Shown piece after piece: positions 1 to 64,000 of a stretch of 64,000 nt of DNA (within the stretch, counting starts at the first letter, position 1; the number at the start of each line of letters is the position of its first letter). The notes under the pieces are model-generated. The model saw only the letters and a program-made list of their open reading frames with translations. It had not been told where the DNA came from and did not search any database. The translations under genes were made by a program, and so were the position numbers. The DNA comes from Chlorokybus atmophyticus. Its lineage: Eukaryota; Plantae; Mesostigma and Chlorokybus algae. Where the stretch lies: NCBI GenBank assembly GCA_009103225.1, contig RHPI01002568.1:75742-139741 (forward strand), read 5' to 3'.

Positions 1-728
1 GCCAAATCCTGTCCCAGGTTGGAGGAAGGACGAGGCAAGTGTTGTTGAGAGAGGTTTTGTATGTCCCAGGGCTAGAGGTTAGCCTATTCTCTGTGCGCAT
101 CGCGGCGAGAGTTGGTGCTGTGACAGTGTTTAGTGGGGACATAGGAAGGGTAGTGCTGCGTGGTGTCACAGAGTTGGTTGGCATCAACGTTGGAGGGCTC
201 TACATCATTATGGATGTCAAGGGTGCGGAGATGCACAAGAAGACCAAGGTGGAGGTGTCCAAGTCAGCACCGGTTGTGAAGAAGATGAAGTAGAAGGCCA
301 AGGTCGAGCCTGTTACTCATAAGGGAGCGGGAGCTCAAGAGAAGGTGACGAATAGCGTGTCACATGCGAGTGGTGGAGTAATTCCACGTGTGGAGGTTGC
401 TGGTGGTGTCAAGAAGGCTGAAGGTGCAGTTCCGGAGCCCGTGGGAGCCAAATGAGGCGTTGGCATCAGCAAGGACAAGAAGGAGAAGCATGGTAGTAGT
501 GGTGTGCAGGACGTTGCCGAGAGTGAGCACGTGGGAGCACATGCAAATGACCATGAGAGTTGCAATAAGGGTGTGCAAGTGAAGAGCTTCAAGGAGGCGC
601 TCATGAGAGGTGCGGGAAGTGTTTTCAAGATGGTTGAAAGAGCAAAGGATGGCGTGGGAGTTCGTCGCGCATAAGTACGCAAGGAGTTGGCATCGAAGGT
701 GTTAAAGGCCAAGCTGCCCGCGTGGGAG
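1..728 (+). mobile_element. Ty1/copia-derived internal remnant (non-autonomous or deleted derivative), ending at its 3' LTR
   Basis: ORF 39..293 (LLREVLYVPGLEVSLFSVR) resembles the post-protease segment of the copia ORF at 12862..13452 (LLRNVLHVPKAIASLFSVR). The sequence just before the LTR (caagctgcccgcgtgggag) matches the sequence before the 3' LTR of the copia at 9942-14832 (caagctgctcgcgtgggag). Confidence 0.65.
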
Positions 729-1197
729 TGTTGAGAATATTCTTGTATCCGGTCAGCTTGCCCTGTGGATAAAAATAGCCACGAGAAGATTCAGGTGCGA
801 GAAGGTTCCAGTCGATAAAGGTCCAGGCGAGGACTTCAGTCGAGAAGGTTCCAGGCGCGGAGTCGAGTCCGGAGTCTGGAGACTTCCAGGCGCTGTAGAA
901 GAAACGTTGTAGCTCGGTGGTTACGTTATTGTATGGCGCGTGTCATAGCTTGTTGAAAAGCTCTTGAAAGTAGCTACGCGGTGCAACTTAGAGCGCAGGC
1001 ATCGGTTGAGTGTAGAAGTCGTGGTGGCTTCTAGAGTAGACAGGTGCAGAACTGGCGGGTATAAAAGCCCGCGGTATGACTTTGTTGTAATCCTTAGAAA
1101 GCCTTTTGGATCAGCCTTGTGTGTATGCTCTGGTAGAGTGTGTGTACTTGTGCTTGCACCAAATCCATGCATGGTCTGTAGTGTCCGAATCTCAACA
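729..1197 (+). repeat. Copia-family LTR (3' LTR of the remnant at 1-728)
   Basis: Termini TGTTGAGA...TCTCAACA; near-identical in reverse to 16386-16851; no TSD, as expected for a 3' LTR still attached to internal sequence. Confidence 0.85.
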
Positions 1198-1631
1198 CGA
1201 TTTCGTGGGCTTGGTCTCTCCCATGCCAGGTTGGCCGTTCGCATCACGGTGACCAGCGTGCACGTTGTTTATACAGTAAAGACAGCCCCATAAAAATTGC
1301 GGCGCTGTGGACGACCTCCTTCGAGCCATGGTGTACTGCCTGGGACTGTCCACCGTGCCAAGAGACTGTCAACACCTACCCAATAGCACCCTGAACCAAA
1401 CCCTTCACCCTCAATCTTCGCTCAACAACAACAACAACTATGCCAAAGGTCTTGCAGCGCTTATGTACGCCGCCAACCCACAGACAGCCGTTGATCATGG
1501 TGCTGACAGCCGTCAATTCCTAGGTGAGTTCAACCCTAATTTACCGGCAGCCGCGTCGCTCTCTTGGCGAGTTGCATTGTTGCGCTCCTTGTGCGGCTTG
1601 TGCAAACTCACAGCGCTTGTGCGGCTTGTGT

Positions 1632-2160
1632 GGTTGTTATGTAAGGCACTGATCCGACAGTCCCGGTTGTTTATGTAAGGCACTGGTCCGACAATCCCTA
1701 TTGACAGTGCACAGCTTGCGTTGCTCACTTGCTGTGGTGCCAGGACACTTGCACTTTTGTTGTGCTGTTTGCCAGTTGATTTCAGCTGTTGGAAGGTGAG
1801 CAGGTTGCTTACAAGCTTGAATGCTGCTTGCTTGCTTGCATGACAGGCGACAGCTTGGGTTGCTCACTTGCTGTGGTGCCAGGAAACTTGCACTTGTGCT
1901 GTGCTGTTTGCCGGTTGTTTTCAGCTGTTGAAAGGTGAGCAGGTTGCTTACAAGCTTGAAAGCTTGCTTGCTTGTATGACAGTCTCTATTGACAGTCGAC
2001 AGCTTGCGTTACTCACTTGCTGTTGTGCCAGGACACTTGCACTTCTGCTGTGCTGTTTGCCAGTTGATTTCAACTGTTAAAAGGTGAGCAGGTTGCTTAC
2101 AAGCTTGAATGCCGCTTCCTTGCTTACATGACAGTCTCTATTGACAGTCGACAGCTTAGG
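1632..2160 (+). repeat. Tandem repeat array: two ~33-bp units followed by about three 140-152-bp units
   Basis: ggttgt(t)tatgtaaggcactg occurs at 1632 and 1665; the unit (tatt)gacag..gacagcttg..ctcacttgctg..gtgccagga..ggtgagcaggttgcttacaagcttgaa restarts near 1699, 1843, 1987 and 2139. Confidence 0.85.
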
Positions 2161-3829
2161 TTGCCCCAAGTGGGAAGTCAAACTGTCTTTGCTCTAAGTT
2201 CAGTTGTTTGTTCATGCAGTCCAACTGACACCGTGACCACTGGGGAGGCAAGACAAATGCCCGCTGCAACTGATTGCGTCAGAGCAAAGGGGAACCACTT
2301 GCTCGGCCAAGTGACGGGCTCGCAGTTCCTAATGAAACCAGAGTTCAAGCATATGCGCACAACGCATATCAACAACCTGGCGAAGCTGAAAAAGGGACAT
2401 ATGCGAGTCAGAACAACCAAAGCGGACGTACAATGTCTGTGTTACCCACTGGATGCCAGTGAGAAGCAAGGATGGCAACCTTGGCATTCACCTACTTGTG
2501 AAAGAGAGGCATTTTCTCTATGGCCAGCTGGCAAGCAGCTGCCATGGTGGGCGTACTCTGGAGGTACATTGCTTGCTGTGGATATGCTCCTGCTGTGACA
2601 GTATGGTGCATGCGTGCAAGAACATCTCTGTTTTAAACAGCATGCAGGGCAGGGAGATGGAGTGGCCCATGATGTTCTTGGCCGGCGGAGGCATCTGTCC
2701 ATGTGAGGCATGCGGCAACGACGATCGCATTGTGGTGCCGGGTTGCAAGAACATACTGCCTATGACTGCAGCTCGGCACAGCACAGATACAGACACAAAG
2801 GTCAGTAAGGGCTGTTGTTAGCGCGCGGCATGACTTATTGGCACGCGTTTGCGCACACACTCACAACAGCACACATACCATCTCTTACATCACATCACGC
2901 ACTGTCTCCAACTATCTGTTGCTCTCTGACAGACACGGACAGTCGCACACACATACATCACACCGTGCTTGTATGGCGTTACGTTAAGCCGCGCACTCGT
3001 GGTCCTCACAGTCACTTGACAGTCGCAGGCTGTCTCATATGGACAGTCGCCAATGCAATCTATTGATGGATGTATAACATGTGCAGGCTGCTGGAGCCAT
3101 CTTCGACTATGAAGATTAAACAGTTGCAATGGACTTGGATTTTGCAGCTGCGATTGTTTGCGACACCAAACCAAACGCTCCCATTAGAGAGCAGGCGATA
3201 GACGTGTACGAATACTACTAGCACATTGAGCACGCGGTGTTCACCGGTCGTCACTAGCTGCCATTCAAGGATCCTGAGCGAATGGTGTCTTATCCAGACG
3301 AGAGGATCTTGCGAGCAATTGTCAGCTTTGCAGCAAAGAAAAGAAAGAAAAAATGGTTGATGGCGAACAACGAGGTTGAAGGAGGGTGCGAGTGGCGATA
3401 TGAATCTCGCAAACTACCAGGTGTGCATATTAAACTGCAAGTCATTGACATCCTTGGGTAGTTGTCAAGATGACTACACATCGCAGGGCTGTTGGGCGAG
3501 GGAAGGAAGAAAAAGCCATAGCAACCCAAGAGGCAGTGGATGCGACAGCCCTAGGTGCGTGGTTTACTGTGCTACAGTTACATGTGTGTCACAATACTGT
3601 GTGTCTTGTGTAAGCACAGGTAGACTCACAGTTGTTTTGCAGATATTTGATGCACGAGTTGGCTGGAGGGGCTGTTCACAGAGGCTGTGAAGCAAGGGTG
3701 TCCCTGGCTCCTGAGGCTGTCGTTGGCTCCTAAGGCTGGGATAAAAATCCCGATCCAGAGGTACGGACCATTGATGGGCCTTTGACGTCAATCGGTGTGA
3801 TGGCGCGTGTACAAGTTCTCATGGCATCA

Positions 3830-4486
3830 AGCTCGAACGTGCATGTGAAGGTGCCAAAGCCATTCAAGGGTCAACGTGATGGAGATGCAGTAGACGAATG
3901 AGTATTTTAAGTATCGTCTTGGTTGAAGCTCACGGAGGTGCCCACGCATCCGCACGTTGAGGTTGTAGCGACATTGCTTGAAGGTGCGACACTTGTATGG
4001 TGAAGACCCCGTTGTACGCGTGTCGCAAAAGGGTTGGCGCTACCAATAACCACCATAGACGAGTTGGCTCTGAAGACCAGGCATCAGTTTGTTCCCGTGG
4101 AGAGTGTAAAGGCAGCACGCGATAACATTGCAGCCCTTGTGCAAATGGGGTCGGTGACGGCGTACACGGCTACGTTTCAGCATTTGGTGATGTCCATACC
4201 CAACATGACCGAGGAAGAGCAGTTGGACACGTACACACGTGGTTTGAAACTTTTGGGACTTAAAGAAGTGGACCTACGGGACCGTAAAACTTTGGTGGAA
4301 GCTATACGCATCGTGGAGTGTCTCGACGCGTTGTACTTCAAGTCTTCTGCAACAAACGCTGATTGGAGGCGTGGGAGCAAGCAAGAGCTTGGTGATCAGC
4401 CTAGGGAAAGCTTTCAACATGCATGGACACGAAGGGAACCAAGTTCACAACTTGCTAAGGAAGGTGGAGCTGATTTTAGACCATCA
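3830..4486 (+). pseudogene. gag: Degenerate Ty3/gypsy gag (retrotransposon gag domain), cut off by the insertion at 4487
   Basis: KVPKPFKGQRDGDAV...AARDNIAALVQMGSVTAYTATFQHLVMSIPNMTEEEQLDTYTRGLK is typical of gypsy capsid; there are upstream in-frame stops. Confidence 0.7.
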
Positions 4487-5175
4487 TGTCGGGTCGAGGA
4501 GAGTTAAGGGTCACATTGTCTCGGGCCGCTGCAGGGAAATACATGCTTGCTAACCCTGTCGCTGCAACATGTTATAACATGTAATAAAAGTAAAAGATTA
4601 TCGAGATGCGTTGACAAACCTACACATGCACATGTATGCACGCCACCCAACACCAACGCCAAGAGTCTGCAACAACAAGACTAAGACCAAGACCATCTAT
4701 TGCCATCGTGTCCGCGGTTTTAATACTCGCCAGGAATACACCTGTCTACTCTAGAAGCAACCACGTTCGCTACACGTATTCGAATGCTGCATTCTAAGAA
4801 GCATCTTGTAACTACTTTCAAGGGCTATTTACTAAGCTCTAGAACGCCCAAATTGGTGCAGTAACCACCGAGTTATGACGATTCTCGTGCAGGCCGGAAA
4901 GTCGCCAGACTCCGGACTCGAGTCCGCGCCTAGAACCTTCACGCGCCTGGAAACTTTCGACTTGAGTCCTCGCCTAGAGCCTTCTCGCGGCCATTCCTAT
5001 TCAGAGGGCAAGCTGACCGTCCGCCTGGATGTAGGAATATCTTCAACAAAGATAACCCAGCTCGTATGGCGAGGAGTGCTTGGTGGAGCTGCTCCGCTGT
5101 CGCTAAATCACACGGACATGTGGAGGTGGTGTCCTCCTTAGTGTATAGGCTGTGCTGTAGGGCACACAGTTAACA
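4487..5175 (-). repeat. Terminal repeat A2 of the decayed gypsy (contains the solo LTR at 4599-5048)
   Basis: Starts TGTTAAC and ends CCCGACA on the minus strand; matches 5807-6039 once the insertion is removed. Confidence 0.85.
4599..5048 (-). repeat. Copia-family solo LTR with 5-bp TSD AAGAT
   Basis: Minus-strand start TGTTGAAGATATTCCTACATCC with the GGTCAGCTTGCCC motif; aagat on both sides (4594-4598, 5049-5053); the other terminus has decayed to TA. Confidence 0.8.
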
Positions 5176-5804
5176 AGCTACTACTATAGGTAGTGCTGTT
5201 TACACAGTTCTTTGCATGAGCGGAAGTGTGTTACACTTTTAAGTGAGGTGAATGAGCAAGCAACACGTGGATATTACGCCCTAACTGATGCCGACAAACA
5301 CAGTGCGAGCAGGCACACCAAGCTCACAGCAATGACGAGCACGATGCACACACGAGCATGCACAGGCTCTCACACAGTGAGGGGGTTCTTGGTAACCGGG
5401 ATGGCGTTGTTCGCAATTCAAGTCGTTTCACAAGCTCTTAGCTTTCTCACTCATTGTGGCACCGGCTGATCCGGTGAACACTGTGACTACTTATACAAGT
5501 CCAATCGATTGAACTTGTATAAGTGTTTTGAACAGTCATGACTGTTCAGAAAATAAGCTGACGGTCATATCGACGCTATTTCCACAGCAATTGTCACTCG
5601 ACATAGGACACAACTTATAATTGAACTCACAACTGAACAGCTACGCGTGGTGCCTATGTAGGCTATGGTTGTGAGCTATTCAGGAGTCATGACCTAGCTA
5701 ATGGTCGGTGACGCGCGCGCGCTGGTATGCTGGTAGGTCCGGCGATGGTTTTCGATGTAGACATGCTCAGTGAAGGTAGGTATGCGAGGGCATTAGGCAT
5801 GACA
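5176..5804 (-). repeat. Terminal repeat B2 of the decayed gypsy
   Basis: Begins TGTCATGCC on the minus strand and is clearly homologous to 18868-19462 and 29102-29697. Confidence 0.85.
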
Positions 5805-5806
5805 GC

Positions 5807-6039
5807 TGTCGGGTCGAGGAGAGTCAAGGGTCACATTGTCTCGGGCCGCTGCAGGGAAAGACATGCTTGCTAGCCCTGTCGCTGCAACATGTTATAACAT
5901 GTAATAAACGTAAAAGATAACCTAGCTCGTATGGCATGAGTGCTTGGTGGAGCTGCTCCGCTGTTGCTGAATCACATGGACATGTGGAGGCGGTGTCCTC
6001 CTTATTGAACAGGCTGTGCTGTAGGGCACACACTTAACA
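5807..6039 (-). repeat. Terminal repeat A1 of the decayed gypsy, directly after the PPT
   Basis: Preceded by CAGGGGGGGTGGCT, runs TGTTAAG...CCCGACA, and is separated from B2 by GC. Confidence 0.85.
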
Positions 6040-6089
6040 AGCCACCCCCCCTGAGTTTTTGGGAAGGTTCCAGCTCCAGATTTCAGTTG

Positions 6090-8290
6090 TTAACGTAGGT
6101 GAGGAGGACCGTTGGTGCAGCAATTGTCGCACCAATACTCTTCCATGGGTATTGCGTCCAATGGGGGCTCCAATCAGTAGCAATGCAGGCCCTTGTTGCA
6201 ACCATTGCAAAGCATTATGAGTGCGTCGTCGCTGGCGCTGCCGCATCGTTCACAGCGTGTGCTGCGGGCGCGGCGAGGGTGCTGGATGCGCGCAAAGGCC
6301 GCTATGTAAGGAAGATGACATGGCGCGCAGTTCACCATGTTGTCTTTCAACCTCTCGCCGTTTTGACTGAGGAGGTCCAGCAGTCCTGTGGGGTACACCT
6401 TGAGTACCTTGTAAACGGTGCGGCCCACGGATGTGTCGAGCGTGTCCTTAGTTGCTGTCATGCGGTAGGCAAAGTACCCTGCTTGAAACCGTCGTTGGCG
6501 CTCATTGTAGAAGCCGCTCCGCACGCCCTCGTAGCGCAGGGTGTCGCGGTGTTGCGCAATGCGCAGGTTGTTGAAGGCCATCGGGACGGTGTGCTCGAAC
6601 AGCGTGGCGCGTATGATAATGTCGTGGTGCATCCAGTCGAGATCGCCGAGGTTGTTCATTACAAGGTCTCCTTCTTGCTTTGCACGAAAGGGAAGCAATA
6701 ACGGACGCCCGAACAGCAGGTAGTATGGGCTGTACTCGCGCAGAGCCGCCTGCTTTTACAATCGGTATTCAAGAGCCACCTAAGGAAGGTGGTCGTCCCA
6801 GGTTTTCTTCTCATATTTTAGCACGTACTTGCGGAGTGCCTTCTTGATGGTCTGTACTGTCTGCTTGGCAAGACTGTCGGCTTAGGGGTGGTCACACGAA
6901 GTGCGACAATGATCGATGTAGCATCTGTTCAACAGGGTGTTAAACTCCCCTCTGAACTCAGTGCCTTGGTCGGTGATAACTTCAGCACAGTTGCCGAACC
7001 GGCTGAGGACATGGGAGAGGAAGGCTTGAGACACCCCCCTGCTGCTCTTGTCGGATAATGGCACCAGCTCCACCCATCCGAAGAAGTGCTCAATTATGAC
7101 CAGGATGTAACGGTTGCCACGTGCCGAGGGTGCCAAGTCTTCCAAGATGTTGAGTCCCCAGCGATAGAAAAGACCGGAGATGGGGAGAGGGTGCAAGGTG
7201 GCGTTGCGTGTGTTGAGGCTGGCGCATATCATGTCACACTGTTGGCAGTGATTGACGAGCCCCTAAACCTGTTTGGACCCATACCACCAATATTGTGCCC
7301 TTACCAGGCTGACGGTACGCTTGATACCGAACTGTCCAAGCTTGGTGTGAAGGGCAGTGATGATGCCCTCGCGTGTCGGCACCTCCTTGTCCTCATTATG
7401 GACGCGGCAGTACTGTTGAAGGTATCACATGGGTGACGCTTGTATCCGGTCAGCTTGCCCTCTACACAAGAGTCGAGAGTCGAAGGTATGTGCTGAGCAC
7501 GTGGACTTCGGACTTAGTAAGATGGTTGAGCCAGGACTCCGGACTTGATGCTGAGTAGAGCGTTGGGAGAAACCGCGCATCTTTGTAGATACGTAAGCTT
7601 AGCAGGCGTGGCTTAACTTGCTGGAAAGCTCCGGTCGTGAGCTAAACAGCGCAACTTGAAGCGCGTTAAAAGGCTGAGTATTGTGCACGGTGCTTGCAAA
7701 TGTAGACGTGTGTAGAAACTAGCGGGGTATAAAACCCCTGGACTTGTATGGCATTGATGGCAGTAGCAGTCATGCTCTTGTGTTGATGTTGTTGGCGTGT
7801 CACTTGCACGTGTGTATGTCAACAAGTACACCTTGTCATCCACCCACCAGTAGTGGCAGGTGCGTGGACTGACATGATCTTTCTATCGTGCACTCATGTT
7901 GGGGGGAAGCTGGCCACTTTGAAAGAAGGAGATGATGGCTTGTCCAGCCATATGTCCCGCCTAGTGTCGGTGGGTGCCAGCTCGGTGTCATCGACTTCAA
8001 TGTCGGACGCGTGGACGTCCCCTAGGGGTGTGGTCGCTGTGGGGCCGGTAGACTCAAGGGTCGAAATCTCCTCTGCCGTTGAGGTGGCGGAAGTGCTGAT
8101 CTGGCGCCCTAACCGTAACGCGGCAACAACAGCAAACATGGCCGCCACGGTGGGAGCTGCTGCTGCAGGGCCGAGCTTGTGCCGAGCTCCGGTTGCATCG
8201 TTGGTATTGAGGTGAGGGTTGCGATTGAGGCCATCATCGTCCTGGTTGGTGAGGCCGGCGCGGTGGTCGAAATCATACTCCTGCAACAAC
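6090..8290 (-). pseudogene. pol: Gypsy integrase with C-terminal PHD finger (decayed)
   Basis: RWGLNILEDL, DQGTEF, CERCGSASDDALIMLCNGCNKGLHCY; stops, frameshifts and a solo LTR at 7414-7824. Confidence 0.9.
7414..7824 (+). repeat. Copia-family solo LTR with 5-bp TSD AGTAC
   Basis: TGTTGAAGG...TGTCAACA with agtac on both sides; contains tgtatccggtcagcttgccc. Confidence 0.85.
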
Positions 8291-9941
8291 AGGGCCCAGC
8301 GAGCAAGTTTCCCTGTCAGATGTTAGTTGATCATTAACCACTTGAGTGGCTGATGATCGGTAATCAACTGGAATTGCCGACCAAAGAGGAAAGGTCTGAA
8401 GAAGGAGATAGCCCACACTGCAGCAAGGCACTCCCCCTCGTAGCTGCTGTAGTTGGCCTCAGCGCTGTTGTTGCTTCGGCTGGCGTATGACACCACCCGC
8501 TCCTTCTTGTTCTCATCGTGCTGTACCAGCACAGCCCCCATCCCAAGCTTGCTCCAGTCGGTGTGGTGGATGAAGGGCTTGTTGTAGTCAGGGCGTTGCA
8601 GGATGGGAGCGGTGGTGAGCTTGCCCTTTAGCTCCTCAAACGCCTGCTGTTGTGGCTCCTTCCACGCAAAATCTATCTCTTCTTCAGAAGCTCGTTGAGG
8701 GGTCACGCGATGTTCGCAAAATACTTCACGCACCGGCGAAGGTAGTTGGCAAGGCTCAGAAAGGCGCGCAGGCGCGTAAGGTCTGTTGGAGCAGGTATAG
8801 CCGCCAAGGCCTCCACCTTTGCCTGCTGTACGTACACACCGTGGGGTACAACTATGCGCCCGAGGTAGGGTACCTTGCGAGTGAAAAAAGTGCACTTGTC
8901 GGGGTGCACCGTCATCCCCACCCCCTTGAGTCTCTCCAGCACTTCCTCAATGTGATGTAGGTGCTCTTTGTTGCTGCGGCTGAAGATGAGAATGTCGTCA
9001 ATGTAGCATCGCGCGAAGTCCAGCTCCTTCAAGGCTTTGTCCATGACGCGTTGAAACTTCCCAGGAGCATTCTTCAGGCCGAAGGGCATGACCTTCCATT
9101 GGTACAGCTGCCGGTTGCCCCAGAAAGAGGTCTTGTGCTTATCCTCCTTGATGGCAATCTGTGTGGAAAATATAGCATGGTTTGCAGTGCTCTCTACATG
9201 TATAGCATATGACACTTATATGCTATTGTCCAGTCAGCTTAGCTAGCCCTATTGTAGCTTATTAAGTTGGTACTTGATAAGCTACTCATAGACTGCAGTT
9301 GTATGTATAGGCTGCAGGCAGTTAGAACTGGTGCAGTCTGGTCTGGTCTTTAATAGGACCCAGACTGAGGGCCCAGAGCCGACAGGCCGCGGGTTATTAA
9401 GTTAATTCACTCTCAGGTCAGTACCTTTGGCGGTGTAGCTCTGCTCTTACCACTGTGCTGTGGATGCTTGTTGTGCATGGTTGCGTGCAGCATCTCTAGT
9501 CAACAATCTGGTTGTACCCTTCTTGTCGCATGTCCAGGACGCTGAAGACGGTACAGTCTCAAACATCATAAAAGATACCCTATATGTAGTAGGCATTCGA
9601 TACCTGTTTTATTTGGTTCTGTTGTTGAGGGGGTGATAGTCGCCGCACATACGCCGGTCTGTTTAGTTGCCTGCTGAATCCTTCTTCAGGGGCATGACGG
9701 TCGCGGCCGCAAAGTCCGATGTGGACTCTTCAATAAGGCCTGCATCTAGCAGAGCCTTGCACCTTTGCTCCAAGGCTTCTTCCCATTTGGAGAGTCGCTT
9801 TTGTTGTCGAAACACTAGTTCGGTGTCCACCAACTCAATATCCGTCTGGTAAACTAAGCAAACGCCCAATTCCTTCACGCTGAAGCTAAACTGACTCCTC
9901 CACTTGTCGAGGAGAGCCTCAAGTTGTTCTCGTGTCTGGCC
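8290..9941 (-). pseudogene. pol: Gypsy reverse transcriptase and RNase H (decayed)
   Basis: YQWKVMPFGLKNAPGKFQRVM, CYIDDILIFS, HTDWSKLGMGAVL, YASR; frameshifted and interrupted at 9162-9505. Confidence 0.9.
9162..9505 (+). repeat. Solo LTR (more divergent relative) with 5-bp TSD ATCTG
   Basis: TGTGGAAAATAT...TAGTCAACA with atctg on both sides; removing it restores the RT sequence YNQIAI. Confidence 0.8.
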
Positions 9942-10407
9942 TGTTGAAGGACTACCATGCACATGTAGCTGAGGCAAGCATGGATATACACGGACAGAGC
10001 TACCGCCACCAGAGCATACACAAGTCACATCACATTCATCTATTACAAGTTGTCCGCTGGTTCTTATACCAGCCAGTTACACACCCGTCTACATTTGCAA
10101 GCACTGCGTAAGCTATACTTACCCTTTTAACGCGCTCTAAGCTGTGTTGTCTTCCTTACAACCAGAGCTTTCCAACAAGCTCTTACACGTCTAATATGAG
10201 TAAGTATACGCGAAGATACAAAGCAGTTAGTAAGGCTCCAGTCTGGAGTCCGGAGTCTGGTCTGACGACGCCATCTTGCTAAGTCCGGACCTAGTGCTCG
10301 TCTTTACGACCTTCTATTCTTGTGTGGAGGGTTGATGCTGATCGTATGTAGGAATACTCTCAACACTCCCACGCGAGCAGCTTGACCTCCAACGCTTGCT
10401 CCTGTAG

Positions 10408-13400
10408 TCAAACACAGATGCCAAGTCCTGCACAACAAGTCTTGAACTTGAGCGGTGACAATGGCTTTGTCATGAAGTCCGCCAGCATGCCCTCAGTGTT
10501 GCAGTACTGGAACTCCACCTCCTTCCTTGTGACTCTGTCACGCACAAAGTGATGCATGACATCAATGTGCTTCGTCCTTGCCGAGGCGATATGGTGCTTC
10601 AACAACTTGATGGCTCCTTGGTTGTCACAGTTGATGACGATGCACGCCATGGGGTGCTTCAAGTCTGCCATGAGCTTGCGAAGCCAGAGTGCCTCCTTCG
10701 CTGCTGCTGCCGCTGCCATGTACTCAGCCTCTGATGTACATGCTGCTGTTGTTGGCTGCAGCCTGCTGTTCCAGCTCACCACGCCTCTGTTCAGCTTGAA
10801 GACGTAGCCTGTAGTGGACCTCCTGCTGTTGAGGTCACCAGCAAAGTCTGAGTCGCAGTAGCCCTCCAACTCAATGCTCCCGCTCCCAAACTTGATGCCA
10901 ACTGTTGCGCTCCCAGCAACATAGCGTAGTACTCCCTTTGCTGCTCTCCAGTGCTCCATGCTCGGTGCAGACATGTACCGAGCAAGTACTCCCACAGCAT
11001 GTGCAACATCGGGACGTGTGCACACTGCCAGATAGAGCATGCTGCCTACCAGCTCACCATATGCATACCGAGCCTTGTCGAGTACCTCCTCATCCTTTGC
11101 CTTGATGAGGGTAGTGCCAAGTGCCAACGGTGTGGTCTTGGTCTTCGCTTCAGTGAGCCCAAACCTGGTGACGAGTCTTCTCACCATCTGCTCCTTACTA
11201 ATCTTGATTGTGCGAGCAGCCCTGTCGCGCTCAATCACCATGCCAAGGAACCACTTGGCCTCTCTAAGATCACGGACTGAGAATGCTTGCTGTAGAGCAA
11301 GTTTCGTCTCCTGCACGTGGTGCACCTGCCTGGCGGTGATGATGATATCATCAACATACACGAGCAGCCAGACTTTGTTGTCTACATGGATGAAGAGCCC
11401 AGGGTCTGCAGAGGATGCGGTGAAGCCAAGTGCCTCCAGCTCCTTGGTGAGCTTGATGTGCCACATACGCGGTGCCTGTCGCAGCCCGTACAGTGCCTTG
11501 ATCAGCTTGCACGCTGTGCCTCTCTCCCCTTCTTCATATCCAAGTGGTTGCTCGATGAAGATCTCCTCCTCCAGCTCTCCGTAGAGGAAGGCAGTCTTCA
11601 CATCCAGGTGACGAAGCTCTAGGTCTTCAGCAGCAACCATAGCTAGTAGTGCACGGAAGGTGGTATGCTTACTTGCAGGTGCAAACACTTCGTTGAAGTC
11701 CACACCTTCCTGCTGCAAGAAGCCCTTTGCCACCAGTCTTGCCTTGTAGCGCTCAATGTTGCCCTGACCATCACGCTTCACCTTGAAGACCCATTTCACT
11801 GGAATGGTCTTCACTCCTTGCGGTAACTGCTCCAGTGACCAAGTGTTGTTGGCATGGAGTGACGCAATCTCCTCGTCCATAGCACGCTGCTATTGCTCCG
11901 CATTTGGTGCTAACAATGCCTCCTCGTAGGTGCTTGGCTCCTCATTTTGCACACTGGCGACGTGTGCCTTGTATAGGAAGTCAGGTGCCTTTCTCTCCCT
12001 CACTGGGTATCTCCGAGCTGCGTGCTCCTGCTGTTTGTACGGCTCCTCTTGGCCTGCTACAGCTGAGTCCTGCTCACCCTTGTTGTTGATGATGGCCTTG
12101 CATGTAGCCTCCACTGTTTCAGGATGCTCCGGCTGTGCTTCATCTTCAGAAAAGAAGCCTGCTTTTGGTTGTGATAATCCCTCGTGGAAAACCACCTCTC
12201 TGCTCACAATAATCTTCTAAGTGTCCTCGAGCATGATCGTGTAAGCCTTGGAACCCGGTTCATAGCCAACGAAGATGCCCTTGTTGCTGACCGGCTCCAG
12301 CTTGTGCCTGAGCTGTTTAAGCACTAGTGCATATGCCGTGCATCCAAACACATGCATACTACTCACATCTGGTGTGGCTCCATAGAAGTGCTCCCACGGA
12401 GTCTTCTGCTCTAAGCTCACCGGAGACCTGTTGCGGATGTAGTTGACAGTGAGTACCGCTTTCTTCCACAGACTGTCTTCCATCTTTGTGTCGTTGAGCA
12501 TGGCTCGAACACGCTCCAAGATGGTCCTGTTGAGGTGTTCAGCTGCTCCATTTTGCTGCGGGGTGTAGGGTGCCGTTGTCTCGTGGCGTATGCCCTTGCT
12601 GGTGAAGAACTCCTTCACCTCCATGTTGATGTACTCCCCTCCTCGGTCACTCCTCATTGCCTTCATCTTGTTGCTAGACTGCGTCTCCAACAAGGCCACA
12701 ACTGTGCGCACAGCTCCAGCGACTTTTGACTTGAGCGTCAATGGAAAGATGATGGGCAGTTTGCTGTAGTCGTCGAGGAATGTAGCAAAGTACCTGGCCC
12801 CTCCCTTCGCCACAATGCGCATAGGGCCACAGACATCTATGTGCACAAGCTCACAAGGATGCTAACTGCTAGGAGAGGATGATGGGAATGGCATAGCATG
12901 CTGCTTTGCAACCAGGCATGGTTCACAAAGCGCACCTGATGCATGTTTGAGTTCTTTTGTGCTGAGATGGATGCTCTTGACCATCTTCTCAGCGACAAGG
13001 CGAGTGAGGTTGACGTAGCTGAGATGCCCGAACCTTCGATGCCACAATGTTGGCGACTCCTTGTCCTTCACTACCATGGCTTGAATGTCAATGTCCTTAG
13101 GGTGCTGCTCCACGTGGTAGAGCCCTCCCGGACCAGTGATTCCAACCATGTGCACGACCCCATCAAGGATGACTGAGCAGCCACCCTTCCGAAATAGGAT
13201 CTCCGCGCCTAAGCGTTCCGCAACCCTCACAGAGAATAGACTCGCAATAGCCTTAGGAACATGCAGCACGTTGCGTAACAACACCTCGCGTAGTGTGTTA
13301 CTAATCTTGCACTGGAGTCGTACGTTGCCAACTCCCTCAGCCACCAGTACTTCGCCACCGAAGCCCGCCACCTTGATTGTGGACGTCAGCTTCCTGTAGC

Positions 13401-14310
13401 CCTCCATCACCTCCTTGTTTGGTGTGAGATGACGATCGCAGCCAGAGTCCACCTAAAAAGCTATGCCCGCCCTCGAACTGGATGCAATGAAGGCGACATG
13501 TTTCTTCTTGTGTTGGTGCTCGTTGCCGCTGTTGCTGGTGCTTGCTCTTGGTTGCCCCTGTTGTTTCTTCCAACCATCCTTCACAATGTGCCCCTTCCAA
13601 CCACACCAGTGGCATGTGAGGTCTTTGTGACGAGGATTGCCTGGCTTGTTGCCCTTGTTCTTCTCTTCATGGTTGCTCTTCTTTCCGTGCTTATTGGTGT
13701 AGAAGGTTACGGCATCAGCTTATTCGTCCTTCTTCATCACCCTCTGCTCCACGGTGAGCAGCTTCGGTAGTACATCGTCCAGCGTCAGCTCTGATGACGA
13801 TGTCTCCAGCAGTGTTGCAACGACCTCGTACTCTGCTGGTAGCCCTGCAACAACAGCCAGCACAACCTCCGTCTCCCCCATGTTATGGCCGACGTTGATG
13901 AGGTCCGCCCACAGCTCTCTCGCACGCGCAACATACTTTGTGATGGGTTCTGCTGCCTCCTTCCTCAGTGCGCTCAGCTGCTTGCGTAGCTGCAACTTTC
14001 TGGCGTTGTTCTTGGCTCTGAAAACGGCTGATAGCTTTTCCCAAGCTTGTCTACCATCTTCACATGCAGTGAGCATGGGAAAATGATGCGGTTTGCAGTT
14101 CAACACAAGCAAAGAATGTGCTTCTGCTGAATGCTCTGACCACACAGTGTTCACTCCTGGTATTAGTGGTGGTGCCTTCGGATCAACGTACTTCCACACC
14201 TTCTTGTGGATGAGCAAGGCCTTCATCTCCACGCACCATGTGTTGTAGTTGTCGGTGTCCAGCTTTGCAATCTGCCCCTTGTCGTAGGTCGCCTCCATTT
14301 CTGTCAAGCC
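10408..14310 (-). pseudogene. pol: Copia gag-pol polyprotein: one reading frame broken by five in-frame stops
   Basis: KLDTDNYNTW (gag), CHWCGWKGH knuckle, VDSG protease, LWHRRFGH, HIDVCGP and RSDRGGEY integrase, RYKARLVAKG and LLVYVDD RT, GYCDSDFAG RNase H. The track ORFs ending at 13720, 12862, 12217, 11890 and 10408 share one frame. Confidence 0.93.
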
Positions 14311-14412
14311 TGCCATTCTTGCAGCTGACACCCAAGGCTCTGCTACCAACAAGCTACCGTAGTGTAGAACTACTATGCACACAAGCTAGTCTCACACTCC
14401 TCAAGCGTAGTG

Positions 14413-14425
14413 TGAGCCCATAACC
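14413..14425 (-). promoter_or_regulatory. Copia primer-binding site of the internal (half-molecule) initiator tRNA-Met type
   Basis: GGTTATGGGCTCA immediately follows the 5' LTR end; the GGTTATGGGCCC type is established for Drosophila copia, Ty5 and Volvox Osser. Confidence 0.75.
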
Positions 14426-14879
14426 TGTTGAAGGACTAGCATGCACATGTAGTTGAGGCAAGCATGGACACACACGGACAGAGCTACCGCCACCAGAGCA
14501 TACACAAGTCACATCACATTCATCTATTACAAGTTGTCCGCTGGTTCTTATACCAGCCAGTTACACACGTCTACATTTGCAAGCACTGCGTAAGCTATAC
14601 TCAGCCGTTTGACGCGCTCTAAGCTGTGTTGTCTTCCTTCCAACAAGCTCTTACACGTCTAATATAAGTAAGTATACGCGGAGATACAAAGCAGTTCGTA
14701 AGGCTCTAGTTTGGAGTCCGGAGTCTGGTCCGACGACGCCATCTTGCAAGTCCGGACCTAGTGCTCGTCCTTACGACCTTCTATTCTTGTGTGGAGGGTC
14801 GATGCTGATCGTATGTAGGAATACTCTCAACATGGCCTGTAGCCAGTGGTCCAATGGGACCAAGAGGTAGCGTTGGCAA

Positions 14880-16060
14880 CTGCTGGGATGTCCTCCACAA
14901 TGACTGCTGCCTGCTCTTTCATATAGGCGATTTCGAGGGCGGTGTGTGCCGCTTTGGTCTCTTGCACGCGATCGGCCCACCCCGCCGCCAGGTGTTCGAG
15001 CTCTTGAAAAAACACATGGCGGTCCTGAAGAGCAAAGCACATATGCTTTTAATAACCATACCATGCTATTCTAATCCATGGCGCGTCCCACCAGCTGACA
15101 TTGCTGACTGTCGGTCAGCGTGGAACCTGTGATACTGCCTGGAGAGAATCCGATGGCGCGTTCGCGCTCACATGCATTGGATTCCTCCAGTTGGCCTGGG
15201 GTAGAATCCAACACCATGCCGTCGCCGTGGTTGCGGAAGGCGTATGATTCTAAGTAAGACACTAGAGTGGGGAGCGCACGACGTGGTTAACCAGGCTGGT
15301 TGCACTGGTAGAAGTGCTGGTGATCGTGTCGGGTGACTGGTTGTGATGTGCGCCCAGGGTCCATGATAGCGTCGATGGTGAGATCGCGTGGACGGCTGCT
15401 GTTCAGATATTTAACAGCAAAGAGATCCTCGTCGGTAGCCAGGTTGGTCCACTTGGCGCGGACGCGATGAGCACGGGAGCCATGCCGTGCTGCATTGATT
15501 TTGAGAGGATGTCTCATCAAGGAACACACCTGTCAAAAGCTGTTGGCCACGTGATGGCGCTTATCGTCCTCGGAGTGCACATTCTCGGTGATGTATCCCG
15601 GAGGCCTGGACAGCTAGTTGCTCTGCAGGATTTTAATGGCACGCAGCAGTTCTCAGAACAGTTGCGAGCGAAGATCAGCGAGTCCTTGGCCTCTGCCGGC
15701 TCTCGAGTGTCCTTGACACTCCCATTCTGCTATCAACAGGTCGATGTTGCCCACCGCCAGGAGGTGATCCGCAGTGATTAAATGATGTCCTGTGGCAGTG
15801 CCTTCAGACTGCCTTGCAGTGCCGATAGCGGCAATCGCTGCGGGTAGCATTGGTATATGTGGCGCAGGTGGTGGCTCAGGGCCAGCTCGTCGTGCGGATC
15901 AGGGTCACAGTAGAAGTACTTGGTGACCGGCGCGGCGGTGTTGAGGACCGCGGCGAGGCCGCTACGTATACCACTAAACAGTTCCAACACGGTGATGCCT
16001 TGTTGTCGACGGAATACGTGAAACTCCACTACTCGAGTGGCCACCTGGTGTTGCTCCTGG
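14880..16060 (-). pseudogene. DNMT3-like C5 cytosine methyltransferase domain of the decayed gypsy
   Basis: ITVLELFSGIRSGL (motif I), IDLLIAEWECQGHSRAG (IV), NAARHGSRAHRVRAKWTNL (VIII), ERERAIGF (IX), QLVGRAMD (X); stops and frameshifts. Confidence 0.85.
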
Positions 16061-16385
16061 ACCGCAGCTTGGTCCTTGTAGAGAGGGAGCCGTGAAGTGA
16101 GCCGTGGTCTGGTCAGTAGTAGATGTGCGACCACCTGTGTGCGCCAGCGGTGTTCTGGTGGGCCACTTCTTTGGTTGCATTTTTAGACTCGTTGTATGGG
16201 ATAGGAGAGTCTTGGTCAGAGTTGTAGGTGACCACCGCAGCTAATCTGCTGGAAGTTGTCGAAACCGACCTGTGGGTGGCTGTTGCAGCTGACAAGTTAG
16301 TGGTTGTTGACAGCGACCTGTAGGTGGCGGTTGGGGCTGACCTTCGGTGAGAGCGAGTGCGAGCCACCAGCTCGAGAGGCAGATA

Positions 16386-16851
16386 TGTTGAGATTCGGAC
16401 ACTACTGAGCATGCATGGAGTTGGTGCAAGCGCAAGTACACACACTCCAGAGCATACACACAAGGCTGATCCAAAAGGCTTTCTAAGGATTACAACAAAG
16501 TCACACCGCGGGCTTTTATACCCGCCAGTTCTGCACCTGTCTACTCTAGAAGCCACCACGACTTCTACACTCAACCGATTCCTGCGCTCTAAGTTGCACC
16601 ACGTAGCTACTTTCAAGAGCTTTGCAACAAGCTATGACACGCGCCATAAAATGACGTAACCACCGAGCTACAACGTTTCTTCTACAGCGCCTGGAAGTCT
16701 CCAGACTCCGGACTCGACTCCGCGCCTGGAACCTTCTCGACTGAAGTCCTCGCCTGGACCTTTCTCGACTGGAACCTTCTCGCGCCTGAATTTTCTCGCG
16801 GCTATTCTTATCCACAGGGCAAGCTGACCGGATACAAAAATATCCTCAACA
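16386..16851 (-). repeat. Copia-family solo LTR with 5-bp TSD AGATA
   Basis: TG...CA termini with agata on both sides; reverse copy of 729-1197; removing it restores EVQGYLPLELV. Confidence 0.9.
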
Positions 16852-17300
16852 AGATATCCTTGAACCTCTTTATCCTCTTCGTCCCAATGAGGACGAAACC
16901 ATGCCTTCTCTGTCCAGCAGTCCAGCCCCATGCCAACAGGGAAGTTAAAGTCATGTCCCAGCAGCAGGTCGAAGGATTCTGCGTCGGTGACCACACACCT
17001 CTATACGACCTCGGTACTGTGGGAAGGGTCCACTCCTATTAAGCGAATGCAGAGGCTTGCTTGGTGATGCCAATCACCTTGTCACGGCTGCCGGCTGCTG
17101 TGTCGAGCACGTATGGGCACGGCATTAGCTCAGCGCTGGTGATGCCAAGGTCGCGTGCGAGGTAACGTCCGATGATGACGGGTTGGGCTGTAATGTCCAG
17201 CATCACACGCTTGGGTGCTCGTCCATTGAGAGTGACACGCTTGCCTTGGTTGGCAATTATTGCTGCATTGGCGTGGATGCGCAGCCGCTCGAATTGTTGG
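16852..17300 (-). pseudogene. pol: Gypsy aspartic protease (decayed)
   Basis: KRVMLDITAQPVIIG and SFDLLLGHDFNFPVGMGLDCW are homologous to 23747-24150. Confidence 0.85.
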
Positions 17301-17669
17301 TAGCGTGTGCGTGGGGTGACTGCTGCTGCAATCTCCTCCGGTGGTCGAGCGCAGTGCGGCAAGCGCCCTTCAATCAGCTGGGTCTTGAGAACCTTCTGGA
17401 CCGCGGCCTGACCCGAACCGTCCTTGTCTTGGCTGTTGATAAACACACTGTGGCCTGAGTGCTGGCGGTGCTGCCTGTGGCTGCCCTGGTTGTGGTGCAG
17501 GGGGATTGCGCCTTTGTGTGGCCGGGTCCATTCCTGGCGGCATAGGCAGTAGCTGTTGGGGAAACCCTGGAGGACTGAGTGTTTGTGGCTAACCCCCGCA
17601 ACACGCTGATGATCAATGTGGCCATCTTGAACGGAGGCAGGTTGTTGAGCGCGCAGACGTCTTCGCTTC

Positions 17670-18867
17670 TTCCTGTGGGTTTTGTGCCCAAAGATCAGCT
17701 TCACAAGGGGGTGACAACATGTACCCCTTTCTAAAGCCACTTATAGACGAGCTCAAATTACTGCTGCTTGAGGGCTTCACCTGCAATTACGCCCTCCCCA
17801 CCTCTGAAGTTTGCCCTGACCTGCACTCTCAAGCAGTCGGTGCTACCACGCGCTTGCGTGCGATGCTGCTCATCTGGGCTGATGATTACCCAGCCCAGTG
17901 TCAGGTACTAAAGATGAAAGATGGTGGCATCTTGGGCTGCCGTAGATGCTGGTGTAAAGCCCAGCCCTACATGGAAGAAGCCCAAAGGCCTGTAATGCGC
18001 AAGGCTGCTCCAGTGTCCGACGATGAGCAGGTGTCTGCTTGCAAGAAGCTGAAGGCTGTTTCCAAGTTCAGCAGCCAAGCAAAGTCTGCTAGCAGGAATA
18101 AGACGCAGGCGGCTGAGAAGAAGCAGATGAAGAAGAAGGAGAAGCAACCTGCCAGCAAGAAGCGTGCTGCTGCATCAACCAGCAATGGTCCAGCTGGTCC
18201 TAGCAACTCCCAAGCAGTGGAGCTCAACACCTACCAGAAGAAGGTCTACCGCTACGATCACAACTTCATGCACTTAGGACATCCATGGCCCGAGAGAGAA
18301 GAACAGGAGACTCTGACCAACATTGATAAGCTGGAGACTGCTGCTACCCCTGCTATTGGAACACAAATCAGCATGGAGACAGGTGTCATGTTGAGAAGCA
18401 AGCATGCAAGTGAAGAGGGCAAGTAACGACGCGCAGGAGAAGGCAACACAGTTCCCAATTTATTACCAACAGACCGCGGGGTTATATACCCGCCAGTCAG
18501 TACATAGTTTGTACACACTGCTGGTCTACATGCAACAGCGTCCGATATACTGAACCATATCGTACGCTGTAAGATGTGCCACGTAGCTAACTTGATAAGC
18601 TTTGAAACAAGCTATGCCACGTCCTATAAGACTAAGTATCCTAGGAGATATGACGATTCTCCTAGGACCCTTCTCTGCAGTCCGCGCCAGGACCTTCATG
18701 TCCGGAGTCTTCGAGGTCCTCCCATCGAGGTCCCTTCTCTTCTCTCTTGTATGCAGGGCAGGCTGACCGGATGTAGGAATATCTTCAACATGTCACAGGC
18801 AAGAGCCAACTGTGGCGCCTCTACCATGCCTACGGCTTCAGCCCACTCAAGGACGTGGTGTACGATG
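17670..18867 (+). pseudogene. En/Spm(CACTA)/Plavaka-like DDE transposase, 5' part
   Basis: YPFLKPLIDELKLLLLEG, LRAMLLIWADDYPA, GCRRC; reads through to DVVYD after removing the solo LTR at 18389-18790. Confidence 0.65.
18389..18790 (-). repeat. Copia-family solo LTR with 5-bp TSD TGTCA
   Basis: Minus-strand start TGTTGAAGATATTCCTACATCCGGTCAGC; tgtca on both sides; removing it restores METGVTGKSQLW. Confidence 0.88.
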
Positions 18868-19470
18868 TGTCATGCCTATCGCCCAAGCATGCCAGTCGTC
18901 ATCGGGCATGCCTACAGCGAGACCCTCGCCCGGCTTACCAGCATGGCAACCCGCGCGCGCCTCTGACCAGTAGCTAGGTCATGTCCCTAGAGTAGCTCGT
19001 GACCATAGCCTGCATAGGCACCGCGCGTAGCTGTGCAGTTGTGAGTTCAGTTATAAGTCCGGTTCTATATCGAGTGGGCATTTCCTGTGGAAATAGCCTC
19101 AATATAACCGTTAGCTTATGTTCTGGACAGTCATGAGTTGACTTGTATAAGTAGGCACAGTGTTCACCGGATCAGCTGGTGACACTGTAAGTGAGAAAGC
19201 TAAGAGCTTGTGAAGCGACTTGAACTACGAACACAACGTCCTGGTTCCCAAGAATCCCCTCACCGTGTGAGAGCCTGTGCATGTTCTTGTGCACTGTGCT
19301 TGTTCTTGCTGTGAGCTTTGTGTACTTGGTCGCGGTGTGCTCGTTGGCATCAGTCAGGGCATAGCATCCACGTGTTGCTTGCTCATTCATCTCACTGAAC
19401 AGTGTATTCCTCTCCCACTCACGCAAAGAACTGTGTAAACAGCACTACCTATAGTAGTGGCTTGTTGACT
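18868..19470 (+). repeat. 5' terminal repeat B1 (595 bp) plus the first 8 nt of repeat A
   Basis: Near-identical to 29102-29705. Confidence 0.93.
19146..19150 (+). promoter_or_regulatory. Candidate TATA box of the element
   Basis: TGTATAAGTAG is conserved in all three B copies and lies about 30 nt upstream of the self-complementary 15-mer at 19178. Confidence 0.5.
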
Positions 19471-19482
19471 TACAGTGTCACC
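19468..19482 (+). promoter_or_regulatory. Candidate self-priming primer-binding site
   Basis: ACTTACAGTGTCACC is the exact reverse complement of GGTGACACTGTAAGT at 19178-19192; no TGG-initiated tRNA PBS follows the repeat. Confidence 0.65.
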
Positions 19483-19681
19483 CTCTTTGCTCAAGTGAGT
19501 GTAGTTGCAAGCTGTACATCAGCATCGCAATCTGTAGTTGTACACATCACAGTGCAGTGTTGTCACCGTCATCGCATAGCGCGCACAAGCGCTAGTGTGT
19601 TGGGTGATAGCAGCATTAGAGATCCCATTGTAGAACACAAACACTCTACCCTTTATCCACTTTCACCATCGCACCAGCTGT

Positions 19682-22600
19682 ATGAGCAGGCCCACCCCGT
19701 TCTCCCCAATAGACGAGGGTGACCTCAGCAGTTGGAGCCCAACCACCAACCTCACATACGAGCGGACCAGTGACGGGAGCATCAACCGCAGCAGCAGAGG
19801 CCAGCGCTCCATCTCCGGCTTCACCCCGCTCCACTCTACTCCTCGTCATCAAGCTTCTCCACTATCATCGGACAGCGACGACAACAAGATGGAGTCTTCC
19901 AGTTCAACCACATCCCTGCGCTTCTCCGGACGTGCCGGCACCACCTCGCTGGATGAGTTCATCATCAAGTTCCACTCCAAGATGCGGCAGCAAGCTCTGA
20001 AGAACAAAGACTGGTCAGATGAGATCTCTTTCCACATTGCTGCTCAGTATCTTGATTATGAAGCACACGATGTCTGGAAGTCCGTTGCTGAACTGCATCG
20101 AGTAGACGGCTATGGCGAGCTTGCCAGCACCATAGCATCTGCATCGCTGCACCGTCCAACAGGTGTCGTTCCACCTGCCACTTCAGTTGCAGTAACAGGC
20201 TTGTCCATAGCTGCAGCTCTCAAGCAGGCAGAGGAGGAGGAACCGGAGTTGGTACTTGTCAACTTGACCCCTGCAGAAGTTGAGTCCAAGGAGGCCACAC
20301 GTCGAGTCCGCATCCTTGACCGTTCTGCCGTCATCATTGAGGAACAAAAAGCTGCACAGCAAGCGGCAGCCGCAGAGTGGGGTCCTCCTCTACCTCCGGC
20401 AACACCTAGCTCTCGTGCGGGAGGCAGTACCTTCACCCTCGGGTCAGTAGCACTGCGTGCACCAGCCATCTCCGTAGGTGCTGCCATCTCTGATTTGCCA
20501 CTCAAGGATCTGTACGCTGCCCTGCGCCGCACCTTCCCTCCTCAGACCACCAGCAAGGTTGAGGAGCTGAGACGCTTCCGACGCAAGCCCAATGAGGATC
20601 CCCTCCGCTTGTACTCCAGACTGGAAGGTCTGCTAGAGGACACTGATTACAGGATTGTCAGTGAGGAGGCTGCTGCAGTGATATGCGTCAATGAGTTGGA
20701 TGCTGCTCTGAGCGAGTCGACACGCCTGACTCTGAACTACAGCAGGCCCCTTGGCTACACCCTCAAGGAAGCTTTCGAGACTGCAGAAGCCATCCATAAG
20801 CGCGCAGTGTATGAGAAAGCGGTGCTGGACACCAATCGCAGTGCCTCACGGCCTATGGCAGGCACAAGTGCAGAGCCTCCTCGGCGGGACCGCAGCCGGG
20901 AGTCGCAAGGCATCCATTACAAGGATAAACGGTCAGCTCATGCTGCCCTTGTGGCTCCAGTGCTGTGCCACCGGTGTGATCGACATGGCCACTACAAAAA
21001 GGAGTGCACCGAAGATTACGGCAACCTTGTGTGCGACCACTGCCACAAGACGGGACACTTGGAGACAGTATGCTGGCTCAAGTTCCCTGAGCTGCGGCCC
21101 CCTATTGGCTACAACAACAGCAACAACGCTGTTGGCTACCGCGGCCACAACAACCACAACAACAACGGGGGCTACAACAACAGCAACCATGCTGGCGGCC
21201 ACAACAACAGCAACAACGCTGGTGGTCGCAACAACGGCAATTACGCTGGTGGCCACAACCCCAACAACAACAGCAACGCTGGCGCCCGCAAGGAAGAAGC
21301 TGGCTATAGGGGGAAAAACCGCCCTCCACAGCACAAAGGACTTGAGGGACGTCCTCGCGCTGGAGCTGCTGCTGTCAAGGCACCAACCAATCCACCGGCT
21401 ATCGACCAAGTGGCAGCCCTGATGGCGCGCGTGGCACAGCTGGAGGAAAACAAGGAGCAGGACTATCAAGCCTGCTATGCTGCTAGGTGGGCATTGATGG
21501 CACCGAAACGGGATAGGGACACTCCCACGCCGTCACGCGTACAACCATCCAGACGGGCGCGCAGGGAAGCTGGCGCGTCGTCAACAGCGGCATCGTCGGA
21601 CGCCACAAGTGGTGCTGCCTCGGCAGCCACAACCACCGCTGGGACGACGCCGTCGACGACACCGTCGGCGTCCACACCGACTACGACAGCAGGTGTCAGC
21701 ACTCTTGGCACCACGCTGTTCCCGGTGATGGAGAGCACCCACGCCGCAGCAACCATGGTCGTTGGGTTCGTAAGTGGTGAATCCACCACTCCTGCCTCCA
21801 TCGGAGCGACCACATCAACCGCAATTGCTGCCACCCTCACAGCCGCCACTTCAATGACGACGACTGCGGCAGGTGCCACCACCATCGCCTCCAGTAGTGC
21901 TGCCATACCCACCGCACCACTTCCTGAAAGCCGGACGGCACCGCCACCAGCATTGGACGTCACACAGCAAGTGCCACGCGGGCCGCAAGCAGAACGCGCC
22001 TGGGCGTCGATTCTACGCAACGTGGAGCCCACCACTATTGCGTACGGACCAGGGGGGCAACGCACCACGCGCGTGGCACGCGATGATTGCATCTTGCCCC
22101 TACCACCGCCAGAATACCACACGCTGCCAGAACCCACACAACAGCAGCTGGAGGATGAAATCCTCGCCGGCACTGCACCAGAGATGAGGGATCGTCTGTT
22201 CGGGGTCACCTATCGCCGACCTGCGGTGTTGGAACTGGCCATCCAGTTATTCCTGGCATTACATGCACGGTTGCAGGGCGCACCCAGTCAATCGCGACAG
22301 CCCATGCCCGCTCAACAGATTGACTTCGAGCCTTCGCCACTGGACCTACTCGGCCTCCAGCGACACAAACTCCAAGACCTCGTGGTCACGATGTCTGACA
22401 TCGCGCTGGGCGCTGATCCCGCTCTCCGGGGGCTCACTCCAGGCAGTCGTCAAGAGCGTTTTTCTGCACTCGAACAGGCCCATCGGTATCGCATGGACCA
22501 AGCTGCCCAAGTGGACGCGCGCCGACAAGCGTACGAAGCAGCACACGCCGTTATCGTACCAACCGTAGCGCCAGCACATGTTGCCAGCGCCTCCACGGCG

Positions 22601-23737
22601 CCGACCACAGCACACTCCACTGCGATGGCCATCGAGCAGCCGGGACACGCAACTGTTGCAGACCAAGCGAGGGCGTTGGCGCAACAATTGAGGGGAGTAA
22701 TTGCCCCGCTGCTGCCTCCTTTGGTCGAAGACATGCCTGAGGATCAACGCGATGCAGGGCGAGGGTACCTCACCCCGCAAGGGGACACCACACAACGAGG
22801 AGGAGCTGGTATGGTGGGGGAGCAACAACTCCGTACCGCACTCATCCGGCAAGCAGTCATGTTGCACAGGCCTGAGGGCAACACATTAAGACAGATGATG
22901 GGGATGCAAGAGGGCAGCGCCGCGCGAGCTCGTCTCGTGACATGGCTTGTTGCCAATCACCCTGCTGTCCCTCTGTTTGCCTTTGGCAACCGAGCATCAT
23001 GGTTGGGGGCATTCGTTCGTTCGCTGCGACAAGCATACGACGAGGCTGCCACCACAGCCCCGGACACGCTGGAGGGAGTGCAAAAGGCAATGCTTCGGCT
23101 GCCAGGGGTGGAAGCCGCACGGCAACGGCGGCGCATCGCCATTGCTCATGAGCTACACGTACAGCAGACTGACCTCCAGCGCACCCTACGTGCTCGCGCC
23201 ATGACTGTGCTCGATGTGGGAGTGGTACAAGGAAGGTGGGATGCCTACATGGCAGGGATCCTACGAGTCCCCACCATTACTCACGACATGCGGCGACAGC
23301 TGCTACGCGCCGTATACCTGCAGCCCATGCCTCAATATCATCATTGGACCGACACGGACACCGAGCCCACGGCCACGTGGGAAGGGACATTGGTCAGAGA
23401 AGCGGCTCATGCTGTGCGATGGACGTACGCCGCGGAGCAAGCTGAACGCGAGGCAGGCCCACAAACACCGGGTCCACCGGGGTTCCCTCCACAGCCACTG
23501 GGTACGCCCGCGGGCATGATTCCAGCTTCGCAGAGGCGTCATCCACCTGCGCCGCAACCACAACCGGCGCCGGATCCTCCAGCACCGAGGCCCCCCCGTG
23601 TCTACCAACCACCTCGACAAGGTCGGTTCGGCAGAGGGAGAGGGCAAGGAGGGGGTTCTCCGGACCCAGCAGGCAGAGGAGCTCTGGCTGCCATGCGCTC
23701 AGCATCTCCAGCTGAGGCAACTGAGTCAGAGGAATAG
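19682..23737 (+). CDS. gag: Gag-like polyprotein, 1351 aa, with two CCHC zinc knuckles and a long C-terminal extension
   Basis: Open frame; CHRCDRHGHYKKEC and CDHCHKTGHLETVC; lies between the 5' repeat and the protease. Confidence 0.88.
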   Translation: MSRPTPFSPIDEGDLSSWSPTTNLTYERTSDGSINRSSRGQRSISGFTPLHSTPRHQASPLSSDSDDNKMESSSSTTSLRFSGRAGTTSLDEFIIKFHSKMRQQALKNKDWSDEISFHIAAQYLDYEAHDVWKSVAELHRVDGYGELASTIASASLHRPTGVVPPATSVAVTGLSIAAALKQAEEEEPELVLVNLTPAEVESKEATRRVRILDRSAVIIEEQKAAQQAAAAEWGPPLPPATPSSRAGGSTFTLGSVALRAPAISVGAAISDLPLKDLYAALRRTFPPQTTSKVEELRRFRRKPNEDPLRLYSRLEGLLEDTDYRIVSEEAAAVICVNELDAALSESTRLTLNYSRPLGYTLKEAFETAEAIHKRAVYEKAVLDTNRSASRPMAGTSAEPPRRDRSRESQGIHYKDKRSAHAALVAPVLCHRCDRHGHYKKECTEDYGNLVCDHCHKTGHLETVCWLKFPELRPPIGYNNSNNAVGYRGHNNHNNNGGYNNSNHAGGHNNSNNAGGRNNGNYAGGHNPNNNSNAGARKEEAGYRGKNRPPQHKGLEGRPRAGAAAVKAPTNPPAIDQVAALMARVAQLEENKEQDYQACYAARWALMAPKRDRDTPTPSRVQPSRRARREAGASSTAASSDATSGAASAATTTAGTTPSTTPSASTPTTTAGVSTLGTTLFPVMESTHAAATMVVGFVSGESTTPASIGATTSTAIAATLTAATSMTTTAAGATTIASSSAAIPTAPLPESRTAPPPALDVTQQVPRGPQAERAWASILRNVEPTTIAYGPGGQRTTRVARDDCILPLPPPEYHTLPEPTQQQLEDEILAGTAPEMRDRLFGVTYRRPAVLELAIQLFLALHARLQGAPSQSRQPMPAQQIDFEPSPLDLLGLQRHKLQDLVVTMSDIALGADPALRGLTPGSRQERFSALEQAHRYRMDQAAQVDARRQAYEAAHAVIVPTVAPAHVASASTAPTTAHSTAMAIEQPGHATVADQARALAQQLRGVIAPLLPPLVEDMPEDQRDAGRGYLTPQGDTTQRGGAGMVGEQQLRTALIRQAVMLHRPEGNTLRQMMGMQEGSAARARLVTWLVANHPAVPLFAFGNRASWLGAFVRSLRQAYDEAATTAPDTLEGVQKAMLRLPGVEAARQRRRIAIAHELHVQQTDLQRTLRARAMTVLDVGVVQGRWDAYMAGILRVPTITHDMRRQLLRAVYLQPMPQYHHWTDTDTEPTATWEGTLVREAAHAVRWTYAAEQAEREAGPQTPGPPGFPPQPLGTPAGMIPASQRRHPPAPQPQPAPDPPAPRPPRVYQPPRQGRFGRGRGQGGGSPDPAGRGALAAMRSASPAEATESEE

Positions 23738-23746
23738 ACACCTCGC

Positions 23747-24898
23747 ATGAAGAGGCTGCGTATCGACGCCAACGTTGCCATGGTGGCCAACCAAGGCAAG
23801 CACGTTACCATCAACGGTCTGGCACCCAAGCGGGTAATGTTGGACACCGGAGCACAGCCTGTCATCATCGGGCGCTTCCTCGCGCGGTCCCTAGGCATAA
23901 CCAGTTCCGACTTGGTGCCTTGCCCGTACGTGTTGGACACTGCCACAGGTAGCCGAGATAAGGTGATGGGAGTCACCAGGGAGGCCTTTTGCATTCGGTT
24001 GACAGGGCTGGACCCAACCCACACGACCGAGATCGTCCAGCAATGCGTGGTCACCAATGCCGGCTCCTTCGACTTTCTGCTTGGGCAGGATTTCAACTTC
24101 CCTGTGGGCATGGGCCTCGACTGCTGGACAGAACGAGCGTGGTTTCGGCCACATTGGGATGAGGACGACGGAGAGGTACAGGGCTTCCTGCCTCTCGAGT
24201 TGGTCTCGCGCACGCGCGCCCAACGCAAAATGGCTGCCATGGCCACACGCAGACACGCCCGCACCCGGAAGGCTGTAGTGGCCATATACGACGGTGCTCG
24301 GACCATCCCGTACAACGAAGAGCAGGAGGATGCCACCGTGGAAGTAGCATTACAAGACCCAGCTGAACGGCGCTGGCGCGCACAGGTGGACGCACACATC
24401 TTGCTCAGCCACCCACTGATCACCACGCGCTTCCCCAACTACCGAAGCCACGTCAAGGTGCAGGACCACCATATGGTGGCCACCGGAGTGGTGGAATTCC
24501 ACACCTTTCGCAGGCAACAGGGCATCACAGTGTTGGAGCTGTTTGGAGGCATTGGCAGTGGTCTTGCTGCGGTCCTCAACACGGGCGTGAAGGTTACCAA
24601 CTATTACTGCGACCCAAACCCACACGCGCAAACGGGCCTCAAGCACCACTTACGCCAACTGCACACCAGGTATCCACGGCAACTACCCCTCTCGGCGTTG
24701 CAAGGCAGCCTCAAAGCATTGCCACAGGATGTCCGGCTGATCACTGAAGATCACCTACTGTCCCTCGGCAACGTCGACCTGTTAATAGCTGGATGGGAAT
24801 GCCAAGGGCACTCCAGGGCAGGCAAGGGACAAGCTTGTCCCTTAAGCTTGTCCCTTAAGGCCTCGAAAACCCTCGCTCCAGGTTGTTCTGGGAGCTGA
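23747..24898 (+). CDS. pol: Pol N-terminal part: aspartic protease plus DNMT3-like motifs I-IV, ended by a frameshifting 26-bp insertion
   Basis: VMLDTGAQ, FDFLLGQDF, ITVLELFGGIGSGL, VDLLIAGWECQGHSRAG. Confidence 0.88.
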   Translation: MKRLRIDANVAMVANQGKHVTINGLAPKRVMLDTGAQPVIIGRFLARSLGITSSDLVPCPYVLDTATGSRDKVMGVTREAFCIRLTGLDPTHTTEIVQQCVVTNAGSFDFLLGQDFNFPVGMGLDCWTERAWFRPHWDEDDGEVQGFLPLELVSRTRAQRKMAAMATRRHARTRKAVVAIYDGARTIPYNEEQEDATVEVALQDPAERRWRAQVDAHILLSHPLITTRFPNYRSHVKVQDHHMVATGVVEFHTFRRQQGITVLELFGGIGSGLAAVLNTGVKVTNYYCDPNPHAQTGLKHHLRQLHTRYPRQLPLSALQGSLKALPQDVRLITEDHLLSLGNVDLLIAGWECQGHSRAGKGQACPLSLSLKASKTLAPGCSGS

Positions 24899-27800
24899 TG
24901 AGGATCATCCACCTCCTTCAACACCACCAGATCTCCAGACCCCTGGGGTACGTCATCGAAAATGTGCATTCAGAGGACGACAAGCGTCCGCACGTGGCCT
25001 CCAGCTACCGACAAGTTTGCTCCATTCTGGGGCACCCACTCAAGGTGAACGCGGCACGACATGGCTCGCGCGCACATCGTGTACGTGCCAAATGGACAAA
25101 CTTGGCCACCGTGGAGGAGCTCATGACCGCCAAATACACGCGCAGCGCTCGGCCGCGCAACCTGCTGGTCGACGACATCCTTGACCCCGGCCGCACAGCA
25201 CAACCTGTCCTGCATCATAACCACAACCACTTCTACCAGTGCAATCAGCCTGGTCAGCCCCGTCGCGCACTCCCCACATTGGTGTCCTACCCGGGCTCCT
25301 ACGCATTTCGGAACGGTGGTGACGGGATGGTATTTGATGCGACCACCAACACGCTGGAAGAACCCACCGCACGCGAACGTGAACGCGCCATGGGCTTCTT
25401 CCCCAACAGCATCACAGGTTCATTGCTGACAGACAGTCAGCAATGCCAGCTGCTTGGTCGCGCCATGGACCAGAACAGCATGGTATGGCTGCTGGAGCTG
25501 AGCTTCGCGTTGCAGGACCGCCACGTGTCCTTCGAGGATCTCGAACACTTGGCTGGGGGGTGGGCTGATCGCGTAGCCGACACCAAGGCAGCTCACACAG
25601 CTCTCGAGGTGGTCCACATGGAGGAGCAAGCGGCAGTGACAGTGGAGGACATTTCTGTGGTTGCCAATGCAACCTCCTGGGACCATGCCATTGGCCCGGT
25701 GGCCACGGAAGACACTCGAGAGAAGCTGGAGGCTCTCCTCAATAAATGGAGGAGCCAATTCAGCTTCAATGTGAAGGAATTGGGTACATGTTCGGTGTAC
25801 CAGATGGACATCGAGCTAGTGGACACTGAGCCGGTGTTCCGGCGACAATACAGGCTCTCCAAGTTGGAAGAAGACTTGGTGGAACAGAGATGTAAGGCGC
25901 TGCTGGATGCAGGCCTTATCGAAGAGTCCACATCGGACTTCGCAGCAGCAACCGTCATGCCCCTGAAGAAGGATTCAGCAGGCAACTGGACAGAGCGACG
26001 CATGTGTGGCAACTATCGTCCCCTCAACAACAAGACCAAGCAAGACCGGCACCCCATGCCCACAGCAGAGGGTATTTTTGATGATGTAGGAGACTGCACA
26101 GTCTTCAGCATCCTGGACATGCGTCAGGGGTACAACCAGATCGCCATCGAGGACGAGGACAAGCACAAGACCTCCTTCTGGGGCAACCGCCAGTTGTACC
26201 AATGGAAGGTAATGCCGTTCGGGCTGAAGAATGCCCCCGCCAAGTTTCAACGCGTCATGGACAAGGCCTTGAAGGGGTTGGACTGCGCGCGGTGCTACAT
26301 CGATGACATCCTCATCTTCAGCCGCAGCAACGAGGAGCATCTTCAGCACATCGAAGCGGTGCTGGAACGACTCAAGGGAGTGGGGATGACCGTACACCCC
26401 GACAAGTGTACCTTCTTCACCCACAAGGTGCCGTACTTAGGGCACATGATTGTGCCCCATGGTGTGTATGTGCAGCAGGCAAAAGTAGAGGCTCTGGCAG
26501 CTATCCCTGCCCCGACAGACCTCACGCGCCTGCGCGCTTTCTTGGGACTTGCCAACTATTATCGCCGATTCGTGAAGGACTTCGCGAAGATCGCAAGGCC
26601 CCTCAACGAGCTACTGAAAAAGGAGGTGGAGTTCGCGTGGAAGGAGCCGCAACAGCAGGCCTTCGAGGAGCTGAAGAGCAGACTCACCAGCGCTCCCATC
26701 CTTCAACGTCCGGACTACGCCAAGCCTTTCATCCTTCACACCGACTGGAGCAAGCTGGGGATGGGAGCGGTGCTGGTGCAGCACGATGAGCACAAGAAGG
26801 AGCGGGTGGTGGCATACGCCAGCCGAAGCAACAACAGCGCCGAGGCCAACTACAGCAGCTATAAAGGGGAATGCCTCGCTGCAGTGTGGGCCATCTCCTT
26901 CTTCCGACCTTTCCTCTTTGGTCGACAGTTCCAACTGATCACCGATTATCAGCCCCTCAAGTGGCTGATGACCAACCAACATCTGACAGGGAAACTTGCT
27001 CGATGGGCCCTGCTGTTACAGGAATACGACTTCGAGATTGACCACCGCGCTGGCCTCACCAACCAAGACGCCGATGGCCTCAGTCGCAACCCCCACCTCA
27101 GCACCAACGACGCAACTGGAGCGCGGCATGAGCTCATCCCTGCAGCAACAGCTCCCACCATGGCAGCCATGTTTGCTGCTGCCGCGTTGCGCTCAGGGCG
27201 CAAGACCAACACCACGGCCTCAGCAGTGGTAGAGGAGATTCCCGCCCTTGAGTCTACCGACCCTGCGGCAATCACACCCTTGGGAGACGCCCACGCAGCC
27301 GACATTGACGTCGATGACACAGAGCTGGCGTCCACTGACACCAGGCAGGACATATGGCACGACAAGCCATCACTTTCCTTTCTTCAACGTGGCCATCTCC
27401 CCTCTGGCATGAGCGCTCGAAAGAAGGACCGGGTCAACCAACGCACCCGTCACTATCGATGGGCAGGTGACAAGCTGTATCGCCGCTTCCACGACGAAGA
27501 CAAGGAAGTGCCGACACCAGTCACGCGCGAGGACATTATTGCTTCCCTCCACACTGAGCTTGGACACTTTGGTGTCAAGCGCACAGTCAGTTTAGTGAGA
27601 GCACAATATTGGTGGTATGGATTAACAAAACAGGTGCAAAGGTTCGTCAGTCACTGCCAGCAGTGTGACATGGTGCGCGCCAGCCTCAACACGCGTAGCG
27701 CCACCTTGCACCCACTCCCCATCTCCGGTCTCTTTTACCGATGGGGACTCGACATCTTGGGGGACTTGGCACCCTCAGCACGTGGCAACCGTTACATCCT

Positions 27801-28812
27801 GGTCATGATTGAGCACTTCTCCAAATGGGTGGAGCTGGTGCCATTACCCGACAAGAGCAGCAGGGGGGTGTCTCAAGCCTTCCTCTCTCACGTTCTCAGC
27901 CGCTTTGGCAGCTGCGCCGAGGTCATCACCGACCAAGGTACTGAGTTCAGAGGGGAATTCGACACCCTCTTGGACAAATGTTACATCGACCACCGCCGTA
28001 CCTCGCGTGATCACCCTCAAGCCGACGGCCTCGCCGAGCGGACGGTACAGACCATCAAGAAGGCACTCCGCAAATACGTGTTGGAGTACAAGAAGGACAC
28101 TTGGGATGACCACCTTCCATGGGTGGCCCTTGGATATCGGTTGTCAAAACAGGCGACTCTGCGGGAGTACAGCCCGTACTACCTGCTGTTTGGGCGACCA
28201 CCATTGCTCCCCTTCCGTGCGCAACAGGAGGTAAATCGCGTCGTGAACAACCTCGACGACCCTGACTGGATGCACCACGACATCACCACACGCGCCGCAC
28301 TTTTCGAGCGCACCGTCCCCATGGCCTTCAACAATCTGCGCATCGCGCAGCATCGCGACACGCTGCGCTACGAGCGCGTACGTAGCGGCTTTTATAAGGA
28401 GCGCCAACGGCGATTCCAAGCGGGGCACCTTGCCTATCGCATGGCAGCCACCAAAGACACGCTTGACACCTCCGTAGGCCGCACCGTCTACAAGGTACTC
28501 AAAGTGTACCCCACAGGGGTGCTGGACCTCCTTGGTCAAAACGGAGAAAGGTTGAAGGACAACATGGTGAACTGTGCGCCATGTCACCTCCCTTACGTAG
28601 CTGGCTTCGGGCGTATCCAGCACCCTCGTCCTGCGCGCAGCACATGCTGTGAACACTGCGGCAGCGCCGGCGACGACGCACTCATGATGCTCTGCGATGG
28701 CTGCAACAAAGGCCTGCATTGCTATTGCCTGGATCCACCTTTGGACACGATACCTATGGAAGAATATTGGTGCGACGACTGCCGTACCAACGGCCCTCCT
28801 CACTTGCGCTAG
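24883..28812 (+). CDS. pol: Pol C-terminal part: DNMT3-like motifs VI-X, RT, RNase H, integrase, PHD finger
   Basis: YVIENV, AHRVRAKWTNL, RERERAMGF, LLGRAMD; LDMRQGYNQ, PFGLKNAP, YIDD; HTDWS; H-H-C-C zinc finger, WGLD, DQGTEF, GLAER; C4HC3 PHD at 28648-28782. Confidence 0.93.
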   Translation: MFWELMRIIHLLQHHQISRPLGYVIENVHSEDDKRPHVASSYRQVCSILGHPLKVNAARHGSRAHRVRAKWTNLATVEELMTAKYTRSARPRNLLVDDILDPGRTAQPVLHHNHNHFYQCNQPGQPRRALPTLVSYPGSYAFRNGGDGMVFDATTNTLEEPTARERERAMGFFPNSITGSLLTDSQQCQLLGRAMDQNSMVWLLELSFALQDRHVSFEDLEHLAGGWADRVADTKAAHTALEVVHMEEQAAVTVEDISVVANATSWDHAIGPVATEDTREKLEALLNKWRSQFSFNVKELGTCSVYQMDIELVDTEPVFRRQYRLSKLEEDLVEQRCKALLDAGLIEESTSDFAAATVMPLKKDSAGNWTERRMCGNYRPLNNKTKQDRHPMPTAEGIFDDVGDCTVFSILDMRQGYNQIAIEDEDKHKTSFWGNRQLYQWKVMPFGLKNAPAKFQRVMDKALKGLDCARCYIDDILIFSRSNEEHLQHIEAVLERLKGVGMTVHPDKCTFFTHKVPYLGHMIVPHGVYVQQAKVEALAAIPAPTDLTRLRAFLGLANYYRRFVKDFAKIARPLNELLKKEVEFAWKEPQQQAFEELKSRLTSAPILQRPDYAKPFILHTDWSKLGMGAVLVQHDEHKKERVVAYASRSNNSAEANYSSYKGECLAAVWAISFFRPFLFGRQFQLITDYQPLKWLMTNQHLTGKLARWALLLQEYDFEIDHRAGLTNQDADGLSRNPHLSTNDATGARHELIPAATAPTMAAMFAAAALRSGRKTNTTASAVVEEIPALESTDPAAITPLGDAHAADIDVDDTELASTDTRQDIWHDKPSLSFLQRGHLPSGMSARKKDRVNQRTRHYRWAGDKLYRRFHDEDKEVPTPVTREDIIASLHTELGHFGVKRTVSLVRAQYWWYGLTKQVQRFVSHCQQCDMVRASLNTRSATLHPLPISGLFYRWGLDILGDLAPSARGNRYILVMIEHFSKWVELVPLPDKSSRGVSQAFLSHVLSRFGSCAEVITDQGTEFRGEFDTLLDKCYIDHRRTSRDHPQADGLAERTVQTIKKALRKYVLEYKKDTWDDHLPWVALGYRLSKQATLREYSPYYLLFGRPPLLPFRAQQEVNRVVNNLDDPDWMHHDITTRAALFERTVPMAFNNLRIAQHRDTLRYERVRSGFYKERQRRFQAGHLAYRMAATKDTLDTSVGRTVYKVLKVYPTGVLDLLGQNGERLKDNMVNCAPCHLPYVAGFGRIQHPRPARSTCCEHCGSAGDDALMMLCDGCNKGLHCYCLDPPLDTIPMEEYWCDDCRTNGPPHLR

Positions 28813-28849
28813 TAGCTGAGCTCTGGAGCTGGCACCTTCCCCAGAGCCC

Positions 28850-28862
28850 AGGGGGGGGGGCT
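28850..28862 (+). promoter_or_regulatory. Polypurine tract (A-G10) followed by CT and the TG start of repeat A1
   Basis: AGGGGGGGGGGCT-TGTTG; an equivalent tract precedes A1 in the decayed copy. Confidence 0.75.
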
Positions 28863-29099
28863 TGTTGACTCTGTATGCTACGGCACAGCATGTTCTTAGG
28901 GAAAACACCGACTCCATCTGCCCGTACTACCCAGCAGCAGCACCCCAGCTGCACTAAGCACTTGTCACCATGAGGGTGGGAGTCATCTTTCTATTCTTGC
29001 TACGCGTCACCCAGGTGGCGCAGCAGCATGTCCAGCACAGTATGGCTGTCCATGCAGCTGTCCGAGACAGCGTGACCCTCGACTCCCCTCGACCCGACA
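28863..29099 (+). repeat. Terminal repeat A1 (237 bp)
   Basis: TGTTGACT...CCCGACA; near-identical to 29698-29934. Confidence 0.93.
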
Positions 29100-29101
29100 G
29101 C

Positions 29102-29697
29102 TGTCATGCCTATCGCCCAAGCATGCCAGTCGTCATCGGGCATGCCTACAGCGAGACCCTCGCCCGGCTTACCAGCATGGCAACCCGCGAGCGCCTCTGA
29201 CCAGTAGCTAGGTCATGTCCCTAGAGTAGCTCGTGACCATAGCCTGCATAGGCACCGCGCGTAGCTGTGCAATTGTGAGTTCAGTTATAAGTCCGGTTCT
29301 ATACCGAGTGGGCATTTCCTGTGGAAATAGCCTCGATATGACCGTTAGCTTATGTTCTGGACAGTCATGAGTTGACTTGTATAAGTAGGCACAGTGTTCA
29401 CCGGATCAGCTGGTGACACTGTAAGTGAGAAAGCTAAGAGCTTGTGAAGCGACTTGAACTACGAACACAACGTCCTGGTTCCCAAGAATCCCCTCACCGT
29501 GTGAGAGCCTGTGCATGTTCTTGTGCACTGTGCTTGTTCTTGCTATGAGCTTTGTGTACTTGGTCGCGGTGTGCTTGTTGGCATCAGTCAGGGCATAGCA
29601 TCCACATGTTGCTTGCTCATTCACCTCACTTAACAGTGTAATTCCTCTCCCACTCACGCAAAGAACTGTGTAAACAGCACTACCTATAGTAGTGGCT
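29102..29697 (+). repeat. Terminal repeat B2 (596 bp)
   Basis: Near-identical to 18868-19462. Confidence 0.93.
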
Positions 29698-29934
29698 TGT
29701 TGACTCTGTATGCTACGGCACAGCGTGTTCTTAGGGAAAACACTGACTCCATCTGCCCGTACTACCCAGCAGCAGCACCCCAGCTGCACTAAGCACTTGT
29801 CACCATGAGGGTGGAGGTCATCTTTCTATTCTTGCTACGCGTCACCCAGGTGGCGCAGCAGCATGTCCAGCACAGTATGGCTGTCCATGCAGCTATCCGA
29901 GACAGCGTGACCCTCGACTCCCCTCGACCCGACA
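29698..29934 (+). repeat. Terminal repeat A2 (237 bp), the right end of the element
   Basis: Near-identical to A1; followed by the TSD GATG. Confidence 0.93.
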
Positions 29935-31300
29935 GATGTCATGCACACCTTGTGTGAAGGTCTAGTGAAGGGCCTCTGCCATGCAGTTTTTGCCAAGGGA
30001 GCGCATGAAAGGGTGGTGGATGTTCCCTTGGTGGAGGCCAGGCTTAAGGACTTCACTGCAGATTGGATCAAGGAAATGCGATCCGGGCGCTCTCCAAAGG
30101 GGATTACAGACAGGCTGGGCTGGTGGAGAAGGCAGAAGACTACCAGAAGTTGATGCATGACTTTGCACCTTATGTGACAACGGGCTTGCTGACTTCGCAC
30201 ATGCGCGACGTCTTCATGTCCTTACACAAGCTCATCTGCCAGTTCTATCGCCACTCCCGCTTCAATGGCTGGACCGAGCCTCAGACACCCTCAGACTAGC
30301 AGGCAGCTTACTGCGTTACTGGCGTATCAACTCAGAAGAATGCTTTGGCCACAACTTGAGACCTCTAGAGCATGCTGGAGCAAGTCATTTGCTGGACGAC
30401 ATCTTCCGCCACGACAGCCATGATGTGTACTGGTGCTACGTCTTCGAGCGCGCTATCTCAGATCACTTGAAGACCAGCACCAACAACAAAGAGTATGAGT
30501 TCAGCTACATACATCGCCACGTACGCTTGTGGTATGAGCGGCTGCTTACTGTCTTGCACGAAGACCAGCGCACGGGCATGGTCTTTGCAACACGCGTTCA
30601 CCTGCAGTTGCGGTCCCATCGCGTGTCCAGCGGTGTTGGAGGTTTCTGGTACGAAGCGCCCAGCCAAAGCAAGGCTTTGGAACTCTGGAAAAAGGCTGAG
30701 ACGTGTCCACACCGGTCTGATTCACAAGACATTTTTGCGCGAGGCATACTTATTGGCCAGCTGCCAGGTCAACCCACACCACTAAGCTAAAAACGGTTTA
30801 TGATGGTCAGCAGGCACATCAGAGCAGATGCTAGGCATCTCGTGCAGAATATGGCTTACCGCTATAAGGCTGTGCTGCTTAATGGTGAGATTCACAGGTA
30901 AGATCGCTTGCTATTGTTGTCCTCACACGTGCTGTTGTGCTTGCTGTCTGATTGCTACCAAGCTTTGTGTTCTACTGTGCAGAATAGAGTCGCCCTTAGG
31001 CATTGACAACGTTGTAACGGACGACCACAGTTACATTGCTGTGAAGCAAGTATTTGTGCATATCTATAAGAAGAAGCCTCAAGTCTTCATTGCTGGTCGC
31101 CAATATGTCATGTACACAGACACAGCTGGTGCCTTGTACCGTGACCTTGATACAAGGTCGAGCTCCGACAAAGCCTACTCATCAATTCTGACATAGCTTG
31201 ACTGGATTGCATGTGTGCAGACGCAACACATTTGAAAAATTGGTCGCTATTAATGCCATTTATGAGGATGACTGCATGCAAGCAGAGTGGGATCCTGCAA
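29935..31300 (+). pseudogene. En/Spm(CACTA)/Plavaka-like transposase, 3' part (frameshifts, probable intron)
   Basis: DVMHTLCEG, KAEDYQKL, HLLDDI...VYWCYVFERAI; GTAAG...TGCAG intron-like segment near 30898-30981. The end is approximate. Confidence 0.6.
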
Positions 31301-31499
31301 TGCCAGCATTGGCAGTGGACCCTTTATCTCCACCCAAAGAGCACATTAATGTGATTTCACAAATGCCACATATTGTTGCGAGCGTACCTCCTACACAACA
31401 ACAAGAAGACATCCGTTCCATATATGCAGAGTTGTCACAAGTGTCAAACGGCTTGAAGAGTATCCCAGCTCTGCAACTCAGTGGGCAGAGTAGCTACGC

Positions 31500-33517
31500 A
31501 ATGAAACTCTGGATGCGGAGAACTTTATAGCAGCTTCTTTGCAGCAACGGCTTACAGCATGGACCACTTGGTTTCAATTGACCATGCAAGGCAAGAAGAC
31601 ATTTGTGCTGGACTGGTTGCGTTACGGGTATCGCTTACAAAAAATGGGCACTTAAGCATCGGCTCGACGCAAATGGGAAGAAGTACATGCTTTGATGAAG
31701 GCCGAAGGCTTTGGTATTGATGTCATGCATTTCCCCAACGCTAGTTGTGTTTCGAAACCGCCAGTCCGCCTCCATACATCGCGATTATGTTGTCACTAAG
31801 TTGGCCAACTTGGTCAAAGCAGGAGCAATCTTTGTTGTGAGTGCGCATGACGTGGCAGTGGTTACAGGAATAGGTGTGGTTAAGCAGGAGAAACGTTTGC
31901 GGCTTATTATGGATCTGAGGTATATCAACCTCTTTTTACGCCACATCCCCATCAGCTATCAGCGGTTACGCGATGTATTGTTGTACACGAAGCGCCATTT
32001 TTGGCAAGTGACAGCAGATTTAAAGTCGGGGTATCATCATGTGCCCATTCATGAGGACAGTAAGCTTTACTTGGCTTTGCGCTATGCGGGAGTCACATAC
32101 AAATGGAATGTACTGCCATTTGGTCTGAAACAAGCATGCTGGTTGTTTACAACTTTAATGTCTACTGTCTTCACGCCTTTAAGGGCAATGGGTTTTCCCT
32201 GCCTGGCTATTGACGACATGCACTTCAGCCATTCCAATCGTTCGCATTTGTGTTGGCGCATTCGCCGCGTACTGCGCTTGTTCAGGACCCTTGGCATCTA
32301 TTTATTTCTGCGAAGAAAAGCCAATAGTGGCCGGATCAAGTAGTGCAGTTGTTGGGTCTGCTAGTGGACACCGTGACCGGCTCATTTGCCATTCCCTCAA
32401 ACAAGTTGGCTAAGCTATTGCAGCTGATGAAAGAATTGTTGAAGGCTCATGTATTGACCAAGCGCCACCTTGCACGCATTGCTGGGAAATTGATCGCGTT
32501 GAAGCTAGCTTTTGCACCTGCAAGCATTTATGCTCGCCAATTGATGTGTCTGGTATTGGCCACGGATGCATGGGACGATACTGTAGGCGATATGAACACT
32601 ATTAAACACTTCTGTGATTGGACTGCAGCTGGGTTGCAGACTTACAATGGCAATGCTTGGTGGAAGCCCCTAATACTGCTTGTAGAGCTGCATGTAGACG
32701 CTTCGGGTACAATTGGTTGGGGGCGACAAGACCTTGGCCTTGCACGGCGGGCAACTTCAAGCCTGAGCATAAGTCACTGCCTTCGGCCGTCGAAGAGGCA
32801 CTCGCTTATGCGCAAGCTTTTACTAAAGTAGCGCGTACGCATGATCTCCAGCACTACACAGTGCGCATTATTGGCGATTGTCAATCAGCGACTCGAATGC
32901 TGAACTAGCTGTCTGATTCCGAGCCTCATATGCTGCAAGCTTTACATCAGTTGTGGTCTTTGTGCTAGGAGCGTGGTATTGCGCTGACGTGTGTGTGGCG
33001 CTCGCGTGACGAGCCGCGCGATGTGGATGCATTATCCAAGTTTATTGATAGAGGAGATTAGGCCTTGACCGCAGACGCAACCGCGCATGTACAGCAGCAT
33101 GTTGGACACTCAACATTGGACTATTTTGCAGCTGATTGGAACAGCAAAGCGCCTGCTTATTGTAGTTACATACACATGCCTGGAAGTTTGGGAAATGCTC
33201 TATTTACAAACTGGCGCGTTGTTTTTCAACGCTTGGGGGGCGGCTTTGTTTGGTGTCACCCGCCATTGGCTCTTTCGCATGAAGCCATAGCATTATTGCA
33301 GTATTGCCAGCTGCCAGCTGTAGTGTCGGTGCCTGAATGGCATTCTGCTGTGTGGTGGCCCGTGTTTCGCGACTGGCAATTCACTTATTATGAGAGATTA
33401 GGCCCACGGCCCGAGTGGTTTGAACGTAGTGCCCGAGTACCTGAAAACAGCATCAACCCTGGATGCTACCCATACATTTGTGCTTTTGTGCATTGGGTAA
33501 GCGTACCTTTCGTATAG
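31500..33517 (+). pseudogene. DIRS/PAT-type reverse transcriptase, RNase H and Dam-like (N6-adenine MTase) domain, decayed
   Basis: QRLTAWTTW..VLDWLRYGYRL, RLIMDLRYIN, ADLKSGYHHV, LPFGL, LLGLLVDT, HVDASG, GDCQSA, DVDALSK, then TLDYFAADWNSK...WCHPP...VPEW. Confidence 0.85.
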
Positions 33518-34700
33518 GTAACGGTGCATGATGACAGCACTTCTCCATGTGCCTTAAGCTTGTATTTCTTCCAGAGTAACACCACACTGGAAGGCGCTTT
33601 AAGCGGCACCACGCCTGAACGAGTGCAACCCTAGGTGCGGCCTATATATGCCACACGCCTTGCAACAGCGCACAATCGCATGGTATGCACAGTTACAAGA
33701 CATGCTATGTTCTTCCCACTTCAACCTATTCTTTGCAACAGGCCGAAATAGAGGACCAGCGGTGATGGCGAAGGAGCTCCCGCGACAGTAGGTTAGATAG
33801 GCATGGAGTACTTCACAGAACTCCACAGGCAGACTACTGCTGCGCACTTGTCTGCTGGGTGCGCCTCCGGTGCTGTAATTCTTGAGATGTGTTACAGTGG
33901 CCGTCAGCCCTGAACCTGCCGCTTGTATCTCGTGCATCTGTAAACGCGCACCTTCGCCACCCCGTTGCCATGTGCACCATAAGTATAGGCAAATTGCATA
34001 GTTGCGCCAGAGCACAGCCTTGTCATGTGTGACTGTCAATTGCTAAGGTATGGTACACAGCTGCTGCTGAAAGTATAGGATCAGCGTACGCATGTCATCA
34101 ATGGCCAATGGCACAGCAGGAATAGGTTGAACTCCTTGCCGAGCAGCAATCTTTGCGTATCATTGACGAAACCCGCGCACGTCTCTGGACGGAAGCGGGT
34201 TCCCTGTGGATGTGTTGCTGTCCCAAGGGCTGATGCACCCCAGAAATCCAAACGAGCATGTGAGATGTGAGATCACATTGTCCAGTGTGGTGCTAGCAAT
34301 CATGCGATGGCCATGGCGCTCGCGCCTGCGAGCTTTGCCAATGTGTGTCGGTCCAGTGCTCAGCAAGGTAGCTTGTGACAACAGCTGGGGTGACATTGAT
34401 GACGGCAATGTGGAGCTTAGGATGGTGCAAGTAGTTAACAAACTCTTGTCAGACGCGATCGCGTTGGTCACGAGTGCCATCAGATACAGCTTCACGGCTG
34501 ATGCGCTCTACTTTCAACAGCGCTGCCGCTGCTCGCTCTCGCAAATTACAGCTGGGGACTTGCTTGGGACGCACAGTCGCGCGTGCGGTGCGTTGGGTAT
34601 CAGCGGTATGTTGCAAGCGTTGTGCGAAGTCCATCTGCACAGCAATCACACACATGGTCAAACAACTGCTTTCATCAAGCGCAAGGATCAAATACTATCA
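33510..34700 (-). pseudogene. Tyrosine recombinase of the DIRS/PAT-type element, convergent with the RT
   Basis: TGNPLPSRDV, AVPLAIDDM, WQRGGEG, GPLFRP, GLHSFRRGAA, GTWRSAVIMHRY; stops and frameshifts. Confidence 0.8.
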
Positions 34701-35329
34701 AATGACTAAACACAATGATCTTGATATGCAACTTTGGCAACACAAGTACAGCAGACCCTACACCTACAACTCTTCCCTACTGATATATGCTTGGGAGGGT
34801 GAGGTAGAATGTTCAATGCATTCACAGTCGTTCAATGCGTAAACTATACTTATAACGATGAACGCGTATGATTGTAGGGCTTAGGTATTTTTGCCAAAGT
34901 TGGAATGTAGGTAGGATGATTGTTTGAAACAAAAGGACTGTAAAGCGTTCATTGTGTGCAAAGTAGTATAATGTTAGCACCAGGCCTGCTACGTACCATG
35001 CGTCATCAGAGACACTAGTCTGCAATGACCGCATGGCATGATCGAGCCGCGGCCTTGCACACGTCAGCAGAGCGATGAGTACGATACTGACCTTAACCCG
35101 TGCTAAAACCCTCGCTGTGTCGTACTGAGGCAGCTTGCGTCGCTCGCTTATGCTGCAAGCGCTGGAAGCGGCACTAGAGGCGGCGGTGCTGGAGGTAGGC
35201 TACTACGGGAAGGTAAGTGCTTTGTGGCGTTGATTGTTCGTTGCTTTTTGTGTGCTTGCGGTAAAGTTGTTGTAGGTATTGTAAGCATTTTGTAAGTAGT
35301 CATTGTAGGTTACTTGCTGTTGGCATTGG

Positions 35330-35630
35330 TATAACAATAGTTGCTACGGTTGAAGCGGCTCTCGCTGGCGTTGTCTGCACTGTCGTCAATTGTGTTGTTG
35401 TCCGACAATTGAGTCAATGACGTTGTTGTTGACGTTGTTGTTGTTGTGGTGGTGGTGGTTGAGATTGTGGTGATGGCTGTGCTTGTGATTGCTGCTGCTG
35501 TAGTGTCACAACTGCTAAACGAACAAGAGAAACGGCAAGCTACCGCTGTAGCTTGCCGTTCTGCAGCCGCTACTACAGCCGCAACAGCCGCAGCTGCTGT
35601 GGCTGTAGCAGCAATCAATGTGACATATTT
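35330..35630. repeat. Low-complexity (GTT/GTG/GCT)n region with a 13-bp hairpin at 35531-35560
   Basis: Trinucleotide runs; AACGGCAAGCTAC-cgct-GTAGCTTGCCGTT. Confidence 0.6.
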
Positions 35631-35759
35631 TTCAAACAACTGGGTTGTCTGTGTGGTTAATAGTGGTCAATAGTCCAGCAAGTTCGGCACATGCACTCAC
35701 TTGGACCACGGTGTGCGCACACGCGTGTGTGTGAGTGCATTCACATGCGTGTGGGTACT

Positions 35760-35994
35760 TATTCGGAGTAGATGCAAAAGCAGGCTGTACCATGAGCAGT
35801 TTGAACGCGAAAGGGAGTTTGCACTTCCTGAGAGCCTGATTAACTTTGCTGTGTATGTACGAGATGACGTCATTGCAAGGCAGGTGGCAAGGGACCTGCG
35901 AACATGCTTTCCCGACGAAGAGGAACTGATGAAAGTGGCACATTGGTTGTCTTGTACTGCGGACTGCTGTGAGCTTTACGAGCTCAATTGGTGA
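35760..35994 (+). pseudogene. Partial copy (C-terminal part) of the orphan gene at 48954-49423
   Basis: KSRLYHEQFEREREFALPESLINFAVYVRDD...CCELYELNW closely matches 49205-49423, and the similarity continues into the 3' flank. Confidence 0.7.
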
Positions 35995-37197
35995 AGTGTG
36001 TTCCGGTGTCCATAGTTTTGTGACCGCTAGCTACTTGTGCGTAACGCTCTTGCTAGCAGCAACACTGCCCATTGCTCCTAGTTGCACACGTATTGCTTAG
36101 CCTCTTGCTTGCTTTGCTGCACTACCAACTCTTGCACTTGTTGAAATCCTCAAGGACAGCCTGGATGTGTCACCAATTCTGTGTACGCAGAGCAAGGACA
36201 CTCCACTTCAACATGCAGTGTCGGAATGGGTACACAGCATGGCAGTCGAGCACAACTGACGCATGTATGTCATGATAAAAGCAACCCAGTACATACAGCA
36301 ATCGGTAAGCAATCACTCTTTCCACACCACCTCTGAAGAACTGACGCAGGTGTGGAACCAAAACGCCGCTCATGATCAGCTGCAGACAAATGTGCACAAG
36401 TGCATTGGAGGAGGCTGGCTGCACAATGGCGGGTAGATATGGTGTATGCTTGCCAGAGGAGAAGAGAGAGGCTGCTGCATGGAGGGCGTGCTACTGCGCA
36501 TGCATTCAGGGCCATCACCACCGCAGTAGGAGGTGAGTAGATAGTAATTCATGTGCACACGACGTGTACCTGAGGGTGACGTGCACGACATTGTTTCACT
36601 CTGTCACGTTCTCAACACTGCTTCGTCTTCCTCGCGGACAGAAGCCCGCACCTTTACCATGATAAGCCTCCATGCCGACACGTTCATCATCTACCTACAC
36701 CCGCACATCATAACTCCATGCAGGCCTCCAGACGTGCTGCTGCAGACATCGACTAGCCCGGCCTTTGCAACCGTGCGAATCTGCCTCTACATAGAGGCAG
36801 ATTTGCACGGTTGGCACCTGCAACTCGATAAGCGCTGCTACTCTCACCTACATCACATGCGAGTGGCACACTCTTAACCTCCGACACACATGTCACAATG
36901 AGCGTCCTACTCTCTTGATGCATGTAATGTGCTTGGCAGCGTCACAAGGATTGAGAAGCCAGGCTCTATGGCGTGTACTTTGAGTGCATGCACAAGCGCA
37001 CACACTGTGGTACGCTGTGATTTCAGTCATGGCATTAGACAGGTTGACTGCTGGCTTCGCCACCAACGTATCTGTTAACTTCGACACCTCTGACCTCACG
37101 ACAACTGGCTTGGGCTAGTGGCGGCGGCGGCGGCGGCGGCTCTGGTGAGGCGTTCGGCGGCGGCGATAGCAGGGGCGTGGGGGACTGACTGTTCCCC

Positions 37198-37566
37198 NNN
37201 NNNNNNNNNNNNNNNNNNNNNNNNNNNNNNNNNNNNNNNNNNNNNNNNNNNNNNNNNNNNNNNNNNNNNNNNNNNNNNNNNNNNNNNNNNNNNNNNNNNN
37301 NNNNNNNNNNNNNNNNNNNNNNNNNNNNNNNNNNNNNNNNNNNNNNNNNNNNNNNNNNNNNNNNNNNNNNNNNNNNNNNNNNNNNNNNNNNNNNNNNNNN
37401 NNNNNNNNNNNNNNNNNNNNNNNNNNNNNNNNNNNNNNNNNNNNNNNNNNNNNNNNNNNNNNNNNNNNNNNNNNNNNNNNNNNNNNNNNNNNNNNNNNNN
37501 NNNNNNNNNNNNNNNNNNNNNNNNNNNNNNNNNNNNNNNNNNNNNNNNNNNNNNNNNNNNNNNNNN
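37198..37566. other. Assembly gap
   Basis: Run of N. Confidence 1.
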
Positions 37567-37879
37567 ACCTCTATCAAACCCCTATCACCCCCCTTCACTC
37601 TTTCAACACCACCGCAGCCAGCAGCAGCCAGCAGCGGCGGCGCAGTCGACCGTTGCAGCGGTTTGCTGAACCAGTTGCGTATATGGTGAGAGTGCTGGTA
37701 CTATCGGTAGCATTATGCAGCTCACTGCCAACTACAACATGCTAAGGACACATACACTTAGTTGATGCAGAACACTAGTTCATATAGTGGATGCTGCAGT
37801 GACCACAGTGTTCACTCCTTGCCGGAAGCGACAAGTTCGTGGAGCCTTCTAAGAACGTAAGCCTGCGGAAATCATTGTT

Positions 37880-40300
37880 GTAGGTTGCTGACGTGACCTA
37901 TCGGTTTGCACGCTGCGTTTCGAGGCATGTCACCAGATCAGTCCCTACGTCGCACAGACCCGCTGCGTACATGGCCAGCCCCTCGGCAATCACAACGCTC
38001 TTCCAAGCTTCTATCACCTTTTGGGAGATGTTGAGCCAGCACTTGATAGCACTATTCATTGTGCGCACTGCCTTGGCACGAAACCCAGCTGCGACTCCAA
38101 CAGCAACTGCCGCACCCACTGGTAGAGCAACTGCAGACAGTAGTGCAGTCCCCGCAGCCATGCCACCACCGCCTGCAGCCACAGCACCACCCCCGAGCCA
38201 TGCCAAAGCAGCACTCGTGGCTGCTGCACCTTCAAGGCTTGCAATTACCACACCACCTGCACAGCACAGAGTGTGAGCATTTGATGCACGGCTGACTGTG
38301 TTTCGATCGGGTTGAGCCGTTGTCCATCAATGCACTACAGAGTGTGCAACAACGGTGCGCACCTGCAGTGGTGCCAACAAGTGCGGCAGTTGATGACAAT
38401 ATTGAAGGCACTGCTGCAGCAGTGCCCACTCCGGCAATGATGCCGGCGGCCATGCCAGCTTCCATGGGCAATGGAATACTGGCCTGTAGCGCTAGGCCAT
38501 CCAGATCGCTGATGTGAAAGCCATCATTGCTTCGCATTTATTCAAACCAGATGCCGCTGCGCCAAGTGAGCCTTAACATATCTTCGTGTGTTTGGCGTAG
38601 CAGACTGCTTGCTGCATGGCCCCTTGGTTTCAATTCTTTCTCTAGCCAGTTGATGATTTGAGTAGCTCTTTTTACGGTTGCTTTTGCCTTGTCGCGCGGG
38701 TCACTTACCATGGAATCGTCCTTTGTGTACTGATTCAGCTTGATACGAGCCTCAGCTAATGCGCTGTTGCTGACCTCAGCAATGAGGTTCTGCAGCATGC
38801 TTGTACACACTTGGTCCTTCACTTCCCAGCGCACATCATCCTGATGTTGCTGTGGAAGACTCGAGTAATCTCTGTGGCCCTGAACCTGTCATAGCAATGA
38901 CTTTGCATTGATATTGTCGCAAGGTGCATTAGCTCTGTCATGCTTGTATATTCATACTGCATTTACCGAACAAGACAAAACCTAAGAAAGGCTGCTATGC
39001 AGTGTTGCAAGCGGTGAGTTAATGACGATTCAGTTGGATGCATTGCAGTAAGTACCTCGTTTACGCTGCTGATCTGATAGCCTCGGTTTCATGATCAACT
39101 CTTTTGCACCAGGTGATGACATGGTTGCTTTTCCCAACCTCGCTCTGCACGACACGCTGCCAATCAGCGTATGAGAATCATCACAACATGTGCAGGTGGG
39201 ATGCACGGCATCTACCAGCATGCCTCATGGAGACATTGCATGTTACCAGTGTCTTTAAGCTGAATTGTACTGCTCTTGCGCGATTGGCTGTCTCCTCAAC
39301 CAGGGCAAAAGTGTCATATCTCACAATCTCTTTCCAAACTTGAATCGCCCTTTCAAACTGGCTCAAGGGTGGGATGCTGCCATTGGCTGCTGCATCAAAT
39401 GCTGCCTGGAGGCCCTGCATGACTGTTGAGCCAGTTGTGCGCTGCGTCTGCACCGACGCTACAAGCTCTCTGATAAGAATATTGCGCAGAATGCTCGTGG
39501 AGTTCCGCCAATGGCGGGTGGTATCCTGAGGGCTGATGTCTGTCAAGTTGTTTATGCCATCAACCGGATGCGGCAGTGCCCATGATGCAGTTGGCTGGAA
39601 GGGAGTGTTCATATTCGTGAGTGCAAGCAGTAGCCTGCGTTGCGTGTCCACGCTTGCAGTCTGGTACAGCTGCTGGTCGCTCTCAACACCTCGAGCAATG
39701 CTGCCATAGTTGAAGTCGCGCTCGACGAAGAAAATCGCAGGTGGGCGTGCCTCGGCGTGCTGTTGGCCTGTTCCAGTGCTGAAAGCGAAGTTGTATGAGT
39801 CGGACATCATTGCATACGCGCTCACTCCCGCTGCTGCTGACTTCTGAAAGATTGTTACGGGGGACGAGTACAGCAAGGCCTTGAGAAGGGTGCCGTGGTT
39901 GGCACGCAATGCGACGGTGTCGGCACAACCTTCGGCGTCAATGATGAACACCTTGGCATTGCCAGCGTCCAGGGGACAGTCCACTCCAGCCCGCTGAGCA
40001 AGGGCACCAAGCTCGTAGGGGCCGGCGATGTCCGCGCCGTCCGTGACACCGTCATACTCGTCCTATACGCGATGGAAGTCCGTGCCCATGAGCGTGTTGA
40101 GCAGGTAAGATTTGCCAATGCGCAAGGGTCCGCAGCTGAGCAGCAAGATAACGGCTTCATCAACGCAAGCTCCTCCAGCAGCTCCCATGCACTCGCTTGT
40201 CCAGTTGCGACACGAGGAAAAAGGGCCAGCTCGCCAATCGCGTCGCGGCCAACAACAGCTTTGCCTGCCTGCTCTCACAATGAGAGCGTGAGTGTTGGCT
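37880..40300 (-). pseudogene. GBP/atlastin-like (GB1/RHD3) GTPase with a C-terminal glycine-zipper-like hydrophobic region; frameshift and in-frame TAG near the P-loop
   Basis: GPLRIGKSYLLNTL (G1), FIIDAEG (G3), FFVERDF (G4); TAG at 40063-40065 between DFHRV and DEYDG; C-terminal GAAATSAALAWLGGGAVAAGGGGMAAG. The exon structure of the 3' half is uncertain. Confidence 0.7.
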
Positions 40301-42557
40301 GCAGGTAGCCTATGCTGAATTCACGGGGTGCGCAAAGGCTTGGCTTGGAGCCTTGCGCATCAACTGCACATATGCTCTACTAAAGCGTATGTGCTCCGCA
40401 CAGGACACATGCACAGCCCGAACTGTTGGCTGCTGCGTACGTTACCTTGCATTTGGATGTAAGCCGCCTGCAGGTGCTGCCATTGCATGCAGATTGGCTC
40501 GCGATGTACCTGTTGCAAGGTGTCAAGCGGAAGTTGGCTGAGGGTGGCAAGCATTCACAGTATTCTGCATGACATGCAGAAGACTTCATGCATTGCCAGG
40601 CATGTTGATGATGTCATGGTCTTGAGCAATAATGCACTCAGCAGCCAAGCGTGTTGTGAAAGTCGTCCTACACGGCAAGTGAGCTCTTGATCTCGAGCTG
40701 TTCAATTCAACCAGTCAAGCTAGTTGAAGCAATGCAAAGCCGTCATAGAACTACTGGCAGTCCTGGCTCGTCATTAAAACTATTGTTCTCCGTTATGTAA
40801 ATGTCTACCTACAAAAAGACAATTTGCCTCACGCACATAATGGTTCCTCTTGACACTGTGCAACATCATACACACGCCTAACAAGTGCATGTGGCTCATC
40901 TACCACGCAGTGCACGCTTAGCTGCTTATGTTGGTGCCTGTGTGCATTCTGGTGCAGATAAATTTGCTCCTTTGCACTCAGTCGCTAATCGGACATACCT
41001 GACCGGCAGTGGGATAGAAGCAGCGCCCCAATGATAGGGTTTTCAACTGGACCAACCCAAGCAGAACGTCCACCGGCCTGGTCGCTGCTTCAACGCTAGC
41101 ACAACTAGCAGTAGCAGTGGGATTGATGTCACTTTTTACTAAGTTCTTTTGGGCTTGTGGCAGAGTGTGTCGTAGGTTACATGGTGAGCCAGCACTGTGC
41201 CTAGTCGCCGCCTGGTCGCTGCCTTGACTCGCCATGACCGCTGCCACGGGGCAGCTGGCGCTAGCCGCCCCGTGGCCATGGTCAAGCCAGGCAGCGCAAA
41301 CTCTAACGCCCACGCCCCGGCCATGCTGACCGGCCGGAGAAGCAAGCTCAGCTGTCTTCACTGCCGTCCACCTCAACGAGGCGCTGCCGTGTAGGCCTAG
41401 GCCTAGACCTCCCATTTCGCCTGCACGCCGCAGCATAGACCTGCTGACCGCTCTGCAATGCAGTGACGTTGTTATAGAAACGTGCAAACGCTTCTGCTCA
41501 CACCCGTCGTAGTCGTTCACACGGCTAACTGGTTTCAACAACAGGACATGATCATGCCCTCCTTACTACTGTAGTAGAAATGGTAAGTGGCGAAGACAAA
41601 GCTTGACATAGAGGGGGACTCCGATAGCGTAATTCCATATACGAGTCTACTAAGGAACACAGTATGTAACTCACCCTATTACGTAAAAATAATATTCGAA
41701 TGAGCATACATATGCAGCGAATATAAACATATGATGTGTTCATGTAAAGTAGTTTTTCTTATATTATATAAACACGAATTGTACATGCATGCTTTTCATG
41801 TTCGAAATCGGACATGAAAACACCTTTACTATTTGCACGTATTTAACACAAATGCGAGCACTCATATCATGCGTGTAATTAGTGAAAATGCTTGCATTCC
41901 TTCTTTTCTCGTGCATGTGTGTATAAAAACACGTACATGTGTACACGGCGAGTATGTGAAGTATATGCAAGGGCACATGAAAACCAATAGCCCCCTTGCC
42001 CCCGTCCCCCCCACCCCCCCTTTTGCAACTTGGTTGCCAATCAATTGTTCGAAATGATTACTGCATATATGTGTTACATAACACCCTTTGCAATCATTAT
42101 AAAGACTTCGCCCGATGCAGACATTTATTGTTAATTGCTGTTAAACAATGCTTCCACCCTTTCATACACCCCCTCACCTCTTGAGAGGTGCACTATGTAT
42201 TACATGTAGTCGTACGTGCCGCGATCTTGCGTGCATCTAGGTAGCATAATATCAGTTCATGCGGCACGTCACAGCGCTACACTTGATGTAGTTACGAGGG
42301 CCATGTGCGGTAAGATTTTTTAGCAGAATTGGGATTGGTTTTGGGCTAGGTTAAAGTGGTATTAAAGTTGAATTCAAGGTAAATCCAAAAATTCAGGTTA
42401 GAGTTGCGAGGCAAGATGTGATTAATCACGAGCTACACACGTATAACAGAGTTGTTCCATTTTCAAAGTATCATAAAGCACTTGCGCAGTCAACAACACA
42501 TTCTGCCGTTGCTGGTTGTTAATCAGCGTGTAGCCGAGTGCACTACGTGTGCCTTTC

Positions 42558-42598
42558 TGTGTCAGCATGTTGATAAGCCGTATCAACATGCTGACACA
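42558..42598. repeat. Perfect 18-bp inverted repeat with a 5-nt loop
   Basis: TGTGTCAGCATGTTGATA-agccg-TATCAACATGCTGACACA. Confidence 0.9.
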
Positions 42599-42987
42599 CC
42601 GATAGCATAGCCTAGAATTTGCATTATATCAAACACATTTCATGTAGCTTTACATTAGCATGTGTCTGTCACACTTCGTTAGCAAATGGCGTGCCTAGCC
42701 GCGTTGACCTTGTCCGTCGCTGACCGTCAGCACGGTCCGTGGCCTGCCAGTTATACCGCAGGGCTGCCACGTGCAGTGCGTCAACCATCCGGCTCAAGGC
42801 CTGTGCTGATTGGCCGCGTGATCATATCACGTGACTGCCGCATTGAAGAAGGCCGTCAGCAACACGGGTGGCGGCGACTGCGGCGGCGGCGGGCTAGCGC
42901 AGGGCGGAGGAAAACTTCTAGAGGCAAGCGCTGTTTCCATGCAGCTGCCGCGCAGGCCAAGTAGAGCAACACAGGGTGACACGAACA

Positions 42988-45900
42988 TGGCGGACTCGAT
43001 GGCGGACCTGCTATGCCCAGCCCCGATGCAGTTCATTGCCTTGGGTGTCGACCCGGACGGCACGCCAACCATTGACATCAACCCATCAGCGATGGAAGTG
43101 CTTGAACAGCTCGAGCCTAGCATGCCTTTGAAAGTTGTCACTGTCATGGGAGTCATGCGCGAGGGCAAAAGCTACTTCATGAACCGCCTGATGGGCTGCC
43201 ACACCCTCCAATGCGTCAATGGCTTTGGCGTTGGTGACACCACTGACCCCCATGTAAGCAGCAACAATGCCCCCCNNNNNNNNNNNNNNNNNNNNNNNNN
43301 NNNNNNNNNNNNNNNNNNNNNNNNNNNNNNNNNNNNNNNNNNNNNNNNNNNNNNNNNNNNNNNNNNNNNNNNNNNNNNNNNNNNNNNNNNNNNNNNNNNN
43401 NNNNNNNNNNNNNNNNNNNNNNNNNNNNNNNNNNNNNNNNNNNNNNNNNNNNNNNNNNNNNNNNNNNNNNNNNNNNNNNNNNNNNNNNNNNNNNNNNNNN
43501 NNNNNNNNNNNNNNNNNNNNNNNNNNNNNNNNNNNNNNNNNNNNNNNNNNNNNNNNNNNNNNNNNNNNNNNNNNNNNNNNNNNNNNNNNNNNNNNNNNNN
43601 NNNNNNNNNNNNNNNNNNNNNNNNNNNNNNNNNNNNNNNNNNNNNNNNNNNNNNNNNNNNNNNNNNNNNNNNNNNNNNNNNNNNNNNNNNNNNNNNNNNN
43701 NNNNNNNNNNNNNNNNNNNNNNNNNNNNNNNNNNNNNNNNNNNNNNNNNNNNNNNNNNNNNNNNNNNNNNNNNNNNNNNNNNNNNNNNNNNNNNNNNNNN
43801 NNNNNNNNNNNNNNNNNNNNNNNNNNNNNNNNNNNNNNNNNNNNNNNNNNNNNNNNNNNNNNNNNNNNNNNNNNNNNNNNNNNNNNNNNNNNNNNNNNNN
43901 NNNNNNNNNNNNNNNNNNNNNNNNNNNNNNNNNNNNNNNNNNNNCTCTCTCTCTCTCTCTCTCGTGCATCTAGTTTCTTTTGGCGGCATGCGCTTGATGC
44001 GGCTATCGTGTGCATACAACTGACAGTTGTCACATGCAGACCAAGGGCATGTGGATGTGGGGTTACCGTCAAAAGGACCATGTGGTGCTGGTGGTTGATA
44101 CGGAGGGCCTGTTTGACCCTAACCGCGCAAGGCAGGTGGACGACCGCCTCTGCGCTCTCGTGCTGCTCATAAGCTCGTACATCATTTTCAACACTAAAGG
44201 TCCTTCACCATGAGCAATGCTGGCCACAGAAAACACATGCTCATGTGCGCTGAATGTGTTTGGGAACTAAGTTTCTCGGTGTGCGCGTGCTGCAGGCCTC
44301 TTGGATGAGAACGCACTCAACGCGCTTGGTAAAATGGCAGAGCTGGCAAATAGGCTGTACGTAGTTGCCAAGCAACGGAGCATGTCGAGCACCGAACGCG
44401 AAACACCAGCACGACCACGTGCATTCAACAACAACGGGCTGCTGCCGGACCTGCTTATTCTCATGCGAGACTTCACGTAAGTTCCGTTGTTCTGTCTGTT
44501 CTAGATCTGTTTTGCCATAATGGATTGACACACCCTTGCACGTAGAACAAGCATGCGCACACATGCGACAATCCCAAACAGTCATATGCACGCATCAACG
44601 TGCTGATTCATCATCGGGAACATGCTATCACCTACTGAGTGATTTTGAATGCGCACTTGGGGATGCACGCGACAAGCTGCAACATTGCATTGTCATCAAC
44701 AGGTTGAGACTCACCGAGGAAAACCCCACTGCAGACGCCTACGTACAACACACATTGACAAACAGGCTGCCGGAAGACAACGAGCAGAACAAGGCCTACA
44801 ACGCCCCCAAGCAGAGGATCTGTGACCTCTTTTCAACGATCAAAGGGGCCATGCTACCTGCACCGGTAAAGAGCTTGTATGCGCTGGCACTGGTGCAGCT
44901 AGGCAAGGACACACGTGCAACTCTCTCACTAGTACTGAGTGACATGTCCACTGTGGTCAGCCAGCTACACTCGAACTACCTGTATGCCTCCATGCACTCT
45001 CCTGCCCAAATAACCAACCACCACTCACCTTGCAGGTCATTGACCCACAAGAAGGACTTGTTGAGGCAGAGAGCCAGCGGTTTCTGGGCAAGATGGACGA
45101 GCTGTGTGCTGAAATACGTCATCAGGCAGCACGTAAAACCCTCAAGAAGATGTATATGTCAGGCAACGACCCACCTGTTCAACTTGACGGCAGCAGTACG
45201 TGCAGATTTGTTAGCGCATGCACGTGCGGGTGTGTGTTGTTGCACATGCAATACTGTATGCTTACTTACACTAGTGGGCCCGGCCATGTCAGATACGCAA
45301 CACACGACGTGTACAAAAGATATTATGCCTCATATGTGTTGTGATGTCGCTCACAATGCTTCTGTGACATGAGTCACATGTGATGTGCACTGCAGGTTTT
45401 GCAGAGTACGTACGGCTTTTAGTCCAGGCGTTGCAAGAGCCGGACGCCCTCCCCAACATGTCGTCTGCTTACGAGATCACTGTCCATGCGCTGGTGCAAA
45501 AAGCAATAGACAGTTGGCGCCAAGAGTTTGACAACGAGATGCAGGTCCGCCTGCACAATACTGGTTGTTGTGGATGCTGGTCGTGGTGTTTATTTGTCAT
45601 GGCACCCTGCCGTGTGTAAGACCCTGCGAGCCTGTGCATGGTCAGTTTTAGCTCCTTGTCATCACACAATCATGGCCTAGCACTGCTGTTCTCATGTATG
45701 TGTCATGTATGACTAGCTGTGGCATGGTGCTCTCAACACATGCCATGCTTGTGTAGGCGGTGCGCGTACCGTTGGAGGAAGCAGATTTGGGCGGTATGCT
45801 GAGGCATGCCATTGACTGCGCTATGCAAAGAAGCAGTGCCACAGCCGGTGACATGTGGCCAAAAGTTCAAGAAGCTCTTGGGGTGAGTGGGAACGATGCC

Positions 45901-46937
45901 CGTGCACCTGTATTTGCGCTTAGTGTATCACAGGTTGATGCGTTGAGCCCTTCTAGTAAAGTAGTGGAGCTCTAGCAAGCAGGGTTGTGTTGCACGGCCT
46001 ATACCCTGCTCATTGTAAGTGTGCAGTAATCTGTTCTCCTCCTGCTCAAATTCCTCAATGCTATGCACATCCTGCGTGCAATGCTTAAGCTCCTCGTACA
46101 GCCGTTTGCCCAACTCTTCGCACAACTGTGTTGAAGCTTCTCCATTCTTGTGCAGCCAGATGGCTATCGCAGCATGTACCACTGTTCCTGGTTGCTGCAC
46201 ATCCTGCAGTACAATGAAAGAGCTCCAGGAGAAGTTCGCTGACCTTCGCAACCTGAGGCGCGTGGAGCTGAAGCTGAAACTTGAAAACCAAAGCCTGGAA
46301 CAAGAGTGTGAAAGGTACGACATTGCGTTCTTGCTGTGCAGCTCAGACGCTCCCTTCCCAACATGTTGGCAACATTTGTGCGATTTATGCAGGGCGCAGC
46401 AGGAATGCCTTAACATACAGATGCGGAACAAAGAACAACTGGCACAGCACACAGCAGAAGTTGCAGAGCTTACAAGGGCACAACAACAGCGTGAAAGGTT
46501 TGCTTTCTCACAAGCGTTGTATGCAACCATGTGCGTGCAGGCTGTGGCCTGGACGCCCTCCCTCACATATGCATGTCATCTGCATACTAGTACGCGTGTG
46601 TGCGTGGCAGCAGAATAGAGCACGACGTATTTGTTGAAGTCGTCTAACCTTGTGTCATGGAAGCAGGGAGCAGACAAAGTTGAAGATGCAGGAGATGCTA
46701 CGCCTAAAGGAAGAGCTGTACCCCCTGAAGAAAACTCTGGATAGGCTCAAGAGGCTGCAGAGGGACTCCAAGTCAACTCGGAACGTTACCATGTGGGTGC
46801 CCGGGATCGGCTGGCTGGCTGCGGCCGGGGCCCACATCGCCTACGCCATCTCCTGCCCGCAGGTGGCCGACGCGCAGGCAGCATATGACGCGAAGCTCAG
46901 GGAGTACGAGCGCATAAGTGCTGGGGTGATCGAGTAA
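42988..46937 (+). CDS. Multi-exon guanylate-binding protein (GBP)-like GTPase with coiled-coil tail and hydrophobic C-terminus; one coding segment inverted
   Basis: VVTVMGVMREGKSYFMNRL, TKGMWMW, VDTEGL, ILMRDF. Approximate GT-AG exons: 42988-43251, 44040-44198, 44297-44477, 44703-44865, 45036-45165, 45396-45544, 45778-45882, 45934-46314, 46393-46497, 46665-46937. An N gap lies in intron 1. Confidence 0.8.
43276..43944. other. Assembly gap, followed by a (CT)n tract
   Basis: Run of N. Confidence 1.
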
Positions 46938-48953
46938 ACTGTACGCACTACACTCACAAATCTCTTTCGAGAAGGCAGCCGCCATGGTGATCACCATGAA
47001 GAAATTTCGTGGCGAACTCAAACCGGTTCTAGAGGTTGTCCTTACTTGCCTGAGACAACTATCAGCACCCCGCAACGGGATGATGAGATTGACAGCAATG
47101 TAAAATACAGCAGCCGGGCGCCAGCACATGCACACAATTGCTGCAACAAACCACTTGAAGACCAGCTTGCAACCTGGCACTTGTGCGGTGCAGTCACAAT
47201 CACACAGCTGAACAGCACTGCAGCACACGCGTGTGCTCGCTATTGTCAGCCTCGTGCAAACTGCTTATGTCAGACTAACCGCCACAAAGCAACTTGGCAA
47301 GCATGCAGCTGAGTACCACGAGCAATGCCATCAAGCACTAAGCACGACAGCACTCCCGCACTAGATTGCACAGCATGCTAAGCCGCTGCACACATTTCGC
47401 AAGGAAAAACCGGTACGTACGCGCACACTACACGAGCAAAGATGGCAGCGCTCTGCGCAAGGCAGCAAAAGGTAGCCTTGTCCATTTCGACCAGCTGACC
47501 TGGCAACCACCTCGCCGGCCTGTGCATGGCCGGCGGCAGGCGGAGACAGGTCAGGACTGGCCGTTCAGCAGATCTGCGAGCTTCCACTTCTGCTGGCGCT
47601 TGAGCAGACTGCTTGTCCATGATCAAGCAGCACCAGCCGAGAAGACAGCCCAACAGCCGTACCGCCGCCGCTGAAGGCGCCCCGCATGCAGCTGACTCTC
47701 CCCGTCAAATCAGCTTCTCTCCCTTGCACACCCAAGTCAGGCCTCGTGTCACACGGCTTCCCGTGTGCGAAGCTGCCTTATTTAACGAAACTCTGTGCTC
47801 CTCGGTAGGCGGTAGTGAGGCGGCAGGATGGGCGTGCAAGGGAAGATGTCGCTTCTTTGTTGGCATGACCCTGGCGGCGTCATCGCTGCTGCTGCTGGTG
47901 TTGGTCACACTGGAGGTGTGCATGCACGTGTCGCTGGCACACAGCTGCGCCGTCCGCCGTCAACGCCTGCTTGCTGACAGCCGGATAGAGGTGGGTGGCT
48001 GGGTAGGGGAAGGAGAGGGAGAGGCGGGCACACAAGGGAATGACGTGACTTGTTCAGAAAAGCGTAGTTGTCGCCTTGAAGTCACAAACAAAGTGTGTGG
48101 CTACAAGTTAGTCTGGCACAGTTTGTCTGTGCATGTCCAGCATGTATACATGCAACGCATGCAGGCCTAGGCAGCAGAGCGATCTGTTGAGCATGCACGT
48201 TTGCGTATGATATACTGGCATGCAGTTTGTTCTGTTGCAATCACAACAATACTGTTGTGACTGCAACAAAACCTTGGTAAACTATGATGCAAGCTTCTGT
48301 CTACTAACTTCCCTCGTCAACTGTCAAGTGTTAATCTTCATATTCTGTTGGTGAAGTCGCAGAACATGGAACACCGCTCTAACGACAAACTCGAATCTCA
48401 AGTTGGCCTGCTCAATTCACAGGCTGTTCGCGCTCCTACGCTGCATGCACCGTGCCTATGCAAGTTGCATGCATCTTGAGTTATCGGCACTGCATGGTCA
48501 AACTTGTCAACCATTGATGCAGCTTGACTACAGCAGCTGTTTGGTCGGTCAGTAATCTAGGCTTGGCTTTAATGAGCAATGATGTTGCCTTGTATTGCTG
48601 GCTCGTCTGCTGTCACAATGCCGTACATCTGCTGGTGTTGCTTGATGGAGCTATTGCTTATAAACTAGTGTTTCAGTCGTACTCCACTCTTCTTCCTGTT
48701 CGCATGCGCTGTTGATGTTTCTGCCATTGTGTCTTGCCTCGTGGCTTTTTGTCCCATGGTGATGCTGAGCGTCTCAATTGGGCTCAGTGCTGCTACCCCC
48801 CCATGCCTGTTTCTGTGGCAGTATGTGTTACAGGCGTGCAGGCCAACAGTGCGAGCAAGGCCACTGCGTATGCTGTTTGCACCACCACGCGCAACCACAT
48901 GGAGCAACCGCAAGCAACCACCCCACGACAACAACCATCGCACCACCACGGTC

Positions 48954-49423
48954 ATGGGGTGGGACCTTTATGCTTACCTCGACAACGTAGATCAGGACGC
49001 CATGGAGGAGTATTTGGCTATACACGAGCTCGATCAAGACAGTATGGAGGCTTACCGCACTGTGGGAAAGTGATATGTAGGTACCCATACTGATGGCAGA
49101 GGGAGCGCATTAGACGGCGTTATTCACACCATGATGACACTGGCCGCCACGCTGTCTTCTGCTTGCAGCGGATCTGGACATCTATTCATTACGATGTTCA
49201 ATTCAAAAGCAGGCTTTACCATAAGCAGTTTGAACGCGAGAGGGGGTTTCCATTTCCGGAGAGTTTAATCAACTTTGCTGTGTATGTACGGGATGACGTC
49301 AATGCAAGGCAAGTGGCAAGGGACCTGCGAACCTGCTTTCCGGACGAAGAGGAACTGATGAAAACGGCACATTGGTTGTCTTGTACTGCGGACTGCTGCC
49401 AGTTTTACGAGCTCAGTTGGTGA
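48954..49423 (+). CDS. Small orphan protein (either spliced or frameshifted)
   Basis: MGWDLYAYLDNVDQDAMEEYLAIHELDQDSMEAYRTVGK, then in another frame ...RIWTSIHYDVQFKSRLYHKQFERERGFPFPESLINF...CCQFYELSW; a second partial copy lies at 35760-35994. Confidence 0.55.
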
Positions 49424-49930
49424 AGTGTGTTCCGGTGTCCATATGTCTGTAACCGCTAGCTACTTGGGCGTAACGCACTTGCTAGCTGTTGCACTGCCCT
49501 CAATCCCCCTGATTGCATAGATCAGCTTGTGTGGGCCTTGCATGCCTTGCACCACCAGCGTTACTCTTGCCTTGCTGTCAATCTACATGCAGAGCTGCCG
49601 GTTGCAGGCATGCAACGCACGGTATACACGTACATGATGTACACACATCACGCTGCGACAGGCTGAGGGCTTAACCTTGGGGCCTAACCGACAGACGGAC
49701 AACAACACAATCGACGCATGTTTGTGATGCCAAAAGCAACTTACGATGTTATTCTAAAGGAAAGTATACAGCACAGTCCCACGCAACAGACATCGTCAGC
49801 AGACTGCGCATACACTGCTCATGATCATCATCGTTCTTGCTTCCCTCACATCCACATGATGGCCAATGTGAGCGCAACCACCACCAAGGATTCGTCATGG
49901 CCGCAACAGCCTTTTGTCTGGTGCGCGTGT

Positions 49931-50294
49931 TGACATCGACATCGACACCATGCGGCCACAGCTTGTTGCCAACAGGCACCCACCGTGAGTGCCAGTGCGT
50001 GACGCCAACTTCCTCACCGCCTCCTCCCCCGTGACCACACATGTGCCTGTCCGCCATCCGCCCAAGGTCCAAGTAGTGCGCACAAAAGGACACGGATGCA
50101 CACGCACACACAAGTTCACACATGCAGGCACGTGCGTTTGCACATACAGCACGCCTTGAATGCTGTGGCTCCATGAACGTCAACGCTTGGTCCAGTCAGA
50201 CCTTTGATATGGTGCCCACATGTAGAGTGTCTCCTTTTCTGCGTGCCGCTACCACCAGCATCAATACCGGTACCATGCTCGCTTTGCCATTACC
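49931..50294 (+). repeat. 364-bp segment duplicated at 56135-56498
   Basis: The two copies appear identical by eye. Confidence 0.9.
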
Positions 50295-51723
50295 ATCAAC
50301 TTCATTTGCAGACTTTGATTCGTTTCAGCAGCACTGCTGAATTGCCTCTGCTGCTCATGGCAAGCGGCTTCTGTCTGTGCTTTGTTGTGCGGCGCTGTTT
50401 CTCTCGAGATACGGCTGGCTGCAAAAGGAGCAGCAGCTGCAATGCAAACCTCCGCAGTTGCAATGTATCCGCCCCTCACTTCCCCGAAGAAGGGGAGAGA
50501 GGGCGAGACGGGGAACCCACCCCACCCACCCACCCACATGCAAGCGCTGTGATGCGCAAGCGGCCAACACACATGTGCGCACACAAACAGTTAGTGTGTA
50601 TGTGTGTGTGCACGAGCGCATGCAAGGGCATGTGACGCACTCAAACCTACACCCCTATGAACAACAGTACGTCGTTCACCAGGTTTGTCACGTCAGCAAT
50701 ATTAGCTGATGAAGTTTTATTCAAATAACACTTCGCCTTGCTAGCACCAAATTCCTATAGATGTTTATGGCCATAGATCTATGCTGGTGACTGCTAACAT
50801 ACATCACCATATCTGCGTACATCTACATTGTACGTCTGCTGTTTGTCTACTAGTGCGTGGCACCGCTTCGTGAATTTGTTCACCAGCTACTTGCCGCATA
50901 GCTTGCCATTAACCCATTTTGAACTGGACTTTGTGTTCCACTGCGCTGCTCCGCGGCAAATGCTCGGGCTTGTGCCCGCGTCGTAGAGCTTGCACACCTG
51001 GCACAGATGCGCCCATGTGCATGTGGTGTTTGCATGTGTGCGCACGCGTGTGTGCTCTCATGATCACACATGTGCGTGCGCGTGTCGACATGTAGGGGAA
51101 AAGGGGTCCGTATACTTGCGTATGCAAATGAGTTGTGAAGAGCACATTGCTTTTGCTCACCATGCTGTTGCAACTGCGACCCGTGAAGTACGCCAAGTAC
51201 ATGCTGTTGGAGTTGTCCTGGCACCTGGCGCAAATTCACACAGAGCTTGTACTTCAGACAAGTAAACAACACACGGCTATGCGTGGGGGTCGCTGTGTGC
51301 GCATGCACTTGCTGCTACCTGTGGCAGCACTCATCTGCGGTGGGCACTCGTTCATCAAGCTGAAGCGTGTGAGGGGCGGGGTGTGCCACATATAGGTGCC
51401 GAGTGGCTGAGAGCAGTACGACTTGCACACGGCCTTGCCGTTGAGCAGCTTCTGCAAGTACGACGCCAAACGCGACAACAGTGTCAGCATTTTGTCATGC
51501 TACCGTTGGTGGCTAGCGGTGAAGAGCAGTATGACACACAGATACACAGTTCTAGATTGTGTCGGCATACTGTGTGCACGCATCTTCAGGAAGAAACCGC
51601 GGTTGCACACGCATGTGTAGCCACCGTCTTCCGTTGGCTGGCACTGGCCATTGCTGCCGCAGGTGGCGGTGCACACTGACACAATAGGAGGCGGCGGTGG
51701 TGGTGGTGGGGTGGGTGGGTGGG

Positions 51724-51977
51724 NNNNNNNNNNNNNNNNNNNNNNNNNNNNNNNNNNNNNNNNNNNNNNNNNNNNNNNNNNNNNNNNNNNNNNNNNNNNN
51801 NNNNNNNNNNNNNNNNNNNNNNNNNNNNNNNNNNNNNNNNNNNNNNNNNNNNNNNNNNNNNNNNNNNNNNNNNNNNNNNNNNNNNNNNNNNNNNNNNNNN
51901 NNNNNNNNNNNNNNNNNNNNNNNNNNNNNNNNNNNNNNNNNNNNNNNNNNNNNNNNNNNNNNNNNNNNNNNNNNNNN
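51724..51977. other. Assembly gap within a (CCCA)n proline-rich tract
   Basis: Run of N. Confidence 1.
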
Positions 51978-52760
51978 TGGGTGGGTGGGGGGGGGGGCCT
52001 CTTCAACATCCACGAAGATGGACTGGGTGTCGGTGTTACCAGCTTCATCAGTGGCTGTCGCCTTGATCTCCTTGCTGCCGGGGGAGCTCCACTTGCAGAA
52101 ACCAGAGGCAGTCGCCTAAAAGTACATACATGCTCATGAGCGCGCGCACACACACGCATGCATGCACAAGATACGTGGAACCCAACGAACCCAACATGCG
52201 CACGCACGCACACACCACGGAGCCGTCGCCGCAGTCGATAGTGACGGTGACTTGGCTGGGGTCCTTGCATGAGTCGTCGGTGACGTCCGTATCCACGCGG
52301 GTGTCCGCGCCAACAAGGTGGCTGCCACTGGCATCGGTGGGGGTGGCGGTGACAGAGGTAATGCTGGGACCCAAGTCGCGCACGATTACGGTGGAGTCGG
52401 CGTAGGTGACACCGCAGCTGTTGGTGAGGCGAGCCCTCATGGGGTACGTGGTGCCTGGCGCAGCGGCGGCCGGCGACGTGACCGTGACGGCTGCGCCAGA
52501 CGCATCGTTGAACTGCTCGTCTTGGTTCAAGTCTGCAAAACCAGCATGCTTACAGAGTCATGGGCGTGTGCCTGCGACTGCAATTTTGCGTTTCAATCAC
52601 GCATGCATGCTCACCCCAATCGACAGTCTTGGCGCCGCAATCTTGCGATGAGTAAACCAGTAAACGCTCCCAACTGCACGCTCCCGCCGCATGACGACAC
52701 CTCATACGGGCCGCCGATGCTGCAGCAAAAACAGGAGAAGAGTAAAGTGAGAACGGCCAT

Positions 52761-52790
52761 GAGAGCGAGCGAGAGAGAGAGAGAGAAGGG

Positions 52791-52839
<49 letters not shown>
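52761..52839 (+). repeat. (GA)n microsatellite, intronic
   Basis: Direct reading. Confidence 0.95.
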
Positions 52840-52841
<2 letters not shown>

Positions 52842-55800
52842 GCCAGCAGAGATGATGTCTCTTTGGTCTATCCGGAAGCACCACTGCCCAGGCTGTCACA
52901 CACCTGTAAGTGCGTGTGCATGCGCGCGTGCCTTGGCGTAGTACACGAGTTCGTAGTCACACAAGTGCATATGAGTGTGCGTGTGTGTATGGACCTGGCC
53001 GGTGTTGGAGTACTCTGTGAGCTTGCGGATTTCCGGGGTTTCAGAGCCTGGCAGGCTTGCGTACACCACGCCATCACCAAGGTTGCATCCCGCTTGCGCA
53101 TGATGGCAGTCCCATCCAGGTTGGCAGTCCACACCTGCTCGCACACGCATGTCAAACACTGTGACTTGTGGCGCAGGCAGCGACAAACGATGAGTCAACT
53201 TAGTACTGACAAATGACCAAGTTGCGCTCCCAAAAGCTGCGCAATTAACCAACCACAACCCATGTCATGATCTACGTGGCAAGGCGTGATTGACACGCAC
53301 GCCCGCACGCACCGTTTGCTCCGCCGTAAAAATCTCCCACATCCCACTGCAACTTGTTGTAGTAGAAGCAGGAGAACGCCTTGTCGCAGTTGAACGCAAC
53401 TACCGCCTGGAACGTGCACCTCTTGTCGCTGTGCATGGCTTAGTAACCGACCTGTGCGTGAGTACACATGGTCAGCTAGTGCCAGTGTGTGCGTACCGCG
53501 AGGATGGCCAAGCATGCCATGCACATTCATGCATGCATGTATGTACACATGGACGGGCACGTACATCTACCCAGGTGGCAAGGAGCACGGCCTCGGCGGA
53601 GAAGGCGTCCGCGCCAACCTCCGACTGGGAGGGGAAGGCGGTCTGGACCTCCTGGCGCGGGTGCAGGTGTCGGCGGTCTGGTCCAGGCGGAACCACACAG
53701 AGGAACCATCCAGCCTGTCCCCTGCGTACGGTCCTGTTGTGTCCACGGCCCAGAAGCTATAGACATGGAGGCACAACAAAGTTTGTGAATATGTGCGAGA
53801 GTGTCACATGCAAGCAGCCAAGGGGAAACTGGGAGTGACTGCGTACGGTGCGATCATTGGTGGGGTTTCCTCGACAGGGAAGGCGGAGGGCGTGAAGATT
53901 GAGGCGTGCTCGTCGAAAGTGATGTCCCCCTGCGCATGAGCGCATACCAACGGCATTGGAGGACATACAACGACGACCAGCACGAGAAAAGGAGGGAACA
54001 AGCAGCTGCAACTCCTCAGATGAGGCTCACCGCCGTCATTGCAGAACACCTGTCCTGCCCTGGGGCTACCAAACACTGGGACCGCGAAGGGTATCTGCGC
54101 ATGTGCGCGACAGAGAGAGATGTGAGTTGTGTGTGACGAGAGCAGCCGACATGCATGACATCAAACAAATAAAACACAAAGATGACAACGACACTCACAG
54201 TGATGGGGTCGGAGTAGCCACCGGAGCTCCTGCAAAGCGCAGCGGGTAGTCAGGGTGAGCGTGCGTGTGTGCGTGCATGCAGAGCTCAACAACAGCACCG
54301 GGAGGAGGAGAAAAACAAACCAGGCCACTCACGGGTCCAGGAGCACGTCGGCGGCGGCGGCGCTGAAGGGGAAAAAACTGCTCAATGGCACCGCCGCCAG
54401 AGAGGGCGCCACCACCACAGTCAACACCCACAGCAGCAGCATGGACCATGGTGCCAGGCGGGAATGGGTGCTCACACCTCCATCGCCACCACATGGGCTA
54501 GCGCTCTCTCTCTTGCTCCCTGCCTCGCTCTCTCTCCAAGCACATAAATAGGCGCTTGCAAAAGTGAGCCGCGTGGCTTACTGTGTCGTTCAATGTCTGC
54601 GCAGGCGTTGCTAAGGGGCCTGGTTGCTGACATGGCCGTAGGGAACAGGTACATTTCAGGATGGCACGTGCTGCTTTTTGTTGGACTTAAAGGGCGAACG
54701 GGTACTTGTATTGGCTGCTAGCAGCGCTGCTGACAACGGGATTGTCCATTTTCAAGGCTACTTAGGTCGTAATTGCTGTGCACCGGGGCTTTACCCACGT
54801 TTTCATCTGTGGCTGTGGGCGAGTGTTAGCTGCAAGAATTGTAAGCAGCAGGCGCTAACTTCGCCCGTCCGCCCATGGCCGTCGACGTGACAAGTCAAAC
54901 CTGAATGACAGTCACTTCATGAGATAGGCTGTCCAGTCCGTGTGTCACATCAGCACCAAAGTAAGAGTCATCGTCACTGCTCAGTTCGGCCTTATTTATG
55001 TAGCCAGTCCCCATGGGGCCTGGCCAGGTCTGCGATTCGACTTTCAACCTGAGGATGCGCTCAGCGTGAGGTCCGCGCACTCCAGAGTGCGGACCTGAGC
55101 ACCTACTTAGTGCTATACGAGTAAGCGGAGTGAAGACCCCCGCATAACTAGCGTCGTCAGGCGCAGGCGTCCCGTCAGCGTCAAACTCAGCTTGCAAATT
55201 GAAGGTCAATGCCATGCAACAGCACCACCTGCTCTAAACTTCTCAAGCAGTGATTCACTCAGTGCACTGTTGCTCAGGTCCGGATCTAGGCCGGCCTGCG
55301 GACTGGCTACGTTATTAACACGTGTAAACTGAGCAATGTGGTGGCTGGCGCTGACGCTGAAACAGCCTACACCTCATGAAGAGTCCTAGGCCTTTCCACG
55401 CCGCAGCGCGAAGAAGGCCGATAGTAGTGCTTATGTGCTGCGGTGTGGCTGTGAACTCTCTCGTCATCAGGAGTAGGCTGTCACGGGGAACGGACGCTGT
55501 CAGCACCCTCTGCGGACAGAGAGCGTCCAAGCCAAAACCAATCAGGCCTAGCGCAGAGAAAGTCGGCGTCAGCGCTATCAGGTGTAGGCGCTGTCACATC
55601 ACACCATACTATTATGATCAATGCCTCGCAACAGCAGCGCCTGGACTGCGTTGTGAACGGTGCATTTGTTCTACACTCCAATGACTAGTATAGTACTAAG
55701 CAGGTGCTCAGGTCGGCACTCCAGAGTGCGGGCCTGGGGACTGGCTACATCAACAATACAGCCAAAGTGAGCAGTGACGCTGACGCTTACGCTGATGCTG

Positions 55801-56134
55801 ACGTCACACACGGTTTGAGCGACCTGTACCTGGTGAAGTAAGTGCTATCAGGCGTAGGCTGTCACGTCGGCTGCCATGTGCGAACGGCTACAGTCGGCGC
55901 TAGTTGCTGACAAGTTGCGCAGCCGCGGTGGAGGTGCAGTGACAATCTCACGATCGCAAATCAGATCTTCCATTGGCGGGAAGCACACATTGACTAGTAG
56001 TCTGAGCGCAGGGTGTACTTGCTTGGGCAAGTTGTCGGTGCTTGTGCTTACCAGGCCTACACTGTGGTTGACGAAAAAGAAGCGCTCCAGGCAGACGGGC
56101 TGACTAGCTCACTGCTATGCTAGTGACCCCCCCC

Positions 56135-56498
56135 TGACATCGACATCGACACCATGCGGCCACAGCTTGTTGCCAACAGGCACCCACCGTGAGTGCCAGT
56201 GCGTGACGCCAACTTCCTCACCGCCTCCTCCCCCGTGACCACACATGTGCCTGTCCGCCATCCGCCCAAGGTCCAAGTAGTGCGCACAAAAGGACACGGA
56301 TGCACACGCACACACAAGTTCACACATGCAGGCACGTGCGTTTGCACATACAGCACGCCTTGAATGCTGTGGCTCCATGAACGTCAACGCTTGGTCCAGT
56401 CAGACCTTTGATATGGTGCCCACATGTAGAGTGTCTCCTTTTCTGCGTGCCGCTACCACCAGCATCAATACCGGTACCATGCTCGCTTTGCCATTACC
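56135..56498 (+). repeat. Second copy of 49931-50294, ending at a single N (56499)
   Basis: Apparent identity and adjacency to a scaffold joint. Confidence 0.9.
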
Positions 56499-57110
56499 NG
56501 CATACACACGTCACACTGCGACAGGCTAAGCTTAACCTTCAGGCTTAACCGATCAACAGACGACCACACCATTGACGCACGTATGCCATGCTAGCAGCAA
56601 CCTGCAGTATACATACGTAGTCGCACACATCACACAACAGTCACGGCCAGCGCGCTGCGTCACGGAAGGAAGAGCGTTCATTGCTCATGAATGCTCTTCC
56701 TTCCCGCACAGCCATATAATGGTCAATGTCTGCGCACCAGCAAGTAGTCGGCAAGGAAGGGGGCGGAGCGAACACGGTAGATAGGGTGGCGGCGGCGGCG
56801 GTGAGAGAGGGGACATGGGGATGGGGATGGGCGGGGGCGGGGAGGTGATGGGAGGGGGTTGAGAGCACCCTCTGGTATGGCGGCGGCAGCTGCCATGGCC
56901 TGACCAGGCTTCGCCCGCAGTTCATGGCGGCCAGACTTCGGGCTCCGACAGCCGTTCGATCCGGTCACCCTGGCTGGATCCGACGGTCTAGTTTTGGCGC
57001 AGCGGCTTTGTAGCCGTTGGGGGCAGCGGTGGCGGCCAGCAACGGCGGCGCTGGCATTCTGGTGCTTGTGGCGGTGGGGGAAGGTTGTGGGAGGGGTGGT
57101 TGTGCCGTGG

Positions 57111-57447
57111 GTGAGCGTCATGCACTAGCTGAGCGGGCCTGTCTTGGGCATCCGCGGTGAGGCTGTGTGTGTGTGATTGCAAGCCCTGGCATAGTTGCCT
57201 TCTCCTGCGCCGACCTGGGTGATTGTGCTGTGGGTGAGCTTTATGCACTAGCTGAGCGCGCCTGTCTTGGGCATGCGCGGTGAGGCTGTGTGTGTGTAAT
57301 TGCAAGCCTTAGCATAGTTGCCTTCTCCTGCGCCGACCTGGGTGATTGTGCTGTGGGTGAGCTTTATGCACTAGCTGAGCGCGCCTGTCTTGGGCATGCG
57401 CAGTGAGGCTGTGTGTGTGTAATTGCAAGCCTTAGCACAGTTGCCTT
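57111..57447 (+). repeat. About 2.7 tandem ~123-bp monomers upstream of LINE ORF1
   Basis: Units restart at GTGAGC at 57111, 57234 and 57357. Confidence 0.9.
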
Positions 57448-57497
57448 TCCGACGTCTACTTGCAGCGTCGTATAGTTGTTTGGGGTAGTGCTATTCT

Positions 57498-60350
57498 ATG
57501 GACGGGGGTGGTAATCAGCCTCCATCACCAGCGCACAGCCCCGGGCAGAGTATGGCTTGGACTTCAGCAGACCCAGCACATCCGCTTTTGCTGGCACGTC
57601 CCGCTTTGCCAAAACTGCAGGCCACGACAGGGGTTTCCACAGGGAACCCCCAACTCACAGATAAGTTGGTAGCTGAATTTTCCTCTCGTGCGGACGCAAT
57701 ACTTGCTGAGTCTTCTCATGCTAGCCACTTGCACGTCACCATTGCTAGCCAGCACTTTGAAGACTGGACCATTCAGTTGCGCAGTCGTACGTTGATCTTC
57801 CGCTTTGCATACAATCCAGCCTTGTCATCAGCAAATGCAGTCCGGTTGGCATGGCTAGACCGCGTTTGCACAGATGGGGAAGGGGGCAGTTTAGTCTCGG
57901 CAACATATCAACAACAAGGGGGAGAGTTTCAATGTATGTTCTCCTCCATTGCAAGGGCTGAGCGGCTCCTGGCCCAAGCCACATCTGGTCAACTCCCGCA
58001 TTGCAATGGGCACCCGGTGCGCGTGTCGAAGTGGGAGCCACCTGAAATCACCCGTTTTTTGATCTCTTTTTTTGGAGCAAAGCCAGAGGTGATCCCATTT
58101 CTCCGTGCGGCGCTTCGCCCGTATGGGTTGTTGGGCGGTGCTCTTCAAGCAGGCAGGAACGCACCTCACTTCACCACGCAGGCCACGAGGTATCGCTTCA
58201 CTCCAGCTTCAGGCAAACAGTTGCCAGAGAGGATTTCTTTCACTGTGCAAGACGCCGGTGGGAAGACCTCACAAACCATTGAGATCCTCACCCCGCACTC
58301 TCCTCCTACGTGTTACCTGTGCAGACAGCAAGGTCACACCCGCTTGGCTTGTCCGCTCCGTCCTCTTCCGACACAACCGCAACCTCCTTCGGGACATGTT
58401 GCAGCTGCTGGCTCCCAGGCAGAGGCAGAGGAGTGGACCACTGTTGGCTCCCGCTCAGCGATGCGCCTGAGCAAGCAACAGCAGGCCAGAGCGACTCTCG
58501 CAGCGGCGCCTCATGCTGCACGCCCTGCGCCAGAAGTGCCACCTGTGCCAACTGCCCCCTCTCCCCAAAGCCAGCTGTTGCAGCAGCCCTCAGCTTCAGG
58601 AGGGGTACGCAACGGTGCCCTCTCCAAGCCCTCGCCTGCAACAACGTTGCCCCCGGTGCGTGTCAGTCCGCCTTCGAAGAAGTTGGGCAAGGGGGTTCGC
58701 TTGACCATGGCGGCCAAGCAAGGAGCGAAGCTTCGCTCAACGGTGAAGTCTGCATCCCTCCCGGCTCCACCTTCCTCACTGCCTAATCAGGCGCTTCTAC
58801 AAGCCTGGCTGCAGCAGTCTGCGGAGCCCAGCGTTCACTCGGGCCAGCTTTCTGCGCACGAAGCTAAGGAGAACCCTACGCACAATGCACCTCCCCATGC
58901 TGCTGCCGGTGGCCAACACCTGCTGGAGGTGCGAGAGGGTCCGGATGCGCCACCCGCTTCAGTGGAGCAACACCCTCCGGCGCTGCTATGCACACCTCGT
59001 CGTTCTCAGCTCCCCCCCTCCATGGAGGTGTCCCCAGCCCGCAGCTGGTACGATATCGTGGAGGTGGAAGAAGCTGCTGGTTCCACCCTCCATGAGCTTG
59101 CACCTATGACAGACCCACCACTCACCTCTCCTATGGCGGATGCGGAGCCAGGTGATGAGGACAGGGTGCATCAGGCTCTTCAACAGCTGTTCCCGGAACA
59201 GATGGAGCTACACGGCCGCTCCACAACTAAGCTGCGAGTCGTCCCGGTGGTGCTGCATGGCCCTCTTGCTCACCCGCACCAGTCTCGCCTGCTTCTCACT
59301 GATGTGGGGCAGGCCTCCGGTTTGCACGTGGGCTCCAATGATTCATCTCTGCTGCATTCTCACTCTGCGGAGCACTTCTTGCGTGTCTCTTTGCGGCGAA
59401 CGCTGGAGAAGCTGCACTATCCGCTCAACAGCTCCATGGAGGAAATGGAGTTGGACTATGCAGTGTCGAACACGATGGCCGTGAGAGGGACGGGCTCCCG
59501 GGCAGACACTGTGTACCTGTTGTGCATTCTCCTGCCTAACGATGGCCAATACACCCCCCGCAAGAAACTGCAAAAATGGAGTCGCGTTGATGAATGGGCG
59601 GCACAGGTGACGGCGATGCCCTCCTCCTCGGGCTCCCTGGCGACGCAGCTGTGGCAGTGCATTCACGAGTGGCAGGAGCAACGGCAAGAGAACGGCGTTG
59701 CCTCGTACCTCTCCCCTCCTTCATCTCTCCCACCAACCGGCGTCACACCCTCGACCTCTGCGCGCTCGGTTGTGAAGAGGCTGTTCCCGCCTTTGCAAGA
59801 AGATGTGCTTGCGTCTCCCACCTCCCCTCGCCGACAAGGAACACGGGTGCGCACTACCTCCCCGCTGCAGTATACCACAACTCTGGCGCTGGTGCTGCGT
59901 TGCGCAGCGAGCCGATGGTGGCTGGGCGTCTGCCGCACTTTGCCAGAAACAGCAACTCCCTTCACCCTTCCCTCCATTCGGGCCCCAACACTGAGCTCCT
60001 CTGATGAGCTCTCCCGGCAGGCGGCAGAGACTGCGTTGGGGGTTCCCTCCTCTTCGCAATGGCGCCAGTGGGAGACGGCGTCCAGTGCGCTGGCAGCTGT
60101 GCTGAATGCGGAGATGGCGGTTAGCGTCTGGACGCTGCAGCAGCCTGGTGACCCAGACACCTTGGTGCTCAACTCGGGCATGCAAGCGGACGCGGCGTGG
60201 CTGGATCTGGCGCTTCTCCCACGCGTGGCGTCAGGCCCAGCCTCATTGCTGGACGCCGTCTCACTCCGTATCTGGCAGGCAGGCCGCCAGCAGCTACATC
60301 AGCTTGGCAACTTCCGGCGGGGGTGGATGCGTCACTCTTGCTCGCCATAG
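57498..60350 (+). CDS. LINE ORF1, 950 aa
   Basis: Open frame; CYLCRQQGHTRLAC knuckle after an RRM-like region; Pro/Ser/Ala-rich linker; unexplained C-terminal ~400 aa. Confidence 0.8.
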   Translation: MDGGGNQPPSPAHSPGQSMAWTSADPAHPLLLARPALPKLQATTGVSTGNPQLTDKLVAEFSSRADAILAESSHASHLHVTIASQHFEDWTIQLRSRTLIFRFAYNPALSSANAVRLAWLDRVCTDGEGGSLVSATYQQQGGEFQCMFSSIARAERLLAQATSGQLPHCNGHPVRVSKWEPPEITRFLISFFGAKPEVIPFLRAALRPYGLLGGALQAGRNAPHFTTQATRYRFTPASGKQLPERISFTVQDAGGKTSQTIEILTPHSPPTCYLCRQQGHTRLACPLRPLPTQPQPPSGHVAAAGSQAEAEEWTTVGSRSAMRLSKQQQARATLAAAPHAARPAPEVPPVPTAPSPQSQLLQQPSASGGVRNGALSKPSPATTLPPVRVSPPSKKLGKGVRLTMAAKQGAKLRSTVKSASLPAPPSSLPNQALLQAWLQQSAEPSVHSGQLSAHEAKENPTHNAPPHAAAGGQHLLEVREGPDAPPASVEQHPPALLCTPRRSQLPPSMEVSPARSWYDIVEVEEAAGSTLHELAPMTDPPLTSPMADAEPGDEDRVHQALQQLFPEQMELHGRSTTKLRVVPVVLHGPLAHPHQSRLLLTDVGQASGLHVGSNDSSLLHSHSAEHFLRVSLRRTLEKLHYPLNSSMEEMELDYAVSNTMAVRGTGSRADTVYLLCILLPNDGQYTPRKKLQKWSRVDEWAAQVTAMPSSSGSLATQLWQCIHEWQEQRQENGVASYLSPPSSLPPTGVTPSTSARSVVKRLFPPLQEDVLASPTSPRRQGTRVRTTSPLQYTTTLALVLRCAASRWWLGVCRTLPETATPFTLPSIRAPTLSSSDELSRQAAETALGVPSSSQWRQWETASSALAAVLNAEMAVSVWTLQQPGDPDTLVLNSGMQADAAWLDLALLPRVASGPASLLDAVSLRIWQAGRQQLHQLGNFRRGWMRHSCSP

Positions 60351-60430
60351 GCGCGGAGGCTGGCGACAGCGGTGAAGTGCCTCATCACGCTGTCTTTGGC
60401 CTTGCGCACCATTGAGGCTACCTCCTACTT

Positions 60431-63400
60431 ATGCAATCTCTTAAACTATCGTCGTGGAATGTGCGTGGCCTTCATGGTCAGCGTCGGGCTTTTGGCATGA
60501 GCAAGCGGGGGCTGCTCAGGTCCAGGATTAGAGATTGGGGCAGCCTTGTCAACCATGCTATATTTCTGCAAGAAACCAAGCTTGGTTCCACAGGAGATGA
60601 TCTATGGCTCCGCAAGTTCTGGAGGGGCTAATCAGTTTGGGCGCCAGCTGACGGAGGCCGAGGAGGAACCGCCATCCTCTACCCCTCCTCATGGAGCCCT
60701 CACGTTACTGCGGAAGGGGTGGCAGTGCCAGGACGGTGCTGTTGGCTGATGCTGAATTGGGAGGGCGGCTCCCTCCTCCTTCTTAATGTTTATGCACCCA
60801 ACACAACGGGGGAGAGGGAAGTTTTCTTTGAGCAACTGGACCAGTCCCTTCCAGATGCAGACTGGTGCATTGCGGGAGGTGATTGGAACTGGGTGGGAGA
60901 CGAAGACTTGGACCGCACTCACCCCTCCTCTGCACCTACCTTGTCGGAGCTAGCGGCCTTTGAACGCCTTGCAGGGAGGTACGCTTGGGAGGATTCCTAC
61001 AGAGTATGCCAACCATCTGTACGGGAGTATACTTGGTCGAATGGCCGGGCTGGGGAGGAGCGCCGGGCTGCACGGCTTAATCGCTTCTACATCTCCCAAT
61101 GCCTGCGGACGTCGTTGGCGGACCATGTGGTTCGCACGGGGGAAGTGCTGTCCGACCATAAACCCGTTACCCTTACTCTGCGCGCTGCCTCGGGCATCCG
61201 GAAGGGTCCAGGGCTTTGGAAACTTGATCCCTCCCTTCTGGGTGACGCACAGTTTTGCTCAGATGTGGAGGAGCTGTGGGCTTTGCACAGAGACACTCGG
61301 CCAGCAGGCGATTCCTATGTTGAATGGTTTGAGGAGGGATTGGCACGGCTGGCACAGCTGGCGCAGCAGCATGAGCACCGTCGCAAAGAGCTACGCCGCA
61401 AGGAAGAACGTACGCTCCGTGTTCTGCTAGAATCTGCGGAACAAGCCTTGGCACTGAACCCGTGCAACCCAACACTGCAGCAAGACGCTACCTCTATCAC
61501 TACGGGCTTGAAGGAGCTGGAAGAGCGCCACCTGGAGGGGGCCTTCATACGCCATGCCAACCGCTGGCGCCTTGAGGGCGAGCGCATGACAAAATTCTTT
61601 TTCGCAGCGGGCAAGCAGGCGCGCCTGTCCTCTCTCCTACACTCGGTCACTTACTCCGTGGAACATCACTCCCCACCGCTGCTGGAAGCACCCGCTATAC
61701 TGGAGGCCACCGCAGCATACTACAAACACCTCCTTTCTTCCTCACCCTCTAACCCGGGGGAGAAGCAGGCTGCGTTGCGCAAGTGTGTAGCAGTCACCAC
61801 CCGAGTGTTGGACGAGGATGCGGCCGTTGAGCTCGACGAACCCATCACTAAGGAAGAGCTACATCAGGCATTGCGGAGCATGGAGCCCCATCATGCCCCC
61901 GGAGAGGATGGACTCACCGCTCATTTCTGGCAGCACATGTGGCCGGTGTTAGGGGAAGAGTACTATGAGTACTGCCAGCATGTCTTGCGCAGAGGCTCCA
62001 TGGGGGCATCGCAACGCAAAGGCATCATCACCATTCTACACAAGAAAGGCACGGTGTCGGACCTCAGGAACTGGCGGCCCATCACACTCCTTACTATACA
62101 CCATAAAATTCTAGCGAAAGCTTTTTCCCGAAGATTTGCCCCGCTTCTGCCAGAGGTTCTTGCGGAGGAGCAGACCGGTTTTGTGCAGCATCGGTACATA
62201 CTGGACAACGTGCTCACTGCCATGGATGCCCTCTCCCATGCCCAAGACTCCCGGCAACGCGCGGCCCTGCTTCTGCTGGACTTCGAGAAAGCTTTCGATC
62301 GGCTGGACTGGGATTTCCTGGACGCCATCATGAAAGCCCAAGGCTTCGGCCCTCCTCTGCGTAGCTGGATACGGTGCATGAATGGAGGGGGAGAGAGCTC
62401 GGTTTTGGTTGACGGGTATGTTTCCGACCCCTTCTTCTTGCAGCGCAGCGTGAGGCAAGGCTGTCCTATGGCCCCATCTCTTTTTGTACTTGCTACGGAG
62501 GCTCTGGGTTCTCTGCTTCGCGCTGATCCTCGCATCCGAGGCCTTCAGCTTCCCAAGGAGGAAGGGCCCGTGGAGGAGGAGACTGCGGAGGTGAAGTACT
62601 TTGCATTCGCGGACGACACATCTGTTATTTTGCAGCTCACGGAGGAATGCTTTGAAGCTTTCACGTCGGCCATCTCCACATACTGTTTGGCGTCTGACTC
62701 CTTACTTAACCTTCACAAGAGTGTGGGCCTACTGATGGGTCCTTCCACGGGCTCCCCCCCTCCCGATTGGGGAGTACGTTGGCTGGACCCCACTGACTCT
62801 GCTACGCTACTTGGTGTACCTATGGGCACCACCCTGCAACATCAGCAGCTGTTCACAGGAGTCCTGGAGAAGATTCAGGGCCGCCTCAACCTGTGGTCCA
62901 AGCAGTACCTGTCTCTCATGGGCAGAGCTCTTGTGATCAACCAGACAGTGTTGGCCTGCCTCTGGTACATTGCTGCGGTCGCTCGCCCAGACTGTCAGGA
63001 CCTGCGTCAACTGCGGAAGGCCAGCACCTCCTTGCTCTGGCGTTCATCGCGGGAGGATGCCCCCCCCGCAATGCGTGGCAGAGTCAGTTGGGAAGTCTTG
63101 TGCCTTCCTCGCGGCGAAGGTGGCCTGGGCATTCTTGACCCAGCCACTCAGACCAGAGCCCTCCTCGCTAAGTGGGCGTCGCGCCTAGCTGATCCCACCT
63201 GGGCCCCTTGAAAAACTCTGGGACACGCCCAGCTACGCAAGTGGGCTACTGATCCTCGCTACCCAGAAGTACAGTGGCTACCTCCAGCTGCTGTGCTGCA
63301 CGCCGAAGGTCTTCCTTTGCACGGAGGTGTCTCGCCACATTGGCACTATATTCTACGCAGCTGGCTGGCTGTTCGCCCTCCGGTTGCGCAGCAACCCGTC

Positions 63401-64000
63401 AACTATGACGAGGTGCTGCGCCAACCTCTTTTTTACAACGGCCTCCTCCGGACCACAGACGGTAAGGTCCTTGGCAAGGGCCAGTCTCATGGACACTACC
63501 TGCCATGGGCGGCTGCTGGGTTCCATCGTGTGGCTGACTTGTGGGATGAGCTCTTGCGTCGGCCGTACACCCCAGATGAACTCAGCAGATGGGTCCCTGA
63601 CCACACAGCTCCCCGCCTGCAGAACCTCTGGGCGGTGATCCCCGCGTCTTGGAAAGCGCTTCTACAGGCGGGTCCAGGACGTCCCAAGCCAGGGGAGTGG
63701 TGGGCCCCAGCTTCTCCGGAGGGTGTCATCACACATGTTCTGCACGTCACGGGGGCAACACTGGCAGAATGCCAGGGCACCTTGTTTCGCCTGAGTGGCA
63801 AGGAAGCGGTGACACTGGACTCCTCAACTGAGCAGTTGCATGTGCCAGTATACACGCTTGTGCGGGTTCGGGTTCTTCCACCCCCGAAAAGATGGAGGCG
63901 TTCCCCCGCGCCCGTCACCAAGGATTGGCAAGCGCTGCCAGACTCCTCCAAGTACGGCGGATGGATTGCTGCTAGCAAAGCCCCGCTTTCATCGCTGCAC
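60431..64000 (+). pseudogene. LINE ORF2 (APE endonuclease + RT) with two in-frame stops
   Basis: SWNVRGL, LQETK, NVYAPN, GGDWN, SDHKPV, PGEDG, WRPITLL, DFEKAFD, RQGCP, FADD; stops at 60629-60631 (TAA) and 63209-63211 (TGA), with the frame preserved across both. Confidence 0.9.

Follow-up and report, generated by a model that had tools for sequence, protein, structure and literature searches.

We identified a Ty3/gypsy-type retrotransposon with split repeats in Chlorokybus atmophyticus whose reverse transcription is probably self-primed, as is that of the fission-yeast element Tf1; we put the probability of this reading at roughly 0.75. The element lies in a 64-kb stretch of DNA, the whole of which we analyzed and refer to as the window. 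Two observations carry the argument: (i) 15 nt at the predicted start of the element's RNA are perfectly complementary to 15 nt at the junction of the 5' repeat and the internal region; and (ii) pairs of complementary arms recur at the same two positions in nine further lineages, each with a sequence of its own. Self-priming is a known mechanism, and it appears to be new for this clade of split-repeat gypsy elements.

The element spans 11,067 bp on the plus strand (18868-29934), starts with TGTC and ends with GACA. By sequence reading, it is flanked by a GATG target-site duplication on the same strand (5' copy, 18864-18867; 3' copy, 29935-29938). Its plus-strand coding region holds a gag-like ORF1 of 1351 aa (19682-23737) with two CCHC knuckles and a long low-complexity tail; an aspartic protease, ORF2 (23747-24898; Pfam Asp_protease_2, E=1e-8); and a pol frame, ORF3 (24883-28812), in which Pfam recognized reverse transcriptase (RT), RNase H, integrase (H2C2 zinc domain and rve core) and a C-terminal PHD finger. 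ORF1 had no Pfam match and no homologue in a protein search. No chromodomain was found by Pfam; the PHD finger sits at the integrase C-terminus instead. We found no Pfam match to DNA_methylase (PF00145) in ORF2 or the first 372 residues of ORF3 (window 23747-26000), and the N-terminus of ORF3 aligns with the N-termini of relatives, many of which bear PF00145. The Pfam domain content identifies the element as Ty3/gypsy with a DDE integrase, and the order protease-RT-RNase H-integrase, the TGTC...GACA ends, the 4-bp duplication and an empty site are those of Ty3/gypsy (Metaviridae). The empty site came from a search of sequencing runs as Logan contigs, none of them recorded as RNA: a contig from one public run (run X1) joins the 5' flank straight to the 3' flank, with GACG in place of the window's GATG. 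This means either that the insertion is polymorphic or that a paralogue of the site exists. Neither of the two arms described below appeared in the variant table for the runs.

The repeats of the element are split, in the order A1-internal-X1-A2-X2, all on the plus strand. Repeat A1, the 5' repeat (603 nt, 18868-19470; TGTC first), contains the promoter, the predicted RNA start and the R region. Repeat X1 (28859-29101), which ends in GACA followed by GC, stands directly behind a polypurine tract of an A and ten G (28850-28860). Repeat A2, the 3' copy of A (29102-29705), is 98.2% identical to A1, and X1 is 97.6% identical to 29694-29944, a segment that includes repeat X2 (29694-29934) with the terminal GACA at 29931-29934. 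Twelve nucleotides, GGCTTGTTGACT, are common to the end of A and the start of X (19459-19470, 28859-28870 and 29694-29705), which makes the exact A/X junction ambiguous in the window. An 11-12 nt version of this overlap is found at about 6030-6045 in a second, minus-strand copy, described below. The shared 11-12 nt belong to the window's lineage only, the overlap being 0-1 nt in other lineages. This arrangement is the A-coding-B-A-B repeat order of the Gypsy-Dnmt3 type. We considered whether the split repeats mark a DIRS or tyrosine-recombinase element and rejected that reading, given the DDE integrase and the target duplication; the Pfam search of the element gave no match to Phage_integrase (tyrosine recombinase).

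An earlier note, made from the sequence of the window, had proposed that the 5' end of the transcript pairs with a primer-binding site as in Tf1, and its central observation holds. The proposed self-primer GGTGACACTGTAAGT (19178-19192, plus strand), corresponding to the first 15 nt of the predicted transcript, and the proposed primer-binding site ACTTACAGTGTCACC (19468-19482, plus strand) are exact reverse complements at 15/15 nt. The pairing is exactly 15 nt long, with the adjacent base unpaired on either side. Besides these two arms, the window has one more match, namely A2's own copy of the first arm (29412-29426). The first arm lies 28 nt past the end of a TATAA box (19146-19150, plus strand), or 32 nt past its first T, in agreement with the claimed spacing; A2 and the second subfamily have this box unchanged. 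The second arm straddles the junction of the 5' repeat and the internal region, beginning 2 nt before the end of A1 (19470), and it overlaps the repeat by 3 nt. No TGG occurs in the 60 nt after the 5' repeat, and the note's statement that a TGG-type primer-binding site is absent thus stands. The arm pair, its position and the absence of a nearby TGG are confirmed as real features of the element. The note had also pointed to a TGTAA as a candidate poly(A) signal about 25 nt before the end of the repeat. This motif (19434-19438, plus strand) is indeed conserved in the second subfamily, but its distance from the end of A is 32 nt, and it is not conserved throughout the relatives.

We asked how often such a pair would arise by chance. 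Matching a 50-nt window at the junction against the 563-nt repeat interior, the expectation is about 1.8e-5 matches, and complements to the repeat reached no more than 10 nt in 381 control windows of 50 nt that tile the internal region. In both the minimum free energy and the centroid fold of the predicted leader RNA (19178-19500), the 5' 15 nt are paired with 19468-19482, and the helix extends past these 15 bp; the z-score of the whole-leader fold is modest, at -2.1. ARAGORN found no tRNA within the 64-kb window, and a scripted tRNA search of the fetched relatives' loci recovered none.

We then fetched 90 relatives' loci and examined junctions in lineages with a 5' repeat or a collapsed repeat-to-gag junction; L083, L084, L085 and L087, which have no usable 5' repeat, were left out. 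The clade is large, extending over metagenomic contigs, Closterium, Klebsormidium, Marchantia and Calypogeia, with DNA_methylase and PHD domains in many members. For pol, the best local alignment in the searched protein collection reached at most 58% identity, and the relatives with arm pairs share about 40-58% identity with the window element over the best pol segment. Every junction so examined complements a stretch within A: an arm pair of 12-17 nt is present at the same position in nine further lineages (metagenomic, Marchantia and Calypogeia). In five of these nine, the first arm is preceded by a TATA-like box at a distance of 30-35 nt. The pairs are 16 nt in L082 (13392-13407 with 13978-13993; TATATAA about 34 nt upstream), 17 nt in L088 (1773-1789 with 1978-1994; TATATAA about 31 nt upstream), 17 nt in L020 together with L024 (1842-1858 with 2017-2033; a TATGAA-like box), 14 nt in L001 (5460-5473 with 5644-5657; no evident TATA box), 12 nt in Calypogeia fissa L090 (3939-3950 with 4122-4133; a TATAC-like box) and 14 nt in Marchantia polymorpha L089 (20761-20774 with 20941-20954; a TATAG-like box). 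In the moss-type elements L006, L007, L008, L014 and L032, RNAalifold returned a 15-bp consensus stem with TATAAAA about 32 nt upstream. We counted L086 (11820-11831 with 12184-12195) as weak, because its pair is 12 nt long and has no evident TATA box. The complement at the junction window exceeded that in every control window in the window element, L001, L006, L007, L020 and L082.

Arm sequences are unrelated between most lineages, apart from a frequent ...AGT at the 3' end of the first arm. We looked for covariation among those arms that can be aligned, a check suggested in the earlier note. A homologous 12-nt core in L020, L089 and L090 (liverwort/moss) carries three compensatory double changes (two from T-A to C-G, one from G-C to A-T), and every pair is still Watson-Crick; we counted these pairs directly, as MAFFT misplaced the Marchantia 3' arm. 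The second arm also has a fixed relation to the end of A. Read at the A2/X2 junction in the lineages checked, A runs up to the 5' edge of the second arm and then 0-3 nt into it. The extra length is 0 nt in L082, 1-2 nt in L020 and L090 and 3 nt in the moss group, as well as in the window if its ambiguous junction is so read. This is where A would be expected to end if minus-strand DNA starts at the second arm and a few primer nucleotides are retained.

These observations support the proposed Tf1-like geometry, since an arm at the predicted RNA start and an arm abutting the 5' repeat recur together in nine further lineages, each with its own arm sequence. From them we infer the RNA start (predicted from the position of the TATA box), the cleavage and the priming itself, as follows. 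Transcription would begin about 30 nt past the TATAA, at or near 19178, and the first 15 nt of the RNA would fold back over about 275 nt to pair with 19468-19482 just beyond the 5' repeat. The element's RNase H would then cut the RNA at the end of the duplex, freeing a 15-nt RNA with a 3'-OH. RT would extend this primer, making minus-strand DNA from opposite 19467 back to the cut 5' end, and the resulting strong-stop DNA would transfer to the copy of R within A2. Plus-strand synthesis would copy the primer as well, and each cycle would thereby rewrite the primer-binding site with the primer sequence. Recopying of the primer-binding site from the primer during plus-strand strong-stop synthesis is established retrovirology. 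Such rewriting would explain why the arms stay perfectly complementary despite sequence drift.

The main competing explanation, which we regard as improbable, is that the pairing is a conserved long-range stem closing the leader, with a role in packaging, dimerization, suppression of the 5' poly(A) signal or control of translation, and that another primer is used. The predicted fold suits this idea, as the leader forms a closed domain with further helices beside the 15-bp stem; the modest z-score leaves room for it as well, and priming is here a prediction from sequence. The placement of the arms, in contrast, is that of a primer and its site: the 3' arm is always 0-3 nt from the end of A, which would be the fossil 5' end of the minus strand, and the 5' arm coincides with the predicted first transcribed nucleotides. 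Nor does the junction offer an alternative TGG... primer site nearby. Full turnover of the arm sequence combined with perfect pairing in young copies is, in addition, the outcome that templated rewriting of a primer site would produce.

Less probable again is a variant in which the element primes itself, but the primer is cut from the 15-mer in A2 (29412-29426) or is supplied in trans by a second, co-packaged RNA. The same 15-mer is present in A2 of the same transcript, and sequence cannot tell which copy pairs; the TATA-like box 30-35 nt upstream in the window and in five relatives' lineages nevertheless points to the 5' end, and cutting at the internal copy would leave the cDNA with a very long RNA attached. 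We consider it very unlikely that a host tRNA, a tRNA half or another small RNA is the primer and that the match to the repeat interior is incidental. Priming by tRNA halves does exist in some copia lineages (PMC6317226). The site, however, is wholly different between lineages and changes along with the arm inside the repeat, a turnover that a host tRNA could not produce because tRNAs are conserved. A tRNA primer likewise cannot give covariation of the two arms; Tf1-type self-priming can do so, as every cycle copies the primer back into its site. The absence of TGG and a chance expectation of 1e-5 or less per element weigh against an incidental match as well. Self-priming from the 5' end of the RNA is accordingly the reading that we prefer.

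The window contains a second, diverged copy of the element on the minus strand (4487 to about 17289), in which the 3' layout is kept and the 5' end is missing. Its primer 15-mer, GGTGCCACAATGAGT as read on the element's strand (5449-5463, minus strand), differs from that of the first subfamily at 4 positions. The primer site predicted for this subfamily, ACTCATTGTGGCACC, is present in the window solely as the complement of its own primer, the 5' end of the copy being outside the window. It had been claimed that the 15-mer varies between the subfamilies while its flanks are conserved. A marginal excess is seen, with 4 changes in 15 nt versus 6 in 80 flanking nt (p=0.049), but the 15-mer does not stand out against the repeat as a whole, which is diverged by 17%, and we downgraded the idea of a mutational hot spot on this ground. 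Other repeats share the window with these two copies. An LTR element of about 4.9 kb (9940-14832; 426-nt repeats, 92% identical) is nested in the second copy, and one member of a short repeat family with copies in inverted orientation (729-1197, 16386-16851 and 4712-4940) interrupts its X2. A different LTR element at 49931-56498 has 364-nt repeats at a spacing of 6204, with N after the 3' repeat; the repeats are 100% identical and the element therefore looks very young.

If the second arm is the primer-binding site, the starts of both DNA strands are fixed, and we compared the product that they predict with the integrated copies. With a polypurine tract ahead of X and a primer site behind A, reverse transcription should yield X-A...X-A. 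Integrated copies, unlike this prediction, have the form A...X-A-X, with TG...CA ends that correspond to an internal GACA-NN-TGTC palindrome. The A-internal-X-A-X layout is found in seven distinct complete copies among the relatives, L006, L007, L008, L014, L020, L032 and L090 (L016 is a repeat of L007). The same single permutation is thus present in all 8 distinct complete copies, the window and seven relatives, and L024, which is cut by the contig end before X2, is consistent with it. GACA-NN-TGTC occurs at the X1/A2 junction in L007/L016, L014, L020, L024 and L090, as well as in the collapsed contigs L001 and L082, and was not found at that junction in L006, L008 and L032. A G-run abuts the start of X1 in seven of the eight relatives' copies checked (L006, L008, L014, L020, L032, L082 and L090); in the eighth, L007, the listed repeat start lies about 55 nt inside X, so the tract is out of view. 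The copy in Calypogeia fissa (L090, 3782-13709) is a recent insertion, as judged from its near-identical repeats (A, 99.4%; X, 100%), and has a 4-bp duplication, GTCA. Two metagenomic contigs are of unusual structure: in L082, positions 1-400 equal 16416-16815 and the X-A unit is present twice at 100% identity, and in L086, positions 1-8934 equal 11536-20469. Both are circularly permuted or tandem assemblies of one element, which could reflect either an assembler artefact or real tandem or circular DNA.

Under self-priming, the A2/X2 junction would bring together the end of A, set by the primer and including 0-3 of its nucleotides, and the start of X, set by the tract. It would resemble a fossil two-LTR-circle junction. 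The occurrence of a single permutation in all copies suggests that the intermediate is end-joined or circular and that its opening at an internal att site is asymmetric. We tried to derive A-internal-X-A-X from a linear cDNA by standard strong-stop jumps and rejected this route by reasoning, since the right-hand X cannot be joined to the fixed 5' end of the minus strand. As the linear derivation fails on this reasoning, a joined intermediate is favored. We offer as a tentative possibility, one that we would not yet bet on, that the clade joins its cDNA ends obligatorily, as a circle or end to end, and that the DDE integrase opens an internal att site, always the same one of its two copies. If true, the clade would offer a natural example of a retroviral-type integrase that integrates DNA from a circle junction.

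To our knowledge, self-priming has been proven in fission-yeast Tf1 only. The primer duplex of Tf1 is 11 nt long, compared with 12-17 nt in the present clade. A chromodomain at the integrase C-terminus is typical of Tf1/Sushi elements, and the window element differs in having a PHD finger in its place, a comparison of domains rather than of phylogeny. DIRS-order elements use a tyrosine recombinase and make no target duplication. The split direct repeats of DIRS, PAT-like and Ngaro elements (A1-internal-B1-A2-B2) are like those described here; the DDE integrase, the TG...CA ends, the 4-bp duplication and the lack of a tyrosine recombinase set the present element apart from them.

In Tf1 and Tf2 of Schizosaccharomyces pombe and Tj1 of S. 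japonicus, the primer-binding site beside the 5' LTR complements the first nucleotides of the mRNA that the element itself produces, a tRNA site is lacking, and the Tf1 and Tj1 duplexes lie within a larger leader structure (PMC4600332). The window element would share this plan, its second arm pairing with the predicted start of its RNA and the duplex lying within a larger predicted fold. The present element differs from Tf1 and Tj1 in its split repeats (A...X-A-X versus paired LTRs) and in that its priming is deduced from comparison of sequences. For Tj1, the Tf1/Sushi group, Tcn1 and TAR, self-priming was inferred from the same comparative signature (PMC4600332, PMC6317226). Neumann et al. 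2019 (PMC6317226) predicted self-priming for the Tcn1 clade (Ty3/gypsy; mosses and lycophytes) and for TAR (Ty1/copia). These elements resemble ours in the sequence signature and in their green-lineage hosts, which include bryophytes, and differ in being ordinary two-LTR elements; PMC6317226 makes no mention of elements with PHD or methyltransferase domains. The repeat layout has been described for KnitGypsy-Dnmt3 from Klebsormidium nitens, whose repeat structure is equated with that of a DIRS retrotransposon and given as A-coding-B-A-B in a figure legend (de Mendoza et al. 2018, PMC5890265); that paper contains nothing on its priming. KnitGypsy-Dnmt3 and the window element share the gypsy domain order and split repeats, and relatives found here carry DNA_methylase and PHD domains; in the present copy, Pfam found no methyltransferase domain.

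Self-priming in this clade would extend the mechanism from Tf1 to a widespread group of green-lineage gypsy elements with DNA-methyltransferase and PHD modules. It would also mean that a primer site can turn over completely and yet stay matched to its primer. In a family whose split repeats have been unexplained, the starts of minus- and plus-strand DNA would now be fixed; the ends made by RT would differ from those used by the integrase, and a joined or circular integration intermediate would become directly testable. The same signature is present in copies from the model plant Marchantia polymorpha.

What the first reader, a model, noticed from the sequence alone, without database searches (positions are those of the whole stretch)
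18868..29934. Integrase-encoding gypsy element with split direct repeats instead of LTRs
The layout is TSD-[B 595 bp + 8 nt of A]-gag-pol-PPT-[A 237]-GC-[B 596]-[A 237]-TSD. This topology is established for PAT/TOC1/Ngaro tyrosine-recombinase retroelements. This element instead has a DDE integrase, TG...CA ends, a PPT and a clean 4-bp TSD whose removal restores the host gene. The integrated ends are the start of B and the end of A, not the ends of the PPT-defined LTR, so a standard linear-cDNA integration cannot produce this structure. I do not know of this combination being described, but could not search the literature.
Basis: partly seen in the sequence, partly recalled or inferred. Interest (0 to 1): 0.92.

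Follow-up and report, generated by a model that had tools for sequence, protein, structure and literature searches.

The report
Gypsy retrotransposon with permuted terminal repeats
This is an intact-looking 11-kb Ty3/gypsy retrotransposon whose terminal repeats are circularly permuted (B-genes-A-B-A). It belongs to a widespread plant and algal lineage whose integrase must cut at a junction inside the repeat, not at its ends; one 2018 figure legend noted the layout, but nobody has explained it.

Summary
Window 18868-29934 reads TSD(GATG)-B1-gag-PR-RT/RH/IN-PHD-polyG PPT-A1-GC-B2-A2-TSD(GATG), with TG...CA ends, an intact D,D35E integrase and no tyrosine recombinase.

It is not a one-off. A second, about 80%-identical copy in the window has the same PPT-A-GC-B-A tail. 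So do more than 30 related loci, including Klebsormidium nitens, the liverwort Calypogeia fissa and many metagenome contigs. Eight of these copies have perfect 4-bp TSDs.

New here:
- The 11-19 nt just after B1 are complementary to a site in B about 30 nt below a TATA box. This is Tf1-type self-priming, seen in 8 divergent families.
- The reverse-transcription LTR is therefore A-NN-B.
- The integrase ends (TGTCATG.../...CATGACA) abut at a CA-NN-TG junction inside that LTR.
- The U5 end must therefore be joined to the U3 start (circle junction or equivalent), and integration must use the internal junction.

About 40% of copies are B-int-A derivatives. The reciprocal permutation was never seen, so the joining step is asymmetric and unexplained.

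The combination was noted once before (de Mendoza 2018, KnitGypsy-Dnmt3, figure legend), without a mechanism. Verdict: a new member of a barely described kind, with an interesting open mechanism.

The parts
18864..18867 (+). Left copy of the 4-bp target-site duplication, GATG
   Evidence: The same 4 nt follow the element at 29935-29938. Removing the element plus one GATG restores a 101-aa ORF.
18868..19470 (+). B1, the 5' repeat. It starts TGTCATGC (an integrase-type TG end). It holds a TATAAG box at 19146-19151, the predicted transcript start and self-primer GGTGACACTGTAAGT at 19178-19192, and R-U5 down to 19470. Its last 12 nt, GGCTTGTTGACT, are shared with the start of A.
   Evidence: 98.2% identical to B2.
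19468..19482 (+). Self-priming primer-binding site ACTTACAGTGTCACC, complementary to 19178-19192 inside B1
   Evidence: a 15-nt perfect complement that 0 of 300 shuffles reach. The same arrangement occurs in 7 other families.
19682..23737 (+). gag-like ORF of 1351 aa. It has two CCHC zinc knuckles (aa 429 and 451) and a 27-nt repeat block (21107-21275) encoding an N/G/Y-rich stretch. It ends in an in-frame stop before PR.
   Evidence: (no Pfam hit).
23747..24898 (+). Aspartyl protease ORF, in the same frame as gag. It overlaps pol with a -1 frame relation.
24883..28812 (+). pol ORF with RT (aa 372-523), RNase H (586-715), integrase H2C2 (881-933), the rve core (953-1044; D957, D1017, E1052) and a PHD finger (1256-1300)
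28843..28860 (+). Polypurine tract AGAGCCCAGGGGGGGGGG, with a 10-G run directly abutting A1
   Evidence: A G-run in the same place occurs in copy 2 and in all related loci.
28859..29099 (+). A1, the internal copy of repeat A (5' part of U3). It ends ...CCCGACA.
29095..29106 (+). Internal junction GACA-GC-TGTC. The integrase-type CA end of A abuts the TG end of B, separated by 2 nt. It is a 10-nt palindrome and looks like an LTR-LTR circle junction.
   Evidence: CA-NN-TG is conserved in copy 2 and in every related locus, with NN = GC, AC, GT, AT or TC.
29102..29705 (+). B2, the 3' copy of repeat B
29694..29934 (+). A2, the terminal copy of repeat A. It is joined to B2 through the shared 12-mer and ends in the CA terminus.
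29935..29938 (+). Right copy of the target-site duplication, GATG
4487..17600 (-). Copy 2 of the same lineage: about 80% nt identity, degenerate, 5' end missing. Reading on the minus strand: G-run near 6050, A 6045-5807, GC 5806-5805, B 5804-5168, A 5181-4487. The terminal A carries a roughly 450-bp insertion at 4599-5047. A Copia element is nested at 9940-14832.

Best explanation
The element is a young, apparently coding-competent Ty3/gypsy (Metaviridae-type) retrotransposon. It belongs to a streptophyte-wide lineage whose integrated copies are circularly permuted relative to their reverse-transcription product.

Shown by sequence:
1. Transcription is predicted to start inside B, about 32 nt below a TATA box.
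2. The first 11-19 nt of that transcript are complementary to the sequence immediately 3' of B1. This is a Tf1-type self-primed PBS, so U5 ends at the end of B.
3. A poly-G PPT abuts A1, so U3 starts at A.
4. The LTR that reverse transcriptase would build is therefore A-NN-B.
5. The sequences a DDE integrase uses (TGTCATG... and ...CATGACA inverted ends, flanked by 4-bp TSDs in the genome) lie back to back at a CA-NN-TG junction in the middle of that LTR.

Inferred:
1. The cDNA's U5 end becomes joined to its U3 start, which creates the B2|A2 join anew in each cycle. This could happen by a two-LTR circle, by a template jump, or by end-joining helped by short terminal homology (12 nt in the window family, 0-2 nt elsewhere).
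2. The integrase cuts after CA on both strands of the PBS-proximal junction, discards NN as a retroviral integrase discards its terminal dinucleotide, and inserts the opened molecule with a 4-bp stagger. The result is B-int-A-NN-B-A.
3. A2 has no replicative role and is a by-product. B2 supplies the 3' R needed for the next round.
4. B-int-A copies are dead-end derivatives.
For: Layout and coding capacity.

The same PPT-A-CA-NN-TG-B-A tail occurs in:
- the diverged second window copy;
- contigs of pol relatives L001 and L003 and L002;
- about 25 metagenome loci;
- K. nitens L084 and Calypogeia fissa L086;
- distant L088 and L089.

Perfect 4-bp TSDs flank the whole unit in the window (GATG), L022 (CCAA), L038 (ACCT), L058 (CATA), L084 (TCTT) and L086 (GTCA). 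They also flank the B-int-A copies L025 (TTTT) and L070 (ATGG).

A PBS-to-transcript-start complementarity of 11-19 nt is found in 8 sequence-unrelated families. It always lies directly after B1 and about 30 nt below a TATA-like box, and 0 of 300 shuffles reach it in each case.

A1/A2 and B1/B2 have the same divergence (about 2%), as expected if all four arose in one event.

The B2|A2 join varies by 0-2 nt among closely related copies, whereas PPT|A1 and the 2-nt NN spacing are constant. This fits a join remade in every cycle.

All SDR-bearing loci fall in one pol clade (160 tips, support 0.97). Its sister clade representative, L087, shows a single ordinary LTR pair.
Against: - No extrachromosomal form was observed. 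The only circle-like contig (L002, two perfect tandem A-GC-B units with a 400-bp terminal overlap) could be a coverage-driven assembler cycle.
- Random opening of a symmetric two-LTR circle predicts the reciprocal product B-A-NN-B-int-A in about half of insertions. None was seen among about 20 loci with 5' coverage. A simple circle model is therefore incomplete.
- The transcript start, the poly(A) site and the integrase's ability to cut an internal junction are all inferred, not measured.
- Several older copies lack recognisable TSDs (L003, L014, L018).
- In L003, B1 covers only the first 702 bp of B2.
Confidence: 0.75

Rival explanations
1. Same lineage and same RT-defined LTR, but no covalent circle forms. 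Either the integrase cuts one internal junction of the linear cDNA and host end-joining then ligates the two free cDNA termini. Or the plus strand jumps from the U5 end to the U3 start and extends only the right end by A-NN before normal end processing.
For: The reciprocal permutation is absent, which favours an asymmetric process such as a right-end-only extension. B2|A2 joins show 0-2 nt microhomology variants and a 12-nt terminal redundancy in the window family. Both are typical of template jumps or microhomology joining.
Against: One-site cleavage of a linear molecule is as symmetric as opening a circle, so by itself it does not explain the asymmetry. There is no direct evidence for either intermediate.
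Confidence: 0.2
2. A one-off rearrangement: an ordinary LTR element with a solo LTR or a second element inserted beside it, or an internal duplication specific to this locus.
For: Nested TEs are common in this window.
Against: The same layout occurs in a second diverged copy and in more than 30 loci from at least 8 families and two named species. A single TSD flanks the whole unit, the A and B pairs are of equal age, and there is no extra TSD at the A1/B2 or B2/A2 boundaries.
Confidence: 0.02
3. A tyrosine-recombinase (DIRS/PAT/Ngaro/TOC-type) retroelement that merely lies next to, or has captured, a gypsy pol.
For: The repeat topology is that of split-direct-repeat YR elements.
Against: No YR domain occurs in any ORF. 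The pol order is PR-RT-RH-IN with an intact D,D35E triad. The ends are TG..CA with 4-bp TSDs, which YR elements lack. The pol is nested among Ty3/gypsy sequences.
Confidence: 0.01
4. An assembly artefact: mis-joined or duplicated repeat copies.
For: Repeats are error-prone in assemblies, and L002 may be such a product.
Against: A1/A2 and B1/B2 differ at about 2% of sites, so they are distinct copies. The same layout appears in independent assemblies, including a chromosome-scale liverwort genome and the K. nitens reference.
Confidence: 0.02

Closest known systems
KnitGypsy-Dnmt3 of Klebsormidium nitens (de Mendoza et al. 2018, PMC5890265)
   Same: Gypsy-type pol combined with a DIRS-like A/B repeat arrangement. 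K. nitens elements fall in the same pol clade. A K. nitens locus examined here (L084) has the identical B-int-A-GC-B-A layout with a TSD.
   Different: The window element has no DNA-methyltransferase domain and comes from a different, unidentified host, with pol only about 40-46% identical. The paper gives a single legend sentence, with no termini, TSD, PBS/PPT or mechanism.
[quoted passage not shown]
   Same: The same repeat topology. The same logical need for a junction (B1A2 there, A1-NN-B2 here) that equals the joined termini.
   Different: Those elements encode a tyrosine recombinase, make no TSDs and lack TG..CA ends. This one has a DDE integrase, 4-bp TSDs, a PPT and a self-primed PBS.
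Tf1/sushi-type self-priming Ty3/gypsy elements (named from my own knowledge; Levin 1995-96)
   Same: The PBS is complementary to the first nucleotides of the element's own transcript rather than to a tRNA.
   Different: Tf1-type elements have ordinary identical LTRs, whose ends are the integrase ends.
IS3/IS911-family bacterial insertion sequences (copy-out-paste-in through a circle with abutted ends; named from my own knowledge)
   Same: A DDE enzyme related to retroviral integrases uses a circle junction, with the two ends separated by a few bp, as its integration substrate.
   Different: These are bacterial DNA transposons. There is no reverse transcription, and the junction is not kept inside a terminal repeat.
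Retroviral two-LTR circles and cleavage of their palindromic junction by integrase (PFV, HIV-1; Panganiban-Temin model; named from my own knowledge, with reviews found)
   Same: A CA-NN(NN)-TG palindromic LTR-LTR junction that integrase can recognise.
   Different: In retroviruses this is a side pathway or dead end, and the integrated provirus has ordinary LTRs. Here the junction is a permanent, inherited part of the LTR and appears obligatory.

Membership tests
Ty3/gypsy (Metaviridae) LTR retrotransposons | gag with a zinc knuckle, and pol ordered PR-RT-RNaseH-IN with an H2C2 plus D,D35E integrase | tested here: met
Ty3/gypsy (Metaviridae) LTR retrotransposons | pol groups with Ty3/gypsy sequences in a tree | tested here: met
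   The element is nested among gypsy-type pols of algae, bryophytes, angiosperms and arthropods. No curated GyDB reference set was available.
Ty3/gypsy (Metaviridae) LTR retrotransposons | Two identical long terminal repeats whose outer ends are the integrase ends, with the PBS directly after the 5' LTR and the PPT directly before the 3' LTR | tested here: not met
   The terminal blocks differ (B at the 5' end, A-GC-B-A at the 3' end). The PPT/PBS-defined LTR (A-NN-B) is offset from the TG..CA termini.
Ty3/gypsy (Metaviridae) LTR retrotransposons | TG..CA termini and a 4-6 bp target-site duplication | tested here: met
   Eight perfect 4-bp TSDs across the lineage.
DIRS order (DIRS/PAT/Ngaro/VIPER) | Encodes a tyrosine recombinase instead of a DDE integrase | tested here: not met
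DIRS order (DIRS/PAT/Ngaro/VIPER) | Split direct repeats (A1-int-B1-A2-B2) or ITRs plus an ICR | tested here: met
   Literature definition.
DIRS order (DIRS/PAT/Ngaro/VIPER) | No target-site duplication | tested here: not met
   The GATG TSD, and TSDs in relatives.
KnitGypsy-type lineage (gypsy pol with DIRS-like repeats) | Gypsy domain composition together with an A/B split-repeat layout | tested here: met
   Literature.
KnitGypsy-type lineage (gypsy pol with DIRS-like repeats) | pol shares a clade with the K. nitens elements | tested here: met
   a clade of 160 tips with support 0.97 that includes K. nitens P0057, P0083 and P0086.
KnitGypsy-type lineage (gypsy pol with DIRS-like repeats) | A Dnmt3-type cytosine methyltransferase domain in the polyprotein | tested here: not met
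   No PF00145 hit in the window element. The domain is present in relatives L001, L003 and L086.
Self-priming (Tf1-type) retrotransposons | The PBS is complementary to the 5' end of the element's own RNA | tested here: inconclusive
   Complementarity to a site about 30 nt below a TATA box occurs in 8 families. The transcript start itself was not measured.

The most novel reading that the evidence does not exclude
A whole lineage of DDE-integrase LTR retrotransposons, spanning charophyte algae to bryophytes, obligatorily integrates through an LTR-LTR-type junction carried inside its LTR. It does so from a circular or end-joined cDNA rather than from the ends of a linear cDNA. This would be a natural, obligate version of the long-abandoned circle-junction integration model. 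It would also be a plausible structural stepping stone between gypsy elements and the tyrosine-recombinase (DIRS/PAT/Ngaro) retroelements.
Probability: 0.5. Interest if true: 0.85.

Novelty: new member of a known kind. Interest (0 to 1): 0.65.

Why it matters
Textbook LTR retrotransposons and retroviruses integrate a linear cDNA by its LTR ends, and two-LTR circles are regarded as dead ends. This lineage keeps the integrase recognition ends back to back inside the LTR, so its integrated form can only arise if the cDNA ends are first joined. If confirmed, this would have three consequences:
- It would be a natural system for studying junction-based integration by a retroviral-type integrase.
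- It would show how split direct repeats can evolve without a tyrosine recombinase, which bears on the proposed origin of DIRS-like elements from gypsy RT/RH.
- LTR-finding software that expects two identical terminal repeats will mis-annotate these elements in algal and bryophyte genomes, both the full form and the repeat-less B-int-A form.

The young, DNMT- and PHD-bearing copies in Calypogeia fissa and K. nitens give experimentally tractable hosts.

Tried and rejected
- tRNA-primed PBS: no tRNA gene is in the window, and the sequence after B1 does not start with TGG. Self-priming complementarity explains it better.
- Tyrosine recombinase or any other Pfam domain in the remaining ORFs of the element: none.
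- Adjacent solo-LTR or nested-insertion explanation: rejected by the survey.
- Microhomology crossover between the circle junction and the target's TGTCATGC-like sequence: rejected. The left junction carries the full GATG plus TGTCATGC, as a 4-bp staggered cut predicts.
- L002 as direct evidence of a two-LTR circle: set aside as a possible assembler cycle.
- Closterium locus L085: its repeats were too tangled to classify.
- L089: it shows B...A-GC-B but no second A.
- Nine literature searches found no description beyond the 2018 legend. Repbase, Dfam and GyDB could not be searched.
- The host organism was not identified. The best pol hits are only about 54% identical.
- The 5' end of copy 2 was not found in the window.
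Full report
OBSERVATION. Repeat finding and pairwise alignment confirm the layout at the stated coordinates.
- B1 18868-19470 and B2 29102-29705 are 98.2% identical over 604 nt.
- A1 28859-29099 and A2 29694-29934 are about 97.9% identical.
- 'GC' at 29100-29101 separates A1 from B2.
- B2 runs into A2 through a 12-mer, GGCTTGTTGACT. The same 12-mer ends B1 and starts A1.
- The unit starts TGTCATGC, ends CCCGACA, and is flanked by GATG on both sides.
- A run of ten G lies directly in front of A1.

The internal region has three ORFs.
- A 1351-aa gag-like ORF has two CCHC knuckles.
- A protease ORF follows in the same frame, after an in-frame stop.
- A -1-frame pol has RT, RNase H, an H2C2 and rve integrase (D957, D1017, E1052) and a C-terminal PHD finger.

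No ORF in the element carries a tyrosine-recombinase domain. Removing the element and one GATG restores a 101-aa ORF. That ORF belongs to a tnp2/CACTA-like transposase remnant, so the 'host gene' is another transposon.

NOT A ONE-OFF. The window holds a second copy of the lineage on the minus strand (4487 to about 17600). It is about 80% identical, degenerate, 5'-truncated, and carries a nested Copia element. Its 3' end reads G-run, A, GC, B, A and ends ...CCCGACA, exactly like copy 1.

The closest pol homologues are only about 54% identical. They come from metagenomes, Closterium, Klebsormidium and a liverwort. Contigs of these relatives show the same tail.
- L001, L002 and L003.
- About 25 of the loci fetched from metagenome contigs.
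- K. nitens DF237474 (L084) and Calypogeia fissa chromosome contig (L086).
- Two members of a distant clade with a pol of about 2200 aa (L088, L089).

Several features are constant across these loci.
- The A/B junction is always an integrase-type CA end and a TG end separated by two nucleotides (GC, AC, GT, AT or TC), with short inverted repeats (TGTCATG.../...CATGACA).
- A G-rich PPT always abuts A1.
- B2 always runs directly into A2.

Perfect 4-bp duplications flank the whole unit in the window copy (GATG), L022 (CCAA), L038 (ACCT), L058 (CATA), L084 (TCTT) and L086 (GTCA). Older copies have near-matches or none.

In a FastTree of the RT-to-IN region, all loci with this layout fall in one clade (160 tips, support 0.97). 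A member of the sister clade (L087) shows a single ordinary 1120-bp LTR pair. Angiosperm and arthropod gypsy pols lie outside.

WHERE REVERSE TRANSCRIPTION STARTS AND STOPS. The sequence immediately 3' of B1 is not tRNA-like, and no tRNA gene is in the window. Instead, it is complementary to a site inside B that lies about 30 nt downstream of a TATA-like box.
- Window copy: ACTTACAGTGTCACC (19468-19482) pairs with GGTGACACTGTAAGT (19178-19192), with TATAAG at 19146.
- Other families with unrelated sequences show the same arrangement: L002 (16 nt), L003 (15 nt), the moss-metagenome family (11-16 nt in four of its loci), L058 (11 nt), K. nitens (19 nt), C. fissa (12 nt) and L089 (14 nt).
- In each case 0 of 300 shuffles reach the observed length.

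This is the signature of Tf1-type self-priming, a mechanism I name from my own knowledge. It implies that the transcript starts inside B and that U5 ends at the end of B. Together with the PPT in front of A, the LTR that reverse transcriptase builds must be A-NN-B. The integrase ends lie back to back in the middle of this LTR.

MECHANISM (inference). A standard linear cDNA would be A-NN-B-int-A-NN-B. The genomic form B-int-A-NN-B-A is a circular permutation of that molecule, opened at the junction in the PBS-proximal LTR. The U5 end must therefore be joined to the U3 start, and the integrase must cut after CA on both strands of the internal junction. That cut leaves 2-nt 5' overhangs, exactly like processed retroviral ends, and a 4-bp staggered strand transfer follows.

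The B2|A2 join is not transcribed, so it must be remade in every cycle. Among closely related moss-family copies it varies (CAAT|ATACATG, CAAT|ACATG and other variants), while PPT|A1 and the 2-nt NN spacing are constant. In the window family the two cDNA termini share 12 nt, and the join contains a single copy of them. That points to annealing or a template jump rather than blunt ligation. A1/A2 and B1/B2 are equally diverged, as one event predicts.

COMPLICATIONS. About 21 moss-family loci end pol-PPT-A|flank, which is the B-int-A form. Two of them have perfect TSDs (L025 TTTT, L070 ATGG). They are interleaved with full copies in the tree. They are therefore derivatives, formed in one of two ways.
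- Later recombination between A1 and A2.
- Integrase using both internal sites of a linear cDNA, or the single site of a one-LTR circle.

A B-int-A copy lacks a 3' R and should be unable to replicate.

The reciprocal permutation, B-A-NN-B-int-A, is what random opening of a symmetric two-LTR circle predicts in half of the events. It was not seen in any of about 20 loci with 5' coverage. The joining or cutting step is therefore asymmetric, and I cannot say why.

L002 looks exactly like a two-LTR circle: two perfect tandem A-GC-B units, then the PBS, with a 400-bp contig-end overlap. It may, however, be an assembler cycle that matches the two-fold coverage of A and B, so I do not count it as evidence.

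COMPARISON WITH WHAT IS KNOWN. Split direct repeats define PAT-, Ngaro- and VIPER-like tyrosine-recombinase elements. This element fails their other defining features, because it has no YR and does have TSDs. It meets the protein and TSD criteria of Ty3/gypsy but not the 'two identical LTRs' criterion.

Nine full-text searches found one prior mention of the combination. De Mendoza et al. 2018 (PMC5890265) state in the legend of Fig. [quoted passage not shown] They give no analysis of termini, TSDs, priming sites or mechanism, and I found no follow-up.

The window element lacks the DNMT domain. Relatives with the same layout carry it (L001, L003 and L086).

Functionally, the nearest analogues are the circle-junction integration of IS3/IS911-type DDE transposases and the side reaction in which retroviral integrases cut the palindromic two-LTR junction. 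Both comparisons are from my own knowledge.

VERDICT. The structural interpretation is right, and here it is extended to a lineage-wide architecture with a self-priming PBS. The claim of complete novelty is weakened by the 2018 note. The finding is a new member of a barely described kind. Its replication and integration mechanism is open and unusually interesting.

Noticed in passing
window 4487-17600 (- strand): A second, degenerate copy of the same lineage. It holds a nested Copia-type element with an ordinary LTR pair (9940-10365 / 14424-14832; RVT_2 ORF 10408-11880). Its terminal A carries a roughly 450-bp insert (4599-5047) with related copies at 16506-16830 and 750-1074, possibly a small non-autonomous element.
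   Followed up: partly
window 17593-18867 and 29939-30790 (+ strand): The target of the insertion is a tnp2/CACTA-like transposase remnant (weak PF02992 match, with a D.MH...G..K-type motif across the empty site).
   Followed up: partly
window 29935-29944: The TSD plus the right flank read GATGTCATGC. The flank therefore mimics the first 8 nt of the element (TGTCATGC). This could be chance or a target preference. Other copies do not show it.
   Followed up: partly
window 31699-32340 and 57498-63211 (+ strand): Further reverse-transcriptase ORFs (RVT_1). The 830-aa ORF at 60719-63211 follows a 950-aa ORF and a 123-bp x3 tandem repeat (57094-57462), which suggests another retroelement.
   Followed up: no
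window 49931-50230 / 56135-56434 and 35772-36070 / 49201-49499: A pair of direct repeats at least 300 bp long and 100% identical, 6.2 kb apart (possibly a very young LTR element), and an 89%-identical pair 13.4 kb apart.
   Followed up: no
window 42001-44000: An AT-rich island (GC 0.34, against about 0.52 elsewhere) with overlapping ORFs on both strands.
   Followed up: no
L002 1-16815 (ENA ERZ28573575 scaffold_8219): A circular-looking contig with a 400-bp terminal overlap. It consists of one internal region plus two perfect tandem A-GC-B units followed by the self-priming PBS. This is the predicted two-LTR circle, or an assembler cycle.
   Followed up: partly
L004, L012, L016, L023, L025-L027, L029, L031, L035, L037, L049, L051, L052, L056, L065-L067, L069, L070, L076: Repeat-less B-int-A copies of the moss-metagenome family, some with TSDs, make up about 40% of the sampled loci. 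The reciprocal permutation B-A-NN-B-int-A is absent.
   Followed up: partly
L086 3782-13709 (Calypogeia fissa GCA_965154635.1): A very young copy (repeats 99.4-100% identical, TSD GTCA) with a DNA-methyltransferase domain upstream of pol and a PHD finger after the integrase. It is a good candidate for an active element.
   Followed up: partly
window 21107-21275: The gag ORF contains a 27-nt repeat block encoding an N/G/Y-rich low-complexity stretch.
   Followed up: no

Follow-up and report, generated by a model that had tools for sequence, protein, structure and literature searches.

The locus described here raises the question of how a retrotransposon with a DDE integrase comes to be inserted with its repeats out of the usual order. 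In the window, i.e. the whole stretch of 64,000 nucleotides of Chlorokybus atmophyticus DNA that was analyzed, a Ty3/gypsy retrotransposon of ~11 kb (E1, 18868-29934) is arranged as B...PPT-A-GC-B-A inside a 4-bp target duplication. Its left terminus, TGTCATG at 18868, and its right terminus, CCCGACA at 29934, are both flanked by GATG (18864-67 and 29935-38). The layout is made up of the following features:

18864..18867, plus strand: left target-site duplication GATG, equal to 29935-29938; the 5-mer does not match
18868..19470, plus strand: repeat B1, opening with att-left TGTCATG; distal U3, R and U5 of the putative true LTR
19461..19470, plus strand: end of B1 that equals the start of A, CTTGTTGACT, the terminal overlap
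28850..28860, plus strand: polypurine tract (PPT), A followed by 10 G; a G-run before A is also present in the relatives examined
28861..29099, plus strand: repeat A1, proximal U3, closing with att-right CCCGACA
29096..29105, no strand: palindromic internal att junction GACA-GC-TGTC, kept in relatives
29102..29705, plus strand: repeat B2
29696..29934, plus strand: repeat A2, whose first 10 nt, common to the end of B2, would be the end-to-end join of the cDNA
29935..29938, plus strand: right target-site duplication GATG

The two copies of B match at 593 of 603 aligned nucleotides and those of A at 232 of 237. The right flank, GATGTCATGC, resembles the start of B by chance, which calls for caution in placing the right end; the end was fixed at CA because a second copy in the window (CGACA/TGAT) and the relatives agree on it. 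As E1 starts with TGTCATG and ends with CCCGACA between the GATG copies, the junction GACA-GC-TGTC consists of the right end, 2 nt and the left end of the element: within GACAGCTGTC at 29096-29105, CA occupies 29098-99, GC 29100-01 and TG 29102-03. This identity, first proposed in a sequence-only reading of the locus, is confirmed and recurs in the second copy and in relatives. Perfect 10-mer palindromes are common (93 of 63,991 window positions) and one alone is unremarkable; the weight of the junction palindrome derives from its position and its conservation, not from palindromy. Besides 29096, the exact 10-mer has a single other place in the window, the junction of the second copy (5801-5810); a 15-mer junction pattern has 3 matches versus 0.35 expected. 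The cut geometry put forward for the junction, CA/NN/TG with 2-nt 5' overhangs yielding the integrated ends, is supported, as is insertion of the integrase type, for which the 4-bp duplication and the DD35E integrase speak.

The second copy, E2, is represented by its 3' end and parts of its coding region:

4487..6051, minus strand: E2 3' end with PPT, A1 (6041-5807), GC, B2 (5804-5168) and A2 (5177-4487); ~79% identical to E1

Its PPT-A-GC-B-A end stops at the same CA as that of E1, and its A2 is interrupted at 4599-5047. The coding part reaches ~17588, with nested insertions, and a 5' end was not found within the window. The ~450-bp insert at 4599-5047 is solo-LTR-like with a 5-bp duplication (by eye), and related pieces lie at 729-1197, 16386-16851 and 18470-18664, one of them inside the E2 pol. 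Ty1/copia-type fragments (RVT_2, rve, SH3; 10408-13452, minus strand) are nested in the E2 coding region. Elsewhere in the window there are a weak Transposase_21 (CACTA tnp2) match under the curated cut-off just left of E1 (17593-18426, plus strand), ORFs of 953 and 859 aa at 57489-63211 (plus strand), of which the second has an RT domain unrelated to that of E1 (tblastn) and possibly belongs to a LINE, and an exact 364-bp direct repeat (49931-50294 and 56135-56498, ~6.2 kb apart).

The coding region of E1 comprises three main ORFs:

19634..23737, plus strand: Gag-like ORF, stop to stop, 1367 aa, with zinc-knuckle-like CCHC motifs by eye; no Pfam match
23738..24898, plus strand: aspartic protease and N-terminal part of a C5 cytosine methyltransferase (WECQ motif); PF00145 weak, E 0.011
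24859..28812, plus strand: rest of the methyltransferase region, RT, RNase H, H2C2 and rve integrase, PHD finger

The domain order protease-RT-RNase H-integrase with a Ty3-type RT, the DDE integrase (D-34 residues-E, i.e. DD35E), the TG...CA termini and a duplication within the 4-6-bp range are those of Ty3/gypsy elements, and the closest PDB match of the third ORF is Ty3 Gag-Pol (7q5b, E 4e-97). A PBS follows the 5' repeat and a PPT precedes the 3' repeat, the PBS being of the self-priming type. Two whole LTRs at the termini are absent, the layout being B...A-gc-B-A, and E1 is thus a variant, not a canonical Ty3/gypsy member. No chromodomain match was obtained in E1, and no tyrosine recombinase in its three main ORFs and nine other frames, all of at least 150 aa. 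The copy is broken by a TAG after gag and by a frameshift in the methyltransferase region, which puts protease and methyltransferase out of frame with pol; E2 is open at both positions. A methyltransferase lies inside the Gypsy pol of E1 (PF00145 is weak, the region of the catalytic motif being common to the homologues), and the homologues carry PF00145 and a DD35E integrase. The usual catalytic motif of C5-methyltransferases is PC; among the homologues that show the motif (P0001-P0123), it is mostly WECQ, with a minority of WPCQ. Named sources of homologues are Calypogeia, Closterium, Haematococcus, Pleodorina and Pseudoscourfieldia. A quick tree (IQ-TREE quick version, 28 RT-RNase H rows, L086 and the elements of Klebsormidium nitens absent) places E1 on the side of Closterium and Calypogeia, which by itself makes a streptophyte host likely.

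For the relatives, the best 80 of 566 metagenome relatives and 7 genome-collection loci were mapped, with duplicates merged by flank (L003=L004=L013, L006=L007, L012=L043, L058=L060, L037=L038, L066=L069). Most counts stem from one family on short-read metagenome contigs with repeat pairs ~85-94% identical, where assembly bias and later mutation are possible. In this largest family, the internal junction is present in 27 distinct copies among the best 80 of 566, with a spacer of 2 nt in 27/27, either GC or mostly C>T/G>A decay products of GC, and 24 of the 27 continue to A2. Ten elements, E1 included, are complete at both ends and have A2; 7 of them lie within an exact 4-bp duplication, and the duplications of the remaining three show 1, 2 and 2 mismatches. 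The junction core ACA-NN-TGTC is kept despite unrelated repeats (L003-type, L026/L014, L081/L082/L001, L083 and L086) and lies on both sides of the deepest split of the quick tree, which lacks L086; L083 groups with chlorophyte rows in it. No clear junction was found in L084, L085 and L087. L001 and L081, the latter with a 127-nt terminal repeat, were left out of the counts, their order PPT-A-NN-B-PBS being obtained as readily from a collapsed assembly as from a 1-LTR circle. L081-L087 are seven contigs in prokaryote genome bins that encode this eukaryotic retrotransposon, likely by contamination. In viral_contigs, a protein search found no relative, and the 75 loci of a junction-pattern scan, none with a pol match, were taken as chance. 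The E1-type layout is real and extends across this clade, which represents a variant of Ty3/gypsy elements.

Where the cDNA ends depends on how reverse transcription is primed, to which three features of the 5' region of E1 relate:

19146..19151, plus strand: TATA-like box TATAAG, of presumed function; the self-primer follows 32 nt on, and in five relatives after 26-33 nt
19178..19192, plus strand: predicted self-primer, forming the RNA 5' end; all 15 nt are complementary to 19468-19482
19471..19482, plus strand: putative primer-binding site (PBS) for self-priming

The sequence-only reading had assumed standard priming from a PBS; no PBS of the tRNA type was found after B1, where the sequence is TACAGTGTCACC, not TGG-, and the element's RNA probably serves as its own primer through its 5' end. 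ARAGORN found no tRNA. The predicted fold of the E1 RNA pairs 19178-19192 with 19468-19482 at a modest z of -2.1, 5 of 100 shuffles folding as well. Primer/PBS pairs of unrelated sequence are located 26-33 nt past a TATA box in the families L009/L080, L026 and L081/L001, such that the pair covaries across four families, that of E1 included. In the largest family, primer and PBS match over at least 8 nt in 10 of 13 B1 copies (in four of the ten over just 8 nt, and in one or two of them away from the primer position). Priming of E1 thereby looks like the self-priming of Tf1: in the Ty3/gypsy elements Tf1/Sushi and Tcn1, the PBS can base-pair with the 5' end of the RNA made from the same element (as described in PMC4600332 and PMC6317226). 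As far as these accounts go, Tf1/Sushi and Tcn1 have two whole terminal LTRs, whereas E1 has a PHD finger, no chromodomain match and permuted ends. With a 12-nt primer, the cDNA would end at 19470, the very position at which B1 and B2 diverge, so that the true LTR would be A-gc-B, with the att palindrome inside its U3. The linear cDNA originally envisaged, flanked by two A-gc-B repeats, is supported.

The two ends of such a cDNA share sequence. CTTGTTGACT occurs exactly three times in the window, at the end of B1 (19461), after the G-run (28861) and at the B2/A2 join (29696); the terminal overlap, put at 7-10 nt at first, is real and amounts to 10 nt, or 12 nt counting a shared GG. All contig depth of the runs X1 and X2 at 28858 has G>T, which would extend the overlap to 14 nt in sister copies. 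The contigs of these two public runs hold many related copies with an A-GC junction before the start of B, and one X2 contig joins the end of B back to the start of A; they are short Logan contigs, shorter than A-gc-B-PBS, and the permutation and the 5' overlap of the sister copies are outside their reach. Run X5 gave no matching contig. The overlap differs by family: the largest has 0-2 nt and that of E1 10-14 nt, with possibly 7 nt in that of L081 (by eye).

In the largest family, A opens with ATACATG right after the G-run and B closes with TTCAAT; the predicted cDNA ends are without TG/CA, and integrase could thus not use them in the usual way. The B/A join is blunt in 10 of 24 distinct copies and altered in 14: four count AT once, two are one base short, three are one base long and two have inserts of 17-18 nt, while that of L074 contains 40 nt from its own PBS region (31 matches, 8 mismatches), that of L009 is deleted into A, and in that of L078 a deletion enters B, with 4 nt of microhomology. 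Among copies with their own B1, 3 of 9 depart from the B1 end and A1 start (P ~1e-3 or less, based on a background indel rate of 10 per 4261 nt). In another family, the join of L014 has an insert that includes 11 nt duplicated from B sequence close by. At L018:3986-4640 and L051:7253-7571, the end of B is joined to inverted internal element DNA, as expected if joining takes place where element DNA is the partner; both joins resemble products of autointegration or template jumping. The pattern of a fixed junction and a variable join is the main feature that supports an end-joined intermediate. The claim that B/A arises by joining of cDNA ends is supported by these variable joins; its second part, joining via a 7-10-nt overlap, is not general, since the large related family joins with 0-2 nt, and a long overlap is thus not needed.

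These observations suggest a mechanism that we consider moderately probable: the cDNA ends are joined before insertion, and integrase then cuts the internal palindrome. Transcription would start in B1 ~30 nt past the TATA box and end within B2. Minus-strand synthesis would be primed, in the manner of Tf1, by the first ~12 nt of the RNA annealed to the PBS, as the conserved complementarity suggests, and PPT priming and two strand transfers would, by standard LTR reverse transcription, yield [A-gc-B]-PBS...PPT-[A-gc-B], with cDNA ends that in several families would have no CA/TG att sequence. The end of B would then be joined to the start of A, either by an end-to-end jump of RT or by end-joining, with which the variability of the join is consistent, and in the family of E1 the 10-14-nt terminal repeat may help. 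Finally, integrase would nick both strands of the PBS-side junction just past CA and insert the DNA with a 4-bp stagger, giving B...A-gc-B-A. Retroviral 2-LTR junctions have a 4-bp spacer; that of the E1 clade has 2 bp, which counts against this mechanism. Template switching on 2-nt overlaps has been reported in vitro for RTs including that of Tf1 (in PMC3035444), and cleavage of palindromic 2-LTR junctions for the integrases of HIV and foamy virus (in PMC1905944, PMC1180852 and PMC4372172).

A closed A-gc-B-A-gc-B circle has two junctions that are identical for hundreds of bases, so that a cut at either would insert it, and cutting of the other one would give the permutation B-A-gc-B...A, which had been suggested as a check. 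None of 18 distinct left ends is preceded by A (nominal P 4e-6 at even odds; the ends are those of E1, 13 plus-strand and 3 minus-strand copies of the largest family and L026, and short-read assembly may break B-A-B ends). The idea of a circle opened at the second junction consequently survives in part: product and cut site fit, but even cutting of a closed circle at its two junctions is unlikely, and an added asymmetry is needed. The PBS-side junction appears to be preferred by integrase, perhaps, speculatively, by that repeat becoming double-stranded first. If the PBS-side repeat is completed first, integrase would more likely act on a circle that is nicked or gapped than on one that is closed and symmetric. 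Twelve distinct loci end in PPT-A/flank without B2-A2; ten are without a 5' end, and the two that have one, L040 and L070, show no clean duplication. The twelve could represent the other permutation, insertions of 1-LTR circles or A-by-A recombination after insertion.

The strongest rival reverses the order of events, and sequence alone cannot fully part it from joining first. Integrase would open the PBS-side junction of the linear cDNA, and host break repair would then join the end of B to the start of A in the chromosome with no free circle; in a variant, annealing of the two A copies would instead leave a B...A form. This sequence of events would lead to an identical product, would make the joins just as variable, the L014 insert included, and would account for the 12 PPT-A/flank loci. 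It would, however, demand a chromosome break at every insertion, and no clear join of B to host DNA was seen at the end of B, the odd two cases (L018 and L051) being joined to element DNA; in E1, E2 and the one X2 contig, moreover, the join runs seamlessly through the overlap. We regard cutting before joining as rather unlikely.

Copying in the manner of DIRS and Ngaro elements is still less probable. Here, the transcript would run through A2, A2 and the ends would be rebuilt from RNA, and the B/A join would simply be inherited. The layout does equal the A1-B1-A2-B2 split direct repeats of PAT and Ngaro (as given in PMC4157794), and 10 of the 24 joins in the largest family are identical and blunt, but joins differ between copies and one contains PBS-derived sequence; the PPT before A1 and the covariation of self-primer and PBS in four families fit reverse transcription of the LTR type.

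That a tyrosine recombinase supplied in trans integrates the circle, the element's own integrase being incidental, seems very improbable. Split repeats are otherwise typical of tyrosine-recombinase elements, and the target of E1 happens to resemble the junction over 8 nt; such a resemblance was rejected as a general rule, since it is not apparent in other flanks, and the TG...CA ends, the 4-bp duplications of varied sequence and the DD35E integrase of the homologues argue against a recombinase. That an ordinary LTR element was rearranged once, took up a nested insertion or was misassembled might be suspected in a window full of nested, broken elements and for a copy with a stop and a frameshift, but is hardly credible and already refuted by recurrence, the same layout being found in E2, at 24 distinct loci of one family and at 3 loci of two other families, enclosed as a whole by target duplications and published for K. 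nitens.

Joining before cutting, the preferred reading, can be set against known systems. The layout itself has been published: KnitGypsy-Dnmt3 of K. nitens (de Mendoza et al. 2018, PMC5890265) has, according to the Fig. 4 legend, a DIRS-like repeat arrangement and Gypsy domains, and by this description it shares with E1 a Gypsy pol with a cytosine methyltransferase and DIRS-like split repeats. As far as that account goes, no junction sequence, target duplication, priming mode or mechanism is given, PHD is unmentioned in the main text (0 matches), and a search of the supplement found no mechanism for the layout. A literature search whose scope stopped short of most subscription papers, Repbase and theses retrieved no paper explaining the layout in a Gypsy element, and the name 'KnitGypsy' only in PMC5890265. 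For Gypsy-7a_cRei of Chlamydomonas, a PHD and 'LTR subparts' are mentioned in the relevant part of PMC9940879. PAT/TOC/kangaroo and Ngaro elements share the A1...B1-A2-B2 layout with an internal junction made of the joined ends (from the portion of PMC4157794 on these elements), but they have a tyrosine recombinase, in contrast to the DDE integrase, PPT, PBS, TG...CA ends and 4-bp duplications of E1. By analogy, the step proposed for E1 would resemble what is described, in the accounts drawn on above, for HIV-1 and foamy virus, where integrase cuts a palindromic att junction inside double-stranded DNA; there, the palindrome arises where the cDNA ends are joined, and both LTRs remain whole in the provirus, whereas in E1 the palindrome is encoded mid-LTR, the end join would be a separate, non-att site and the product is permuted. 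In IS3 and IS30, a DDE enzyme inserts from abutted ends with a 2-3-bp spacer, as would be the case for E1, but these are bacterial DNA transposons in which the junction is made differently, by transposase and not by reverse transcription.

With about even confidence, we extend the preferred reading to a green-lineage-wide clade of LTR elements in which the att site would have moved to mid-U3, end-joined cDNA would be an obligatory precursor and the PBS-side junction would be picked of the two. 2-LTR circles of retroviruses and LTR retrotransposons are usually called dead ends or, at most, a reserve (in the pertinent passages of PMC5314604, PMC4372172 and PMC7197481); if the proposal is true, a form usually seen as a dead end would be the normal insertion route. 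The clade would then have converged on the split repeats known from tyrosine-recombinase elements, and the proposal would explain why LTR finders that need two whole terminal repeats (as in PMC6317226) miss such elements. Natural elements that depend on integrase cutting a palindrome within them would also offer a clean test of the old question of integration from circle junctions.
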